Shown: positions 1-64,000 of the stretch, one piece after another
Numbering within the stretch: position 1 is the first letter of the stretch
Layout: every line of letters starts with the position of its first letter
Source of the DNA: Nemertoderma westbladi
Taxonomy: Eukaryota > Animalia > Xenacoelomorpha
NCBI GenBank assembly: GCA_032718475.1
Contig: JAUCBJ010004427.1
Coordinates: 1-64,000 of the forward strand
Direction: 5' to 3'
Length of the DNA stretch: 64,000 bases
Program-made: the position numbers and the translations under genes
The notes under the pieces: model-generated
Database searches by the model: none
What the model was told of the DNA's origin: nothing
Seen by the model: the letters and a program-made list of their open reading frames with translations, nothing else

Positions 1-76
1 TCGAATGGGGGGGGAACACCGTTTTCGCAGTAACTACGCGTCCAGTATGTAGACTGCGTCCTTTAGAGGGGCGGCG
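1..76. repeat. Tail of a ~2.97-kb tandem repeat unit, interrupted by the EnSpm element
   Basis: Matches ~18844-18918 and ~21809-21886 almost exactly (tcgaatggggg...ctttagaggggcggcg). The unit resumes at 15953. Confidence 0.9.
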
Positions 77-574
77 CCCGGTTCAGAAAACTTTAAAAAC
101 TTAACAAAATTTAGCAAATAGTTGGAGGTTCTACTTTCTAAGAACCTGCCAAAACTTAACAAGTGTGCGAAATTGTTATCATGTGCGTTTCAAATTTAGC
201 AAATGTTAGCAAGTTTTTATCAAATTTGTAATTCAGCTGTCATGTGCTATTTAAATCTATAAGATATTTCAAATTACGTATCGCGTGCTTTTCAAATTAA
301 TCATAATGTTATAATGTTTTTATTAAATTTTCATTCACGTGCTTTACAAATCTCTCTAAATTATACGCGGTCGTTGCAGCACCGCCCCCCCCCCCCCCCC
401 GACCCCCCTCCCCACCCAGGGGACTGCCACGGCCCCAACCAGGCACCCCTCATCACCCTACACCCCCGCCCCCCACCCCGGGTCGCTGTACCCACTCCCC
501 CCACTCAGGGCGCAAAAATTGAATATTATTATCTAAAATCTACAAAAATTGAATATTATTATCTAAAACATAGG

Positions 575-2977
575 TTAATCATGCTCAAAGTTATTAATGC
601 ACGGAACAGCAAAAAACTTTCCACCAAACTGTATTCCAATGAAGAAGTTAATTAACTCTGAAACTTCAATAATACGTTTACAAGCGCCAGAAAGCAAAAA
701 TACATGCGCATTATTAATAAGACACAACTTAATGCTATTTGGAACCGATGATATGTCCATCTTATCAACAAAAGAAACTTTGTTAAATAATGAAGTAAGA
801 CAACACATTTTTCCACTTTTACACAATATTATATGTTCAATCTTCAAAAATATCAACATACCATCATCGCTCTTTATAAATGCATAATAGTTAGCAGACT
901 TACGTTTACGAGGGTAACTAAATGAATGAAAAATAAGACTTTTGACATATACGCGGTAAGCAACCCCTTCAATATTATCTAAATTGATATTATAATCATC
1001 AAATACAGAAGACGGTAACACGACTGGAGATACAACTGATCCAACAATTTTGATTGAATTAGTAGGCGATATGGATCGCAATTTAAAGTCTGACTTAAGG
1101 CGAAAAAAACGTTTTATAATAGTAGCAGCCTCGTTTCTGGTACCCGAAACCAAACACTTTAAATGGTAAAAGGCACTCTCAAATGTAGCAGCCGACGAGA
1201 ACTGCAAGGAACCAAACATCTCAACTTGTCTAGGCAAATGCGATAAAATGTGCAAAGACAGTGTTTGGGATGCCGCCCCAAATAGTTCAGCAATGTTCTT
1301 ACGTATGAAAGTGATTAGATAATCGGAATCTTTTATATTATCTTGACTAACTTGATCGTTTAACAATAAATGAAGAACAGTAGAGAAGCATACCACTAAA
1401 ATAGTCAAATTTGTATCCACCTCTGTTAAATAAAATGAACAAATTGCAAAATATAGAAAAAAATTGCGAAATTCTGTAGCTTTCCAGTAACGTAAAACGT
1501 CTAAGGATCGGGGCTTTCTAGTAAAGCAAGTTGGTAACTTGAGATTTTCAAGGAGAGGTGAAATCTCTTTCGAAGTAATAAAGTTTTTGCTTATAAAAAA
1601 AGTGAGTAATGTTTTACCAATGCCCAAGTAAAGGAGGTGCATCGGATCAAAGGGAGAGGCCAATGGTAGATCGATGACATCCATCAAAGGGCTGTAACCT
1701 TTCACTCCTTGCTGTGGCTTTCCAGATTCTGCTGCTTTAAAACACAACATTGTGTGGGAATCAGCACTACGTAATTCAGGTATGGAACTATCATCATATG
1801 GAAATATCATCTTATGATAAGTTTTATCATAAACTCCCATAATAAAGCACCAGGGGCATCCATAATAAGCATTATGATGCTGAATGTTTAATGCATCCGC
1901 CTTAGCTGGCAAATCGGCTACAAATGTTACCACTTTAAGTATAACAGTTACATTATTGTACTGTAAAACAAAGTTACGAATATTATCTGAAGCCAACTTA
2001 CATAAATGCGATACATTCGGTTTATCTCTACCGTGAAACATACTGATTAATAAAAGATTTTCAAATTTCCTACGTAATTGGACAGGGATATTAAAAACAC
2101 ATGCCATAACAGGCCACAGACATAAACCTTTGGATTTATAAACAGGAACAACTCCGTCAGTATTGAGACCAAGATATAAATATCTTACGCCATCCTCTAA
2201 TGGGATGGGAAACTTAGAAAAAAATCCAGTATGAACATCCGAATAAATTTTACACATATTGGAGTCATTGTGAGGAACTTTATTAGAACTGTCAAAATTA
2301 AATACATTTGGATGTAGCTTTAGTAAATGAGTAATTTGTTTACATAAATCTAAAGTGAAGTACGTATTACAGCCACTCTTATCATTACTAATACTTGTGG
2401 ATATGTTGCAACAGTCTGATAGGTCTTCTTCGTCATCATTCAGGTTACAGAAACCAGGGGTACGGTTGGGGATAGGTAAAACTTCAGCTATAAATTCTAA
2501 AATGTGTTTAGCTGCAAAATCAGATAAGTGGTGATCATTAACTAAGTTCAAAAATTTATTCTTAAAATCAGCGACAGTTAGTTGAGAGCCAGTGTATAAA
2601 TAGTTATCAGTGAAAGAGGTATCACTATCGTCAAACAAACTTTCCCCAGACGTAAAGCTAATATTAGGCGAATCAAAAGGAATCGGGGATGAAGATATTT
2701 GCCTGTTTATCCGAGAAAAGTGCAATGATTCAGAAAATCGACTATAGTTTTCAACGTTTGTAGAATTAAAGTTTACAAGTTCATTGCAGCCACCACTACC
2801 TTCTTCTATATGTAAGTCTTCTGGTATATCACACATTTCACTGCTCGAGGACAGAAATGATGACGAAGAGGAATTACCAGGATTTACAATCCGTTTCGAT
2901 TTATAGACGGGGTATGTTGCGCATGAAATTACACCAACACGCTTCTTGCGCTGGTAGCGTCTTTTCCTACCACTCAT
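575..2977 (-). CDS. EnSpm/CACTA-type DDE transposase, 800 aa
   Basis: Uninterrupted ORF with family motifs LNTDG, LWPV, ADLPAKA, HNAYYGCPWC, GVKG, DPMHLLYLG, WKATEFRNF, H..SHLP.QV..FG.L, FES. Confidence 0.92.
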   Translation of the reverse strand: MSGRKRRYQRKKRVGVISCATYPVYKSKRIVNPGNSSSSSFLSSSSEMCDIPEDLHIEEGSGGCNELVNFNSTNVENYSRFSESLHFSRINRQISSSPIPFDSPNISFTSGESLFDDSDTSFTDNYLYTGSQLTVADFKNKFLNLVNDHHLSDFAAKHILEFIAEVLPIPNRTPGFCNLNDDEEDLSDCCNISTSISNDKSGCNTYFTLDLCKQITHLLKLHPNVFNFDSSNKVPHNDSNMCKIYSDVHTGFFSKFPIPLEDGVRYLYLGLNTDGVVPVYKSKGLCLWPVMACVFNIPVQLRRKFENLLLISMFHGRDKPNVSHLCKLASDNIRNFVLQYNNVTVILKVVTFVADLPAKADALNIQHHNAYYGCPWCFIMGVYDKTYHKMIFPYDDSSIPELRSADSHTMLCFKAAESGKPQQGVKGYSPLMDVIDLPLASPFDPMHLLYLGIGKTLLTFFISKNFITSKEISPLLENLKLPTCFTRKPRSLDVLRYWKATEFRNFFLYFAICSFYLTEVDTNLTILVVCFSTVLHLLLNDQVSQDNIKDSDYLITFIRKNIAELFGAASQTLSLHILSHLPRQVEMFGSLQFSSAATFESAFYHLKCLVSGTRNEAATIIKRFFRLKSDFKLRSISPTNSIKIVGSVVSPVVLPSSVFDDYNINLDNIEGVAYRVYVKSLIFHSFSYPRKRKSANYYAFIKSDDGMLIFLKIEHIILCKSGKMCCLTSLFNKVSFVDKMDISSVPNSIKLCLINNAHVFLLSGACKRIIEVSELINFFIGIQFGGKFFAVPCINNFEHD

Positions 2978-3054
2978 TGCATAGAATACTCATAAAATAT
3001 AGTTTATACACGCTATAACAACAAATAGTCTATGCCGCTATTATAGTATAGGCA

Positions 3055-3445
3055 AATTTTGAAAAAAGATTCCGATGGTTTTTTTTTAATTAACATTAAA
3101 TAACCAATTATTATTTGTCACAAATGTATATTTCGTTAGAAACAATTGTTTTTGTGACAATTAAAAACTATTGGTTATTACATTGATTGAAATAATATTG
3201 TGTTTTTAATAAATAAAACTAACTATTAGTTATATATATTTTTAAATGTATAAATACAATTTGCATTTTTATAGTTACCTTTACAATTGATTATTTCAAT
3301 TTGCAAATCGGTTTTAAATATAAGTTTTTAGCACATTTAACGACCAAAACAGCCGATTTTGGTTAATAACCAACAATGAAAAATTTAACTCTTGCAAAAA
3401 CCGGTTGGTTTTAATGAATAACCATAAGAAACTTTTTTCAGAGTA
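3055..3445. mobile_element. Degenerate MITE-like inverted-repeat element (approximate ends)
   Basis: tgaaaaaagattccgatggtt (3060-3080) is an imperfect inverted match to aaccataagaaacttttttca (3420-3440), with internal TAACC/TTGGTT repeats. TSD not resolved. Confidence 0.4.
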
Positions 3446-3648
3446 GTTATTATATATTGTACAATTATGAATACCTGTATATTAGAAACCTAGTGTGTAT
3501 AAAATATGCATAGTTGGTATGCAACAGCCTGAGTGAGTCATGTGGTGTAATGGAACAGACTGAAAGAGTTAAGATGATACAGTGAAAGTCATGGAACAGT
3601 CTGACTGAGTCAGTGGGACATGGCCAAACCAGTCAATAAACATATCAT

Positions 3649-4845
3649 TCAATCTTCATGTTGCGGCAGTTGCATTCGCAACTGCAGCCGCTTACCATGA
3701 CTGATATCACTCCCTAGCTGGTTGACAGCAACAATAACTGAGCGAATAAGATCATTGTCTACATCTTTCTCTAAATTGAAACGAGAAATCAACGCCCTTT
3801 TAAACAATTCTGCCCGTTCCGGATCCAACTCCGATCGCTTGGAGGCCTTATGCCGCACAGGCAGCAAAATCCCAGAAGCCAACTCGATATCGGTAAATAA
3901 TATGCGGGCAATTACTTGGCCGTAGGCAGATGGTGATAGATTTCGTGCGCCCGCAGCGACTAAATTCTTACCTGCGAAAAACACGGAAGGTTGTTGAAGA
4001 GGGACAGGAGAGGACGCTTCACTTCCATCACTCGCTGCCTTGGACGCCTTAATAAATTTAACCACAGCTCGGCTCATCTCACATACACGCTTATTGTGTT
4101 TTTCCTGAATCCGTACTAACGACTTGATAACCTTCGTATTTTTTTTCAGTGCTTTCACGATAGCACGGTTACTGCTGACGTTTGATTCATTGTCGTCTCC
4201 AGATTCATCGACATCATCAGACAACACAGCATTATCATCATGGCTTTGCATTAAAGGGTGGGGTGAATTGGAACTTGGGATTATCATGTCAATAGCATCC
4301 ATGTTATTGTTGGTCCCAATGTCGAGAGTGTTTAATGGGGTCAGATATTGTAGAGGGTCAGCTAGACATAATTCGCGTTGCGGAGCAGTCGGGGTACTAA
4401 CATCCCTCCTACTTTCGTTGAGGAATTCATAGCTACTATCGATAGCTATCGATCGATTCTGCACTTCTACTTGAAACCGTCTCTCTTTATCTCTAATTTC
4501 CTGCTCGGAGTACGAGTGACACACGTAAACTGCATTAATCACACCCATAGGGCTATTGTCCTTCAACTTGATAATTGCTCCTTTGCGTAACGTTTCCACA
4601 TTGAGGTCTTTTGGTAACAAGGTAGAGTTACTTGTGATTGTCGTGTACCTCCTTTCATCGGGAAAATGCAACAGCAGAAAGTAATTTTTGCTGACCGTAG
4701 CAAAATACTGATCATTTGATACCGTATTACGATCACGGCGGGGTCTATCTGCAACGGTTGCTAAACTAGCAACCGCAACACCAACAGGCATTCCACTGCA
4801 TCTTGATAATTCCTTTGAATATTCCATGGCCTGACCAGTGACCAT
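3649..4845 (-). CDS. Transposon accessory protein with acidic linker, coiled coil and C-terminal BEN-like DNA-binding domain, 398 aa
   Basis: The C-terminus YGQVIARILFTDIELAS...KRSELDPERAELFKRALISRF...IVAVNQ fits the BEN pattern (LF..EL...LDP). Same strand as, and upstream of, the transposase. Confidence 0.7.
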   Translation of the reverse strand: MVTGQAMEYSKELSRCSGMPVGVAVASLATVADRPRRDRNTVSNDQYFATVSKNYFLLLHFPDERRYTTITSNSTLLPKDLNVETLRKGAIIKLKDNSPMGVINAVYVCHSYSEQEIRDKERRFQVEVQNRSIAIDSSYEFLNESRRDVSTPTAPQRELCLADPLQYLTPLNTLDIGTNNNMDAIDMIIPSSNSPHPLMQSHDDNAVLSDDVDESGDDNESNVSSNRAIVKALKKNTKVIKSLVRIQEKHNKRVCEMSRAVVKFIKASKAASDGSEASSPVPLQQPSVFFAGKNLVAAGARNLSPSAYGQVIARILFTDIELASGILLPVRHKASKRSELDPERAELFKRALISRFNLEKDVDNDLIRSVIVAVNQLGSDISHGKRLQLRMQLPQHED

Positions 4846-6471
4846 TTATTTCTATAGGGTACATACATAAATTAGAAGAAGACCTATAATACCGACACCG
4901 TGACACCGACCCGACACATACACATAGATAAATCAGCAATAGCCTACGGGTCATTCCATACTAATTCGACCAATCGGTGTGGCAAGGGTCGGAAATTTTT
5001 GACGAAATTTTAACCACTTATCAATTCTAGTGAAAAAACGATGTGGTGAAAATTTCAGCCGATTTGGTTTAGCCGTTCTCGAAATATTGATGTTTTAAAT
5101 TTGGCGAAATTCCAAAAACCAGTGAAGTACATTATTTGAAGTGGTGTCTGCAGTTGATCTGATTATCAGTTTAATGTTAATTGTATGTGATTCTAAATAA
5201 ACGATGCCTGAACTTCAATATTTTTATTACTAAATGAATAAACTATTAATCAGAAAGTTGTCAGACGATTTCAAAGTTGCCTCAACAATGTGAATTTTTG
5301 AAAAATGGCCACATTTGAGACCTCAGTACATTAGTCTGACAACTAGTTTATCTGTTATTTTAGTTTTCCAGGTTAGAGTGACTCATAATGATTCGAATTA
5401 TATAACTGTAGTAGGTCAGATAGTCTGTATGACTGAATATCTGGGTGAAGAATCTGAAAAATGTCAAAAAATGCAATATTGGAGGCTCTGGTGGAGAGCT
5501 CTGATTATAGCTATGTTCATGAGCTTTTTTACCTGACATCATTGACACAAAATAAGCACCATGTCAAAATTTGAAGAGTAAACTAGATGTTCTAGAGTGT
5601 GTATGACTCATTTTAAAATTCTAATAAATTAAAATTTTAAATGGTCCTCAAGGTGGTCTGACAATTAGTTTTTTGATAAAAATACATTTTTTCAAACGAT
5701 ATCCGGGCAGAAGACTATGTTTCAAAATTTAAAGCAAAAACTAACAGTCAGACCCATTATCTGACCTACTATTGAATTATTTCAAGTAAGTATCTGATCA
5801 CATGCTGCTCAAATTCTCGCTTGCTCGATATAAATCGATTTTATCCAACTACTATTACTAGGGTTCAACAGAAGGCACTTTATGGGGCCGAACCGAACCG
5901 AACCGAAGCAGGGCCAACTTCTGGCCGAACCGAACCGAATCCGAACCGAAGTTCAGAAAGTTAGCAAGTTATGGTCATAAAATCGTATTTACGTCACTAT
6001 ACTGGCTGACTGGCAGTGGCAGACTGGTACCTATTTGGTCTGCGGACTTAGCAAGAAAGCTATGATTAATTAAAAAAATAAGTACTACAAAATAAAATGG
6101 CAATATTTACATTACTGTACATTACTAACCTAAACTACTGTGTACTTACTGTACTGCTGTATGCACCACATTATCACCGGTAGTAAGCCGTACAGTAGTG
6201 ACATCAAATTTAGAAAACCTCACTAAAAGTACAGGTAGTCTTTGTAATACTATTTATATGAGGTAGTAGGTATATTTGGTATTATGTATCAAAGTTATGA
6301 TTAATTAAAAAATAGGTACTACAATAAAATGGCAATGTTTAGCCTAACCTAAACTACCAGACTACTGTATAATTAAGCTAATTTTTAAACTACCCAAGTA
6401 AACTGGAAACAATTAAAAAAGTAATGCCATTTAAATGGAAGTTCAGTCCAAAATTAAGGATGTAAACGTTA

Positions 6472-6934
6472 AGCAGACAGTGGTGCAGACACCTGGTGCG
6501 GACAGTGGTGCAGACACTGGTGCAGACGGTGGTGCAGCGTGCAGACAGAGGTGCAGACACTGGTGCAGACAGTGGTGCAGACACTGGTGCAGAGTGCAGA
6601 CAGTGGTGCAGACACTGACTGACTGGTGCAGGCAGACAGTGGCTCAGACAGTGGTGCAGCGTGCAGACACTGGTGCAGAGAGTGGTGCAGACACTGGCAA
6701 CTGGTGCAGACAGTGGTGCAGACACTCTGGTGCAGACAGTGGTGCAGACAGTGATGCAGACACTGGTGCAGACAATGGTGCAGACAGTGGTTCAGACAGT
6801 GGTGCAGAAAGTGGTGCAGACACTGGTGCAGGCAGTGGTGCACACTGGTGCAGACACTGGTGCAGACAGTGATGCAGACACCTGGTGCGGACAGTGGTGC
6901 AGACAGTGGTGCAGAAAGTGGTGCAGACACCTGG
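6472..6934 (+). repeat. 12-bp minisatellite (GTGGTGCAGACA)n, left arm
   Basis: Direct reading of tandem units with CTGG/GTGG variants. Confidence 0.95.
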
Positions 6935-7594
6935 TGAAAATACTGAAATACCAGAGTACCACAAAACACAATACCACCAGGCACTATTATATTATATTTT
7001 ATCATAAAATTTATTATCTACAAATACTGAAATATGCGAGTAACTACTGAAAGGTTCTACATGAAGTAGGGAGGACGTATGTAGTACATGAGGGGCTGAG
7101 GGGTGCGTGGGGGTGAATGTGCCCTAATTAAAAATAATTATAAGTGGTGTGTACCGTACGAAAGTAATTAATCGGTATTCCCGTTTTCATATAAACAATA
7201 ATGTCTATAAATTGTAAGCAGCAATGTCTCCAAGGAATAAGGTTTAAGCGACAGTGTTTGATTGTTTATACATGACCTACCTTATACAGAGTATGTTTAA
7301 TTTGTTTACCTTTACTGGAGCCACTATGCTTATTACTGTATAATAAAACGAGCTCATTAAGTTATTGTCTCATGCTGGGGATATACATTCACTGTAAGGT
7401 TTCACAGTCTCACAGGTCTACAGTAAGGTCTCAGGAATTCTTAGCCCGCGAGTATTCTTAGCCTGCGAGTATTATTGGCCCTTGGGTATTCTTAGCCCGC
7501 ATAACAATAACGTTTATTGTTTTGGTTCCCCCAATACTCCTCAGAAACCTGCTCCTTTACTAAACTGCTCCTTTACTAACCTGCTCGCCCCTTT

Positions 7595-8188
7595 ACTGTC
7601 TGCAACAGTGTCTGCACCACTGTCTGCACTAGTGTCTGCACCACTGTCTGCACCACTGTCTGCACCAGTGTCTGCACCACTGTCTACACCACTGCCTGCA
7701 CCAGTGTCTGCACCACTGTCTGCACCAGGTGTCTGCACCACTGTCTGCACCACTGTCTGTACCAGTGTCTGCACCACTGTCTGCACCAGTGTCTGCACTA
7801 CTGTCTGCACCAGTGTCTGCACCACTGTCTGCACCACTGTCTGCACCAATGTCTGCACCACTGTCTGCACCAGTGTCTGCACCACTGTCTGCACCACTGG
7901 CTGCACCACTGTCTGCACCTCTGTCTGCACAAGTGTCTGCACCACTGTCTGCACCACTGTCTGCACCACTGTCTGCACCAGGTGTCTGCACGACTGTCTG
8001 CACCAGGTGTCTGCACCAGTGTCTGCACCACTGTCTGCACCAGTGTCTGCACCACTGTCTGCACCAATGTCTGCACAGCTGTCTGCACCACTGTCTGCAC
8101 CACTGTCTGCACCAGGTGTCTGCACCACTGACTGCATCACTGTCTGCACCACTGTCTGCACCACTGTCTGCTCTGCACCAGTGTCTGC
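7595..8188 (-). repeat. 12-bp minisatellite (TGTCTGCACCAC)n, right arm, inverted relative to 6472-6934
   Basis: Direct reading; reverse complement of the left-arm unit. Confidence 0.95.
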
Positions 8189-9169
8189 TTAACGTTTACA
8201 CCCCAAAATTAATTAGTACAACGATGGACAGATTGATTAGTCTTACTGTCTTCTGGTCTTAGCTCAATCAGTCAATGTAATACTTGGCAGCTTGGAATAT
8301 TTAGCAAAGTTTGCTCCGGGCTTCTGCAGTATCAATTGCAGAAGCCGAACCGAACCGAAATTGCCAAACTTCGGCCCGAACCGAACCGAAGCCGAAGCTT
8401 CTGTTGAGCCCTAACTATTACAATATAACAGTATAACAATACGTTTAAATTCGAATTATAAATCAAAACAGCCAGACAAACAAAATATAATTAGTTTTTG
8501 ATGTTAAGTAATAGTAGGTGAAATAATAATTAAAATTAATTAAAAATGCCGCAATACGGCAAGTTTTGGTAAACAGATACATTTTTCAAATGATGTAATA
8601 ATGACAAAAATACTTCGTAATATAAAACAACAACAGCCAGACACATATATTATTAGTTCGGATTAGTATAAGAAATTAATTAGGCCCCTAGTATAAAAAT
8701 CACAGCTGCTCATTGGCCCAGAGCCGAATGCCTGTATGACGAGGCCTACTCTACTATGCTAAGTTAAGTGGGGCATCACAATAAAAAAATATTAAATTCG
8801 AATAGTACAGTACATATAAATTTATCCGAACAGTATAAGGCCTTAATGAACTATACAATTGTCTAGTGTGACCTTCATTTATGAACTGATCAACAGTACT
8901 GGTATATAAATTTTGGTCGGTTATTGCACAACAATACTGATAGTTTTTGTAACATGTACATATATTTTTCAATGATATACGGTAATTAATACATAAAAAA
9001 TTACAATTTTCAAAATATAACAATAAAACTAGTTCGGCTTAAGAGTAGTTAAGAAAATTATCACCGTATTATTTACCGTATATCATTGAAAAATATATGT
9101 ACATGTTACAAAAGCTATCAGTATTGTTGTGCAATAACCGACCAAAATTTATATACCAGTACTGTTGAT

Positions 9170-9923
9170 TAGGGCTCGATCGGAGTTGGGATTTGGCCGG
9201 AGCCGGAGCAGGAGCCGGAGTTGGACAATTTGGCCGGAGCCGGAGCAGGAGCCGGAGTTTTTCAAAAATTTAAAAATTTAATTATTTATTTAAAAAAAAA
9301 TAAAGTATGGTTATCGTTCGCCAATCGCTCATAATCAATCATACTGTAGGTCTAATTAATTTCATAATTTATAGATTTACGAATTTTCAATTTAAAATTT
9401 AAGTAATTAATTTATCACGGACAGACGACGCGGCTGACGCTGACGGCTAAAAATTACCTACAGTACCTAACTCACTAACTGTCTAACTGTGGTAGAGGTG
9501 TGTACTGTAGGTAGCCTACCGTACGTGTACCAGTACTGCAGTACAGTATGCTGGCATGACAGCAGTAAATGGCTGCAGTGGTACAGTCTGACAGTGTACA
9601 ATCATAGCATTTACAATTTTTTACAGTAGGGCCTATCTGTAATAGTCTGCTAGTCAGCCAGCTGGCCAGTACCAGTACTGCAGTACAGTCAGTCAGTCAT
9701 TGACTTTAAGTAAATACTGCAGTATTATCAGATTATACTTGATATTGAAGCTGTACTACAGTACTTATAGTGTAAATAATTGTTCAGATTAGAATATGCA
9801 CGAAATATAATACTTTATTAAAAAATTAACTCCGGCAATATTTTTACCGGAGCCGGAGCAGGAGCCGGAGGTGCCAAAATGGCCGGAGCCGGAGCCGGAG
9901 GCCGGAGCTCCGATCGAGCCCTA
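9170..9923. mobile_element. hAT-type MITE
   Basis: Perfect TIR TAGGGCTCGATCGGAG, 8-bp TSD CTGTTGAT (9162-9169, 9924-9931), subterminal GCCGGA repeats. Confidence 0.9.
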
Positions 9924-11827
9924 CTGTTGATCAGTTCATAAATGAAGGTCACACTAGAGAATTGTGTAGTTCATTAAGGCCTTATACTATTTGGATAAAT
10001 TTATATGTACTGTACTATTCGAATTTAATATTTTTTTTATTGTGAAACCCCACTTAAGGTCTCGTCATACGTTAGGTCCCGCCTTGTCATACAGGCATTC
10101 GGCTCTGGGCCAATGAGCAGCTGTGATTTTTATACTAGGGGCCTAATTAATTTCTTATACTAATCCGAACTAATAATATATGTCAGTATGTGTCTGGCTG
10201 TTGTTGTTTTATATTACGAAGTATTTTTGTCATTATTGCATCGTTTGAAAAATGTATCCGTTTACCAAGAAAACTTGCCGTATTGCGGCATTATTAATTA
10301 ATTATAATTATTACTTGGCCTACTATTACTTAACATCAAAAACGAATTATATTATGTTTGTCTGGCTGTTTTGATTTATATTTCGAATTAATGTATCTTA
10401 ATGTAATTATTCTTCTAACTAACTTGTAACTATCTATCTTAATGTAATTATTATATCGAGCGAACGAGAATTCGAGCAGTACGTGATCAGATACTTACTC
10501 GAAATAACTCAATAGTAGGTCAGATAATGGGTCTGACTGTTAGTTTTTGCTTTAAATTTTGAAATATAGTCTTCTGCCCGGATATCGTTTGAAAAAATGT
10601 ATTTTTATCAAAAAACTAATTGTCAGACCACCTTGAGGACCATTTAAAATTTTAATTTATTAGAATTTTAAAATGAGTCCTACACGCTCTAGAACATCTA
10701 GTTTACTCTTCAAATTTTGACATGTCGCTCATTTTGTGTCAAAGATGTCAGGTAAAAAAGCTCAAGAACATAGCTATAATCAGAGCTCTCCACCAGAGCC
10801 TCCAATATTGCATTTTTTGACATTTTTCAGATTCTTCACCCAGATATTCAGTCATACAGACTATCTGATTATCAGTTTACCTACTAAAGTTATATGATTC
10901 AAATCATTATGAGTCACTCTAACCGGGAAAACTAAAATAACAGATAAACTAGTTGTCAGACTAATGTACTGAGGTCTCAAATGTTGACATTTTTCAAAAA
11001 TTCGCATTTTTGAGGCAACTTTGAAATCGTCTGACAACTTTCTGATTAATAGTATATTCATTTAGTAATAAAAATATTGAAGTTCAGGCATCGTTTATTT
11101 AGAATCACATACAATTAACATTAAACTGATAATCAGATCAACTGTAGACACCACTTCAAATAATGTACTTCACTGGTTTTTGGAATTTCGCCAAATTTAA
11201 AACATCAATATTTCGAGAACGGCTAAACCAAATCGGCTGAAATTTTCACCACATCGTTTTTTCACTAGAATTGATAAGTGGTTAAAATTTCGTCAAAAAT
11301 TTCCGACCCTTGCCACACCGATTGGTCGAATTAGCATGGAATGACCCCTACAATAGGGGCCCACCGGTGTAGCAGATAATTTCCGACCCCCTAAAAATTC
11401 ACCCCCGGTTAAAATTACGTATTTTCACCCCCTGGTTAGAATTCACCAGGGTTGGCAACCAATGTTTTTTCTCACCATTGGTTTTTTATGGTTTTTTGGT
11501 TTAACCAACTTTTAAAAAAGGCGAAGAAATTGGTTTTTTAGGGTGACAGACCGAACGTAATCAGGAACGAATGTAACGTATTTTTTACGAAGCGAGCGTA
11601 ACCTCAATTATGTTACATTGGATCCTATAACTATGTTACATTCGATCTACAAATTACTAAGCTCGAATGTGGAATGTAACATACAATTACTTCAGTTGTG
11701 TCTTGATTTTAGGAGTTGAGGAGTTTGAGGGAAAGGAACAGGTTACAGAGGCAGGCTTTTCTAACTAAAACAATAAACGGCCACTTTTGACTTTACCAAT
11801 TGAAGGAGCCCTATCACCTCACCACAT

Positions 11828-13301
11828 ACTACTACTACAATCGGCATGCTGCATTGCAGCTGCATTATATATATAGGCCCTATTGAGAATGCTGTGCCGG
11901 CTTGTTGACAAAAGTGCGCCTCCACATCTCCCTTACACTCTTACAGCCTTATCACTCATAACATTTGCTAGATCATCCGCATCTTAAACGCCAGTGTCCT
12001 TTTAAGACAGTAAGAAAGATGCGTCTCAACTCTCATGAAAGTCATGGGCCAGGTTGGAATTCATGCATGAGCGCGCAGGTACGCTTTGTTGTTTTGAAAT
12101 CACCGCGCACCTGAAATTGGCTCGTCGCGCACCTCATCATATGTCATAATCCAAACAAAATCGCGCAGCTCATGTCATGCATATCTCAAAAAATCGCACA
12201 GTTCATAAGAACAATTTTACATTCCTATTTTACAAGTTTGAGCGTTTTAAGCTTATCTTTACGTCTGTCTGTCTGTACGTTGAATCTAGGCTTACATAAT
12301 AAATGTAATTTTTGCAACATCAAAATTGTTAATATTAAAAAATATTTTTTTAATCCACTACTATGGTGGCCCATCGGGCTCACTGCTTTTATAACAGAAA
12401 ATATTATTTTAGATTACAAACAAAACATGTACCGGTAATTTCAAAAAAACGAATATTGAATACTGTAGGTACCAGTCTGCCAATAATACTTTGTATAGGC
12501 CTACCTAACAATTAGGCTTAAACATACAGTTGGCTTATAATTAAGTCATACTTATAATACATTGTTACTTTCTGACTTTACCTGTTTACTAACGTAACAT
12601 CGGCATAGCATAGACCTAATAACAATACAACAATAGAGTACTGTAGTTAAAATAAATAGACAAATTCAGCTCCGGTTGCCGGTATTACAGTATTATGGTG
12701 AAGTGATTTGACTGTTTGAAGAATTGGAAATGAGAAACTAATGCGAGCGTAGCGAGCGAAATTTTTTTGTGTATTTTCGTGATTTCAATTAATTTGTGGT
12801 GCGCATCAGAGGCAGAGCTGCGCGCTGAGGCGCAACGCGCACCTGTCTCACACCCGAACGCGCACCTGTCTCACCCAAACGCGCAACGCGCATCTGGTTT
12901 GCGGTCATTCGCGCAGGTACGCGTCCGAGTTTTGCAGCATGAATTCCAACCTGGGTCATGGGCTGTCCACCATCCATGCTTATTCACTCCATGAGGTGCA
13001 CTGGCTGGTCCTCACGGCTTAAAGCGATGTCCTGCAAAGCGGAGGCGGCTTTGTTCTAGTGTCAAGCTTGGGGGAACCAATGACTGAATGAGACACCTCC
13101 AACTCTAATGTTATATAGTGTCTGGTTGGAGATGCAGAGATGCCAATCTGCTAAGTAGGGCATGTACGCCGAACGCGTTCGGCGCACAATTTTTTCCAGA
13201 ATTTGGAGCAAGCGCAGAAAATTGAGAGCGCAGCGCAGCGCCGTGCAGCGCGCAGGCGCAGAAAATTGTACGCGTGTAGATGTGTGCATTGTACTTGACA
13301 C
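11828..13301 (-). mobile_element. Decayed 3' fragment of the RTE LINE family also seen at 22490-23882, interrupted by MITEs (approximate ends)
   Basis: Shares tactacta tail, ggcatgctgcattgcagc, gaatgctgtgccggcttg and gtcaagcttgggggaacca with 22490-23480. Confidence 0.75.
12049..12954. mobile_element. hAT-type MITE inserted in the RTE fragment
   Basis: TIR CCAGGTTGGAATTCATGC, 8-bp TSD GTCATGGG (12041-12048, 12955-12962). The empty site gtcatgggctgtcc is visible at ~23282. Confidence 0.88.
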
Positions 13302-14524
13302 AGTGAACCTACAGACCTAATCAAAACAATTAGTCAATAAACATTAACTTAATAACATAATAGGTTACAGTTTACAGTAGTCTTATTTTTGCCATACGAA
13401 AATACCACAGGCAGACAGGTATGGGTATGAATGAAATGAACTATACAGCTATAACTCAACTACCGCTACCGAGGTATACACCGCTAAGGCAGTAAGGCTA
13501 CCGCAAAACTATACCACTACCGCAAAAAGTAACTACTGATGTCTGACTGTACGTGTGTGGTGTGCGATCCCTGCTTATAATACTTATAATACCGGTAATT
13601 AATTTGATCATTAATATAATGTTGCATTGTAATTATGTAATATATATGTACTGATACGGGATGCAGTTTTGATTTAAATACCGATATACAGTACGGCAGC
13701 ATGGGTACACTTGGAGTTGTACTAAAGTCCAATATTGGACTTTGGAGTCCAAAATTGGACTTGAAGTCTAAAATTGGACTTGAAGTCAAATTTTTGACTT
13801 CTCACCGACTGACTGGTTACACTGGTGACTGGTCACCCATTATCACCAAGCTCTATAAGCACTACGCAGCAAAGCCTACTGCTACACCCTACTGCTGGCA
13901 GGCTGGTGATGTTGTAAAGACTGGCGAAATTTGAGGTTTTATCTCAAATTTGAGGTTTAACCTCAAATTTCAATTTTCGCCCCCAATAAAAGCATGTTTG
14001 CATCGGTGAAATATTTTATTGCATCGATGAAAGTTCTTATTTTACATTATATTTTCACATATTAAAAGTAGAAGTTGCTCCAACAGTTTCTCTAAGTCGC
14101 AGCAACACTCGATATTATGAGCCTAAAAATACCTCAAATTTGAACAAAAAACCCCAATTTTCGACAGCCTATTACTGTATTACGGGTTTGACTAAATACG
14201 CCACCGACAACCACCGACACCTTTCGCATACCACCGACAACAAAAGACACAAAACCGACACAAACCGACAGGTAAAATCACAAACCGACAACTTCGGCAA
14301 TGTTAGTAAACTATTTCAGCAGTTCAGTCAGTCAGTACATGATTATACAATTTTTATTTCTAGTCCAAATATGACTACTAATACTACAAATATGTATAAC
14401 TACGGGTGGGGGGGGGGGGGGGGGGGTGCCTACATACATACTGTAGTTCCCTAAGTTACTGCAGTAGTTTTATGTTGTCATTTTATTTATCTCACCTAAC
14501 CTACAGTACATTGTAATACATTGT

Positions 14525-15039
14525 AAACGAATATTGAAATAGGTACCAGTCTGCCAGTAATACTTTGTATTGGCCTACCTAACAATTAGGCTTAAACATA
14601 TAGTTGGCTTATAATTAAGTCATACTTATAATACATTGTTACTTTCTAACTTTACCTGTTTACTAACGTAACATCGGCATAGCATAGACCTAATAACAAT
14701 ACAACATACACATACAATAGAGTACTGTAGTTAAAATAAATAGACAAATTCAGCTCCGGTTGCCGGTATTATTACAGTATTATGGTGAAGTGATTTGACT
14801 GTTTGAAGAATTGGAAATGAGAAACTAATGCGAGCGAAGCGAGCTAAATTTTTTTGTGTATTTTCGTGATTTCAATTAATTTGTGGTGCGCATCAGAGGC
14901 AGAGCTGCGCGCTGAGGCGCAACGCGCACCTGTCTCACCCGAACGCGCACCTGTCTCACCCAAACGCGCAACGCGCATCTGGTTTGCGGTCATTCGCGCA
15001 GGTACGCGTCCGAGTTTTGCAGCATGAATTCCAACCTGG
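14525..15039 (+). mobile_element. Second, left-truncated copy of the 12049-12954 MITE
   Basis: Near-identical to ~12447-12954 and ends in the same TIR gcatgaattccaacctgg. Confidence 0.85.
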
Positions 15040-17475
15040 CGTACCGGTATTTGTCAAATACAGAAATACGCGGAAGAAACCTCAGAGTTTCATGTACACC
15101 GGTCAGCCGGTCTGCCGGTAGCAATTCCAGCCTGGGATGCCGCCATTCTAGCTAGACTGTCTGCCTGCAGTGCCTGGACTGATCAGTCTGTCAGTTAGAC
15201 AATCACATCCACAGGTTGGTTTGGTTTAGTTTAGCCAGTTGCCAGTGTCCCAGCCAGACCCAGAGCAGCAGACAAGCAGAGTCATGTCACACTGTCACAG
15301 TCCTGCTCCTGCCTGCCTGCAGTCAGTATTTCAGTATACTAAAGCTAATTGGCTACAGAACTGCAGCTGACAGCCTGAGTAGCCTACCAAGCAGCCAAGT
15401 ACCGTACTTTGTACTTGCTTTGAGTATGGTTATTTATGGTAGGTTGTAGCTTGTAGGTACTGAGGTAGGTAGGTAGGTACCGGTACCCCTAGCTAGAGGT
15501 ACACCAACAGAGAACAGACCAAACAACACTTTCCAGTTTCCACACTGACATGTGGCAGACAGAGTGACCATACAACAAAACAAATCAGTGACTAATAATG
15601 ACTCATGTTTAAGCAAAACATTAACAATTTGACTAATTTATGACATTATGTTCAAGATTATTTAATAAATTTACAATGTCAATAGTAATTTCGCAAACTT
15701 GAGAAGGTTTTCAAATTATATGCTTAGATAATTTAATAAATTTAAGAGTTTATCCAAACTTCGCAAATGTGAGAAGTTTTTCAAATTATATGCTGAGATG
15801 ATTTTAATAACATTTACAAGTTTAATAAAACTTCATAAACATGATAAGTTTTGAAGGTAATACTAACATTTTAACAAATTCTTAATAATTTTAAATCTGT
15901 TAGTACAATAATTTTCAAGTTCTACCAAATGAGATAAGTTCTATCACCAGGGCGAATTCACCTCACTCGACGCCGCCCTTACTGAATGTTTTTAAAAAAT
16001 GTTTCTTCCCACCAAGGTGGACCCAAAATGAAGTTATACTTAAAGAAAGACCACGAGGTAAAGGGAAAAGCGTGGACGGGGGGGGGGGGGGGGTGGTATG
16101 CGTCGAATGACACGAGGGGAGACGAACTGGACTCGTTAATTTTATATTACTCGAAATTGTATGTAATATATTTTCGCTCCCAGTCTACACTCGTTCTATA
16201 TACCGGTAACCCATTAATATTAATATATACTACTCAGTCGTTTGTACATAATACGAAGTCTGTAAGTTATAGTCACCGAAACATTGCAGCTCGGAAATTA
16301 TAATATATGAATCAAGGATGTCTCTCTTATGATCTACATAGAATAGATATGGTTATTGATACTGTTACATTGTGATAATGGATTCTAGGTTTCTTTCACT
16401 GGTAAATCCGTATAAATGTTGAAGTAATAAAATTTAATTACAGAACCATAGTTCGAAGATCAGCATTATTCATACCAGTCATTGCTTAGAAATTTTACAG
16501 GATATATTGTTAATCTGACTTAAGTTGTTTAGGTTGAACAAAGTCTACATAGTAAACAACAGGTCCTCCAAAGAGTGTGTCTTTGGTATATTATATCATG
16601 AAGGGGGAAGTTAGATTCACTGCATAAATGCAGTTTATCTAACTTCCCCCAAATATCCACTGTTGAATAAAATTGAAGCCATATATTAAGTCCGAAAAGG
16701 TTCGAGTTTTTTAATAAATTGTGTGGTCCATTTGTTATCTTATCTCTATTTATTGTTTAAAGTTCATTTAAGATCACACTGGTTTTTAGAATATTACAAC
16801 CTTATTTATTATTAATTTATACAATCGAACCCTTATAAGGACCGGTTATTTGTACACATACTCCTAATGCGCTCAGTAAGGTCCATACAACATATTAATA
16901 TGAAAATAAATTATCTGCAACGAAAAGAACCCAATAATACACCATTTGACCTTATTAAAAAAAATTGCACATTTGCACACATATTTGCACAAGTGCACTT
17001 TAGCGGATCCTAAAGGTGGTTCCTATTTAACACACTTATGTCTATTCTCTACTGATCTACGATGGTGCATGATCAAGTGTCAGTCGCTAAAAGTGTCAAA
17101 AATCCAATTTAATAAATCGCGACATTCGCGATTTTGGACCATATTCATGGACATTTTAAGTCACTTTATAGACATAAAAAGATAAACAAATGTTAAGATT
17201 ATAGTTAGAAATCATTCCAAACTACATTTTAATCCAAAAAATAACATTCTACGATGAATAGAACTGGAAATAATAGTGTTTGAAATATCGAAAAAATGTC
17301 GAATATTTAAGTGCATTTTGCACTAAGTGCACATGCGTCTTTTCTCAAGTTGTATCCTATTTCAAACACTACAATCTATCCTCTATCCATTGAAAAAAGT
17401 TTCAGATCAAACGGCCCAGTAAAACCGAAGTTATTGATGTTTAAACATAGTCACTCGAAAATTTCAAATTCTCTT

Positions 17476-17549
17476 GGTCACATAGTCTAGTGGTTATCAA
17501 TCACGTTATTGAAACCTAAGGTCGCGGGTACGAAATCCAATATTGGCCA
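17476..17549 (+). pseudogene. tRNA-like (SINE-head-like) degenerate sequence within the tandem unit
   Basis: 74 nt with A-box-like TAGTCTAGTGG, B-box-like GGTACGAAATCC and GGTCA/TGGCC acceptor-like pairing; anticodon stem poor. Confidence 0.4.
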
Positions 17550-20443
17550 TTCTTAATTTTTTGTAAAAAAAATTTTTTTTATTTTTTCACTAAAATCGCT
17601 CTAACTTCGGTTCTGGTGGTCCAAATTCAATAAAATTGGTATATTCTTTGCCGTAATTTTTTTTTCTATCTTTTGAGAGGGGGTCATTTTTGGCCCCAAA
17701 AAAAATGAAAAAAAAGGGCCAAAATTACGCGATATTTTTCGACCCTTAAAATTGTTAATTTTAATTATATATGTTAAGAAAAAAGATAGCGGAGGTAATT
17801 TGCTACATTTTAAATGTACTTTTGGCGCAATACGCTAAATTATAATGGAGTAGTGATTTATTAGAAAAAAAAAATTTTTCGTCCCTTTTTATAAATATTT
17901 TATTTCACACGATCGTCTGCCGCACCAGTTGTATATAAGCTACGGCGCTCTAATTAACGCTGTTAGATAGATAATTTAAAGCTCTATAAGTCTGTGTAAA
18001 CAAATCTCCCGTAAGTTAAGTAGTTTGCGAGCTGGACGAGTTCCCGCGCAGTGAGTTTGAAACGCGAAATTTTAATAATGGCCCTCATTTTTTTTATATC
18101 ATTTGCGCAGCAAAACCGATAGCATATTTGAATTCCCCGTATCGATATTGACCGTATAAAATGTACCTTAACCAACTAAAGTGAAAAATAAAAAAATATT
18201 CGATAAAAACTATTTTTCATATTCTGGCCCTTTTTGGCCCCTATTGTCGACATATTTGTTGTACCCCCACTCGATACGAACGTAGCCCCAATGGTCTCCT
18301 ACGAGTTTCAAAAAAGAATTAGTGGAATCCGACCCGCGTTGTCAAATTAAACATTTCGGAAATAAAATTTCGAAAAAAGACGGACAAAAACGTACAAATT
18401 TACGGCCCCTTTTTCCACCCGAAATTTTAATAAATCTCTTACCCCCATTCGATACGAAGGTAGACCCACTCGTCATCATTCCAACCGCGTTACTTTCGTT
18501 CCCGTACGATAAATAGTAGCCGAGTTATTACGGATCCCGCAAAGTCATTTTGTCCGTTTTTTCAACTTTGACGGACAATAGCCGGAAAACAAGCCCGGAG
18601 GCGGGGTATTCCAAGAAGTGGAAACGTCTAATTTAGACCCCCTCTTTCGATTCCCGGTGTCTCTGGATGCGTCAAATAGAGGTTTTTTAAGAGTCCTAGT
18701 GAAAAAAAGACAAAAAAACCAGACAATTGTCCGTCATGTCCGTCAAAACGATAGATTCGCTAAAAGCTCTGAAGAATCTTATTTTTTTGGCATTACGCGT
18801 CTCCCCTCGAAAAATCGAGAAAATCGTACCTCTGGAAATAGGTCGAATGGGGGGGGGACACCGTTTTCGCAGTAACTACGCGTCCAGCATGTAGACTGCG
18901 TCCTTTAGAGGGGCGGCGAATTCACCTCACTCGACGCCGCCCTTACTGAATGTTTTTAAAAGATATTTCTTCCCACCAAGGTGGGCCCCTCAATGAAAAT
19001 ATACTTTACGAAAGACCACGAGGTAAAGGGAAAAGTGATGGAGGGAAGAGGAAAGATATGGGGTATGGGTCGAAAGACATGATGAGGGAAGAAAAGCTGA
19101 ACTCGTTAATTATATATTACTTTTTATTTTAAGTAATATATTTTTACTCCGACTGAATGCTTGCTCTATAGTCTATATACTGGTTACCCATGAATATTAA
19201 TATATACTACATTATCGTTTGTACATAATACGAAGTCTGTAAGTTATAGTTACTGAAACATTTCAGCTCTGAAATTATAATATATGAATCAAGGCTGTCT
19301 CTGTTACGATCTACATTGAATAGATACGGTTATTGAAACCGTTATATTGTGATAATGGATTCTAGGTTTCTTTCACTGGTAAATCCCTATAGATGTTGAA
19401 GTAATAAAATTTAATTCCAGAACCATAGTTCGAAGGTCTGCATTTTATACCACTCATAGCTTAGAAATTGTACAATGTATTGTCAATCTGAGTGAAGTCG
19501 TATAGGTTCAACGAACCATGCGTAGTAAACAACAGGTCCTCCAAAGCGTGTGCCTTTGGTAAATTATATCTTGAAGGGGGAAGTTAGATTCACTGCATAA
19601 ATGCAGTTCATCTAACTTCCCCCAAATATCCACTATTGTATAAATTTGAAGGGATATTATTAAGTCCAAAATTGTGAGAGTTTTTAATTGTGTGGTCCAA
19701 TTGTTATTTGATCTCTATTTATTGTTTAAAGTGGATTTAATATCATACTGGTTTTTTAGAATATTATAACCTTATATTTTATTAATTTACCCAATCGAAC
19801 CCTTATATGGACCATTTATTTGTACACATGTCCGTAATGCGCTCAGTAAGGTCCAAACAACATATTAATATGAAAATAAAGTATCTGCAACGAAAAGAAC
19901 CCAATACTATACTATTTGATCTCATTAAAAATTTGCACTTTTGCACACTTATTTGCACAAGTGCACTTTAGCAGATCCTAATGGTGGATCTTATTTAACA
20001 AACTTATGTTTATCCTCTACCGATCTACGATGGTGCATGATCAAGTGTCTGTTGCTAAAAGTGTCAAAAATGAAATTTAATAAATCGCGACATTTGCGAT
20101 TTTGGACCATATTCATGGACATTTTAAATCACTTTATAGACATAAAAAGATAAACAAATGTTAAGATTATAGTTAGAAATCACTCCAAACTACATTTTAA
20201 TCCAAAAAATAGCATTCTACGATGAATAGAACTGGAAATAATAGTGTTTGAAATATCGAAAAAATGTCGAATATTTAAGTGCATTTTGCACTAAGTGCAC
20301 ATGCGTCTTTTCCAAAGTTGTATCCTATTTCAAACACCACAATCTATCCTCTATCCATTGAAAAAAGATTCAGATCAAACGGCCCAGTAGAACCGAAGTT
20401 ATTGATGTTTAAAAATAGTCACCCGAAAATTTCAAATTCTCTT

Positions 20444-20517
20444 GGTCACATAGTCTAGTGGTTATCAATCATGTTAATGAAACCTAAGTTCGCGGGTACG
20501 AAATCCAATATTGGCCA
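20444..20517 (+). pseudogene. tRNA-like sequence, second tandem-unit copy
   Basis: Homologue of 17476-17549 at +2968 bp. Confidence 0.38.
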
Positions 20518-21948
20518 TTCTTAATTTTTTGTAAAAAATTTTTTTTTATTTTTTCACTAAAATCGCTCTAACTTCGGTTCTGGTGGTCCAAATTCAATAA
20601 AATTGGTATATTCTTTGCCGTAATTTTTTTTTCTATCTTTTGAGAGGGGGTCATTTTTGGCCCCAAAAAAAATGAAAAAAAAGGGCCAAAATTACGCGAT
20701 ATTTTTCGACCCTTAAAATTGTTAATTTTAATTATATATGTTAAGAAAAAAGATAGCGGAGGTAATTTGCTACATTTTAAATGTACTTTTGGCGCAATAC
20801 GCTAAATTATAATGGAGTAGTGATTTATTAGAAAAAAAAAATTTTTCGTCCCTTTTTATAAATATTTTATTTCACACGATCGTCTGCCGCACCAGTTGTA
20901 TATAAGCTACGGCGCTCTAATTAACGCTGTTAGATAGATAATTTAAAGCTCTATAAGTCTGTGTAAACAAATCTCCCGTAAGTTAAGTAGTTTGCGAGCT
21001 GGACGAGTTCCCGCGCAGTGAGTTTGAAACGCGAAATTTTAATAATGGCCCTCATTTTTTTTATATCATTTGCGCAGCAAAACCGATAGCATATTTGAAT
21101 TCCCCGTATCGATATTGACCGTATAAAATGTACCTTAACCAACTAAAGTGAAAAATAAAAAAATATTCGATAAAAACTATTTTTCATATTCTGGCCCTTT
21201 TTGGCCCCTATTGTCGACATATTTGTTGTACCCCCACTCGATACGAACGTAGCCCCAATGGTCTCCTACGAGTTTCAAAAAATAATTAGTGGAATCCGAC
21301 CCGCGTTGTCAAATTAAACATTTCGGAAATAAAATTTCGAAAAAAGACGGACAAAAACGTACAAATTTACGGCCCCTTTTTCCACCCGAAATTTTAATAA
21401 ATCTCTTACCCCCATTCGATACGAAGGTAGACCCACTCGTCATCATTCCAACCGCGTTACTTTCGTTCCCGTACGATAAATAGTAGCCGAGTTATTACGG
21501 ATCCCGCAAAGTCATTTTGTCCGTTTTTTCAACTTTGACGGACAATAGCCGGAAAACAAGCCCGGAGGCGGGGTATTCCAAGAAGTGGAAACGTCTAATT
21601 TAGACCCCCTCTTTCGATTCCCGGTGTCTCTGGATGCGTCAAATAGAGGTTTTTTAAGAGTCCTAGTGAAAAAAAGACAAAAAAACCAGACAATTGTCCG
21701 TCATGTCCGTCAAAACGATAGATTCGCTAAAAGCTCTGAAGAATCTTATTTTTTTGGCATTACGCGTCTCCCCTCGAAAAATCGAGAAAATCGTACCTCT
21801 GGAAATAGGTCGAATGGGGGGGGGGACACCGTTTTCGCAGTAACTACGCGTCCAGCATGTAGACTGCGTCCTTTAGAGGGGCGGCGAATTCACCTCACTC
21901 AACGCCGCCCTTACTGAATGTTTTTAAAAGATATTTCTTCCCACCAAG

Positions 21949-22489
21949 TACAAGTAGAGGGATTTGACAGTGGCCTGACACTACCCAATCTGCTGAACCC
22001 CAATCAATGCATGAAATTATTTAACAAACTACGAGAGAGGCCAAGTTCAACAAACAAAGTGTGACACTGAGACTCGAATCATATTCATGGAAAATATCCC
22101 CCAGTGTACCACCAGTCAACCACTTACAGATATTGATATTGTGAACAATATATGCAGCAACATAGTTGATCACAGCGATATTGTAATAGAGCATGTATCT
22201 CGAGTTGGTCCCATAAATACATCCATGAGTACCAAACCATCTACACTCCATGTGATTTTCAAGACGCTAATTGATAGAAACCAAGTCTGTAGGAATAAAC
22301 ATAGACTCCGACAAAGTGATAAACCTTGGATCCGAAAAGTATTCATCCGACCATTACTTCCAGCAGAAGTGCAGCTATGAGATCTAACCTGTATCATATT
22401 ACTAGACTGAGGAATGGACTCCGCAACAATGAACCTGGGGCTTATAAGGATGTGCGAAATTATTTCCTAGTTTGGTTTAACCCACATAA
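21949..22489 (+). pseudogene. LINE (CR1/L2-group) ORF1 remnant, 5' part of the element continuing at 45175
   Basis: Translation IEHVSRVG...KPSTLHVIFK...KHRLRQ...KVFIRP resembles the LINE ORF1 RRM/CTD region. Reading FNPH|KEFYELRE continues across the RTE TSD. Confidence 0.6.
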
Positions 22490-23160
22490 CTACTAGGATC
22501 GGCATGCTGCATTGCAGCTGCATTTTTAAGAATGCTGTGCCGGCTTGTCGACAAAATTGCGCCGCCACAACTCCCTATCTATCACCCATGACATTTGCTA
22601 GAAAATCCGCAGCTTCAAGGCCAGTGTCCTTTAAGATGCGTCTCAAAAGTCATGGGCTGTCCACCATGCTTATTCACTCCATGAGGCTGCCTGCCACAGT
22701 ACAAGATTATGCACTGGCTGGTCCTCACGGCGAAAGCAATGTCCTGCAAAGAGAGGCGATTTTGTTCTAGTGTCAAGTTTGGGGGAACCAATGAGATACC
22801 TCGAATGTTATATAGTGTCTGGTTGGAGGTGTGTGCATTGTACTTGACACTATGAACTCGGCGTAGCATTCTTGTGAATGTGCCATCAATAGATTTGGTG
22901 TCATCAGCAGTTAGAGCCCAGCATGGACTCCCAAGAGGAGTACTGGAACTACTGCTGCTCTAAATAATCGGACCTTAAGTTTCCGATTAATTCTCGGTTA
23001 CTTCCAAATCCTGGAAAGCCTATTCAAGGCTGCCCATGCCTTTCCCTTACGTATTCGAAGGTCCTCACCTGATTTCCGGATCCATGATCCCAGGTAACAG
23101 AAGTCGTCCACATGCTCAAGCATACTACTAGGATCAGCATGCTGCATTGTAGCTCCATTT

Positions 23161-23870
23161 TTAAGAATGCTGTGCCGGCTTGTCGACAAAATTGCGCCGC
23201 CACAACTCCCTATCACCCATGACATTTTCTAGATCATCCACATCTTCAAGGCCAGTGTCCTTTAAGATGTGTCTCAAGAAAGTCATGGGCTGTCCACCAT
23301 GCTTATTCACTCCATGAGGCTGCCAAAGTACAAGATTATGCACTGGCTGGTCTTCACGGCGAAAGCAATGTCCTGCAAAGCGGAGACGATTTTGTTCTAG
23401 TGTCAAGCTTGGGGGAACCAATGAGACACCTCCAATGTTATATAGTGTCTGGTTAGAGATGTGTGCATTGTACTTGATACAATGAACCCGGCGTAGCATT
23501 CTTGTGAATGTACCATCCAGAGATTTGGTGTCCTCAGCAGTTAGAGCCCAGCATGGACTCCCATAGAGGAGTACTGGTACTACTGCTGCTCTAAATAATA
23601 GGACCTTAAGTTTCCGATTAATTCTCGGTGACTTCCAAATCCTGGAAAGCCTATTCAAGGCTGCCCATGCCTTTCCCTTACGTATTCGAAGGTCCTCACC
23701 TGACTTCCGGATCCATGATCCCAGGTAAAAGACGTCGTCCACATGCTCAAGCATACCATCCTTTGAGCTTATGCTCATCCGATCAGAGACTTGCTGAGGA
23801 CTTTCAAAGTTAACAGTCAAAATTTTGGTCTTTCTAGAGTTAATAAAAAGACCAACACTAGAAGCAACAT
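23161..23870 (-). pseudogene. RTE ORF C-terminal region (RT thumb and downstream)
   Basis: Motifs YLGSWI, DLRIRKGKAWAALNRLSRIWKS, VLLYGSPCW, LRFAGHCFRR. Confidence 0.85.
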
Positions 23871-23882
23871 GTTCTTATGAGC

Positions 23883-25027
23883 TGTTCGCGCTTTCTGACC
23901 TTTAGCAGGTTAACCTGCCAAATTTAGGTGTCTTCTAGGTTATAAATCGACTTTAGCCTATGACGAGTATTTGATACACTACATTAGCCGAAGCCAGTCT
24001 ATGCGCGACCATTCACCCGCTGGATATATCCGGGAGACTGGATTCGGAAGCTCTGACCTTATTGCGGTGTAGGCCTACTGTATTATTCGACTGATCGTTA
24101 ATATATAATCTCTGACAAATATTATTCACTTTCGGGAAATATTAACAGTTCCTTTAGGACGTGGCGCTCTAAATATGTAAACAGAGTTATGACTTACACT
24201 AGACACAACGGGATGGCTATTGATTCACGTATAAAGCGCATTCTTTAGGAGATGCTTTGTTATCTGTCACAATCATGCACACTACCGCACTACGCTGCAC
24301 ACCGATCTGCCGACCTTCACTAATTTTAGTCACATATAAAGAGAACAGCAACCGACACATGTAGTGCCCATGAAATAGCATTAGATTCACTCCAAAACCA
24401 ATATAATGTAAGTCGCAATTGCTATATGTAACCTGTCTCTTACCTTCAGTATATCAAGAAGATTGGGGGTTTTATGATTATTTATCGATATTATCCAAAT
24501 ATAATAATATTCCATCAACTGATATAATTAATAACCGACAGTAAATAGCAGTAAAAATGCTGTGTTTGTAGGTGACAATATGTTTTGTAACAATATGAAT
24601 TGCGTTGGATTGAATTGATAACAGTTATACGTTTCTATGATCAAAGCCTACTAATGTTTGGCTAAAGCGTGAAACATAGAAATTCCAAAGCCGGTGTTCT
24701 GGCATCAGGAAAAATACACACTGACTGAATTGCGTGAGTTTCTGTATACAATGTCCAACACAGAGTGAAAACCGCTCTGATTGGTCGACCGAACAAAGAA
24801 CGAACAAAGAACAAAGAAAAAGTTACACGTGGACACAGCTGATAGATGTCGTCATCTGAGTTCCGATGTTTAGAGTATTTGAGCTTATTGCGGAGAAAAA
24901 TGGCTTTTTATGTCCGCTAAAGCACACATGCAGACATAGCGGGCAAATCGCCTGTTATGTCCGCTAAAATACCTACTCGGTATATTGCGGAGAAAAATAG
25001 CTTGTTACATCCGCAAAAGCTTTTACA
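23883..25027 (-). repeat. 3' LTR of BEL copy 1 (1145 bp)
   Basis: Direct repeat of 43021-44165 with roughly 14 substitutions counted by eye; TGTTCGCGC...CTTTTACA. Confidence 0.95.
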
Positions 25028-25103
25028 CTGCTCCCAGAAAATGGGATTTGCAAATGGGATATACAAAATCACAGTTTCTAATATACGTAAATACTCTAAA
25101 CAG

Positions 25104-26408
25104 TTAGTCTTTCTTGCGCGGACAGCGTTTACGCAGTTTTTTTGAGGCTAGCAAGAGTCCTTTTCTCTTTGGGGCGAGCCACTTTACTAGGAGGGCTATA
25201 ACTCCTGGGTAAAGGGTGCAATACAATTGCATCGGAAGGTTTAGGGTTACGGTCGATGTCTCGTCCATTTCGATATGCTTCTCCTCGAGCTGATTTTCCT
25301 CCGCTTATCGTTGGATGCGTTCGTCCAAAAACTCTTGCAGAGAATAGGGTCGTCCAAGTTCGATATCTTCTTAGAGATTCTGGATTTCCTGATCGAACTG
25401 AGATAAAGCTAATTCGTTTACCGCTTGGACTTGCTGCTGCAATTTACGTTTCTCTAAACAATTATAGGTTCCTTTTCCGATCTTTTGACGAATAGTGTCC
25501 AACACGTTTCGTACAACTATGACGATATTAGATGTCCGCGTCCCAATCCGGCAATCGGGTAAGATGGGCGAATATTTAGGGAGCCCACAACCGGAGTGCC
25601 ACCTACTAACCGTTCGGGTAACACTAGATCTTTGAACAGTGAGTACAGTTCGGGAGGATCCGTGATACTATTAGGATCAAGAGTCTGAAGTCTAACTAGG
25701 GAATGAGGAGGTCTGACCGAGTATTCCGGAACTCTGATCATTGGTTTATTTAAGGTTCGTTTGAATCGAATGAGCGTAGGTGATACATCGAACAAGTTTC
25801 GCTCGAAACTCCCGTAAATATAGCGAGTAAAACCGTGTTTAAAGCAACGTCTCTACGGATGTTTATGTCTTTCCGTTTGTTGGTTGGGTCTAGGGCATTC
25901 ATCGCAATAATACCAAAGACGCACGTCTTGTAGGGGAAACGCGGGTGATATTTATTCGGTTTTACAACGTTTCTCTCAAGAACTCGAAATATACGTTGGA
26001 GTTACCGCGTTTATCCGGTTCTTTAACGTCTTCTCTTTCGATTCGATTTCGAATAGAATTTTCGCATTCGATTTTCAGTTTATCGTTCCTACTCCGCTGG
26101 GTAGGATATTTAAATAGTACCATTTCCCTTTCGGTGTCGACATCGTCCGTATCGTGTAAATCGATAGGATGGCCAGTAGTTAAGAAGTCCATATGCGTAC
26201 CATTACGATGCGTATAGCGAGCAGTGAATTTTCGAGAGTCCAATTCACGCGTAAGTTGCTCCTGGGACATCGGCGGTTCGATATAACGACCATCGTCCTC
26301 CGTAGTAGTTGGACTAGCGTCGCTGCGTATCAAGCTATCAACAAACGCTTGCAACGTTAGAGTATATTTCTCCCTGATACCAAGATCATCTTCTATCAAC
26401 TCATTCAT
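25104..26408 (-). pseudogene. Extra (post-pol) ORF of BEL copy 1, frameshifted, unknown function
   Basis: N-terminal 148-aa ORF (25962-26408) and C-terminal basic tail (...RSYSPPSKVARPKEKRTLASLKKLRKRCPRKKD*) both have homologues in copies 2 and 3. Confidence 0.7.
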
Positions 26409-26449
26409 AGCTGCTATATGAGTTTATCAATATTATAATTAGTTATAAT

Positions 26450-26610
26450 TAGGCTAGCGGGCGTCGCTGCCTACCCCTCTCGGCCCCCGGATAGCGCAAG
26501 ATCCTCAGCGCTGGTGTACTTTCGCCGATGTGCCTATCGTCAATGTAGTAGCTGCACAACGACTACAACAACCAGCACGAGCCACTCCACCGTCCGTCCC
26601 AAAGGCTTAG
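26450..26610 (-). ncRNA. Candidate cis-acting structured RNA upstream of the extra ORF (also ~49990-50145, ~61178-61333)
   Basis: Long stem-loop retained in three diverged copies with compensatory and G-U changes on the element's sense strand. Confidence 0.55.
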
Positions 26611-28042
26611 ATATACTTCAGGTTCTTACTGGAGAGTTAGGGCTACTTTCACAATTGCGACTCGCTACTGTAAGCACACTTTAGTAGTAACATTCACCTA
26701 TAAACGCACAAATTCCACACAACTGTCACAAACCGCACACATTCGGGCCATTTGTCCGTTAGTCAAGTGCCTTCCAGAATGCCACGTTATTATTATGTAT
26801 CCTTGGATACTAGCAGTATGCTATTTATTCCGTATGCTATTCAATGGGGCAAGCCTTTATTGTTCTTTTAACTCACTTCTAATTCTAGCGTGGTTGTTGC
26901 CATGGTGACATTATGGAAAGCTAGCAGTAGAATTAGGGTAATTCTCATGTATACAGATCTGGGAAGCTATTTAATAGTAATTCTTTAATTGTCAATATTC
27001 CCCTTTATACATGATTTTATGAATTTTATCGGCTATTGACTATATTGGAGATTCTCGCACAATAATACACTTAATAGGGTGAATCTCCGCTCCCATGATC
27101 TATTAATTAATGGAATTTTGGGAATGTTATAAATTGTATGAAAATGACAATTTATCAAATTCATTAAAAGATGAATTTAAATTTATTCCCGTAAATTTTA
27201 TTATTTAATATTAAATAGACACAATTTTATTCCAGAACATGTCTGGGGACTAGGATCCTTGATTCTAGGAAATTGGTCTTTTTAAGAATATCGGTAAGTG
27301 CTACGATATCTTAATAGACTAGAATTTTAAAGGATCTAAAATTTGACAGATTTTATAAATATTAATAGTTAATATTTAGGATGGGCACCAGTTTATTCCA
27401 GAACTTGTCTGGGGACGTTAACCACTGATTCTAGAATTTTGTCTTTCAAGTATATCGGTGGGTGCCGCGATATCTTAATCGACTAGAATTACAGATGGTC
27501 AAAGGGTTTAACAGATTTATTTGCGTTATACGCTACTGTTAAAAGGACATCACGCTACTATATGTATTATTTAATATACGGTATGAGAGCAATATCGCAC
27601 GAAGCAATGTCAGTGTGAAGAGGCAAGTCGTTTCCAAGGTCTACCCAGAGTTTGGTTTAGCCGAGACACGAGGATCTGAACTTTGCATTCCTAATACTCT
27701 GCCTACCAATAATACTTGAATATAGTAGGAGCTTTATTGTACTTTAATAAGTACGGACATTTCATCTTACTGTAGTTACGTATTTGTAATGTAATACGGA
27801 CAGTAAGGAAAGAGAAAAAGAATTATTTCTCGCCGTCGCTCTAAATATATAATATATAAGTAATTAAGCAATAAACACTAATATATATTGCACTAATCTA
27901 CTAAATAATCGCTAAAATAACCTTCTACTAAATAAAATTAAAGAAAACGATTATAATAAAATTACATAATAATACATACATAAGTATAAAAATAATGAAA
28001 CAAACATAAAATAATATGGTCACACACCCACTCCAGACACTG

Positions 28043-28250
28043 TTACGTTGGGGAGTCCCTAGATGTTTGTTGGATTAGGGAGGTGGTCGCGGGAAGAGTA
28101 TCTTGCCTTCCATAGTTTCCGGAGAGTTCTCTGTCTCTTTCCAGTAAACATAAACGACCAACTGGGCGATTGAGCTGCTGTGTCTTGAAGACAATCCCGG
28201 TTTCTTAAAGTTACGTCGCATGACGACGAGTTCTACCGATCGCACCAAAC
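28043..28250 (-). pseudogene. C-terminal end of BEL copy 1 pol, separated by the Gypsy insertion
   Basis: Matches the intact end VRSVELIV...RPVGRLCLLE in copy 3 (62630-62840). Confidence 0.9.
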
Positions 28251-28537
28251 TATAAGCAGTAGGTAATTATTCTATAACACAATACAATCCTGTAATCCAG
28301 TGTATAATATTAGTAGTACAACAATCCAGCAATATTATAATTAGTAATACAGCGGTACAATAATTAGGCAGAACAACCTCACTCTGCCAGCTTTACATGT
28401 AGGCCTAACCCTCCACCTGTCACACTGTACTGTACATCTGTATGTATCTCTTAACCTCAGTTCAGCCAGTCCGGTACCGGTACAACCCACATTCGTACAT
28501 CCCTCTATTGGGCCATGGCCTCTTATTTCCCCTTATA
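28251..28537 (-). repeat. Gypsy 3' LTR (TATAAG...CTTATA termini)
   Basis: Direct repeat of 32582-32868, bounded by TSD and PPT. Confidence 0.95.
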
Positions 28538-28602
28538 CTCCCCCCAGTTCATTAATGAACTAATCTTGAATTGTCACACATGTGGAAATCATAATTTTAC
28601 TT

Positions 28603-31600
28603 TCAGTTTATATTAATCCCATATCTCATAGGTGGTCTTGACACTCGTCCCGTACGCAATCTATAGTGCTCTCCTGGTTCTTCAACTGCGTTTGCATTGG
28701 TATAATCGACAGTTTCCTCTAAACTTTCATTTGCAACAATATTATCTTCTTCATTTGAGCTAGATTCACTGTTACTATCACTATAATTCTGGTGTTGTAC
28801 GGGTACTGTTGTGCAGTACTGAGCAGTACTGAGATTATTTGGGCTTATCTGCCCACATTCCGCTTTCCTAATGTCTTGTATATGTCGCTTGTATCCACCT
28901 GCTATAACTGACCAAGAATCTGGAACCGCCTCAATTATCAGTGGGCCTCTCCATTTTGTGTGGCACTTTACATGTTGTTTCGGCTTAATATATACAAATT
29001 CCCCAATTTTAAACTTATATTCCATTTCCGGTTCTGTTGCAATAACTTCCGTAACACCTGGTAATTTGGTGATATGATTTGAGGTAAGCAGTTCCCATGG
29101 TGACTTATTTCCATGTGATGCAGTCCTGTTATACCAAAAGGCAATTTGCGTGGGTTCTTTGCCTGTTCTTGCTGCCCATGTCTTAATAGTTCTATGGGAT
29201 CTTTCAACTATATTCCCTTGTGGTCTATAAGTGCACGAGGTCCGGTGTTTAACTTCCCATTTTTCCAAAAATTGTTTTGTTTCTTTACTCCTAAAAGCGG
29301 GTCCATTATCAGACAATAACTCTTCTGGGGGCCCCCACTCAACAAATACTTGCTGCAATTCCTTTATAACTGCCTCTGCAGTTTCTTTATTAACTTTACG
29401 CCATATAGTAAACCCGGTAGCGCAATCGACCATTGTCAGATATTGGTTTTTATTTTCATCCTCTGTGAAGTCAGTTGATAGTCTTTCCCACCCTCGCTCC
29501 ATCTTACAAGTTCCTTTTTTCACTGCAGTAACAGGATTTGGATCTATGTATTTGCATTTATTACAGCTATTGCACACTTCTTTGACTAATTTCCTTGTCA
29601 CATTCATTGTCTGTAATTCTCTATTGGCATCACACAATACTAGTGTTCTATCCGTCCCAAGATGTGCAATTTCATGTAATTCTTTGACTCTTTGAAATAT
29701 TTGGGCTTTGGATAGTGGTTTTTCAGTTAATTGTACTCTTTCATCTTTAACAAGTGTTTCCATTTCATCACCTCCCACTGTTACAATGGATTTATTCTGG
29801 TTAATCAACCATGGTTTGGGAATTCTGGTTAAATAGTCTGCCAGGTTTTTGCTAGATGATACTAGTTGAATTGTTACTTTTAAATTATATTCATCGACAG
29901 TTTTCTTCAATACATCTAGTCGCCTCCTTATCAACATCTTTGATAACCCTGTATTTCGTAATCTATGTTCATCTTTCAACATCGCACTAATCCACCCATA
30001 AACTGAAGCTGAGTCAGTGTATAATTTGATATTTTTCAGTCCCCACTGTAATGCCATATTTATTCCTTGTATAACTGCAGTTAATTCAGCTGCATTGATA
30101 TGTTCCGGGTCACTATCTTTACGAAGCCATGCCCCATCTTCCGATATTCTACCCCCAATCTTAACTAATGCACCTGTAGCTATCGCACTAGCATCAGCCC
30201 AAACCTAACCCTCATTTGTATCACTGATCGGCCAATAACCCTGTGCTGGATCATTTTCATTTGTGCGATTTATAACCTCAATTAATCGTTTCCTTGAGTC
30301 ATTGCTAATGGGTGAATCCATTGGGATTGCTGCCTCCTGTCTTTGTAACCAGCTACATACCACACGCAACCAACCCATAATCAAATAATTACCTCTTAAT
30401 TTCCCAATTATTGCCAGAAGTCTTCTATGTGTTAATGGGTTTTCCACTTCTTCTAATTTGGGTAATTCACTGTCTCTTTGCCATCTTCCATCTTTTATAT
30501 ATATTCCAAGTAACCGACCACCTTCTATTAATCTTACTGGTTCTTTGGATTGTAATCCATAGTTTCTTAAATGATTTCGAATTTCCTCTGCTGGTACTTT
30601 ATCTACATTGACATAAATATCATCTCGGAAGTTGTCAGCTGCTTCTTCAATCCTTTTATTTTGTTTTATGACTGTTTCGACAATTGTATCTAGGATTTTA
30701 GGAGCTGGACCCAATCCATAACCCAACCTAGTCATGCAATAACGTTTCCCATTATGTACTACTACTTGGTATGGGTGTAAACTAGGAGCTATTCCCAGCT
30801 GCATGTATGCTGATTTAAGGTCAATCACTGCTGTTTGTTCTCCCATTCTGGCCCATTTTCTAAGCTTCTCGTTACTGGCAGCAGCATCTGCTCCTGGTTC
30901 TTTCACAATGAATGAATTCAGTTCTCTAAAATCCATTATAGGACGTACTCTATCCTTTCGAGGTTCGTCCTTATGCATCAAGGGGATCAGCCCTTTGGTC
31001 TCTCCCTCAAATTCTTTTAACCAGCCCTTTTCTATCCACTCATTCATCGCTATCTGGAATTTTTCTTGTAATTTTTCTGGTATTTTATATTGGGTCACTT
31101 TATTATTCAGTTTAGCTGGCGGGTGCCCCGCCTCGAATTTATATTCTGCTTCCCAATTTTCCCCATCCCACTCTGCAGTAAAATCCCGTCTCTCTATGCG
31201 AATCTCTGGATCCACTTTTCCCACTCCTCCAACCAATGAACTATTCTTTTCAATTTCTCCTAATTTAACAACCATGTTTCCATTCAATTCCTGATGCACT
31301 GACATACCGCCCACCTGTTTAATCAGCTCCCAGCCAATAATTATGTCTACACCACCCACAATATAATCTACAATATATATTTCATGGTCCACATTACAAT
31401 CTTTACCATTACCCATTGTAGTGCCATTAAACCAGAGTTTAGTATTAATCTTCCCTACAATATTATTAGTTTTTGATCCATCCAACATTGTTATTTTCCT
31501 TTTTTCCCTTAGTTGTGTAAACCTTCCACTCATTTCAATGCTGGATTTATATGTTGTGACTGTATACCCACAACCAGTATCAATCAATCCTTCCATATCT

Positions 31601-31695
31601 AATCCCCTACATTTCACATTAACATGTGGTAAGTCGCCTAATGAACTAGGGAAACGGCCACTGGCGCATATGCCGTCCCCCTCTACTAGTTTCCC
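28603..31695 (-). pseudogene. pol: Gypsy pol (protease, RT, RNase H, integrase) with one in-frame TAG at 30205-30207
   Basis: LIDTGC (PR); DLKSAYMQ, LGYGL..AP, FRDD (RT); WADAS, AELTA, YTDS, NLADYLTR (RH); HLG..CNKC, LSDNGPAF, VERSHRTIK (IN). Confidence 0.9.
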
Positions 31696-32561
31696 TGGAC
31701 CTGGGATCCTCCACCTTGCCTCCAAGGTCGATTTAATTCGGCTGTACAACCTCGTATAAGATGGTCTGTTCCGCCACATCTAAAGCAACCCGATTTAGTT
31801 CTGTTCCCAGGTAAATCACTCTCAGCCCAACATTCTCTTGCAAAATGGCCGATTTTCCCACACTTAAAACATACCACACCCCTTTCTCTATCTGTAAACC
31901 CAAATCCTATACTACTACGCCCTCGTCCAGCTGGTGGTACCGCTGGATTCCGTCGTTCTGGTTCTAATATTCGACCTGTAGGCCTATTGTATGATCGATT
32001 CAAACTTCCCATTCTACCAACCGCACCTACCATCATATCTTCATTTCCCCTGCTCTTTTCCGACCATAATCTCCTGGCCTGGACTAGAAGTTTATTTAAG
32101 TCCAACTCACCTGCCAAAGCTTTTGTATCCTGTGCAATTGTATCTGGAAGTCCACTAACGAATTGAGCTGCAATCATTTTCTTTGCAGTTTCTGACTCTG
32201 TTTCGCCTGTCACTAACCCGCACAGTCTCTTTACATCTGCTAAATAAGTATCTGGGGCCTCTCCTACTCTTAACTCCCTTTTTTTAAATAAGTCATAGGC
32301 TGTATATTCATTTAGAGCGAATGCAGCAATTAGTACTCTCTCTATTTTCATATAATCTCTTTTATCTTCTTCTGGTATCTGACTGACAACCTCGTAAGCC
32401 GGTCCCTCTAATGACAACCTTAGATACGTTGATCTGGATTCCTCTTTATACTTGGCTTCAATGATTAACACATCATACGTGTCGTTAAATATTGATAACC
32501 AGATGCTAGGGTCACTGAGAACGTCATATTTTTTAACATAGTCAGATATTTTTGGTGCCAT
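31686..32561 (-). CDS. gag: Gypsy Gag, 291 aa, two CCHC zinc knuckles
   Basis: QFVSGLP motif, CFKCGKIGHFAREC and CFRCGGTDHLIRGC. Confidence 0.92.
   Translation of the reverse strand: MAPKISDYVKKYDVLSDPSIWLSIFNDTYDVLIIEAKYKEESRSTYLRLSLEGPAYEVVSQIPEEDKRDYMKIERVLIAAFALNEYTAYDLFKKRELRVGEAPDTYLADVKRLCGLVTGETESETAKKMIAAQFVSGLPDTIAQDTKALAGELDLNKLLVQARRLWSEKSRGNEDMMVGAVGRMGSLNRSYNRPTGRILEPERRNPAVPPAGRGRSSIGFGFTDRERGVVCFKCGKIGHFARECWAESDLPGNRTKSGCFRCGGTDHLIRGCTAELNRPWRQGGGSQVQGN
31689..31695 (-). other. -1 ribosomal frameshift slippery site G GGA AAC at the gag/pol overlap
   Basis: X XXY YYZ heptamer immediately before the gag stop, with pol open in the -1 frame (PGKLVEG). Confidence 0.75.
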
Positions 32562-32581
32562 CTCTGTCAGCCCGGTTAGCT

Positions 32582-32868
32582 TATAAGCAGTAGGTAATTA
32601 TTCTATAACACAATACAATCCTGTAATCCAGTGTATAATATTAGTAGTACAACAATCCAGCAATATTATAATTAGTAATACAGCGGTACAATAATTAGGC
32701 AGAACAACCTCACTCTGCCAGCTTTACATGTAGGCCTAACCCTCCACCTGTCACACTGTACTGTACATCTGTATGTATCTCTTAACCTCAGTTCAGCCAG
32801 TCCGGTACCGGTACAACCCACATTCGTACATCCCTCTATTGGGCCATGGCCTCTTATTTCCCCTTATA
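32582..32868 (-). repeat. Gypsy 5' LTR
   Basis: Direct repeat of 28251-28537. Confidence 0.95.
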
Positions 32869-35800
32869 CAAACCATCATCCGAGATGTGAGTCTCGATGA
32901 TACGACCTGTCTGCCACCGCTTACGTGGAAGATCTGAATCCACAATAAGGACCATGTCTCCAGCGCTGACGTTTTCTTGCTGCGCAAACCACTTAGTTCG
33001 AAGTTGTAGCGTGGGCAGATAATGTTTTTCGAAATGGTCAGCGAAACGACGGGATAACAACTGCATAAGTTGCCAAGTTTGCCAGCAGTATTCGTCTCCG
33101 TCTGTGATTTCCGATCGTGGGAGCATGGCTACAGGTTTCTTCAGTAGGAAGTGCGTGGGTGTTAGCGCTTCCAGGGAATCGGGACTCGATGAGACTGGCA
33201 TAAGCGGTCTCTCATTGAGATAGGCGGCGATTTCCTCCATTAACATCCGCAAAAGTTCGTCGGTGAGATACGCACGGCACGGCACTATAAAGTGAAATGC
33301 GGTCTTCACGCTCCTGATTAATCTCTCCCAACTTCCTCCCCACCAAGGGGCGTCGGCGGCGTTGAAGGTCCAGCTAGACGCTGTTACCCTTAGCTGATCG
33401 TCCACCTGTCTTTGGTTCCAATCTTTGACGTAAGCCTCGATTTCATTGTTGGCACCAATGAAGTTTGTTCCCGTATTAGATCTCATCGTGTTACTAGTTC
33501 CAAAGCGAGCGATCTGACGTTGTAAGCTCAATAGGAAGCTGTTGGTAGATAAATCGTTCACCATATCGAGATGGATAGCTCTACAAGTCATACAAACAAA
33601 GATGACACACCATCTCTTGACTATAGTCCTAGCACGATATACTTCAATAGGGCCAAATAAATCTACACCGGTATTAGTAAAGGGTGGTTCATAGAAGCTT
33701 ACTCGTTCCCTAGGTAATTCTGCCTCTCGCTGTGTTAAAGGCCTACTGAATGCTTTCCTACAGGGTATGCAGTTCCTAAGAACTTGGTTCAGAGCTCTAC
33801 GGGGTTTATAAAAATAATAGCGAGTTCGAATTTCGCTAAGAACTCGTTCTCTACCAGCATGATAAAGTTTGCTGTGAACATCTACAATCATCTTGATTTG
33901 TATTTCAAGATTTCTAATGAGTATGGGAAACTTAGTGTCAAAGGATAATGGAGCATTAGTTAATCTTCCTCCAACACGTATTAACCCATCTATCATTGTG
34001 CTAGAGAAACGATCCCTTAAGCGCATCTGTGGATTTCTCAACAACAGGAAATACTTATCGGAATCCTCATAGCATTGCAGGAGTCTCAGCATCTGCTTAT
34101 TGGTTTCTTCATGCTCCTGATAACTGATCTTCTCCTTCAGAAACCTGTCGGATATCTTATATTTGGGAAGATCTTTAACAACATGGACCTGCACAGATGT
34201 CAGTGGAGCGGTATCACTATTGGTCTTCGTCCTGGAGTAGTGATGATGAAAACATCGCTTTAAATATGTAACGGCCTTACAGAGCCGATTCCAGGAACTG
34301 TAGTGATATATCGCTCTCTGCAGGAGAGGTGAGAGTCCTTGTGAGACGTCTGGTATTCCAGATTTCCAATCCTTCTCTCTGATTTCCACAACAGACTTAT
34401 TTGTGGCTGTGGGTTTCGGATCCAAAGCGTCGTCTCCGGAAGTGTGTAGTACAGACAGATCTACCACGGGTTTAAATAACTTCGATTTACTCGCCCGAGT
34501 TTTAGGTTTGACTTTCTCCGCTCCCTTGGCCTGTCTAATCTCCGCCGTAGTAAGATGAGGAGGCCATTCATCCTCTTCTTTGCTTAGGAAGTTGGGTCCA
34601 CCTAACCAGTCTGGAGTATCTATCAGTTCTTGTGGAGTTGCTCCCCTGGAGGCGATGTCTGCTGGATTAATCGTTCCGGGGCAATGTCTCCATTGATCCA
34701 TCTTCGTACGACTAAGTATAATGGCTACTCTGTTGGTAACGAAGACGCTGAACTGACAGACTTCATTGGTTATATACTCCAACACGAGTAGAGCATCGGT
34801 CCAATAGACAGTTTTCTCCAGTGGATATTCGATCTGTTCTGTTACATTTCGGCCGATGGCTGTAGCGTATAGAGCCGCCTTTAACTCCGCTCGAGGAACT
34901 TTCAACTTGTTGTTTATCAATGCCTTAGAGGTAACCAAGGCGACTTTGATTCCATCCGGAGTTTCAACTCTCAGGTAGGCTACTATACCTATTCCCATAT
35001 TGCTGGCGTCTCCAAACACATGGAGTTGATATGAATACGTAGGGAGAACATGACCAAAATATGAACGGGAAATTATAAAGTTCTCGATGGCTGGTAGAGA
35101 ATCTTCCCATTTCATCCACTTCTTTAATAGTTCTCCCTTAAGTGGATCGTCCCATGAGTGGTTTTCAAGCCACATTTGTTGTACTAAACTCCGAGCAATC
35201 AATATAACTGGGCTAATAAATCCCAATGGATCGAAATAAGTGCTCAGGATACTTAAACAAATCCGTTTAGTCCGAACTGGATTATCTCGCTGTTTGAGCT
35301 GGAAAAACAGGATATCTCTCTCTGTGTCCCATTTCAAACCAAGTGTCTTGGTTTCTGGAAGATTGTCTTTGATTAAGTCTAGATCTTTCGCTCCTCGATC
35401 TTCTACCGGGATCGATTCCAGAAACTCACGGGAGTTGCTGGTGAATTTAGTTAATCGAAATCCACCTCTTTTTAAGCACTCTACCGTTCCTTTGGCGACA
35501 TCAATGGCTTCTTCCACCGATGGAAGGGACTTTAAATTGTCGTCCATGTATATATCTCGTTTGATGTTGTCGATCACCTCTTTTGAGAAGGCATCCCGGT
35601 TGTCATCAGCAGTGGTGCGCACCACTGAGCAGGCGTTTGAAGGGCTTGAGATGATCCCAAAGGCCTGGATGGTCATCCAATACTCCACCGGTTTCTGGTT
35701 GAGGTCTCCTTCCAGCCACCACAGAAATCGTAGGCTATCTCGATCCCTATCCAGCGCCTTGACTTGTAAGAACATGCCTTCTATATCGGAGGCGAAAGCG

Positions 35801-36927
35801 ATTGAATATTGTCGTAATCTTAAGAGTATTCCCAACAAGGATTGGAGTAAGTCGGGTCCTGGTAACAACTCGGAATTAAGGGATTGGCCCATGTAGAGGG
35901 CAGAGCCATCAAATACTACCCTTACTTCATGGGGTTTACCGGGTTTGGGAATGTAATGATGTGTTAAATAGTACGTTCTCTCAGTTATAGGTGTTTCTTC
36001 CGGTACTCGCTCCGCATATCCCTTGTTAATAAATTTCTTCAACTGAGTCTGATACATTTCTTTAGCTGAAGCATTTGCCGTAAGGCGTCGATGTAGTTGA
36101 GCAATTCTTTTCTCCGCCAAGGGTCGGTTGTTTATGAATTTTGGTTCTCGCTTTCGGAATGGTAGACCGATTTCATATCTACCTTGATCTTTAAGAAAAC
36201 GTGTAGTTGTCTCCTGGATCTGCTTGGCTCTTTCTTCTTCTACCGATAGGGCTTTATCGTAGGAATTGGGCTCTACGGCCTCTTGAGTAAAGAATCGTAC
36301 GGCGTGTTCATCCCAAGTCTTCGCGTTATAGCGCTCGATTACGTCATTCAGTTCGTCGTTATAGTCGACTTGTCCTGATGGACGAATGAGTTGGCATAGG
36401 TTCACTTGGTTTTGCCAAGTCTCGTTTTCCGTAAGGAGATCGATGGTATTCTCCTCGTCGAAGAGTTGGTGGATATCGTCATTATCTGAGGAGTATGGTG
36501 TTCCCTCAGTTGGGTCGTCTACCTCACTGCTCTCCACTTCCCATTCACTTACTTGATATACCTGTTCTTTTGGTAACCTTTCCATGAGAGTTCTACGGGA
36601 AGGGCCAGTAAAGTACCAACCCACTCTAGTTCTTCCTGCATAGGCTTGTAGTGGTTGAGGTTGAGCAGGCCGTTTCTCCAATGTCTCAAGCGCCTCATGC
36701 GCATTTTGGCCGATGAGTATTTGTACTCCAGGGTAATCTGTGTTGAATCTAGGTATATTAAGCCGCTGGGTGAAATCGTCCTCATCCCAGTTATAAGGTT
36801 CTACTTGGCTGGTAGCGAAGTTCTTTATCGCTACAATTTTTACTGACCTTATGCTGTGTTCTCCTAGTTCATCCTGGGGGTGGACAACGCACCTACATAA
36901 TAATCCGCTATTACTGTAGATTTCCAA
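32869..36927 (-). pseudogene. pol: BEL copy 1 pol (RT, Pao RNase H/peptidase A17 region, integrase), truncated by Gypsy insertion
   Basis: VRVVFDGS, GPDLL, SDIEGMFLQV, YMDD, FDPLG, HVFGDAS, WTDA, NPADIASRG, TGVDLFGP, APWWGGSWERLIRSVK. Confidence 0.95.
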
Positions 36928-36989
36928 ACCTGCATAATTCCTGACATGTTTAACTTAGTTCGGAACTTGGGTTGTCCAGCAAAGATGTC

Positions 36990-38855
36990 TTAGTTCTTTA
37001 GTTCTTTTGTCTCTAGTTCTTTGTCGATGAATGTTCCTGTGCTACCGGAGTCAAGGAGGGCATTCACTATATAACTCCTTTTAGGTCCGTGGACCCTCAA
37101 CTGCACTACGGGAAATTCTCGGATTCCTACATTGGAAGTTGGTGCTTTCCAAGATGGTTGTCGGTCAGAAGTAGTTAGGGGAAGCTCGCTATCGGTGTCC
37201 TTTTCATACGTAAGTGCTCGATACACTGCGGTATTTATCAGGTAACAGGATTCGTTTTCATCGGAGAATTCGTCCGTATAGAATCCTTCCATCTCACAAC
37301 TTTGGTCAGTGTCGTTCACATCACTGAATTGGACATGTAGTTCAGAATCACTTACCTGACTCGGGCTGTTTCGTTCGAATTCAGTGTGCAACAAGATATG
37401 ATGTTTTGCGCCGCACTTCGCACACCTTGCGTCGGAGTAACAGGTTCGCCTTTGGTGTCCTTGTCTGAGGCAATTATAACACAACCGCTTATCCCACATG
37501 ACTTCCCGTCTATCCTTTAATGATTTCTTTAGGAATTCATCACACACATTCAAACGGTGGGGCCCGTCACACAGCGCACATTTCGGTTTGATGTTACTTA
37601 CCTTATTTTGAGTAACGTTGTGTACACTCGTTCTTTCTTCAGGCTTTCTTACATGAATTCTCTTAGGAGACGTAGGAGGAGTTTTTCTTACCTGTTCTCT
37701 CCTGTCATTGGTTCGAGACTTGAATTTACTTACGTCTTTAGGCGTTTTGTTGACATAATAAGATCTTTCAGTGTCTTTCCCGCTGTCTTCTTCTTGAGAA
37801 GCCTGGCTTTCGCCGTCGTCGGTATAACACACTGGTGTTACCTTTCTCCTAGAAACGGGTTTCTCACTTACCTTGTTTTCCGGTGTCTTCTCTCTGGACT
37901 GCTTTAGGAGCTGTAATTTCACTTCTCCATTTAAGAATGACATGAGATCAGCCATGGTAGGATCTCGTCGTTGTTGTTCCATCATATATAACACTTTCTT
38001 ATCCCAGCGTGTACCTACTCCACCCTTCGGTAAAGTAGAGGCCACGGCTCCAATAACCATAGAACTCTGATATTCATGAGACTTACCTAGCCAATCTAAT
38101 TGTCTACAGATCTCCTGAATCTCATCGGAAAACTCTATAATCCCGCTGCTAATGAACTTTAGGTGGGCTACCAATTTTGCATACAAATACCTAGCTATGT
38201 TATTCCTATTACCATACCTGATGTTTAGGGTATCCCAAACTTGTCTTAGTCCTTCTGGATGTCCAATAAACTTTAACGCCATTAACTTGGGAGATCCTTC
38301 CAAGCACTCGATGAGGAATCTAAGTTTCTCTCCGTTAGATAACACAGAGTTCTGTATGTTATCCTTGTAATATTCATTAAAAGGTAACCATTTCATCTCA
38401 TCTCCATTAAACTTGACGATCTCTCCCACCTTTACCGCTTGACGGGCTTCGGTTCTAGCCATTTGACGCGTAAAACTTTCTTGGGCCATCGTATTATTTA
38501 ATATCGAGTTATCGGTATATAAATTTCTCGGATTATGATCAGGTCTATATGGAATATCATTGTCAACAGGTTTATAATTACCCTTAATAGGGTTTACTAT
38601 AGGAGTTTCTACTTCACTAGCAGTATAGATGCGTGTAGGCTCCACACCTTGCGCATGAAATACTTCAGACCTAACAGGTTGACACATTGTTACCGGGGTT
38701 GGTGGTATACCCTTTTGTATATTTACTAATTTATCGCGTTCTAACGCGATATTCTGCTGCACTTCTTGCAACTCTAACCTACTTTCCCTTACTGTTCCCT
38801 TGAACTGCTGAACAGTTCCTTCCATCTCCCGGACCTGCTGTGCTGAGAGGAGCAC
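36990..38855 (-). pseudogene. gag: BEL copy 1 Gag core (DUF1759-like, three Cys/His knuckles) and aspartic protease
   Basis: KFNGD..KW..F, EKLRFL..CLEG, CALCDGPH..C, CYNCLRQGH..C, CAKCGAKHHILLH, ALLDSGS. Frame broken at ~36990 by small tandem duplications. Confidence 0.92.
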
Positions 38856-40758
38856 TGACGGTGTTCCCTCAGCTTCCCGAGCAGGAGACCCATCTCCCGT
38901 CGTCCCTCAGCTACCCACTCTACCGCCGAAGCGGGAGTCGCCAACGTAGTAGCGGGCGAGCGAGAGACGACGGGCGATAAATTCTTGATATCTCGCTCGG
39001 CGTCCAGGACGGGTTCGGACTCGTGAACAGTCCTACTGGGCACAGGTAGTTTAGTACTGTGCAAAGGGAATTTAGAGGTAGGTTCTGGGAGTACAGGTGT
39101 CTCTATCACCGAAGGGGTGGCTTCGAGAACAGGCCTAATTATTTCAGGCTCATCTACTATAGTAGGGAGTCTTTCTATTTTAATTATTTGGTCTGTGGGT
39201 TCTGTACTACCTAAGTCTGTGTTAGTTAGTTGCCTTCTAACAGCTGGGGGTAAATTAGGCAATTTCTGACGGTGGGACATTCTTCTACGTCTGCTTAGAC
39301 GAGATCTAATTCCTCCGCCTTCAGGATCGGTGGTATCGCCTTCATCAGATGATGTATATCCCTGTCTTTTGGGAGTAGGTCGACTCATCATCTGCATTTT
39401 ACTAGCTGTTAACTGTTTATTTATGCGGTCTTGATTCTCTTGAATATTTTCCAACTCTAGTTGGGTGGTCTCTTCAGATGCTCTTCGTTCTGCTTCTGCC
39501 ACAGCTCGCTTTCTTTCCGCTTCTGCTGCTGCCTCTGCCACTTTTCTTCCCGCTTCTGCCTCTGCTGCTGCCGCTGCTGCTATCTTTCTGTCTTCTATAC
39601 GTTTTTTCTTTACTTGTTCTTCTTGGACTCTAGCGATGCGGAGGCGTTCATCAAATTTAGCTTGGTTCGCAGCTAACATATCCGCATCGATTGCGTCCAA
39701 CACAAGCTTGGCTCCTTCACTATTAGGGCGAAGTCCAGACAGCCGTCTCCTCAACTCTTCGTCACCTACAAATCGTTGATAGTCTGACAGATAGATGTCA
39801 ATAGCATCCCTCTTATGCGGTTTTTCTGCTGTCACTTCACTTTCCACTTGGGAAAAGGTAGCGTCTGTTGATTCTCCATGGGTTGAGCGCTCCGCCAACT
39901 GAGATTTCCACGGGGCAGTTCCTTGAACTTTGAGACTCACCCGCTGAAACCAAGTCTTTACGGCAACTTGCAACGACGTGTCTTGTCTTCTTTTTGAAGC
40001 CTCCTCAAAGGCCGATAAGATTAGTCTGATTCTTAGAATTCTTTCTCTAACTTGATAAAGCAGCTCTCCCTGCTCTTGAGGTCCTTGGGGTTGTCGAAAC
40101 AGTTGTTCCTCTAATCGCTCCATAGAGCTGAAGAATCCCTGTACGTATCCTGCTGCTGACCTCTTCCACACAGCTGGATCGCTGGTTTCTTTTGTCACTC
40201 CCATCCTGTGTATGTCTTCCCAGGCAGCTTCCGATAAGTCAAACGGGAGTCCGGGTCCGGGGAAGTTCCATTGCGACTCGACAATAGACTTCAGTTCTTC
40301 CCTTGTGTATCCCGATAACTATCCTTGGTCGATCGCTTACTTCTCGCCCAATCAATCTGGTGTTCCTCCACCGCAATCAATACTCTAGTGAGTACGGCTG
40401 CAGGAAGGATGAGAAGGGGATCCGAATAAGCCGCATCTGCCATCTTTGCTCCGCGCTCGGGTGTCAGCTCTACAGTAACCGCACTACTGGAGCTGTCGGG
40501 CCGTTGAGAAATAAGTTCTCGGCTCGAGTGTTGCTGCTGTTCTGCTGCTTCTTGGTCCCGCTTGACCTGAGCTCGAGTGCCTATGATAGACCTACGGTGT
40601 TGGACTAGCTTAGGGTCTGATACTACTACTGGAGGGATGATCTTTCTTACGGTAGGAGGTGAATTGAACTTCGGTCGCACACGTTCCACACTCCTGTCTG
40701 GGTCACAGATGGTTGTATCTAGGAGACTGTCTGACAGGTTTGGCTTTGTGTCAGACAT
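38789..40758 (-). pseudogene. Long N-terminal Gag extension of BEL copy 1 (ORFs 40291-40758 and 38789-40204, joined by frameshifts)
   Basis: Homologous collinear ORFs in copy 2 (54223-55626), where the frame breaks are at different places; Ala/Glu/Lys-rich coiled-coil segment. Confidence 0.7.
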
Positions 40759-40894
40759 GTTTGTTTGTACAGTTGAATGCCTACTGCTATATTACAGTTA
40801 AAGCAAGTCTAGTAATTCAGTATCACCGTTAGCCTAGTAATTAATTACCGATATCGTTACTCTATGTAACGTGATATATATACAATATATTAGA

Positions 40895-41144
40895 ATACCG
40901 GTATACACTTATAGTATATATATAAGTATTATTACAGACTAGGTTTGTCACAGAATACCGGTATATAATTTCAGCACAGATATATATAAATATATAATAG
41001 GCCTATCGTGAATACCGGTATACAGCTTACACTTATAGTATATATAAGTATAATTATGGACTAGAATTAATTACAGAATACCGGTATAATTTCAGCCTAA
41101 ATTTATAGAAATAAATATAATAAGCCTATCGTAAATACCGGTAT
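40895..41144. repeat. Array of five ATACCGGTAT palindromes at ~60-bp spacing in the BEL 5' leader
   Basis: Starts at 40895, 40955, 41012, 41078, 41135; retained with some variants in copy 2 at ~55764-56013. Confidence 0.8.
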
Positions 41145-42100
41145 GTCAATTATTTTAGAATAATTGAATTTCTGAATTTTAGGGGTTACTTGTTTACTTT
41201 ACTTTACTTGATTGCCGTTATTTAAGCAGTAGTCCAACTGACATTAAGACCTAATTGTTGTAAGACAGGCCTACTATTTTATAAATCGGTTTAAGTTGAT
41301 TTATAATATATATATACCCGTATAATGGGTTTTGTCAATATTTGAAATAAATGTTATTATTTCTGGGAAGGAGTCACTACACAGAAGCTGTGTGCTCTCA
41401 GTGAAGTGCTACTTGTTGGACACTAAAAACAAATAATTATAATTTACCTAAGTTACTTATTACTACAAATTACGTACAATACGGGGTGAGATTACAATCT
41501 CTAAATAAACACAAAAATTACACGTACGAATTTTTAGGGTAATTTCACAAGAAGTCTACAAACCAGCCTAACAAAGGGTCAGAATATCTGGTTATTACAA
41601 ACAGACAGGATTCTACGGCATTTGAAAATAACAAAGCAGTAGTAAATATACTGCGCTGTCCAGATAGGAAAAATACCACCGTCTGACGACTTATAGCCGT
41701 ATCGCTATAAGTACTACGTTATGTTTCACAGAGTGTTCCTACCTAGAAGTTAATTACCGCGGCCTATCAGAGCCAACGTGCCTATTAACCACTTTACAAC
41801 ACAAATATACTGCCTACACACTAATTACCTTCGGAAAGCACTGTACACTAAACCCTAAATTAGGTACAAGTACTTATACAACAAATAACCAGCAGTTAGA
41901 AATACTTGTACAGCTAAAAGAACCACGGTATCTGCTGGAGTGACCGGGGCACAAAATCACCAGTCTTTACCTACGCCAAGCAGCCCTGATGTAGTACCGG
42001 GGTTAATTTAACTATAACGGTATGTATAACAAGCACAATTACTGTAGGAATAAACTTGGGGTTGTGAATGTTGCGAATAATCGCATAAACTCTGAATAAT

Positions 42101-42675
42101 AAATATTACGCTACGCGTACAGACTACACAAACAAAATACAGACCAAACGCTGGCAGACTACTATCAAGCCTAAACAAACTACAGTATATGCAGACTCCG
42201 AAATGGTTAGTTAGTATGCATTCTAACCGAGTAGTACGACTTATTCTTTCGGGGGGATTTACCTCACAGCACTGGAAGCCCCTACGTTCCTAACTAGTAC
42301 TCTATCGGACATACACTCTACACACACCGCAATCTCTTCAGATCTAACAACAGCCAGGCAACAATCCAGCCTACAAATTATCTAAATAAGAAATATTACG
42401 CTACCCGTACAGACTACACAAACAAAATACAGACCAAACGCTGGCAGACTACTATCAAGCCTAAACAAACTACAGTATATGCAGACTCCGAAATGGTTAG
42501 TTAGTATGCGTTCTAACCGAGTAGTACAACTTATTCTTTCGGGGGGATTTACCTCACAGCACTGGAAGCCCCTACATTCCTAACTAGTACTTTATCGGAC
42601 ATACACTCTACACACACTACAATCTCTTCAGACTTAACAACAGTCAGACAACAGTCCAGCCTACAAATTATCTGT
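42101..42675. repeat. ~290-bp tandem duplication in the BEL 5' leader
   Basis: aaatattacgctac at 42101 and 42391; also duplicated in copy 2 (~56954, ~57243). Confidence 0.88.
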
Positions 42676-43020
42676 ACAATCTGAGCAGGCTTACACGTCT
42701 TCTGCTCAATATTAACCTACAAATAAATAAAACTGACAGAAATAAGTAAACCATACAAAGGAATAAGGGGTGATCAATCCCTAATCCCCTAACAGCCTAC
42801 AATATATAATATATCACAATCGAAATAATACTGGTACCTGTACTGCAGTAAGTACCGGTTCGGGTGGTTAGGTAGTTAGGCCTACTAGTTACCGGTTGAC
42901 CGGTACTTCAGCTTTATTGCCTACGTTGCAATACAGAAGCAATAACTGTTATTGTTCTTACCAGAACAATAGTAAACTGTATTTATTGCCTACACTGCAA
43001 TAAGAAATCATAACTGTTAT

Positions 43021-44165
43021 TGTTCGCGCTTTCAGACCTTTAGCAGTTTAACCTGCCAAATTTAGGTGTCTTCTAGGTTATAAATCGACTTTAGCCTATG
43101 ACGAGTATTTGATACACTACATTAGCTGAAGCCAGTCTATGCGCGACCATTCACCCGCTGGATATACCCGGGAGACTGGATTCGGAAGCTCTGACCTTAT
43201 TGCGGTGTAGGCCTACTGTATTATTCGACTGATCGTTAATATATAATCTCTGACAAATATTATTCACTTTCGGGAAATATTAACAGTTCCTTTAGGACGT
43301 GGCGCTCTAAATATGTAAACAGAATTATGACTTACACTAGACACAACGGGATGGCTATTGATTCACGTATAAAGCGCATTCTTTAGAAGATGCTTTGTTA
43401 TCTGTCACAATCATGCACACTACCGCACTACGCTGCACACCGATCTGCCGACCTTCACTAATTTTAGTCACATATAAAGAGAACAGCAACCGACACATGT
43501 AGTGCCTATGAAATAGCATTAGATTCACTCCAAAACCAATATAATGTAAGTCGCAATTGCTATATGTAACCTGTCTCTTACCTTCAGTATATCAAGAAGA
43601 TTGGGGGTTTTATGATTATTTATCGATATTATCCAAATATAATAATATTCCATCAACTGATATAATTAATAACCGACAGTAAATAGCAGTAAAAATGTGG
43701 TGTTTGTAGGTGACAATATGTTTTGTAACAATATGAATTGCGTTGGATTGAATTGATAACAGTTATACGTTTCTATGATCAAAGCCTACTAATGTTTGGC
43801 TAAAGCCTGAAACATAGAAATTCCAAAGCCGGTGTTCTGGCATCAGGAAAAATACACACTGACTGAATTGCGAGAGTTTCTGTATACAATGTCCAACACA
43901 GAGTGAAAACCGCTCTGATTGGTCGACCGAACAAAGAACGAACAAAGAACAAAGAAAAAGTTACACGTGGACACAGCTGATAGATGTAGTCATCTGAGTT
44001 CCGATGTTTAGAGTATTTGAGCTTATTGCGGAGAAAAATGGCTTTTTATGTCCGCTAAAGCACACATGCAGACATAGCGAGCAAATCGCCTGATATGTCC
44101 GCTAAAATACCTACTCGGTATATTGCAGAGAAAAATAGCTTGTTACATCCGCAAAAGCTTTTACA
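43021..44165 (-). repeat. 5' LTR of BEL copy 1
   Basis: Direct repeat of 23883-25027. Contains CCAATCAGAG and CAGCTG motifs conserved in all three LTR types, and CACGTG in copies 1 and 2. Confidence 0.95.
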
Positions 44166-45174
44166 TGAGCTGAGGAGCCGTTGGGCTCCCTCTAGTGATT
44201 TCTGAGAGTACTCTTAACTCATCAGCAAAGTCTAGATCAGTTAGGTACTTGGCAGGATTTCCTCGACTTCTGGAGCCAGTAGGTGGAGTTATCATCACCC
44301 CATCATCATTATGATGATCTAAGGACATGAGTAGAACATAGTCAACCACAATTATGAACAAGAATGGTGCAAGTGTGTCTCCCTGGAGGACGCCCCATAA
44401 CACTTCCAATGGTTCTGTGTCACCGTCAACAGTAGACACAAATGTTGTCGAACCATCGTATACTGATCCGATTGCTGCAATAATTTCATCAGGAATCACA
44501 TATAATGAAAGTATGCTGAACATACGTAAGCGAGAGACTGAATCAAAGTCCTTGAAGAAGTCAACAAAGGTAACAGCCAGATGCATGTCTTTCTTTTTTG
44601 ATAACTCTTCAATTATCCTTCTAACTGCCAATATGGGCTCCATGGTCCCACGACCTTTACAGAACCCATTCTGATTTCCACGGAGCAGTCTCTCAATGGG
44701 ATCCCTGATGCAATTTAATAGAATTCTATTGTATAGCTTTGCAGCAATCGAGATCAATAAGATTCCCCCATAAAGACCCATAGAGTGTTAGGTGGCTGAG
44801 TACTGGCACCAAATTATTTATTTTCATTTCTTGTGGAACTCTTGTTGTTCGGTACATGTGGGATAGATGAGCTTTAAACACTCAGGTATTTTAAAGACCT
44901 CAGGGGGAACACCATCTACTCCACTGGCACGATTGGTCTTAATGTTGTTTGCAGCAGCCTTCACTTCTGCAAAGGAGATATTGCCAATAGGAATATCTGG
45001 GGGTACAGACTCAGACACTTTTACTTCTATAAAGTTATCAGGCAATACCCTGTCATTATTGAGGAGCTTTTCAAAGTGGGCCTTCCAACCATTGAGGCGA
45101 TCGGCTGGTGATTCAGCCTTAACCTTGGTGGTTGGTTGGCTTTACCGCCCAGTAAGCAAGTTGATCGATTTTAC
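44166..45174 (-). pseudogene. RTE reverse transcriptase core fragment
   Basis: AAKLYNRILL, NQNGF, FVDF..FDSV, GVLQGDTLAPFLF, DLDFADE; frameshifted. Confidence 0.9.
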
Positions 45175-47762
45175 TAACCCGCATAAGGAGTTTTATGAAC
45201 TACGTGAGATTCGTGATAGTAAATGGGTACCATCTAATGATGTCCTTCAGGCAACACCAGGCAAGATCTCGGAGCCAAGCAAACTCATAAAAGGGTTTAG
45301 GTCCAGTTCATGGTCCATTGGCACTCACGCCCACAGATCAGAGTCTATTGGGAGGCAAACTATGGAAACAAACAGAGCCAACACCAACAATCTCACAGTC
45401 ATTGGGGGATTGCCAGGATTGACTAACCGCTAATAAGTTATTTCCCTGGAGTAAACAATTTCAAACTAGGGGTGTTCATATTGCTCATATTAATATATGC
45501 AGACTTCTACCGAAAATTAGTGAACTACGAGTATTGCTTTCAAAGCCGTTTCTACATTTACTTTTAGTTACTGAAACATGGCTTGACGATTCAACTACAG
45601 ATGAAAGTGTCAACATACCACATTATAAAATAATAAGAAGAGATAGTGAAGCGAATAAGGATGGAGGTGGTATTGCTATCTATATTAATGTTAATATTGA
45701 TTTCGAAAAGATACCAAAATTCTCCCACCCAAAGTCAGAAATAATATTTGGAGAACTGCTCCTACCTGGGACCAAACCAATACTAATCGGAGTCATATAC
45801 CACCGACCACAAACTGATGCGACTTTTTTTGAAAACATAGAGGATACTCTTAGCCCAGGGGGTTATCAACATTACCCGGTGTCATGGCAACTGGAAACCA
45901 AGCAACGATAACATTACCAGTAACTAAAGATACTTCTATACCCCATAAACTAGCATACTTCTGTTCTTGGTCTTAAAGCAAATAATAACTGAGTATACGC
46001 TTGTCACAGAATCTATGTACAAGCACCATAATTGATCATGTATTCGTCTCAAGTGTTATTAAACTAAGAATGAGTGACCACTACCTGATATTCTGTACCT
46101 GTAAGAAGGTTAAACTACCCATAAATATGGGTAGTTAACAAAGAAATAATTTGTCGGAATTATAAAAACTACAATAAGGATATAATGCTGGTAAATACAA
46201 GAGCAAACACCTTTACCCAAGGAGTAACTTCTCCGACAGATGTCAATGACGCAGTAAGGCAGCTATCTGATCAACTCACAAATATAATTGACCGTTTAGC
46301 GCAGAGAAGATCAGTGAGATTCAAACACCGAAGTGAGCCATGGATGGATAGTGAGGTTCGCAATGCGTCAATTATCCAGGAAATTGATTGTGGGATCGAT
46401 CACCAACAAACTTCAATCTGGATTTCGGCGTGGATATTCGACCGAGACTACTCTAATCTATCTAGACAACTTCATCCGAGAAGGTATTGAGAAAGGCCGT
46501 CTTACAGGTATGGTCGTAATAGATCTCAGCAAGGTGTTTGACACCATAGATCAATCCACACTGCTAGCCAAACTCAGCACTACAAGATGGATGAAATCGT
46601 ACCTGTTGGGTAGACAACAGTTCGTGAGTATTAATGGTGTAGAATTGGAAAGGAGCCAAATTGACATTGGAATTCCACAAGGTTAGATTTCGGGGCCCGA
46701 TTTATTCGGTGACCATACCAATGACATTCCCCAAGCTATAGAAATTCCAGCCCCAATGTTTGCCGATGATACGAGCTTATTGGACTCCAATGCTGATATG
46801 GATGAACTATCTCGCGTCCTGTCAGAGAATATGTATGCTGTGTACGACTGGTGTAATGATATCACCTCAGCATAAATTTCAAGAAAACCCAGGCGATTTA
46901 TTTTGGTACACATCAGAGGTTAGCATCAGCTCCGAAACTACAAGTTAAATGCTGCGGCATTGAAATACCGGTGAAGGATGCGGTCACCTATCTCGAAGCA
47001 GAACTCGATGACACTCTTGCAGGTGAGAATATGGCTCAACAAATAATTAAAAAAGGGAAACAGCAGTCTAAAGTTTCTTCACCACAATGGAGGAGTTCTC
47101 GATCGCCATTCCCGTCGACTACTCTGCATGGCGCTCATCCAGCCCCATATGGACTACGCCTCTAGCTGCTGGTTCTTGACTATCTCTACCAAATTGCGAA
47201 CTCAGTTGGAGGCTCTCCAACGCAAATGCATTTGTTTCTGCCTGGGTATGGGGTCTCGTGATCACATCGGCCCGGTCCACTTCAAGGATATATGCTGGCT
47301 TCCATTAAGGGAAAGAGGTGCTATTCTAAAATTCTGTCGTATATGTATAACGTTCTACACTTGCAAGCTCCATCATACCTCTCAGAGCTACTGTAGTTTA
47401 TTTCAATCAAGGTGCAATTAATCTTCGGGGGCCACATATACTTGCAGAAATCCAACAGAGATACACTGCCCTTCTTGGTCAGCTTACATTCTCGTACTAC
47501 GTGCCCTTTGTTGTGGAATGATCTACCGTGGTTAATAACTCTAGCGCCATCTCTTGTCGTATTCCAACACAACCTGAAGAAACACTTTTTAGCTAAATTT
47601 ACATCCATGGATTTATTATGTTTCAATTACTTATAAACTTTATATTTTATCTACCTTTTATGGTCATACAACCACTGTTTTTGGTTATTATTTTTACAAA
47701 CAGGATCCCTATGTAAATGATATGCAATTATCTCTGGGATGTAAAGTTAGTTACTTAGTGTA
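45175..47762 (+). mobile_element. Decayed CR1/L2-group LINE: end of ORF1, APE endonuclease and RT remnants, 3' UTR
   Basis: VTETWL, GGGIAIYI, IDHVF, SDH (APE); QSGFR..YSTET, IDLSKVFDTID, SYL.GRQQ.V, GIPQG, FADDT, LIQPHMDYASSCW; many stops and frameshifts. Confidence 0.88.
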
Positions 47763-48961
47763 TGTTCGCGCTTTTGAAGACCTTTGGCAGTTTAACCCGC
47801 CAAATCTATATGTCTTCTAGGTTATAAATCTACTCCAGCCTATGACAAGTATTGAACACCTATAATAATTCTAACATTAGCCAAAGCCAGTCTGTGCGCG
47901 ACCATTCACCCGCTGGATATACCCGGGAGACTGGATTTGGATGCTTTAATTTGATTGCGGTGCAGGCCCACCGTACTATTCGATTGATCGTTAATATATA
48001 ATCTCTGACAAATATTATTCACTTTTGGGAAATATTAGCAGTTCCTTTAGGACGTGGCGCTCTATCTATTTAAACAGAGCTATGACTTACACTATACACA
48101 ACGGTATGTCTTATAGATCACCAAAGTGCATTCTTTAGGAAATGCTTTGTTACTCGGTCAAGCACACACAGACTATTGCACACAACTGCACACTGAATTG
48201 CCGATATTCACTGATTTTAATCATATATAAAGAGAATAACAACCGACATTTGTAGGGCCTATTAGGTAGCATTGAATTCACTACAAACCACGATAATGTA
48301 TGTCGCAAATTGTTATATGTAACCGGTCTCTCTAACCTTAGTGTATCAAGAAGATTGGGTTTTCGGATCGTTATCAATATTCTTCCCAATAATAATATGT
48401 AAACGAACGATTCAATTAACAACACAGTAAATAGCAGTTTACGTCAGGGTGCTTAATCAGATGCCGAGGTGCAAAACCGTGATAACCATTTGATGATCTT
48501 ATAATTAAAGACGCTCTAATGTCAGAAAACATTCCCCGGCCGGTGTTCTAGGCGTGGGGGAAACGTCAGTACTGAACCCTGTAATTCTGCTGTACAGCTT
48601 TTACACAAAGAGGGAATCTCTGATTGGTCGAATGGCAAAGAGCTCCACGTGGACACAGCTGATAGATGTCGTCATTTTGAGCTGAGCAGAACAAAGAACC
48701 AAGGCAAGGCTCCGGGCAAGCTACACATGTAAAGCTCAGCCGTTAGCTGTCGTCATAGTAACGACACTGTTTCAAGAGGATCTAGGGCGTTGCGTCATAG
48801 AATTGCTAATTATGTCCTCTTAAGTACACATACAGAAGAAATAGCTTTTATGTCCCCTAAAAACACCGGTACAGCAATGACACGGCCTTTTATGCCTGCT
48901 AAACCAACTACAGAGTACTTTACGGGGAAAATAACCGGGCAATTCCGCAAAAGCTTTTACA
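47763..48961 (-). repeat. 3' LTR of BEL copy 2 (1199 bp)
   Basis: TGTTCGCGC...CTTTTACA; first ~425 bp repeated at 57878-58301. Confidence 0.9.
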
Positions 48962-49038
48962 CCGCTCCCAGAAAATGGGATTTTAGTCTATAAAATATAA
49001 AAATCACAGTTTCTAAAATATAAAGATACTCTAAACAG

Positions 49039-49946
49039 TTAGTTTTTCTTGCGCAGACGGCGTTTACGCAGTTTCTTGAGACTAGCAAGAGTCCTTTTCT
49101 CTTTGGGGCGAGCCACTTTACTAGGAGGGCTATAACTCCTGGGTGAAGGGTGCAATACAATTGCATCAGAAGGTTTAGGGTTACAGTCAGTGTCTCGTCC
49201 ATTTCGATCTGCTTCTCCTCGAGCTGATTTTCCTCCGCTTGTCGTTGGACACGCTCGTCCAAAACTCTCGCAGAGAATAGGGTTGTCTAAGCTCGATATC
49301 TTCTTAGAGATTCAAGATTTCCCAATCGAACTGAGATAAAGCCAATTCGTTTACCGCTTGGACTTGCTGTTATAACTAGCGTAGGTGATTTGTCGAACAA
49401 GTTTCGGTTTCCGTGGATGTTTATGTCTTTCCGTTTATTAGTTGGGTCTAGGGCATTTATCGTAATAATACCAAAGACGCACGTCTGGTAGGGGAAACGC
49501 GGATGATATTTATTTGTTGTTACAATGCTTCTATCAAGAATTCCAAAATATACGTTAGAGTTACCGCGTCCATTTGTCTCTCTAATGTCTTTTCTTTCGA
49601 GTCGATTTCGAATAGAATTTTCGCATTCGAATTTCAGTTTATCGTTCCGACTCCGCTGGGTAGGATATATGTTCGACATAGTCCGTATCGTGTGAATCGA
49701 TAGAATGGCCAATGGTTAAGAAGTCCATATCCGTACTATTACGATGCGTGTAGCGAGCGGTGAATTTTCCATAGTCCAATTCACGCGTAAGTTGCTTCTA
49801 GCAAATCGTCGGTTCGATATAACGACCATCGTCCTCCGTAGTAGTTGGACTAGCATCGCCGCGTATCAAGCTATCAACAAACACTTGTAAAGGTAGAGTA
49901 TATCGCTCCCCGATACCAAGACCATCTTCTATCAACTCCGTTATAT
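49039..49946 (-). pseudogene. Extra ORF of BEL copy 2, decayed and internally deleted
   Basis: Homology to 25104-26408 (YPTQRSRNDKLK.ECENSIRNR; same basic C-terminal tail). Confidence 0.7.
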
Positions 49947-51593
49947 CTGCTATATATGAGTTTATTAATATTATAATGAGCTTATAATTAGGCTAGCGAG
50001 CGTCGCTGCCTACCCCAATCAGCCCCCGGACAGTGTAAGATGCTCAGCGCAAATGTATCGTCGTCGCTGTGTTTTCCGCCAACGTGTAGCTACACAATGA
50101 CAACGACACTAGCACGAGTCACTCCACTGTCCGTCCCAAAGGCTTAGATTCACTTCAGGTTCTTACTGGAGAGTTAGGGTTACTTTCACAATTGCGACTC
50201 GCTACTGTAAACACACTTTAGTAGCAACATTCGCCTATAAACTCACAAATTCCACACACACAACTGTCACAAATTACACACACTCGGGCCATTTGTCCGT
50301 TAGTCAGTGCCTTCCAGAATGCCACGTTATTATTATGTATCCTTGGATACTAGCAGTGCGCTATTTATTTCTTACTATGCAATGGGGCAAGCTTTCTATT
50401 GTTCTTTTTAACTTGCTTCTAATTCTAGCGTGGGTGTTACTATGGTGACATTATGGAAAGCTAGCGGTAGAATTAGGGTAATTCCAATGCATACAGATCT
50501 GGGATGCTATTTAATATTAATTCTTTAATGGTCCAATATCTCGTTTATATATGATTTTATAAATTTTATCGGCTATTGACTCATACATGGGAGATTCTCA
50601 CACTCTAACACACTTAATAGGATGAATCTCCGCTCCCGTGATCTATTAATTAATGGGATTTTGGGAATGTTATAAATTGCACAGAATGACAATTTATCAA
50701 ATTCATTAAAATATGAATTTAAATTTATTCCCTGAAATTTTATTATTTGATAGTACAATTGACACAATTTGATTCCAGAGCAGGTCTGGGGACATAGGAT
50801 CCTTAATTCTATGAAAATTGTCTTTTAAGAGTATCGGTAAGTGCTACGATATCTTAATCGACTAGAATTGTTAAAGGATCTGAATTTTACAGATTTTGAT
50901 TTATAGATTTGTAAATATTAAATAATTAATATTTGAGATGGGCACCAATTTATTCCAGAACTTGTCTGGGGACGTTAACCACTGATTCTAGAATTTGTCT
51001 TTCAAGTATATCGGTGGGTGCCGCGATATCTTAATCGACTAGAATTACAGATGGTCAAAAGGTTTAACAGATTTATTTGCGTTTCACGCTACTGTTAGAG
51101 GGACATCACGCTACTATATGTATTATTATATATGGTATGAGAGCAATATCGCACGAAGCAATGTCAGTGTGAAGAGGCAAGTCGTTTCCAAGGTCTACCC
51201 AGAGCTTGGTTTAGCCGAGACACGAGGATCTGAACTTTGCATTCCTAATACTCTGCCTACCAATAATACTTGAATATAGTAATGGCTTTATTGTACTTTA
51301 ATAAGTACGGACATTTCATCTTACTGTAGTCACGTATTTATAATATGATACGGACAGTAAGGAAAGAGAAAAATAATTATTTCTCGCCGTCGCACTAAAT
51401 ATATATTATAAGTAATTACGTACGTAATAGACACTAATATATTGCACTAATCTACTAAATAATCACTAAAATAACATTCTACTAAATAAAATTAAAGAAA
51501 ACGATTATAATAAAATTACATAATAATACATACATAAATATAAAATAAAAACAAATATAAAATGATATAGTCACACGCCCACTCCATATGTTA

Positions 51594-52031
51594 TTACGTT
51601 ATGGAGTCCCTAGATATTTGTCGGATTAGGGAAGTGGTTGTAGGGAGAGTATCTTGCCTTCCATAGTTTCCGGACAGTTTTCGGTCTCTTTCCAGTAAAC
51701 ATAAACGACCAGCTGGGCGATTGAGTTGTTGTGTTACTTTCTCCGCTCCCTTGGCCTGTCTAATCTCCGCCGTGGTAAGATGAGGAGGCCATTCTTCTTC
51801 TCCTTTACTTAAGAAGTCGGATCCACCTAACCAGCCTGGAGTATCTATCAGTTCTTGAGGAGTTGCTCCTCTGGAAGCAATGTCGGCTGGATTAATCGTC
51901 TCAAGGCAATGTCTCCATTGATCTATAGTGGAGTTAATATCGTCATTATCTGAGGAGTATGGTGTTCCCTCAGTTGGGTCGTCCACCTCACTGCTCTCCA
52001 CTTCCTATTCCTTTACCTGGTATACCTGTTC
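51594..52031 (-). pseudogene. Fused pol remnant of copy 2 (pre-RT linker, short RH-region piece, integrase C-terminal end)
   Basis: SSEVDDPTEG...|DQWRHC..INPADIASRG...EKV|TQQLNRPAGRLCLLE: three non-adjacent segments of copy 1/3 pol. Confidence 0.85.
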
Positions 52032-54404
52032 TTAAGGTAATCTCTCTTTGAGAGTTCTACGGGAAGGGCCAGTGAAGTACCAACCTACTCTAGTTCTTAC
52101 CGCATAGGTTTGTAGTGGCTGTGGTTGAGCAGGCCGTTTCTCCAATGTCTCTAGCGCCTCATGCGCGTTTTGGCCGATGAGTATTTGCACTCCAGGATAA
52201 TCTGTGTGGAATCGAGGAATCTTAAGCTGCTGGATGCTCTCGTCCTCGTCCCAGTTATAAGGTTCTACTTGGGTAGTAGCGAAGTTCTTTATAGCCACCA
52301 TTTTTACTGACCTTATACTTTGTTCTCCTAATTTATCCTGGGGGGTGGACAACACACCTACATAGTAATCTGCCGTTATGGTAGATTTCACCTGCATAAT
52401 TCCTGACATATTCAACTTAGTTCGGAATTTGGGTTGTCCAGCAAAGATGTCTTCGGCTAGTTCTTGATCGATGAATGTTCCTGTGTTGCCGGAGTCAAGG
52501 AGGGCGTTCACTATGTAACTTTTGTTAGGACCGTGAACTCTTACCTGCACCACAGGAAATTCTCTGATTCCTACGTTGGAAGTTGGAGGTTTCCAAGATG
52601 GTTGTCTGTCAAAGGTAGTTGGGGGGAACTCATTGTCGGTGTCCTTTTCATACGTAAGTGCTCGATACACTGCGGTATTTATTAGGTAACAGGATTCATT
52701 GGCGTCGGAGAATTCGTCCGTATACAATCCTTCCATCTCAGATTCTTGATCAGTGTCATCTACATCACTGAATTGGACATGTAGTTCGGGCTCACTTACC
52801 TGACTCGGGTTGTTTCGTTCGAATTCACTGTGTAACAAGATGTGATGTTTCGCACTGCACTTTGCACACTTTACGTCGGAGTAACAGGTTCGCCGTTGGT
52901 GTCCTTTTCTGAGGCAATTATAGCATAACCGCTTATCCCACATGACTTCACGTCTGTCTACCAGGGATTTCTTTAGGAATTCAGCACACACACTCAAACG
53001 GTGGGGCCCGTCACACAGCGCACATTTTGGTTTGATGTTACTCACTTTACCTTGGGTAACGTTATGCACTCTCGTTCTTTCTTCGGGCTTTCTTCCGTGA
53101 ATTCTCTTAGGAGACATAGGAGGAGTTGTTGTTACCTGTTCTCTCCTGTCACTGGTTCGAGACTTATATTTACTTACGTCTTTATAGGTCTTGTTGTCAT
53201 AGTAAGATTTTGCTGTGTCTTTCCCGCTGTCCTCTTCTTGAGAAGCTTGGCTTTCGCCGTCGTCAGTATAACACACTGGTGTTACCCTTCTCCTAGAAAC
53301 GGGTTTCTCACTTACCTTATTTTCCGATGTTTTCTCTCTGGACTGCTTTATGAGTTGTAATTTTACTTCACTATCTAAGAAGGACATGAGATCAGCCATG
53401 GTAGGGCCTCGTCGTTGCTGCTCATTCATATACAACACTTTCTTGTCCCAGCGTGTACATACTCCACCCTTTGGTAAAGTAGAGACTACGGCTCCAATAA
53501 CCATGGAACTCTGATATTCATGAGACTTACCTAACCAATCCAATTGTCTACAGATCTCCTGAATCTCATCGGAAAACTCTATAATCCCGCTACTAAGGAA
53601 CTTTCGGGGGGCTACTAATTTTGCATACAAATACTTAGCTATGTTATCCTTGTTACCATACCTGATGTTTAATGTATCCCAAACTTGTCTTAATCCATCT
53701 GGATGTCCAATAAACTTTAACGCCATTAACTTGGGAGGTCCTTCCAAGCACTTGATGAGGAATCTAAGTTTCTCTCCGTTAGATAGTACAGAGTTCTGTA
53801 TGCTATCTTTGTAATATTCATTAAAAGGTAACCATTTCATCTCATCTCCATTGAATTTGACGATTTCTCCCACTTTGACCGCTTGGCGGGCTTCTGTTCT
53901 AGCCATCTGACGCGTAAAGCTTTCTTGGGCCATCGTGTTATTTAATATCGAATTATCGGTATATAAATTTCCCGGATTATTATCAGGTCTATAGGGAATA
54001 TCATCAACAACAGGTTTATAATCACCCTTAATAGGGTTTGCTATAGGAGTTTCTACTTCACTAGCAGTATAGATGCATGTAGGCTCCACACCTTGCGCAT
54101 GTAATACTTCAGACCTAACAGGTTGACACAATGTTACAGGGGGTATTGGTATACCCTTTTGTATATTGACTAATTTGTCGCGTTCTAGCGCGATGCTATG
54201 CTGCACTTCTTGCAATTCTACCCTACTTTCCCTTAATGTTCCCTTGAGTTGGTGGACAGTCTCCTGCATCTGTCCGAGCAGGAGATTCATCCCCCGCCGT
54301 CCCTCCTCTACCCACTCGACCGTCGAAGCGGGAGTCGCCAACATTGTAGCGGGCAGACAAATCTTTGATTTCTCTCTCAGCGTCCAGGACAGGGATATTC
54401 TCAT
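52032..54404 (-). CDS. gag: BEL copy 2 Gag core plus protease, 790-aa open frame
   Basis: Closely similar to 36990-38855 and continues in frame through ALLDSGNTGTFI and VRTRVGWYFTGP. Confidence 0.85.
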   Translation of the reverse strand: MRISLSWTLREKSKICLPATMLATPASTVEWVEEGRRGMNLLLGQMQETVHQLKGTLRESRVELQEVQHSIALERDKLVNIQKGIPIPPVTLCQPVRSEVLHAQGVEPTCIYTASEVETPIANPIKGDYKPVVDDIPYRPDNNPGNLYTDNSILNNTMAQESFTRQMARTEARQAVKVGEIVKFNGDEMKWLPFNEYYKDSIQNSVLSNGEKLRFLIKCLEGPPKLMALKFIGHPDGLRQVWDTLNIRYGNKDNIAKYLYAKLVAPRKFLSSGIIEFSDEIQEICRQLDWLGKSHEYQSSMVIGAVVSTLPKGGVCTRWDKKVLYMNEQQRRGPTMADLMSFLDSEVKLQLIKQSREKTSENKVSEKPVSRRRVTPVCYTDDGESQASQEEDSGKDTAKSYYDNKTYKDVSKYKSRTSDRREQVTTTPPMSPKRIHGRKPEERTRVHNVTQGKVSNIKPKCALCDGPHRLSVCAEFLKKSLVDRREVMWDKRLCYNCLRKGHQRRTCYSDVKCAKCSAKHHILLHSEFERNNPSQVSEPELHVQFSDVDDTDQESEMEGLYTDEFSDANESCYLINTAVYRALTYEKDTDNEFPPTTFDRQPSWKPPTSNVGIREFPVVQVRVHGPNKSYIVNALLDSGNTGTFIDQELAEDIFAGQPKFRTKLNMSGIMQVKSTITADYYVGVLSTPQDKLGEQSIRSVKMVAIKNFATTQVEPYNWDEDESIQQLKIPRFHTDYPGVQILIGQNAHEALETLEKRPAQPQPLQTYAVRTRVGWYFTGPSRRTLKERLP

Positions 54405-55626
54405 GGACTGTTCTACCGGGTACAGGCAGTGTAGTACTGTGTAAAGGGGATTTAGAGTTAAGCTCTGGAAGTACAGGGGTCTCTAGCACAGGAGTGGCTT
54501 TGGGAACGACAGGCCTAATTATTTCAGGCTCATCAACTATCGTAGGGAGTCTTTTGACCTTAATAATTTGGTCTGTGGGTTCTGTATTACCTAAGTCTGT
54601 GCTAGCTAGTTGTCTTCTAACCGCTGGGGGCAAATCAGGCAATTTGTGACGATGAGATGTTTTTCTACGCCTGCTTAGACGAGATCTATTTCCTCCGCCT
54701 TCAGGATCGGTGGTCTCGCCTTCTTCCGATGATGTGTATTCTTGGCATTTGGGAGTAGAACGACTCATCATCTGCATTTGACTAGCAGTTAACTGTTTAT
54801 TTATGTTGTCTTGCGTCTCTTGCAGATTTTCCAACTCCAGTTGGGTAGTCTCCTCAGACGCTCTCCGTTCTGCTTCTGCCACTGCCTTTGCTGCCTTTCT
54901 TTCTGCTTCTGCTTCTGCCATTGCCGCTGCTACTGCTGCTGCCTTTCGGTCCTCTATCCGTTTTTTCTTTACTTGTTCTTCTTGGACTCTAGCGAGGCGG
55001 AGTTTTTCATCAAATTTAGCTTGGTTTGCAGCTAACATTTCCGCATCGATTGCGTCCAACACAAGCTTGGTTCCTTCACTATTAGGGCGAAGTCCAGACA
55101 GTCGTCTCGTCAACTCTTCGTCTCCTAGGAATCGCTGATAGTCTGACAGATAAATATCAATAGCGTCTCTCTTTCGCGGCTCCCCCGCTGTCACTTCGCT
55201 TTCTTCTTGAGAAGAAGTGGCGTCGGTTGATTCTTCAAAGGTTGGCCGCTCATCATAAACCGTATCCGCCATCTTCGCTCCGCGTTCGGGCGTCCGCTCA
55301 ACAGTATCTGAACTACTGGAGCTATCGGGCCGCTGAGAACTAGGTTCTTGGCTAGGAGGTTGCTACTGTTTGATAGCTGCTTCTTGATCCCGCTTGACTT
55401 GGGCCCGAGTGCCGATGATAGACCTACGCTGTTCTACTAGCCTAGGGTCTGACACTACTACTGTAGGGATGGCCTTTCTTACAATAGTAGGTGACTTAGA
55501 CTTGGATCTAGGATGTTCTATACTTTGATCTTGGTCACAGATCCTTTTAATACGCTGTCTAAGTCTAATACTCATTCTAACACTTTCTAAGAGACTATCT
55601 GACAGTGATTTGGTTGCGTCTGACAT
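54223..55626 (-). pseudogene. N-terminal Gag extension of copy 2 (ORFs 55363-55626 and 54223-55272)
   Basis: Homologous to 38789-40758 but lacking about 500 bp of it. Confidence 0.7.
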
Positions 55627-57877
55627 GTTTGTTTACACAGTTGAATGCCTACGGCTATAAATACAGTTAAAGTAAGTCTAGTAATTCAGTATCACTGTTA
55701 GCCTAATAATTAATTACCGATACTGCTACTCAGTGTAGCGTGATATATATATAATATATTAGAATACCGGTATGCTTATAGTATATATATAAGTATTATT
55801 ACAGACTAGATTTGTCACAGAGTACCGGTATATAATTTTAGCACAAATATATATAAATATATAATAGGCCTATCGTGAATACCGGTATACAGCTGACACT
55901 TATAGTATATATAAGTATAATTATTACAGACTAGAATTAATTACAGAATGCCGGTATGATTTCAGCCATAATTTATAGAATAAATATAATAAGCCTATTG
56001 TAAATACCGGTATGTCAATTATTTTAAAAAATAATTGAATTTCTGAATGTTAGGGGTTACTTGGTTACTTTACTTACTTTATTACCGTTATTTAAGCAGC
56101 AGTCCAACTGATATTAAGACCTAAGTGTTGTATAACAGGCCTACTATTTTATTAATAGATTTAGTGGATTTATATGTACCCGTATGAGGGGTTTTGTTAC
56201 AATATTGAAATAGATGTTACTATTTCTGGGAAATAATCACTACACAGAAGATATGCGCTCTCAGTGAAGTGCTACTTATTGGACACTAAAACAGATAATT
56301 CTACTTCCTAAGTTACTTATCTGCGAATTACTTACGATACGGGTGAGATTAATTCTCTAACTAAACACAACAAAAATATTACGTACGAAATTTTAGGGTA
56401 ATTTTACAGGGAACTACAAACCAGTCTAACAGAGTGTTAGATTTTCTGGTTATTACAACGGACAGGATACTACGGTATTTGAAAATAATAAGTAGTAGTA
56501 AATACACTGTGTTGTCCAGATAGGAAAATACCACCGTCTGACGACCTATAGCCGTATCGCTATAGGTACTACGTTATGTATCACGGAGTGTCCCTACCTA
56601 GAAGCTAATTACCGCGGTCTACCAGAACCAACGTGCCTATTAACCACTTTACAACACAAATATACTGCCTACACACTAATTACCTTCGGAAAGCACTGTA
56701 CACTAAACCCTAAATTAGGTACAAGTACTGGTACAACAAATAATCAGTAGTTAAAAATACTTGAACAGCTAAAAGAACCACGGCATCTGCTGGAGTGACC
56801 AAAGCACAAAATCTCCGGTCTTTACCTACGCCAAGCAGCCCGTGTAGTACCGGGGTTAATTTAACTATAACGGTATGTATAACAAGCACAATTACTGTAG
56901 GAATAAACTTGGGGACATGAATGTTGCGAATAATCGCATAAACTCTGAATAATAAATATTACGCTACCCGTACAGAATACTCAAACAAAATACAAACCAA
57001 ACGCTGGCAGACTACCATCAAGCCTAAATAAACTACAGTATGTGCAGATTCCGAAATGGTTAGTTAGTATGCGTTCTAACACGGTAGTACGACTTATTCT
57101 TTAGGAGGGGGTTGACCTTACAACTCAAGATGCCCCAACTTACTAACTGGCACTTTATCAGACAAACTCTACACACGCAGCAATCTCTTCAGACCTAATA
57201 ATAGCTAGACAACAATCCAGCCTACAAAATATCTGAGTAATAACTATTACGGTACCTGAACAGACCACACAAACAAACACAGGCTAAAACGCTGGTAGAC
57301 TACTATCAAGCCTAAATAAACTACAGTATATGCAGATTCCAAAATGGTTAGTTAGTATGCGTTCTAACACGGTAGTACGACTTATTCTTTAGGAGGGGGT
57401 TGACCTTACAACTCAAGATGCCCCAACTTACTAACTGGCACTTTATCGGACAGACTCTACATGCACTGCAATCCGTTCAGACCTAACAACAGTCAGAACA
57501 ACAGTCCAGCCTACAAATTATCTGTACAATCTGAGCAGGGTTACATGCCTTCTGCTCAATATTATCCTACTAGTAAATAAAACTGACAGAAATAGACCTA
57601 AGTAAAATCCCAATAAAAACCAGGCGTCCCCGATTTAATATCGAGACCTACCGGTATATAATTATCAAAATCGAATAATACTGCTGTACCTGTACTGCTG
57701 TAAGTACCGGTCCGGATGATCAGGCAGTCAGGCCTACAGATTACCGGTCGACCGGTACTTTAGTCTTGATCGCTTACGCCGCAATCAAGATCCTACAAAC
57801 TGTTATTGTTCTTACCAGAATAATATTAAACTGTATTTATTGCCTACACTGCAATCAAGAATTTTACAAACGGTTAT

Positions 57878-58301
57878 TGTTTGCGCTTTTGAAGACCTTT
57901 GGCAGTTTAACCCGCCAAATCTATATGTCTTCTAGGTTATAAATCTACTCCAGCCTATGACAAGTATTGAACACCTATAATAATTCTAACATTAGCCAAA
58001 GCCAGTCTGTGCGCGACCATTCACCCGCTGGATATACCCGGGAGACTGGATTTGGATGCTTTAATTTGATTGCGGTGCAGGCCCACCGTACTATTCGATT
58101 GATCGTTAATATATAATCTCTGACAAATATTATTCACTTTTGGGAAATATTAGCAGTTCCTTTAGGACGTGGCGCTCTATCTATTTAAACAGAGCTATGA
58201 CTTACACTATACACAACGGTATGTCTTATAGATCACCAAAGTGCATTCTTTAGGAAATGCTTTGTTACTCGGTCAAGCACACACAGACTATTGCACACAA
58301 C
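57878..58301 (-). repeat. Partial 5' LTR of BEL copy 2
   Basis: Near-identical to 47763-48186; the match breaks at the TG of copy 3. Confidence 0.9.
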
Positions 58302-59609
58302 TGTACGCGCTTTTGAAGACCTTTAGCAGTTTAATCTGCCAAAATTTATATGTCTTTTTGTTTATAAATATACTTTAGAAGATGACAAATATTTAATACT
58401 AATAAACACAACATTAGCAGAAGCCAGCCTAGTGCGCGTCCATTCACCCGCTGGATAATCCCGGGAGACTGGGTTCTGAGGGCTTAAATTATTATTGCAG
58501 TGAAGCTTACTGTATTGTATTATTCGATTGATCGTTAATAATTAATTTCTGACTAATATTATTTACTTTCGGGAAATATTAACAGTTCCTTTAGGACGTG
58601 GCGCTCTATCTAAGTAAACCGAGATATGACTTATACTAATCACAACGGTAAGTCGGTAAGGCTTAAGATTCACGTATGAGGCGCATTCTTTAGGAAATGC
58701 TTAGTTATCAATCACAATCATGCACACTACCAGTAACACACAATACTGCACACTAATTTGCCGACCGTCAATGAATTTTATCATATATAAAGAGAACAGC
58801 AACGGACCAATGTAGTGCTTATCAAATAGCATTAAATTCACTACAAACCACAACAATATAAGTCGCAATCGCTATATATAACCCGTCTCTCTAACCTGTA
58901 GTGTATCAAGAAAATTGGGAAATTTGGGTTCTTTATATATGTTCTCCAAATAATGTTCAACCAAACACAACAGTAAATAGCAGTATAATAATGTATGTTA
59001 AACAGTAATAACAACCAAGTATTGAATTTTGAATGGAGTTGTATTGAATTGAGTTGAATTGGACTGATATGTGAGTTGTTATGAATTGTTAAGAACTGAT
59101 AACAGTCATACGCTCTATAATTTTAGCCTACTAATGTTTCTTCTAAAAGTATGAAACGAATTGATTCTAGAGCCGTTGTTCCTGGCCTAGACAGCAATAA
59201 CCACAAAGTATCAAGAAAAAACAGTAAGACTGAACACTCTCCTTATGATCGACCGAAAAGCTACACGTCGACAGGAAAAATCGCTCTGATTGGCTCAAGC
59301 CAAACAAAGAACCATGCGTCCAATGGCTGTTTCCATGTCAGCAACCAGCTGTTAGATGTCGTAATATGAATCATCACGGCTAAGCTATGAAAGGTATTTG
59401 TCGCATTGCAGGTTTTTTGCCTTACCATGTCCGCTAAAACACGTATATAGCAGAATGACTTTTATGTCCGTTAAAACACCTGTAAAGGTACCTTGCGGGC
59501 GAGGGGAATATATATACAGTTAGAGAACCTTTTTAGAGTATTCCAGCGCCTGGGGGGAAACTGGATTGCGAAGCAAAAGGGCCAGTTATATCCCACAGAA
59601 GCTTTTACA
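58302..59609 (-). repeat. 3' LTR of BEL copy 3 (1308 bp)
   Basis: Same terminal motifs and conserved blocks as the other LTRs; followed on + strand by ccgctcccagaaaatggga as in copy 2. Confidence 0.85.
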
Positions 59610-59687
59610 CCGCTCCCAGAAAATGGGATTTGAGTCTATAAAATATACAAAATCACAGTTTCTAATATACGTAAATACTCTAAACAG

Positions 59688-61137
59688 TTAGTCTTTCTTG
59701 CGCGGACGGCGTTTACGCAGTTTTTTAAAGCTAGCCAGAGTCCTTTTCTCTTTGGGGCGAGCCACTTTACAAGGAGGGCTATAACTCCTGGGTGAAGGGT
59801 GCAATATGATTGCATCAGAGGGTGTAGGATTATGGTCGGTGTATCCGCCAGTCGAAGTACCGGGTTGATTGACATCAACGTCAGGTGAGAGGGGTCTAAC
59901 GGCTTTGAGAGCTCGTTTCAAGACAGCCGCTCTTACGGGTCCTTTACGAGTGGTCTGAACGAGGGCCGTGGGTGGACCATAGGCAGTTAGAAACTTCCGG
60001 GGTTTAATGGTCCTTTCCAACTCGCGTTCGCGGGCTCGGTATTCGTAAGGCCGTCGATATACTTCCTGTAACTCAGGGTGTGAGTTAACAAACAAGTCTC
60101 CATAGTCCGGATCCTGACGGATATAATTGATTAAGTTATAGGAATGAAGGTCGCTAGGATTAACACTCCTGAGAAATTTGCGTACGAATTTGGTTGAAAT
60201 ACATTCTCCGACGCGCTTCAGTAGCTCGTAACTTGATATGCGTGATTTCTGTTCAACCTAAGCGAATAGATAAGGATGGAACGCATAAACTCCTTCGTAA
60301 GCGCGTCCGGGATAATAGCGATGGCGCGAATCACAATGTAAATCAGCGTTCGCTTCCCAAGCTCTGATGTAACGCAGTGTGATCATTTCATCTACGCTTT
60401 CCAAATCGTGATTAAAAGGGCAGTCGAAACTAGCATGTCCCTTTAGTTGACAATGGTGACATTGAGTCATAAATTGAGGGCAAACCGCAAAGATATGCAA
60501 GTTATTGAGTCTGCAATATGCGCAATAAATCTCCATAGTCGGTTGCTCTTGGAAATAGGAACAGCGGACGTTGGTGTCCATGGGCGTACCGTGGTCTCTC
60601 GATGCGCATAACCGACAACGTTGCCTAGAAACATAGTTGGCATGTCGATAATCGTACGCAGTGAGACACTGTGGACCTTGATACCATTCTATGATGTAAT
60701 CGTTGTCGCTGTTCCGGGGCGCGATAGGCTGAATCTCTTCAGATTCTAGACATATTGGTTCGTCTTCCCAGTCTGTTACGAATAGAATTTTCGTGATCTA
60801 TTCTCGGTTTATCGTTACGACGCCGCTGGGTATGATATTTAAATAGAACCATTTCCCTTTCGGTATCTACATCGTCTGTATCATGTAAATCGATAGGATG
60901 GCCGGTCGTTAGGAAGTCCATATACGTACCATTACGATTCGTATAGCGAGTGGTGAATTTTCGATAGTCCAATTCACGCGCAAGTTGCTCTTGGGACATC
61001 GGCGGTTCGATATAACGACCATCGTCCTCCGTAATGGTTGGATCGGCTTCACCGCGTATTAAGCTGTCCACAAATGCTTGTAAAGGTAGAGTATATCGCT
61101 CCCTAATACCAAGATCATCTTCTATCAACTCCGTCAT
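59688..61137 (-). pseudogene. Extra ORF of BEL copy 3, ~480 aa when reconstructed, with three zinc knuckles and basic tail
   Basis: One frameshift (~60770) and one in-frame TAG (60258-60260) join ORFs 60739-61137, 60258-60581 and 59688-60095; CRLCASRDH..C, CAYCRLNNLHIFAVC, CHHCQLKGHASFDC. Confidence 0.72.
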
Positions 61138-62629
61138 ATCTGCTATCTGAGTTTATTAATATCAAATAAGTTTGTATTTAGGCGAGCGGGCGTCGCTGCC
61201 TACTTCTCTTTGCCCCCGGACAGTGGGATTCTCAGCGCCGATGTACCGTCGTCGGGGTGTTTACGCCAACATGTAGCAACAGCACGACAACGATAACCGG
61301 CACAAGTCACTCCACTGTCCGTCCCAAAGGCTTGGATCCACTTAGGTTCTTTCTATAGGAGAGTTGGGCTATTTTTACAATTGCGACTAGCTACTGTAAA
61401 CATACTTTAGCAGTAACATTCACCTATAAACGCACAAATTCCACACAACTGTCACCAACTGCACACATACAGGCCATTTGTCCGTTAGTCAGTGCCTTCC
61501 AGAATGTCACGTTATTACTGTGTATCCTTGGATACTAGCAGTGTGCTATATTCTCTATGCTATGCAATGTGTCAAGCTTTCTATTGTTCTCTTAACTTGC
61601 TTCTAATTCTAGCGTGGGTGTTGCTATGGTGACATTATGGAATGCTAGCGGTAGAATTAGGGTAATTCTCATGCATACAGATCTGGGATGCTATTTAATA
61701 ATAATTCTTTAATTGTCAATATCCTCTTTATGCATGATTTTGTTAATTTTATCGGCTATTGACTATATGTTGGAGATTCTCGCACTCTAATACACTCAAT
61801 AGGATGTTAAAATTGACACAATTTGATTCCAGAGCAGGTCTGGGGACATAGGATCCTTAATTCTATGAAATTTGTCTTTTAAGAGTATCGGGAAGTGCTA
61901 CGATATCTTAATCGACTAGAATTGTTAACGGATCTGAATTTTACAGATTTTAATAAATATTAAATTAATATTTAAGATGGGCACCGATTTATTCCAGAAC
62001 TTGTCTGGGGACGTTAACCATTGATTCTAGAATTTGTCTTTCAAGTATATCGGTGGGTGCCGCGATATCTTAATCGACTAGAATTACAGAGGTCAAAAGG
62101 TTTAACAGATTTATTTGCGTTTTACGCTACTGTTAGAGGGACATCACGCTACTATATGTATTATTTAATATAAGGTAGAAGAGCAATATCGCACGAAGCA
62201 ATGTCAGTGTGAAGAGGCAAGTCGTTTCCAAGGTCTACCCAGAGCTTGGCTTAGCCGAGACACGAGGATCTGAACTTTGCATTCCTAATACTCTGCCTAC
62301 CAATAATACTTGAATATAGTAGTGGCTTTATTGTACTTTAAGAAGTACGGACATTTCATCTTACTGTAGTCACGTATTTATAATATGATACGGACAGTAA
62401 GGAAAGAGAAAAAATTATTTCTCGCCGTCGCACTAAATATATATTATAAGTAATTACGTACGTAATAAACACTAATATATTGCACTAATCTACTAAATAA
62501 TCACTAAAATAACATTCTACTAAATAAAATTGAATAAAAACGATTATAATAAAGTACATAATAAAGTTCGCATATAAAAATATAACAAAATAGATAAAAC
62601 AATATAGTCATACACCCACTCCAAACGTA

Positions 62630-64000
62630 TCACGTTAGGGAGTCCCTAGATGTTTGAGGAATTAGGGAGGTGGTCGTGGGAAGAGTGTCTTGCCTTCCAT
62701 AGTTCCCGGAGAGTTCTCTGTCTCTTTCCAGTAAACATAAACGACCAACTGGGCGATTGAGTTGTTGCGTCTCAAAGATGATGCCTGGCTTCTTGAAGTT
62801 ACGCCGCATGACGATGAGTTCTACCGAGCGTACTAAACCATCATCTGAAATGTGTGTCTCGATGATACGACCTGTCTGCCACCGTTTACGTGGGAGGTCT
62901 GGATCTACAATAAGCACCATATCTCCGGCGCTGACGTTTTCTTGCTGCGCAAACCACTTAGTTCGAAGTTGTAGCGTGGGCAGATAATGTTTCTCGAAAT
63001 GGTCAGCGAAACGACGGGATAGCAACTGCATAAGTTGCCAAGTTCGACGGCAGTATTCGTCTCCGTCGGCAATCTCCGATCGTGGGAGCATGGCTACAGG
63101 TTTCTTCAGTAGGAAGTGCGCGGGTGTTAGCGCTTCCAGGGAATCGGGACTCGATAAGACTGGCATAAGCGGTCTCTCGTTGAGATAGGCAGCGATTTCC
63201 TCCATTAACGTCCGCAAAAGTTCGTCGGTGAGATACGCGCGGCATGGCACTATAAAGTGAAATGCGGTTTTGACACTTCGAATTAATCTCTCCCAACTTC
63301 CTCCCCACCAAGGGGCGTCGGCAGCGTTGAAGGTCCAGCTAGACGCTGTTATCCTTAGCTGGTCATCCACCTGTCTTTGGTTCCAGTCCTTCACGTAAGC
63401 CTGTATCTCGTTGTTGGCACCTATGAAGTTCGTTCCTTTATCCGATCTCATGGTATTACTCGTCCCGAAGCGAGCGATCTGTCGTCGTAAACTTAAGACG
63501 AAGCTGTTAGTAGATAGATCGTTCACCATATCGAGATGGATGGCTCTGCAGGTCATGCACACGAAGATGACACACCATCTCTTGACTATAGTCCTCGCAC
63601 GATATACTTCAATAGGGCCAAATAAATCTACACCAGTATTAGTAAAAGGTGGTTCATAGAAGCTTACTCGTTCCCTAGGTAATTCTGCCTCTCGTTGTGT
63701 TAAAGGCCTACTGAATGCTTTCCTACAGGGTATGCAGTTCCTAAGAACTTGGTTCAGAGCTCTACGGGGTTTATCAAAATAATAGCGAGTTCGAATTTCG
63801 CTAAGAATTCGTTCTCTACCAGCATGATAAAGTTTACCGTGAACGTCTACAATCATCTTGATTTGTACTTCAAGATTTCTAATAAGTATGGGGAATTTGG
63901 TGTCAAAGGATAAGGGCACATTGGTGAGTCTTCCTCCAACACGTATTAACCCATCTATCATTGTGCTCGAGAATCGATCCCTTAAGCGCATCTGCGGATT
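62630..64000 (-). CDS. pol: BEL copy 3 pol C-terminus: integrase (HHCC, DDE core, DUF5641-like tail), open to window edge
   Basis: H..LYHAG..CIPC, TGVDLFGP, RSDKGTNFIGA, WERLIRSVK, YLPTLQ.R.KW, DDGLVRSV. Confidence 0.95.
   Translation of the reverse strand, partial: NPQMRLRDRFSSTMIDGLIRVGGRLTNVPLSFDTKFPILIRNLEVQIKMIVDVHGKLYHAGRERILSEIRTRYYFDKPRRALNQVLRNCIPCRKAFSRPLTQREAELPRERVSFYEPPFTNTGVDLFGPIEVYRARTIVKRWCVIFVCMTCRAIHLDMVNDLSTNSFVLSLRRQIARFGTSNTMRSDKGTNFIGANNEIQAYVKDWNQRQVDDQLRITASSWTFNAADAPWWGGSWERLIRSVKTAFHFIVPCRAYLTDELLRTLMEEIAAYLNERPLMPVLSSPDSLEALTPAHFLLKKPVAMLPRSEIADGDEYCRRTWQLMQLLSRRFADHFEKHYLPTLQLRTKWFAQQENVSAGDMVLIVDPDLPRKRWQTGRIIETHISDDGLVRSVELIVMRRNFKKPGIIFETQQLNRPVGRLCLLERDRELSGNYGRQDTLPTTTSLIPQTSRDSLT

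Follow-up and report, generated by a model that had tools for sequence, protein, structure and literature searches.

Results

The window contains three copies of a BEL/Pao element family

The window, by which we mean the whole 64-kb stretch of DNA analysed here, consists of animal-type, repeat-rich DNA. Comparison of the stretch with itself, combined with reading of the junctions, placed three copies of a single BEL/Pao LTR element family on its minus strand, with the following features.

44165-23883, minus strand: copy 1, whole element, with the target duplication GCTCA on both flanks
43021..44165, minus strand: copy 1 5' LTR, 1145 bp, TG...CA ends
23883..25027, minus strand: copy 1 3' LTR, containing a copy of the LTR motif described below (24629-24618)
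36990..40318, minus strand: copy 1 gag region, two overlapping frames (40318-38789 and 38906-36990), DUF1759
32854..36954, minus strand: copy 1 pol frame, 1366 codons, with Peptidase_A17, integrase zinc finger (Integrase_H2C2) and DUF5641
58301-47763, minus strand: copy 2, whole element, most of pol missing
57878..58301, minus strand: copy 2 5' LTR remnant, interrupted by copy 3
47763..48961, minus strand: copy 2 3' LTR, 1199 bp
58302..59609, minus strand: copy 3 3' LTR, inserted within the copy 2 5' LTR; copy 3 extends past the window edge

The two LTRs of copy 1 differ at 15 of 1145 bases and those of copy 2 at one of the 424 bases that can be compared. The coding region of copy 1 is spread over three frames, and the end of pol is interrupted by a nested 4.6-kb element. 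Because copy 1 encodes DUF1759, Peptidase_A17, the integrase zinc finger and DUF5641, the family is assigned to BEL/Pao (Belpaoviridae). The Gag-Pol domains of the family are of BEL type and stand in the order PR-RT-RH-IN, copy 1 has the TG...CA LTR ends and target-site duplication of a BEL/Pao element, and PF05380 is present in all of the 120 homologs listed for the window element. In domain set and order, in TG...CA LTRs and in a 5-bp target duplication, the family thus resembles the Belpaoviridae as described by the ICTV (PMC8742986). That description also gives an 18-nt site for tRNA-Arg or tRNA-Gly, and calls replication of the group poorly understood (PMC8742986). Here the window family departs from it: copies 1 and 2 lack the tRNA-type site, TGG being absent after the LTR, and the LTRs, at 1145-1308 bp, reach or exceed the top of the 0.2-1.2 kb range given there (PMC8742986). 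We treat the family, which is without an ICTV-type tRNA site, as a BEL/Pao variant on protein evidence.

Between the integrase and the 3' LTR lie stretches of about 3 kb (25028-28250, 48962-51734 and 59611-62841, all minus strand), which are 85-89% alike among copies where alignable and have broken reading frames, a weak zinc-knuckle match in copy 3 and a basic C-terminal stretch; they are possibly a decayed extra gene. The leader of copy 1 (40400-43000, minus strand) exceeds 2 kb and contains tandem duplications of ~290 and 120-160 bp, and the LTR end occurs there a second time with its primer site.

Each primer site is complementary to its own LTR

The sites at which a minus-strand primer would be expected, and the LTR motifs that match them, are as follows.

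43009..43020, minus strand: copy 1 primer site (PBS position), ATAACAGTTATG, no TGG
57867..57877, minus strand: copy 2 primer site, ATAACCGTTTG, no TGG
43756..43767, minus strand (also 24629-24618): copy 1 LTR motif, TATAACTGTTAT, complementary to the copy 1 site; candidate self-primer
48482..48492, minus strand: copy 2 LTR motif, CAAATGGTTAT, complementary to copy 2's own site
59099..59110, minus strand: copy 3 LTR motif, TATGACTGTTAT, whose partner primer site lies beyond the window
42941..42952, minus strand: second PBS-like copy in copy 1, where LTR end and primer site are tandemly duplicated
57796..57806, minus strand: second PBS-like copy in copy 2, position 6 unlike the first site

Both primer sites adjoin the terminal ACA of the LTR, and in each of them the very first base past the LTR is already paired. 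The copy 1 motif occupies LTR positions 399-410, 735 nt ahead of the LTR end, and forms 12 pairs with its site (11 Watson-Crick and one terminal G-U); the copy 2 duplex has 11 pairs (10 Watson-Crick and one internal G-U). Both copies therefore carry the sequence mark used to predict self-priming, namely at least 10 bases, starting 0-5 nt past the 5' LTR, that are complementary to the LTR. The original prediction had reported these strings, the missing TGG, and a complement at a homologous place in each LTR, 27-30 nt after ACATTAG. All of the strings were found where it had placed them, the absence of TGG was confirmed in copies 1 and 2, the complementarity amounts to the 12 and 11 pairs just given, and the distance from the start of ACATTAG to the motif is 28 nt in copy 1, 30 nt in copy 2 and 27 nt in copy 3. 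Its caveat that the copy 1 motif is quasi-palindromic is one we share: the motif is nearly a palindrome, and the duplex is short and AU-rich.

The match is specific to each copy. Own duplexes reach about -11 kcal/mol (-11.1 to -11.4 in copy 1, -10.9 to -11.1 in copy 2) as against -3.5 and -2.5 kcal/mol when site and motif are swapped between the two copies. Within each LTR the motif is the top pairing site, the next-best partner reaching -8.5 (copy 1) and -7.7 kcal/mol (copy 2), a lead of 2.9-3.4 kcal/mol. LTR shuffles equalled the real score once in 300 for each copy; with offsets of 0-5 permitted, p was 0.020 for copy 1 and 0.025 for copy 2. When leader positions were used as mock primer sites, 1 of 1900 scored equally well in copy 1 and 9 of 1900 in copy 2, and of 20000 shuffled versions of the copy 2 site, 3 gave a match to the homologous 40-nt stretch.

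Site and motif also changed together, as had been claimed: alignments of copies 1 and 2, the two copies on which this comparison rests, reveal one exchanged pair and one matched single-base gap. The second PBS-like copies sit 68-71 nt downstream of the first sites, in both elements as part of a duplicate that also takes in the LTR end. In copy 2 the position-6 change is present only in the LTR-adjacent site and not in the downstream duplicate, and the changed 3' end is common to both, such that the covariation partly reached the duplicate, which is a partial control only. As copy 2 is missing most of pol and yet has near-identical LTRs (1/424), its variant primer site is likely to have worked recently.

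Transcription is predicted to start upstream of the motif

Candidate starts were read using the initiator consensus and the CCAAT-to-start spacing.

43918..43922, minus strand: CCAAT box, kept in all three window LTRs
43862..43867 (A at 43864), minus strand: TTCAGT initiator-like motif, candidate start, 58 nt past the CCAAT box
43656..43685, minus strand: TATTTA, then TCAGT 27 nt later, rival candidate start, ~100 nt downstream of the motif

The CCAAT-to-TCAGT spacing is 58, 54 and 62 nt in copies 1, 2 and 3, in which TCAGT stands 97, 81 and 121 nt ahead of the motif. Since CCAAT followed by TCAGT is kept in all three window LTRs, a start some 80-120 nt upstream of the motif, in copy 1 most likely near 43864, seems the likelier one; the primer would in that case be internal to the transcript, unlike that of Tf1. 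The rival TATTTA-TCAGT lies at the margin of the conserved LTR portion (80.6% for copy 1 versus copy 2 over LTR positions 476-1145, the motif-bearing part being divergent), and its TCAGT is absent from copy 2. We found no support for a start at or near 43767, where the original prediction had put it: of 17 elements, 1 has a TATA box at 16-38 nt upstream of its paired bases (~0.5 expected), copies 1 and 2 have none there, and the CCAAT-TCAGT arrangement points further upstream. A TATA at about -30 from the motif was accordingly rejected as a general rule.

The same signature recurs among distant BEL/Pao relatives

The nearest proteins among the 120 homologs listed are at most 43% identical to the window element, with no near family member among them; the hosts named are cnidarians, echinoderms, a ribbon worm and tunicates. 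A search of viral contigs gave 68 pattern matches and no relative. With an alignment of 20 proteins as the query, we collected 80 metagenome loci (the best of 546 confirmed) and 20 loci from genome contigs, to which 11 further stretches from three genomes were added, giving a total of 111 loci. LTR ends could be set in 21 of the 111; together with the two window copies these make 23 elements, some of which are sister families and hence not all independent. Loci without two LTR ends were excluded, as were L015, L027, L063, L068, L089 and L097, whose LTR ends are unclear. In L124-L126 the 3' LTR is incomplete and the 5' LTR end was placed by eye beside TGG. RT identity of the 21 relatives is 29-44%, most relatives having 38-45% identity; six have a tRNA-type TGG start and 15 do not.

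A first test with 14 relatives and the two window copies gave scores of at least 8 in 9 of 16 own pairs versus 30 of 240 cross pairs. Over the 23 elements, an own-LTR score of at least 9.8, spliced or unspliced, was reached by 14, versus 8 of 498 cross pairs (the number left after removal of 8 sister pairs). All six TGG-start elements have self-complement scores of 3.8-7.8. Three relatives lacking TGG score 8.0-8.8 with the strict filter, and two of these three reach 11 unfiltered. The commonest duplex length among self-complementary elements is 11, the length also known for Tf1 (PMC7175516). A scan of 20 further loci lacking a defined LTR end returned eight spliced duplexes of 10-12 pairs, two of them repeating families already counted, and three unspliced ones of 11-12 pairs; it was not counted, shuffle maxima having reached 8-12. 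The window family is one of a broad group of BEL/Pao elements that carry this signature.

Removal of predicted LTR introns would assemble the complement in many relatives

In 8 of the 23 elements, the LTR yields a duplex, of 11-15 pairs, only if joined at a predicted GT-AG junction with a strong donor and a pyrimidine-rich acceptor; no junction duplex with a score of at least 10 was found in the 498 cross pairs. With the filter on site quality removed, seven relatives gave a best junction whose acceptor is pyrimidine-rich and whose donor is GTAAGT, GTACGT or GTATGT. Introns of 76-451 nt are predicted in the LTRs of the following loci; splicing them out would generate the complement to the primer site.

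L005, L006, L022, L028, L029, L084, L122, L123: predicted LTR introns
L092, L082, L072, L002, L014, L018, L023, L040: further predicted LTR introns of the same 76-451 nt set

A complement that spans a splice junction can exist only in RNA. The sister pair L084/L122 has two matched changes at the junction. In about half of the self-complementary relatives the motif would thus be split by a predicted LTR intron, and in the window family it is in one piece. A spliced primer for the window copies was rejected, their best junctions scoring below the unspliced match. Also rejected was a role as initiator for the TCAGTT found at the motif start of several relatives, where splice acceptors fit better.

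A single origin of the trait is possible

Quick trees were used, with rows that include no named references (Pao, BEL, Tas, Suzu, Sinbad, Dan, Flow). A FastTree of 103 rows puts the window element, which has a long branch, into a group of 11 rows whose members include the tRNA-type L038, L050 and L057, plus L072, which has a 12-pair spliced match; a mixture model did not settle its place among those groups. Forcing all 12 self-complementary rows together cost 1.85 log units and was not rejected (AU p 0.34). One origin for all self-complementary relatives is possible, and an origin specific to the window family is not needed. The proposal that self-priming evolved independently in a BEL lineage has therefore divided. 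Self-priming is the best-supported reading and has been strengthened by the relatives; invention by the window family itself was not upheld, given that most of the relatives fetched share the trait and a single origin is not rejected.

RNA folding favours the short-loop relatives

In folds of the copy 1 5' region (868 or 965 nt, for either candidate start), the duplex has a pair probability of 0.00, and forcing the long-range duplex costs ~11 kcal/mol; in the local fold, the copy 1 site pairs with its own downstream duplicate. Long-range fold predictions are weak, and Gag may chaperone the pairing. Among four unspliced relatives with loops of 62-251 nt the duplex folds, with pair probabilities mostly near 1; L062 was uninformative as a fold control, its 5' copy being without the motif. 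By these models the window family appears to be the least comfortable case for self-priming among the relatives because of its long loop. Two structures were considered as counterparts of the flanking duplexes of Tf1: a predicted leader hairpin, with no double-sided changes, and the following.

43039..43060, minus strand: hairpin predicted close to the 3' end of the LTR; 4 of 4 LTRs retain it, without double-sided changes

Discussion

A model for self-priming in the window family

Taking the pairing, its placement and its behaviour between copies as a whole, we think it probable that the window family self-primes minus-strand synthesis much as Tf1 does, with a stretch of its own LTR RNA. Transcription would start upstream of the motif, most likely near 43864, so that the primer would lie inside the RNA instead of forming its 5' end. 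The motif would anneal to the primer site across a loop of ~720-735 nt, probably with the assistance of Gag. Cleavage by the element's RNase H is predicted immediately 3' of the motif, following GTTAT; this position is suggested because the RNase H of Tf1 cuts just past its paired 11 bases. All three window LTRs share GTTAT and the two bases that follow it. Extension from the freed 3' end would then proceed into U5. Going by a title of Atwood-Moore from 2006, the Tf1 primer is reportedly not removed. Plus-strand copying of the primer would here rewrite the primer site from the LTR motif, and this would explain the covariation. In Tf1 itself, the 11 leading bases anneal to the primer site, and the RNase H cut falls between bases 11 and 12 (PMC7175516), with priming set in a three-duplex structure (bioRxiv 2022.12.06.519325).

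The position of the motif in the transcript bears directly on this model. Were transcription to start downstream of the motif, near 43658, the motif would lie in U3, and the RNA would contain it only in its 3'-LTR copy; priming would then draw on the 3' end of that RNA or of a partner RNA, or on a minor transcript started upstream. We consider this improbable. Copy 1 does have TATTTA with TCAGT 27 nt on, strong LTR conservation begins there, and Tf2 has alternative starts, one alone of which includes the self-primer (PMC5341516), but this TCAGT is not found in copy 2, whereas the upstream CCAAT-TCAGT is in all three LTRs, and the match in spliced relatives requires an exon ahead of the junction, in keeping with a 5' location. 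It is likewise unlikely that the pairing is a structural or regulatory RNA stem serving as dimer, packaging or translation switch, with priming by something else. The copy 1 site is almost palindromic and able to pair with its duplicate, as might suit such a stem, and cleavage and priming are here predicted from sequence. Nevertheless, the pairing abuts the LTR end, exactly the position required of a primer, is absent from all six tRNA-type relatives, and centres on 11 pairs. Furthermore, neither a tRNA gene nor an Rfam RNA was found within the elements, which also led us to reject an element-encoded tRNA or known RNA as the primer.

A host tRNA fragment or other small RNA, with the LTR match incidental, would have precedents, since half-tRNA primers are known in Copia lineages (PMC6317226), and the element nested in copy 1 has a 12-base match to a tRNA-Lys 5' end. 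We nonetheless hold it to be very unlikely, as the sites vary among copies and families, each matching its own LTR and not others, and no single host RNA could pair well with the two window variants without being variable itself. Least probable of all is chance, or an accident at the DNA level (template switch, conversion) that left an inverted repeat without function. In its favour, the single-copy p is only 0.007-0.025 and the motif is AT-rich and near-palindromic; it is largely excluded by the fact that two diverged copies use one homologous site and show matched changes there, and by recurrence in distant families, often only after predicted splicing. Self-priming thus remains the reading that we prefer.

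Relation to known self-priming elements

Self-priming has been reported or predicted for Tf1/sushi elements, for Tcn1 and for the TAR lineage of Copia (PMC6317226, PMC4600332). The window family resembles Tf1/Tf2 of Schizosaccharomyces pombe, Tj1 and the Tf1/sushi Ty3/gypsy chromoviruses in lacking a tRNA site and in that ~11 post-LTR bases pair with its own LTR RNA (PMC7175516, PMC4600332, bioRxiv 2022.12.06.519325). It differs in superfamily, having BEL-type domains and no chromodomain match in the window element, which places it outside Tf1/sushi; in addition, intron-split primers are not among the Tf1/sushi descriptions in the portions of these sources available. For the TAR lineage of Ty1/copia (Houba, Osr-1) and for plant Tcn1, self-priming was predicted from the same sequence criterion, at least 10 bases, from 0-5 nt past the LTR, complementary to the LTR (PMC6317226); unlike the BEL/Pao window family, those are plant Copia or Gypsy elements.

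Within BEL/Pao, Achilles is described as tRNA-Tyr primed (PMC4580426). The words primer, PBS and tRNA are absent from a BEL/Pao survey (PMC3118150), PBS and tRNA go unmentioned in the Sinbad paper (PMC554778), and BEL LTRs were not modelled according to the part available of PMC3601003; the available parts of PMC3286476 and PMC8233318 hold nothing on the question. In the literature searched, part of it available as excerpts and with subscription journals, Repbase reports and supplements outside its scope, no published case of BEL/Pao self-priming was found.

It is tempting to go further, and we lean slightly towards the view that a large, old branch of BEL/Pao in aquatic invertebrates is self-primed, in what would be a third origin after Tf1/sushi and TAR; many of its members would depend on splicing, the window family being intron-free with an internal primer and a loop of more than 700 bases. 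BEL/Pao elements are among the most abundant LTR groups in animals and are assumed to be tRNA-primed (PMC8742986). A widespread self-primed branch, if true, would correct that assumption and add a further independent origin of self-priming, and would explain why primer-site filters based on tRNAs would miss such elements. The splice-junction form of the primer, if true, would tie priming to host splicing. Among these elements the window family represents the cleanest Tf1-like form and, at the same time, the hardest case.

Other features of the window and of the fetched loci

The element nested in copy 1 (28251-32869, minus strand) is Gypsy-like, with RT, RNase H, rve and DUF7047, and has two identical 288-bp LTRs without TG...CA ends. 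The 12 bases after its 5' LTR (32581-32570) have no complement inside the element; they are identical to the 5'-terminal 12 bases of a tRNA-Lys(TTT) gene with an intron, an animal gene in L133 that comes from another organism. Judged from this match, priming of the nested element by a 12-base 5' tRNA fragment is possible.

Copy 1 itself was inserted in RT-coding sequence (44161-44787 and 23161-23874, both minus strand), with RVT_1 upstream and a weak DUF6451 match downstream, and a weak endonuclease match lies nearby on the opposite strand (45423-45911, plus strand); these are likely to be LINE remnants. Elsewhere in the window, 900-bp inverted repeats (96%) surround inverted short-tandem-repeat arrays at 4945-11350, a foldback-like element, and an 804-codon frame at 575-2989 (minus strand) with weak DUF1258 and Transposase_21 matches is a CACTA-like transposase. 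Further repeats (15951-21948, 22489-23756 and 12447-15039) comprise a 3-kb tandem duplication (94%), a 640-bp tandem duplication (93%) and a 510-bp direct repeat pair (95%).

Of the fetched loci, L132-L143 lie on one contig (G002:C35) and form a tandem array with a 1054-bp unit that carries tRNA-Glu, tRNA-Lys and tRNA-Asn genes, two of them intron-bearing. This array is eukaryote-type DNA within a bacterial genome bin, and the BEL loci L081-L100 appear to be likewise.
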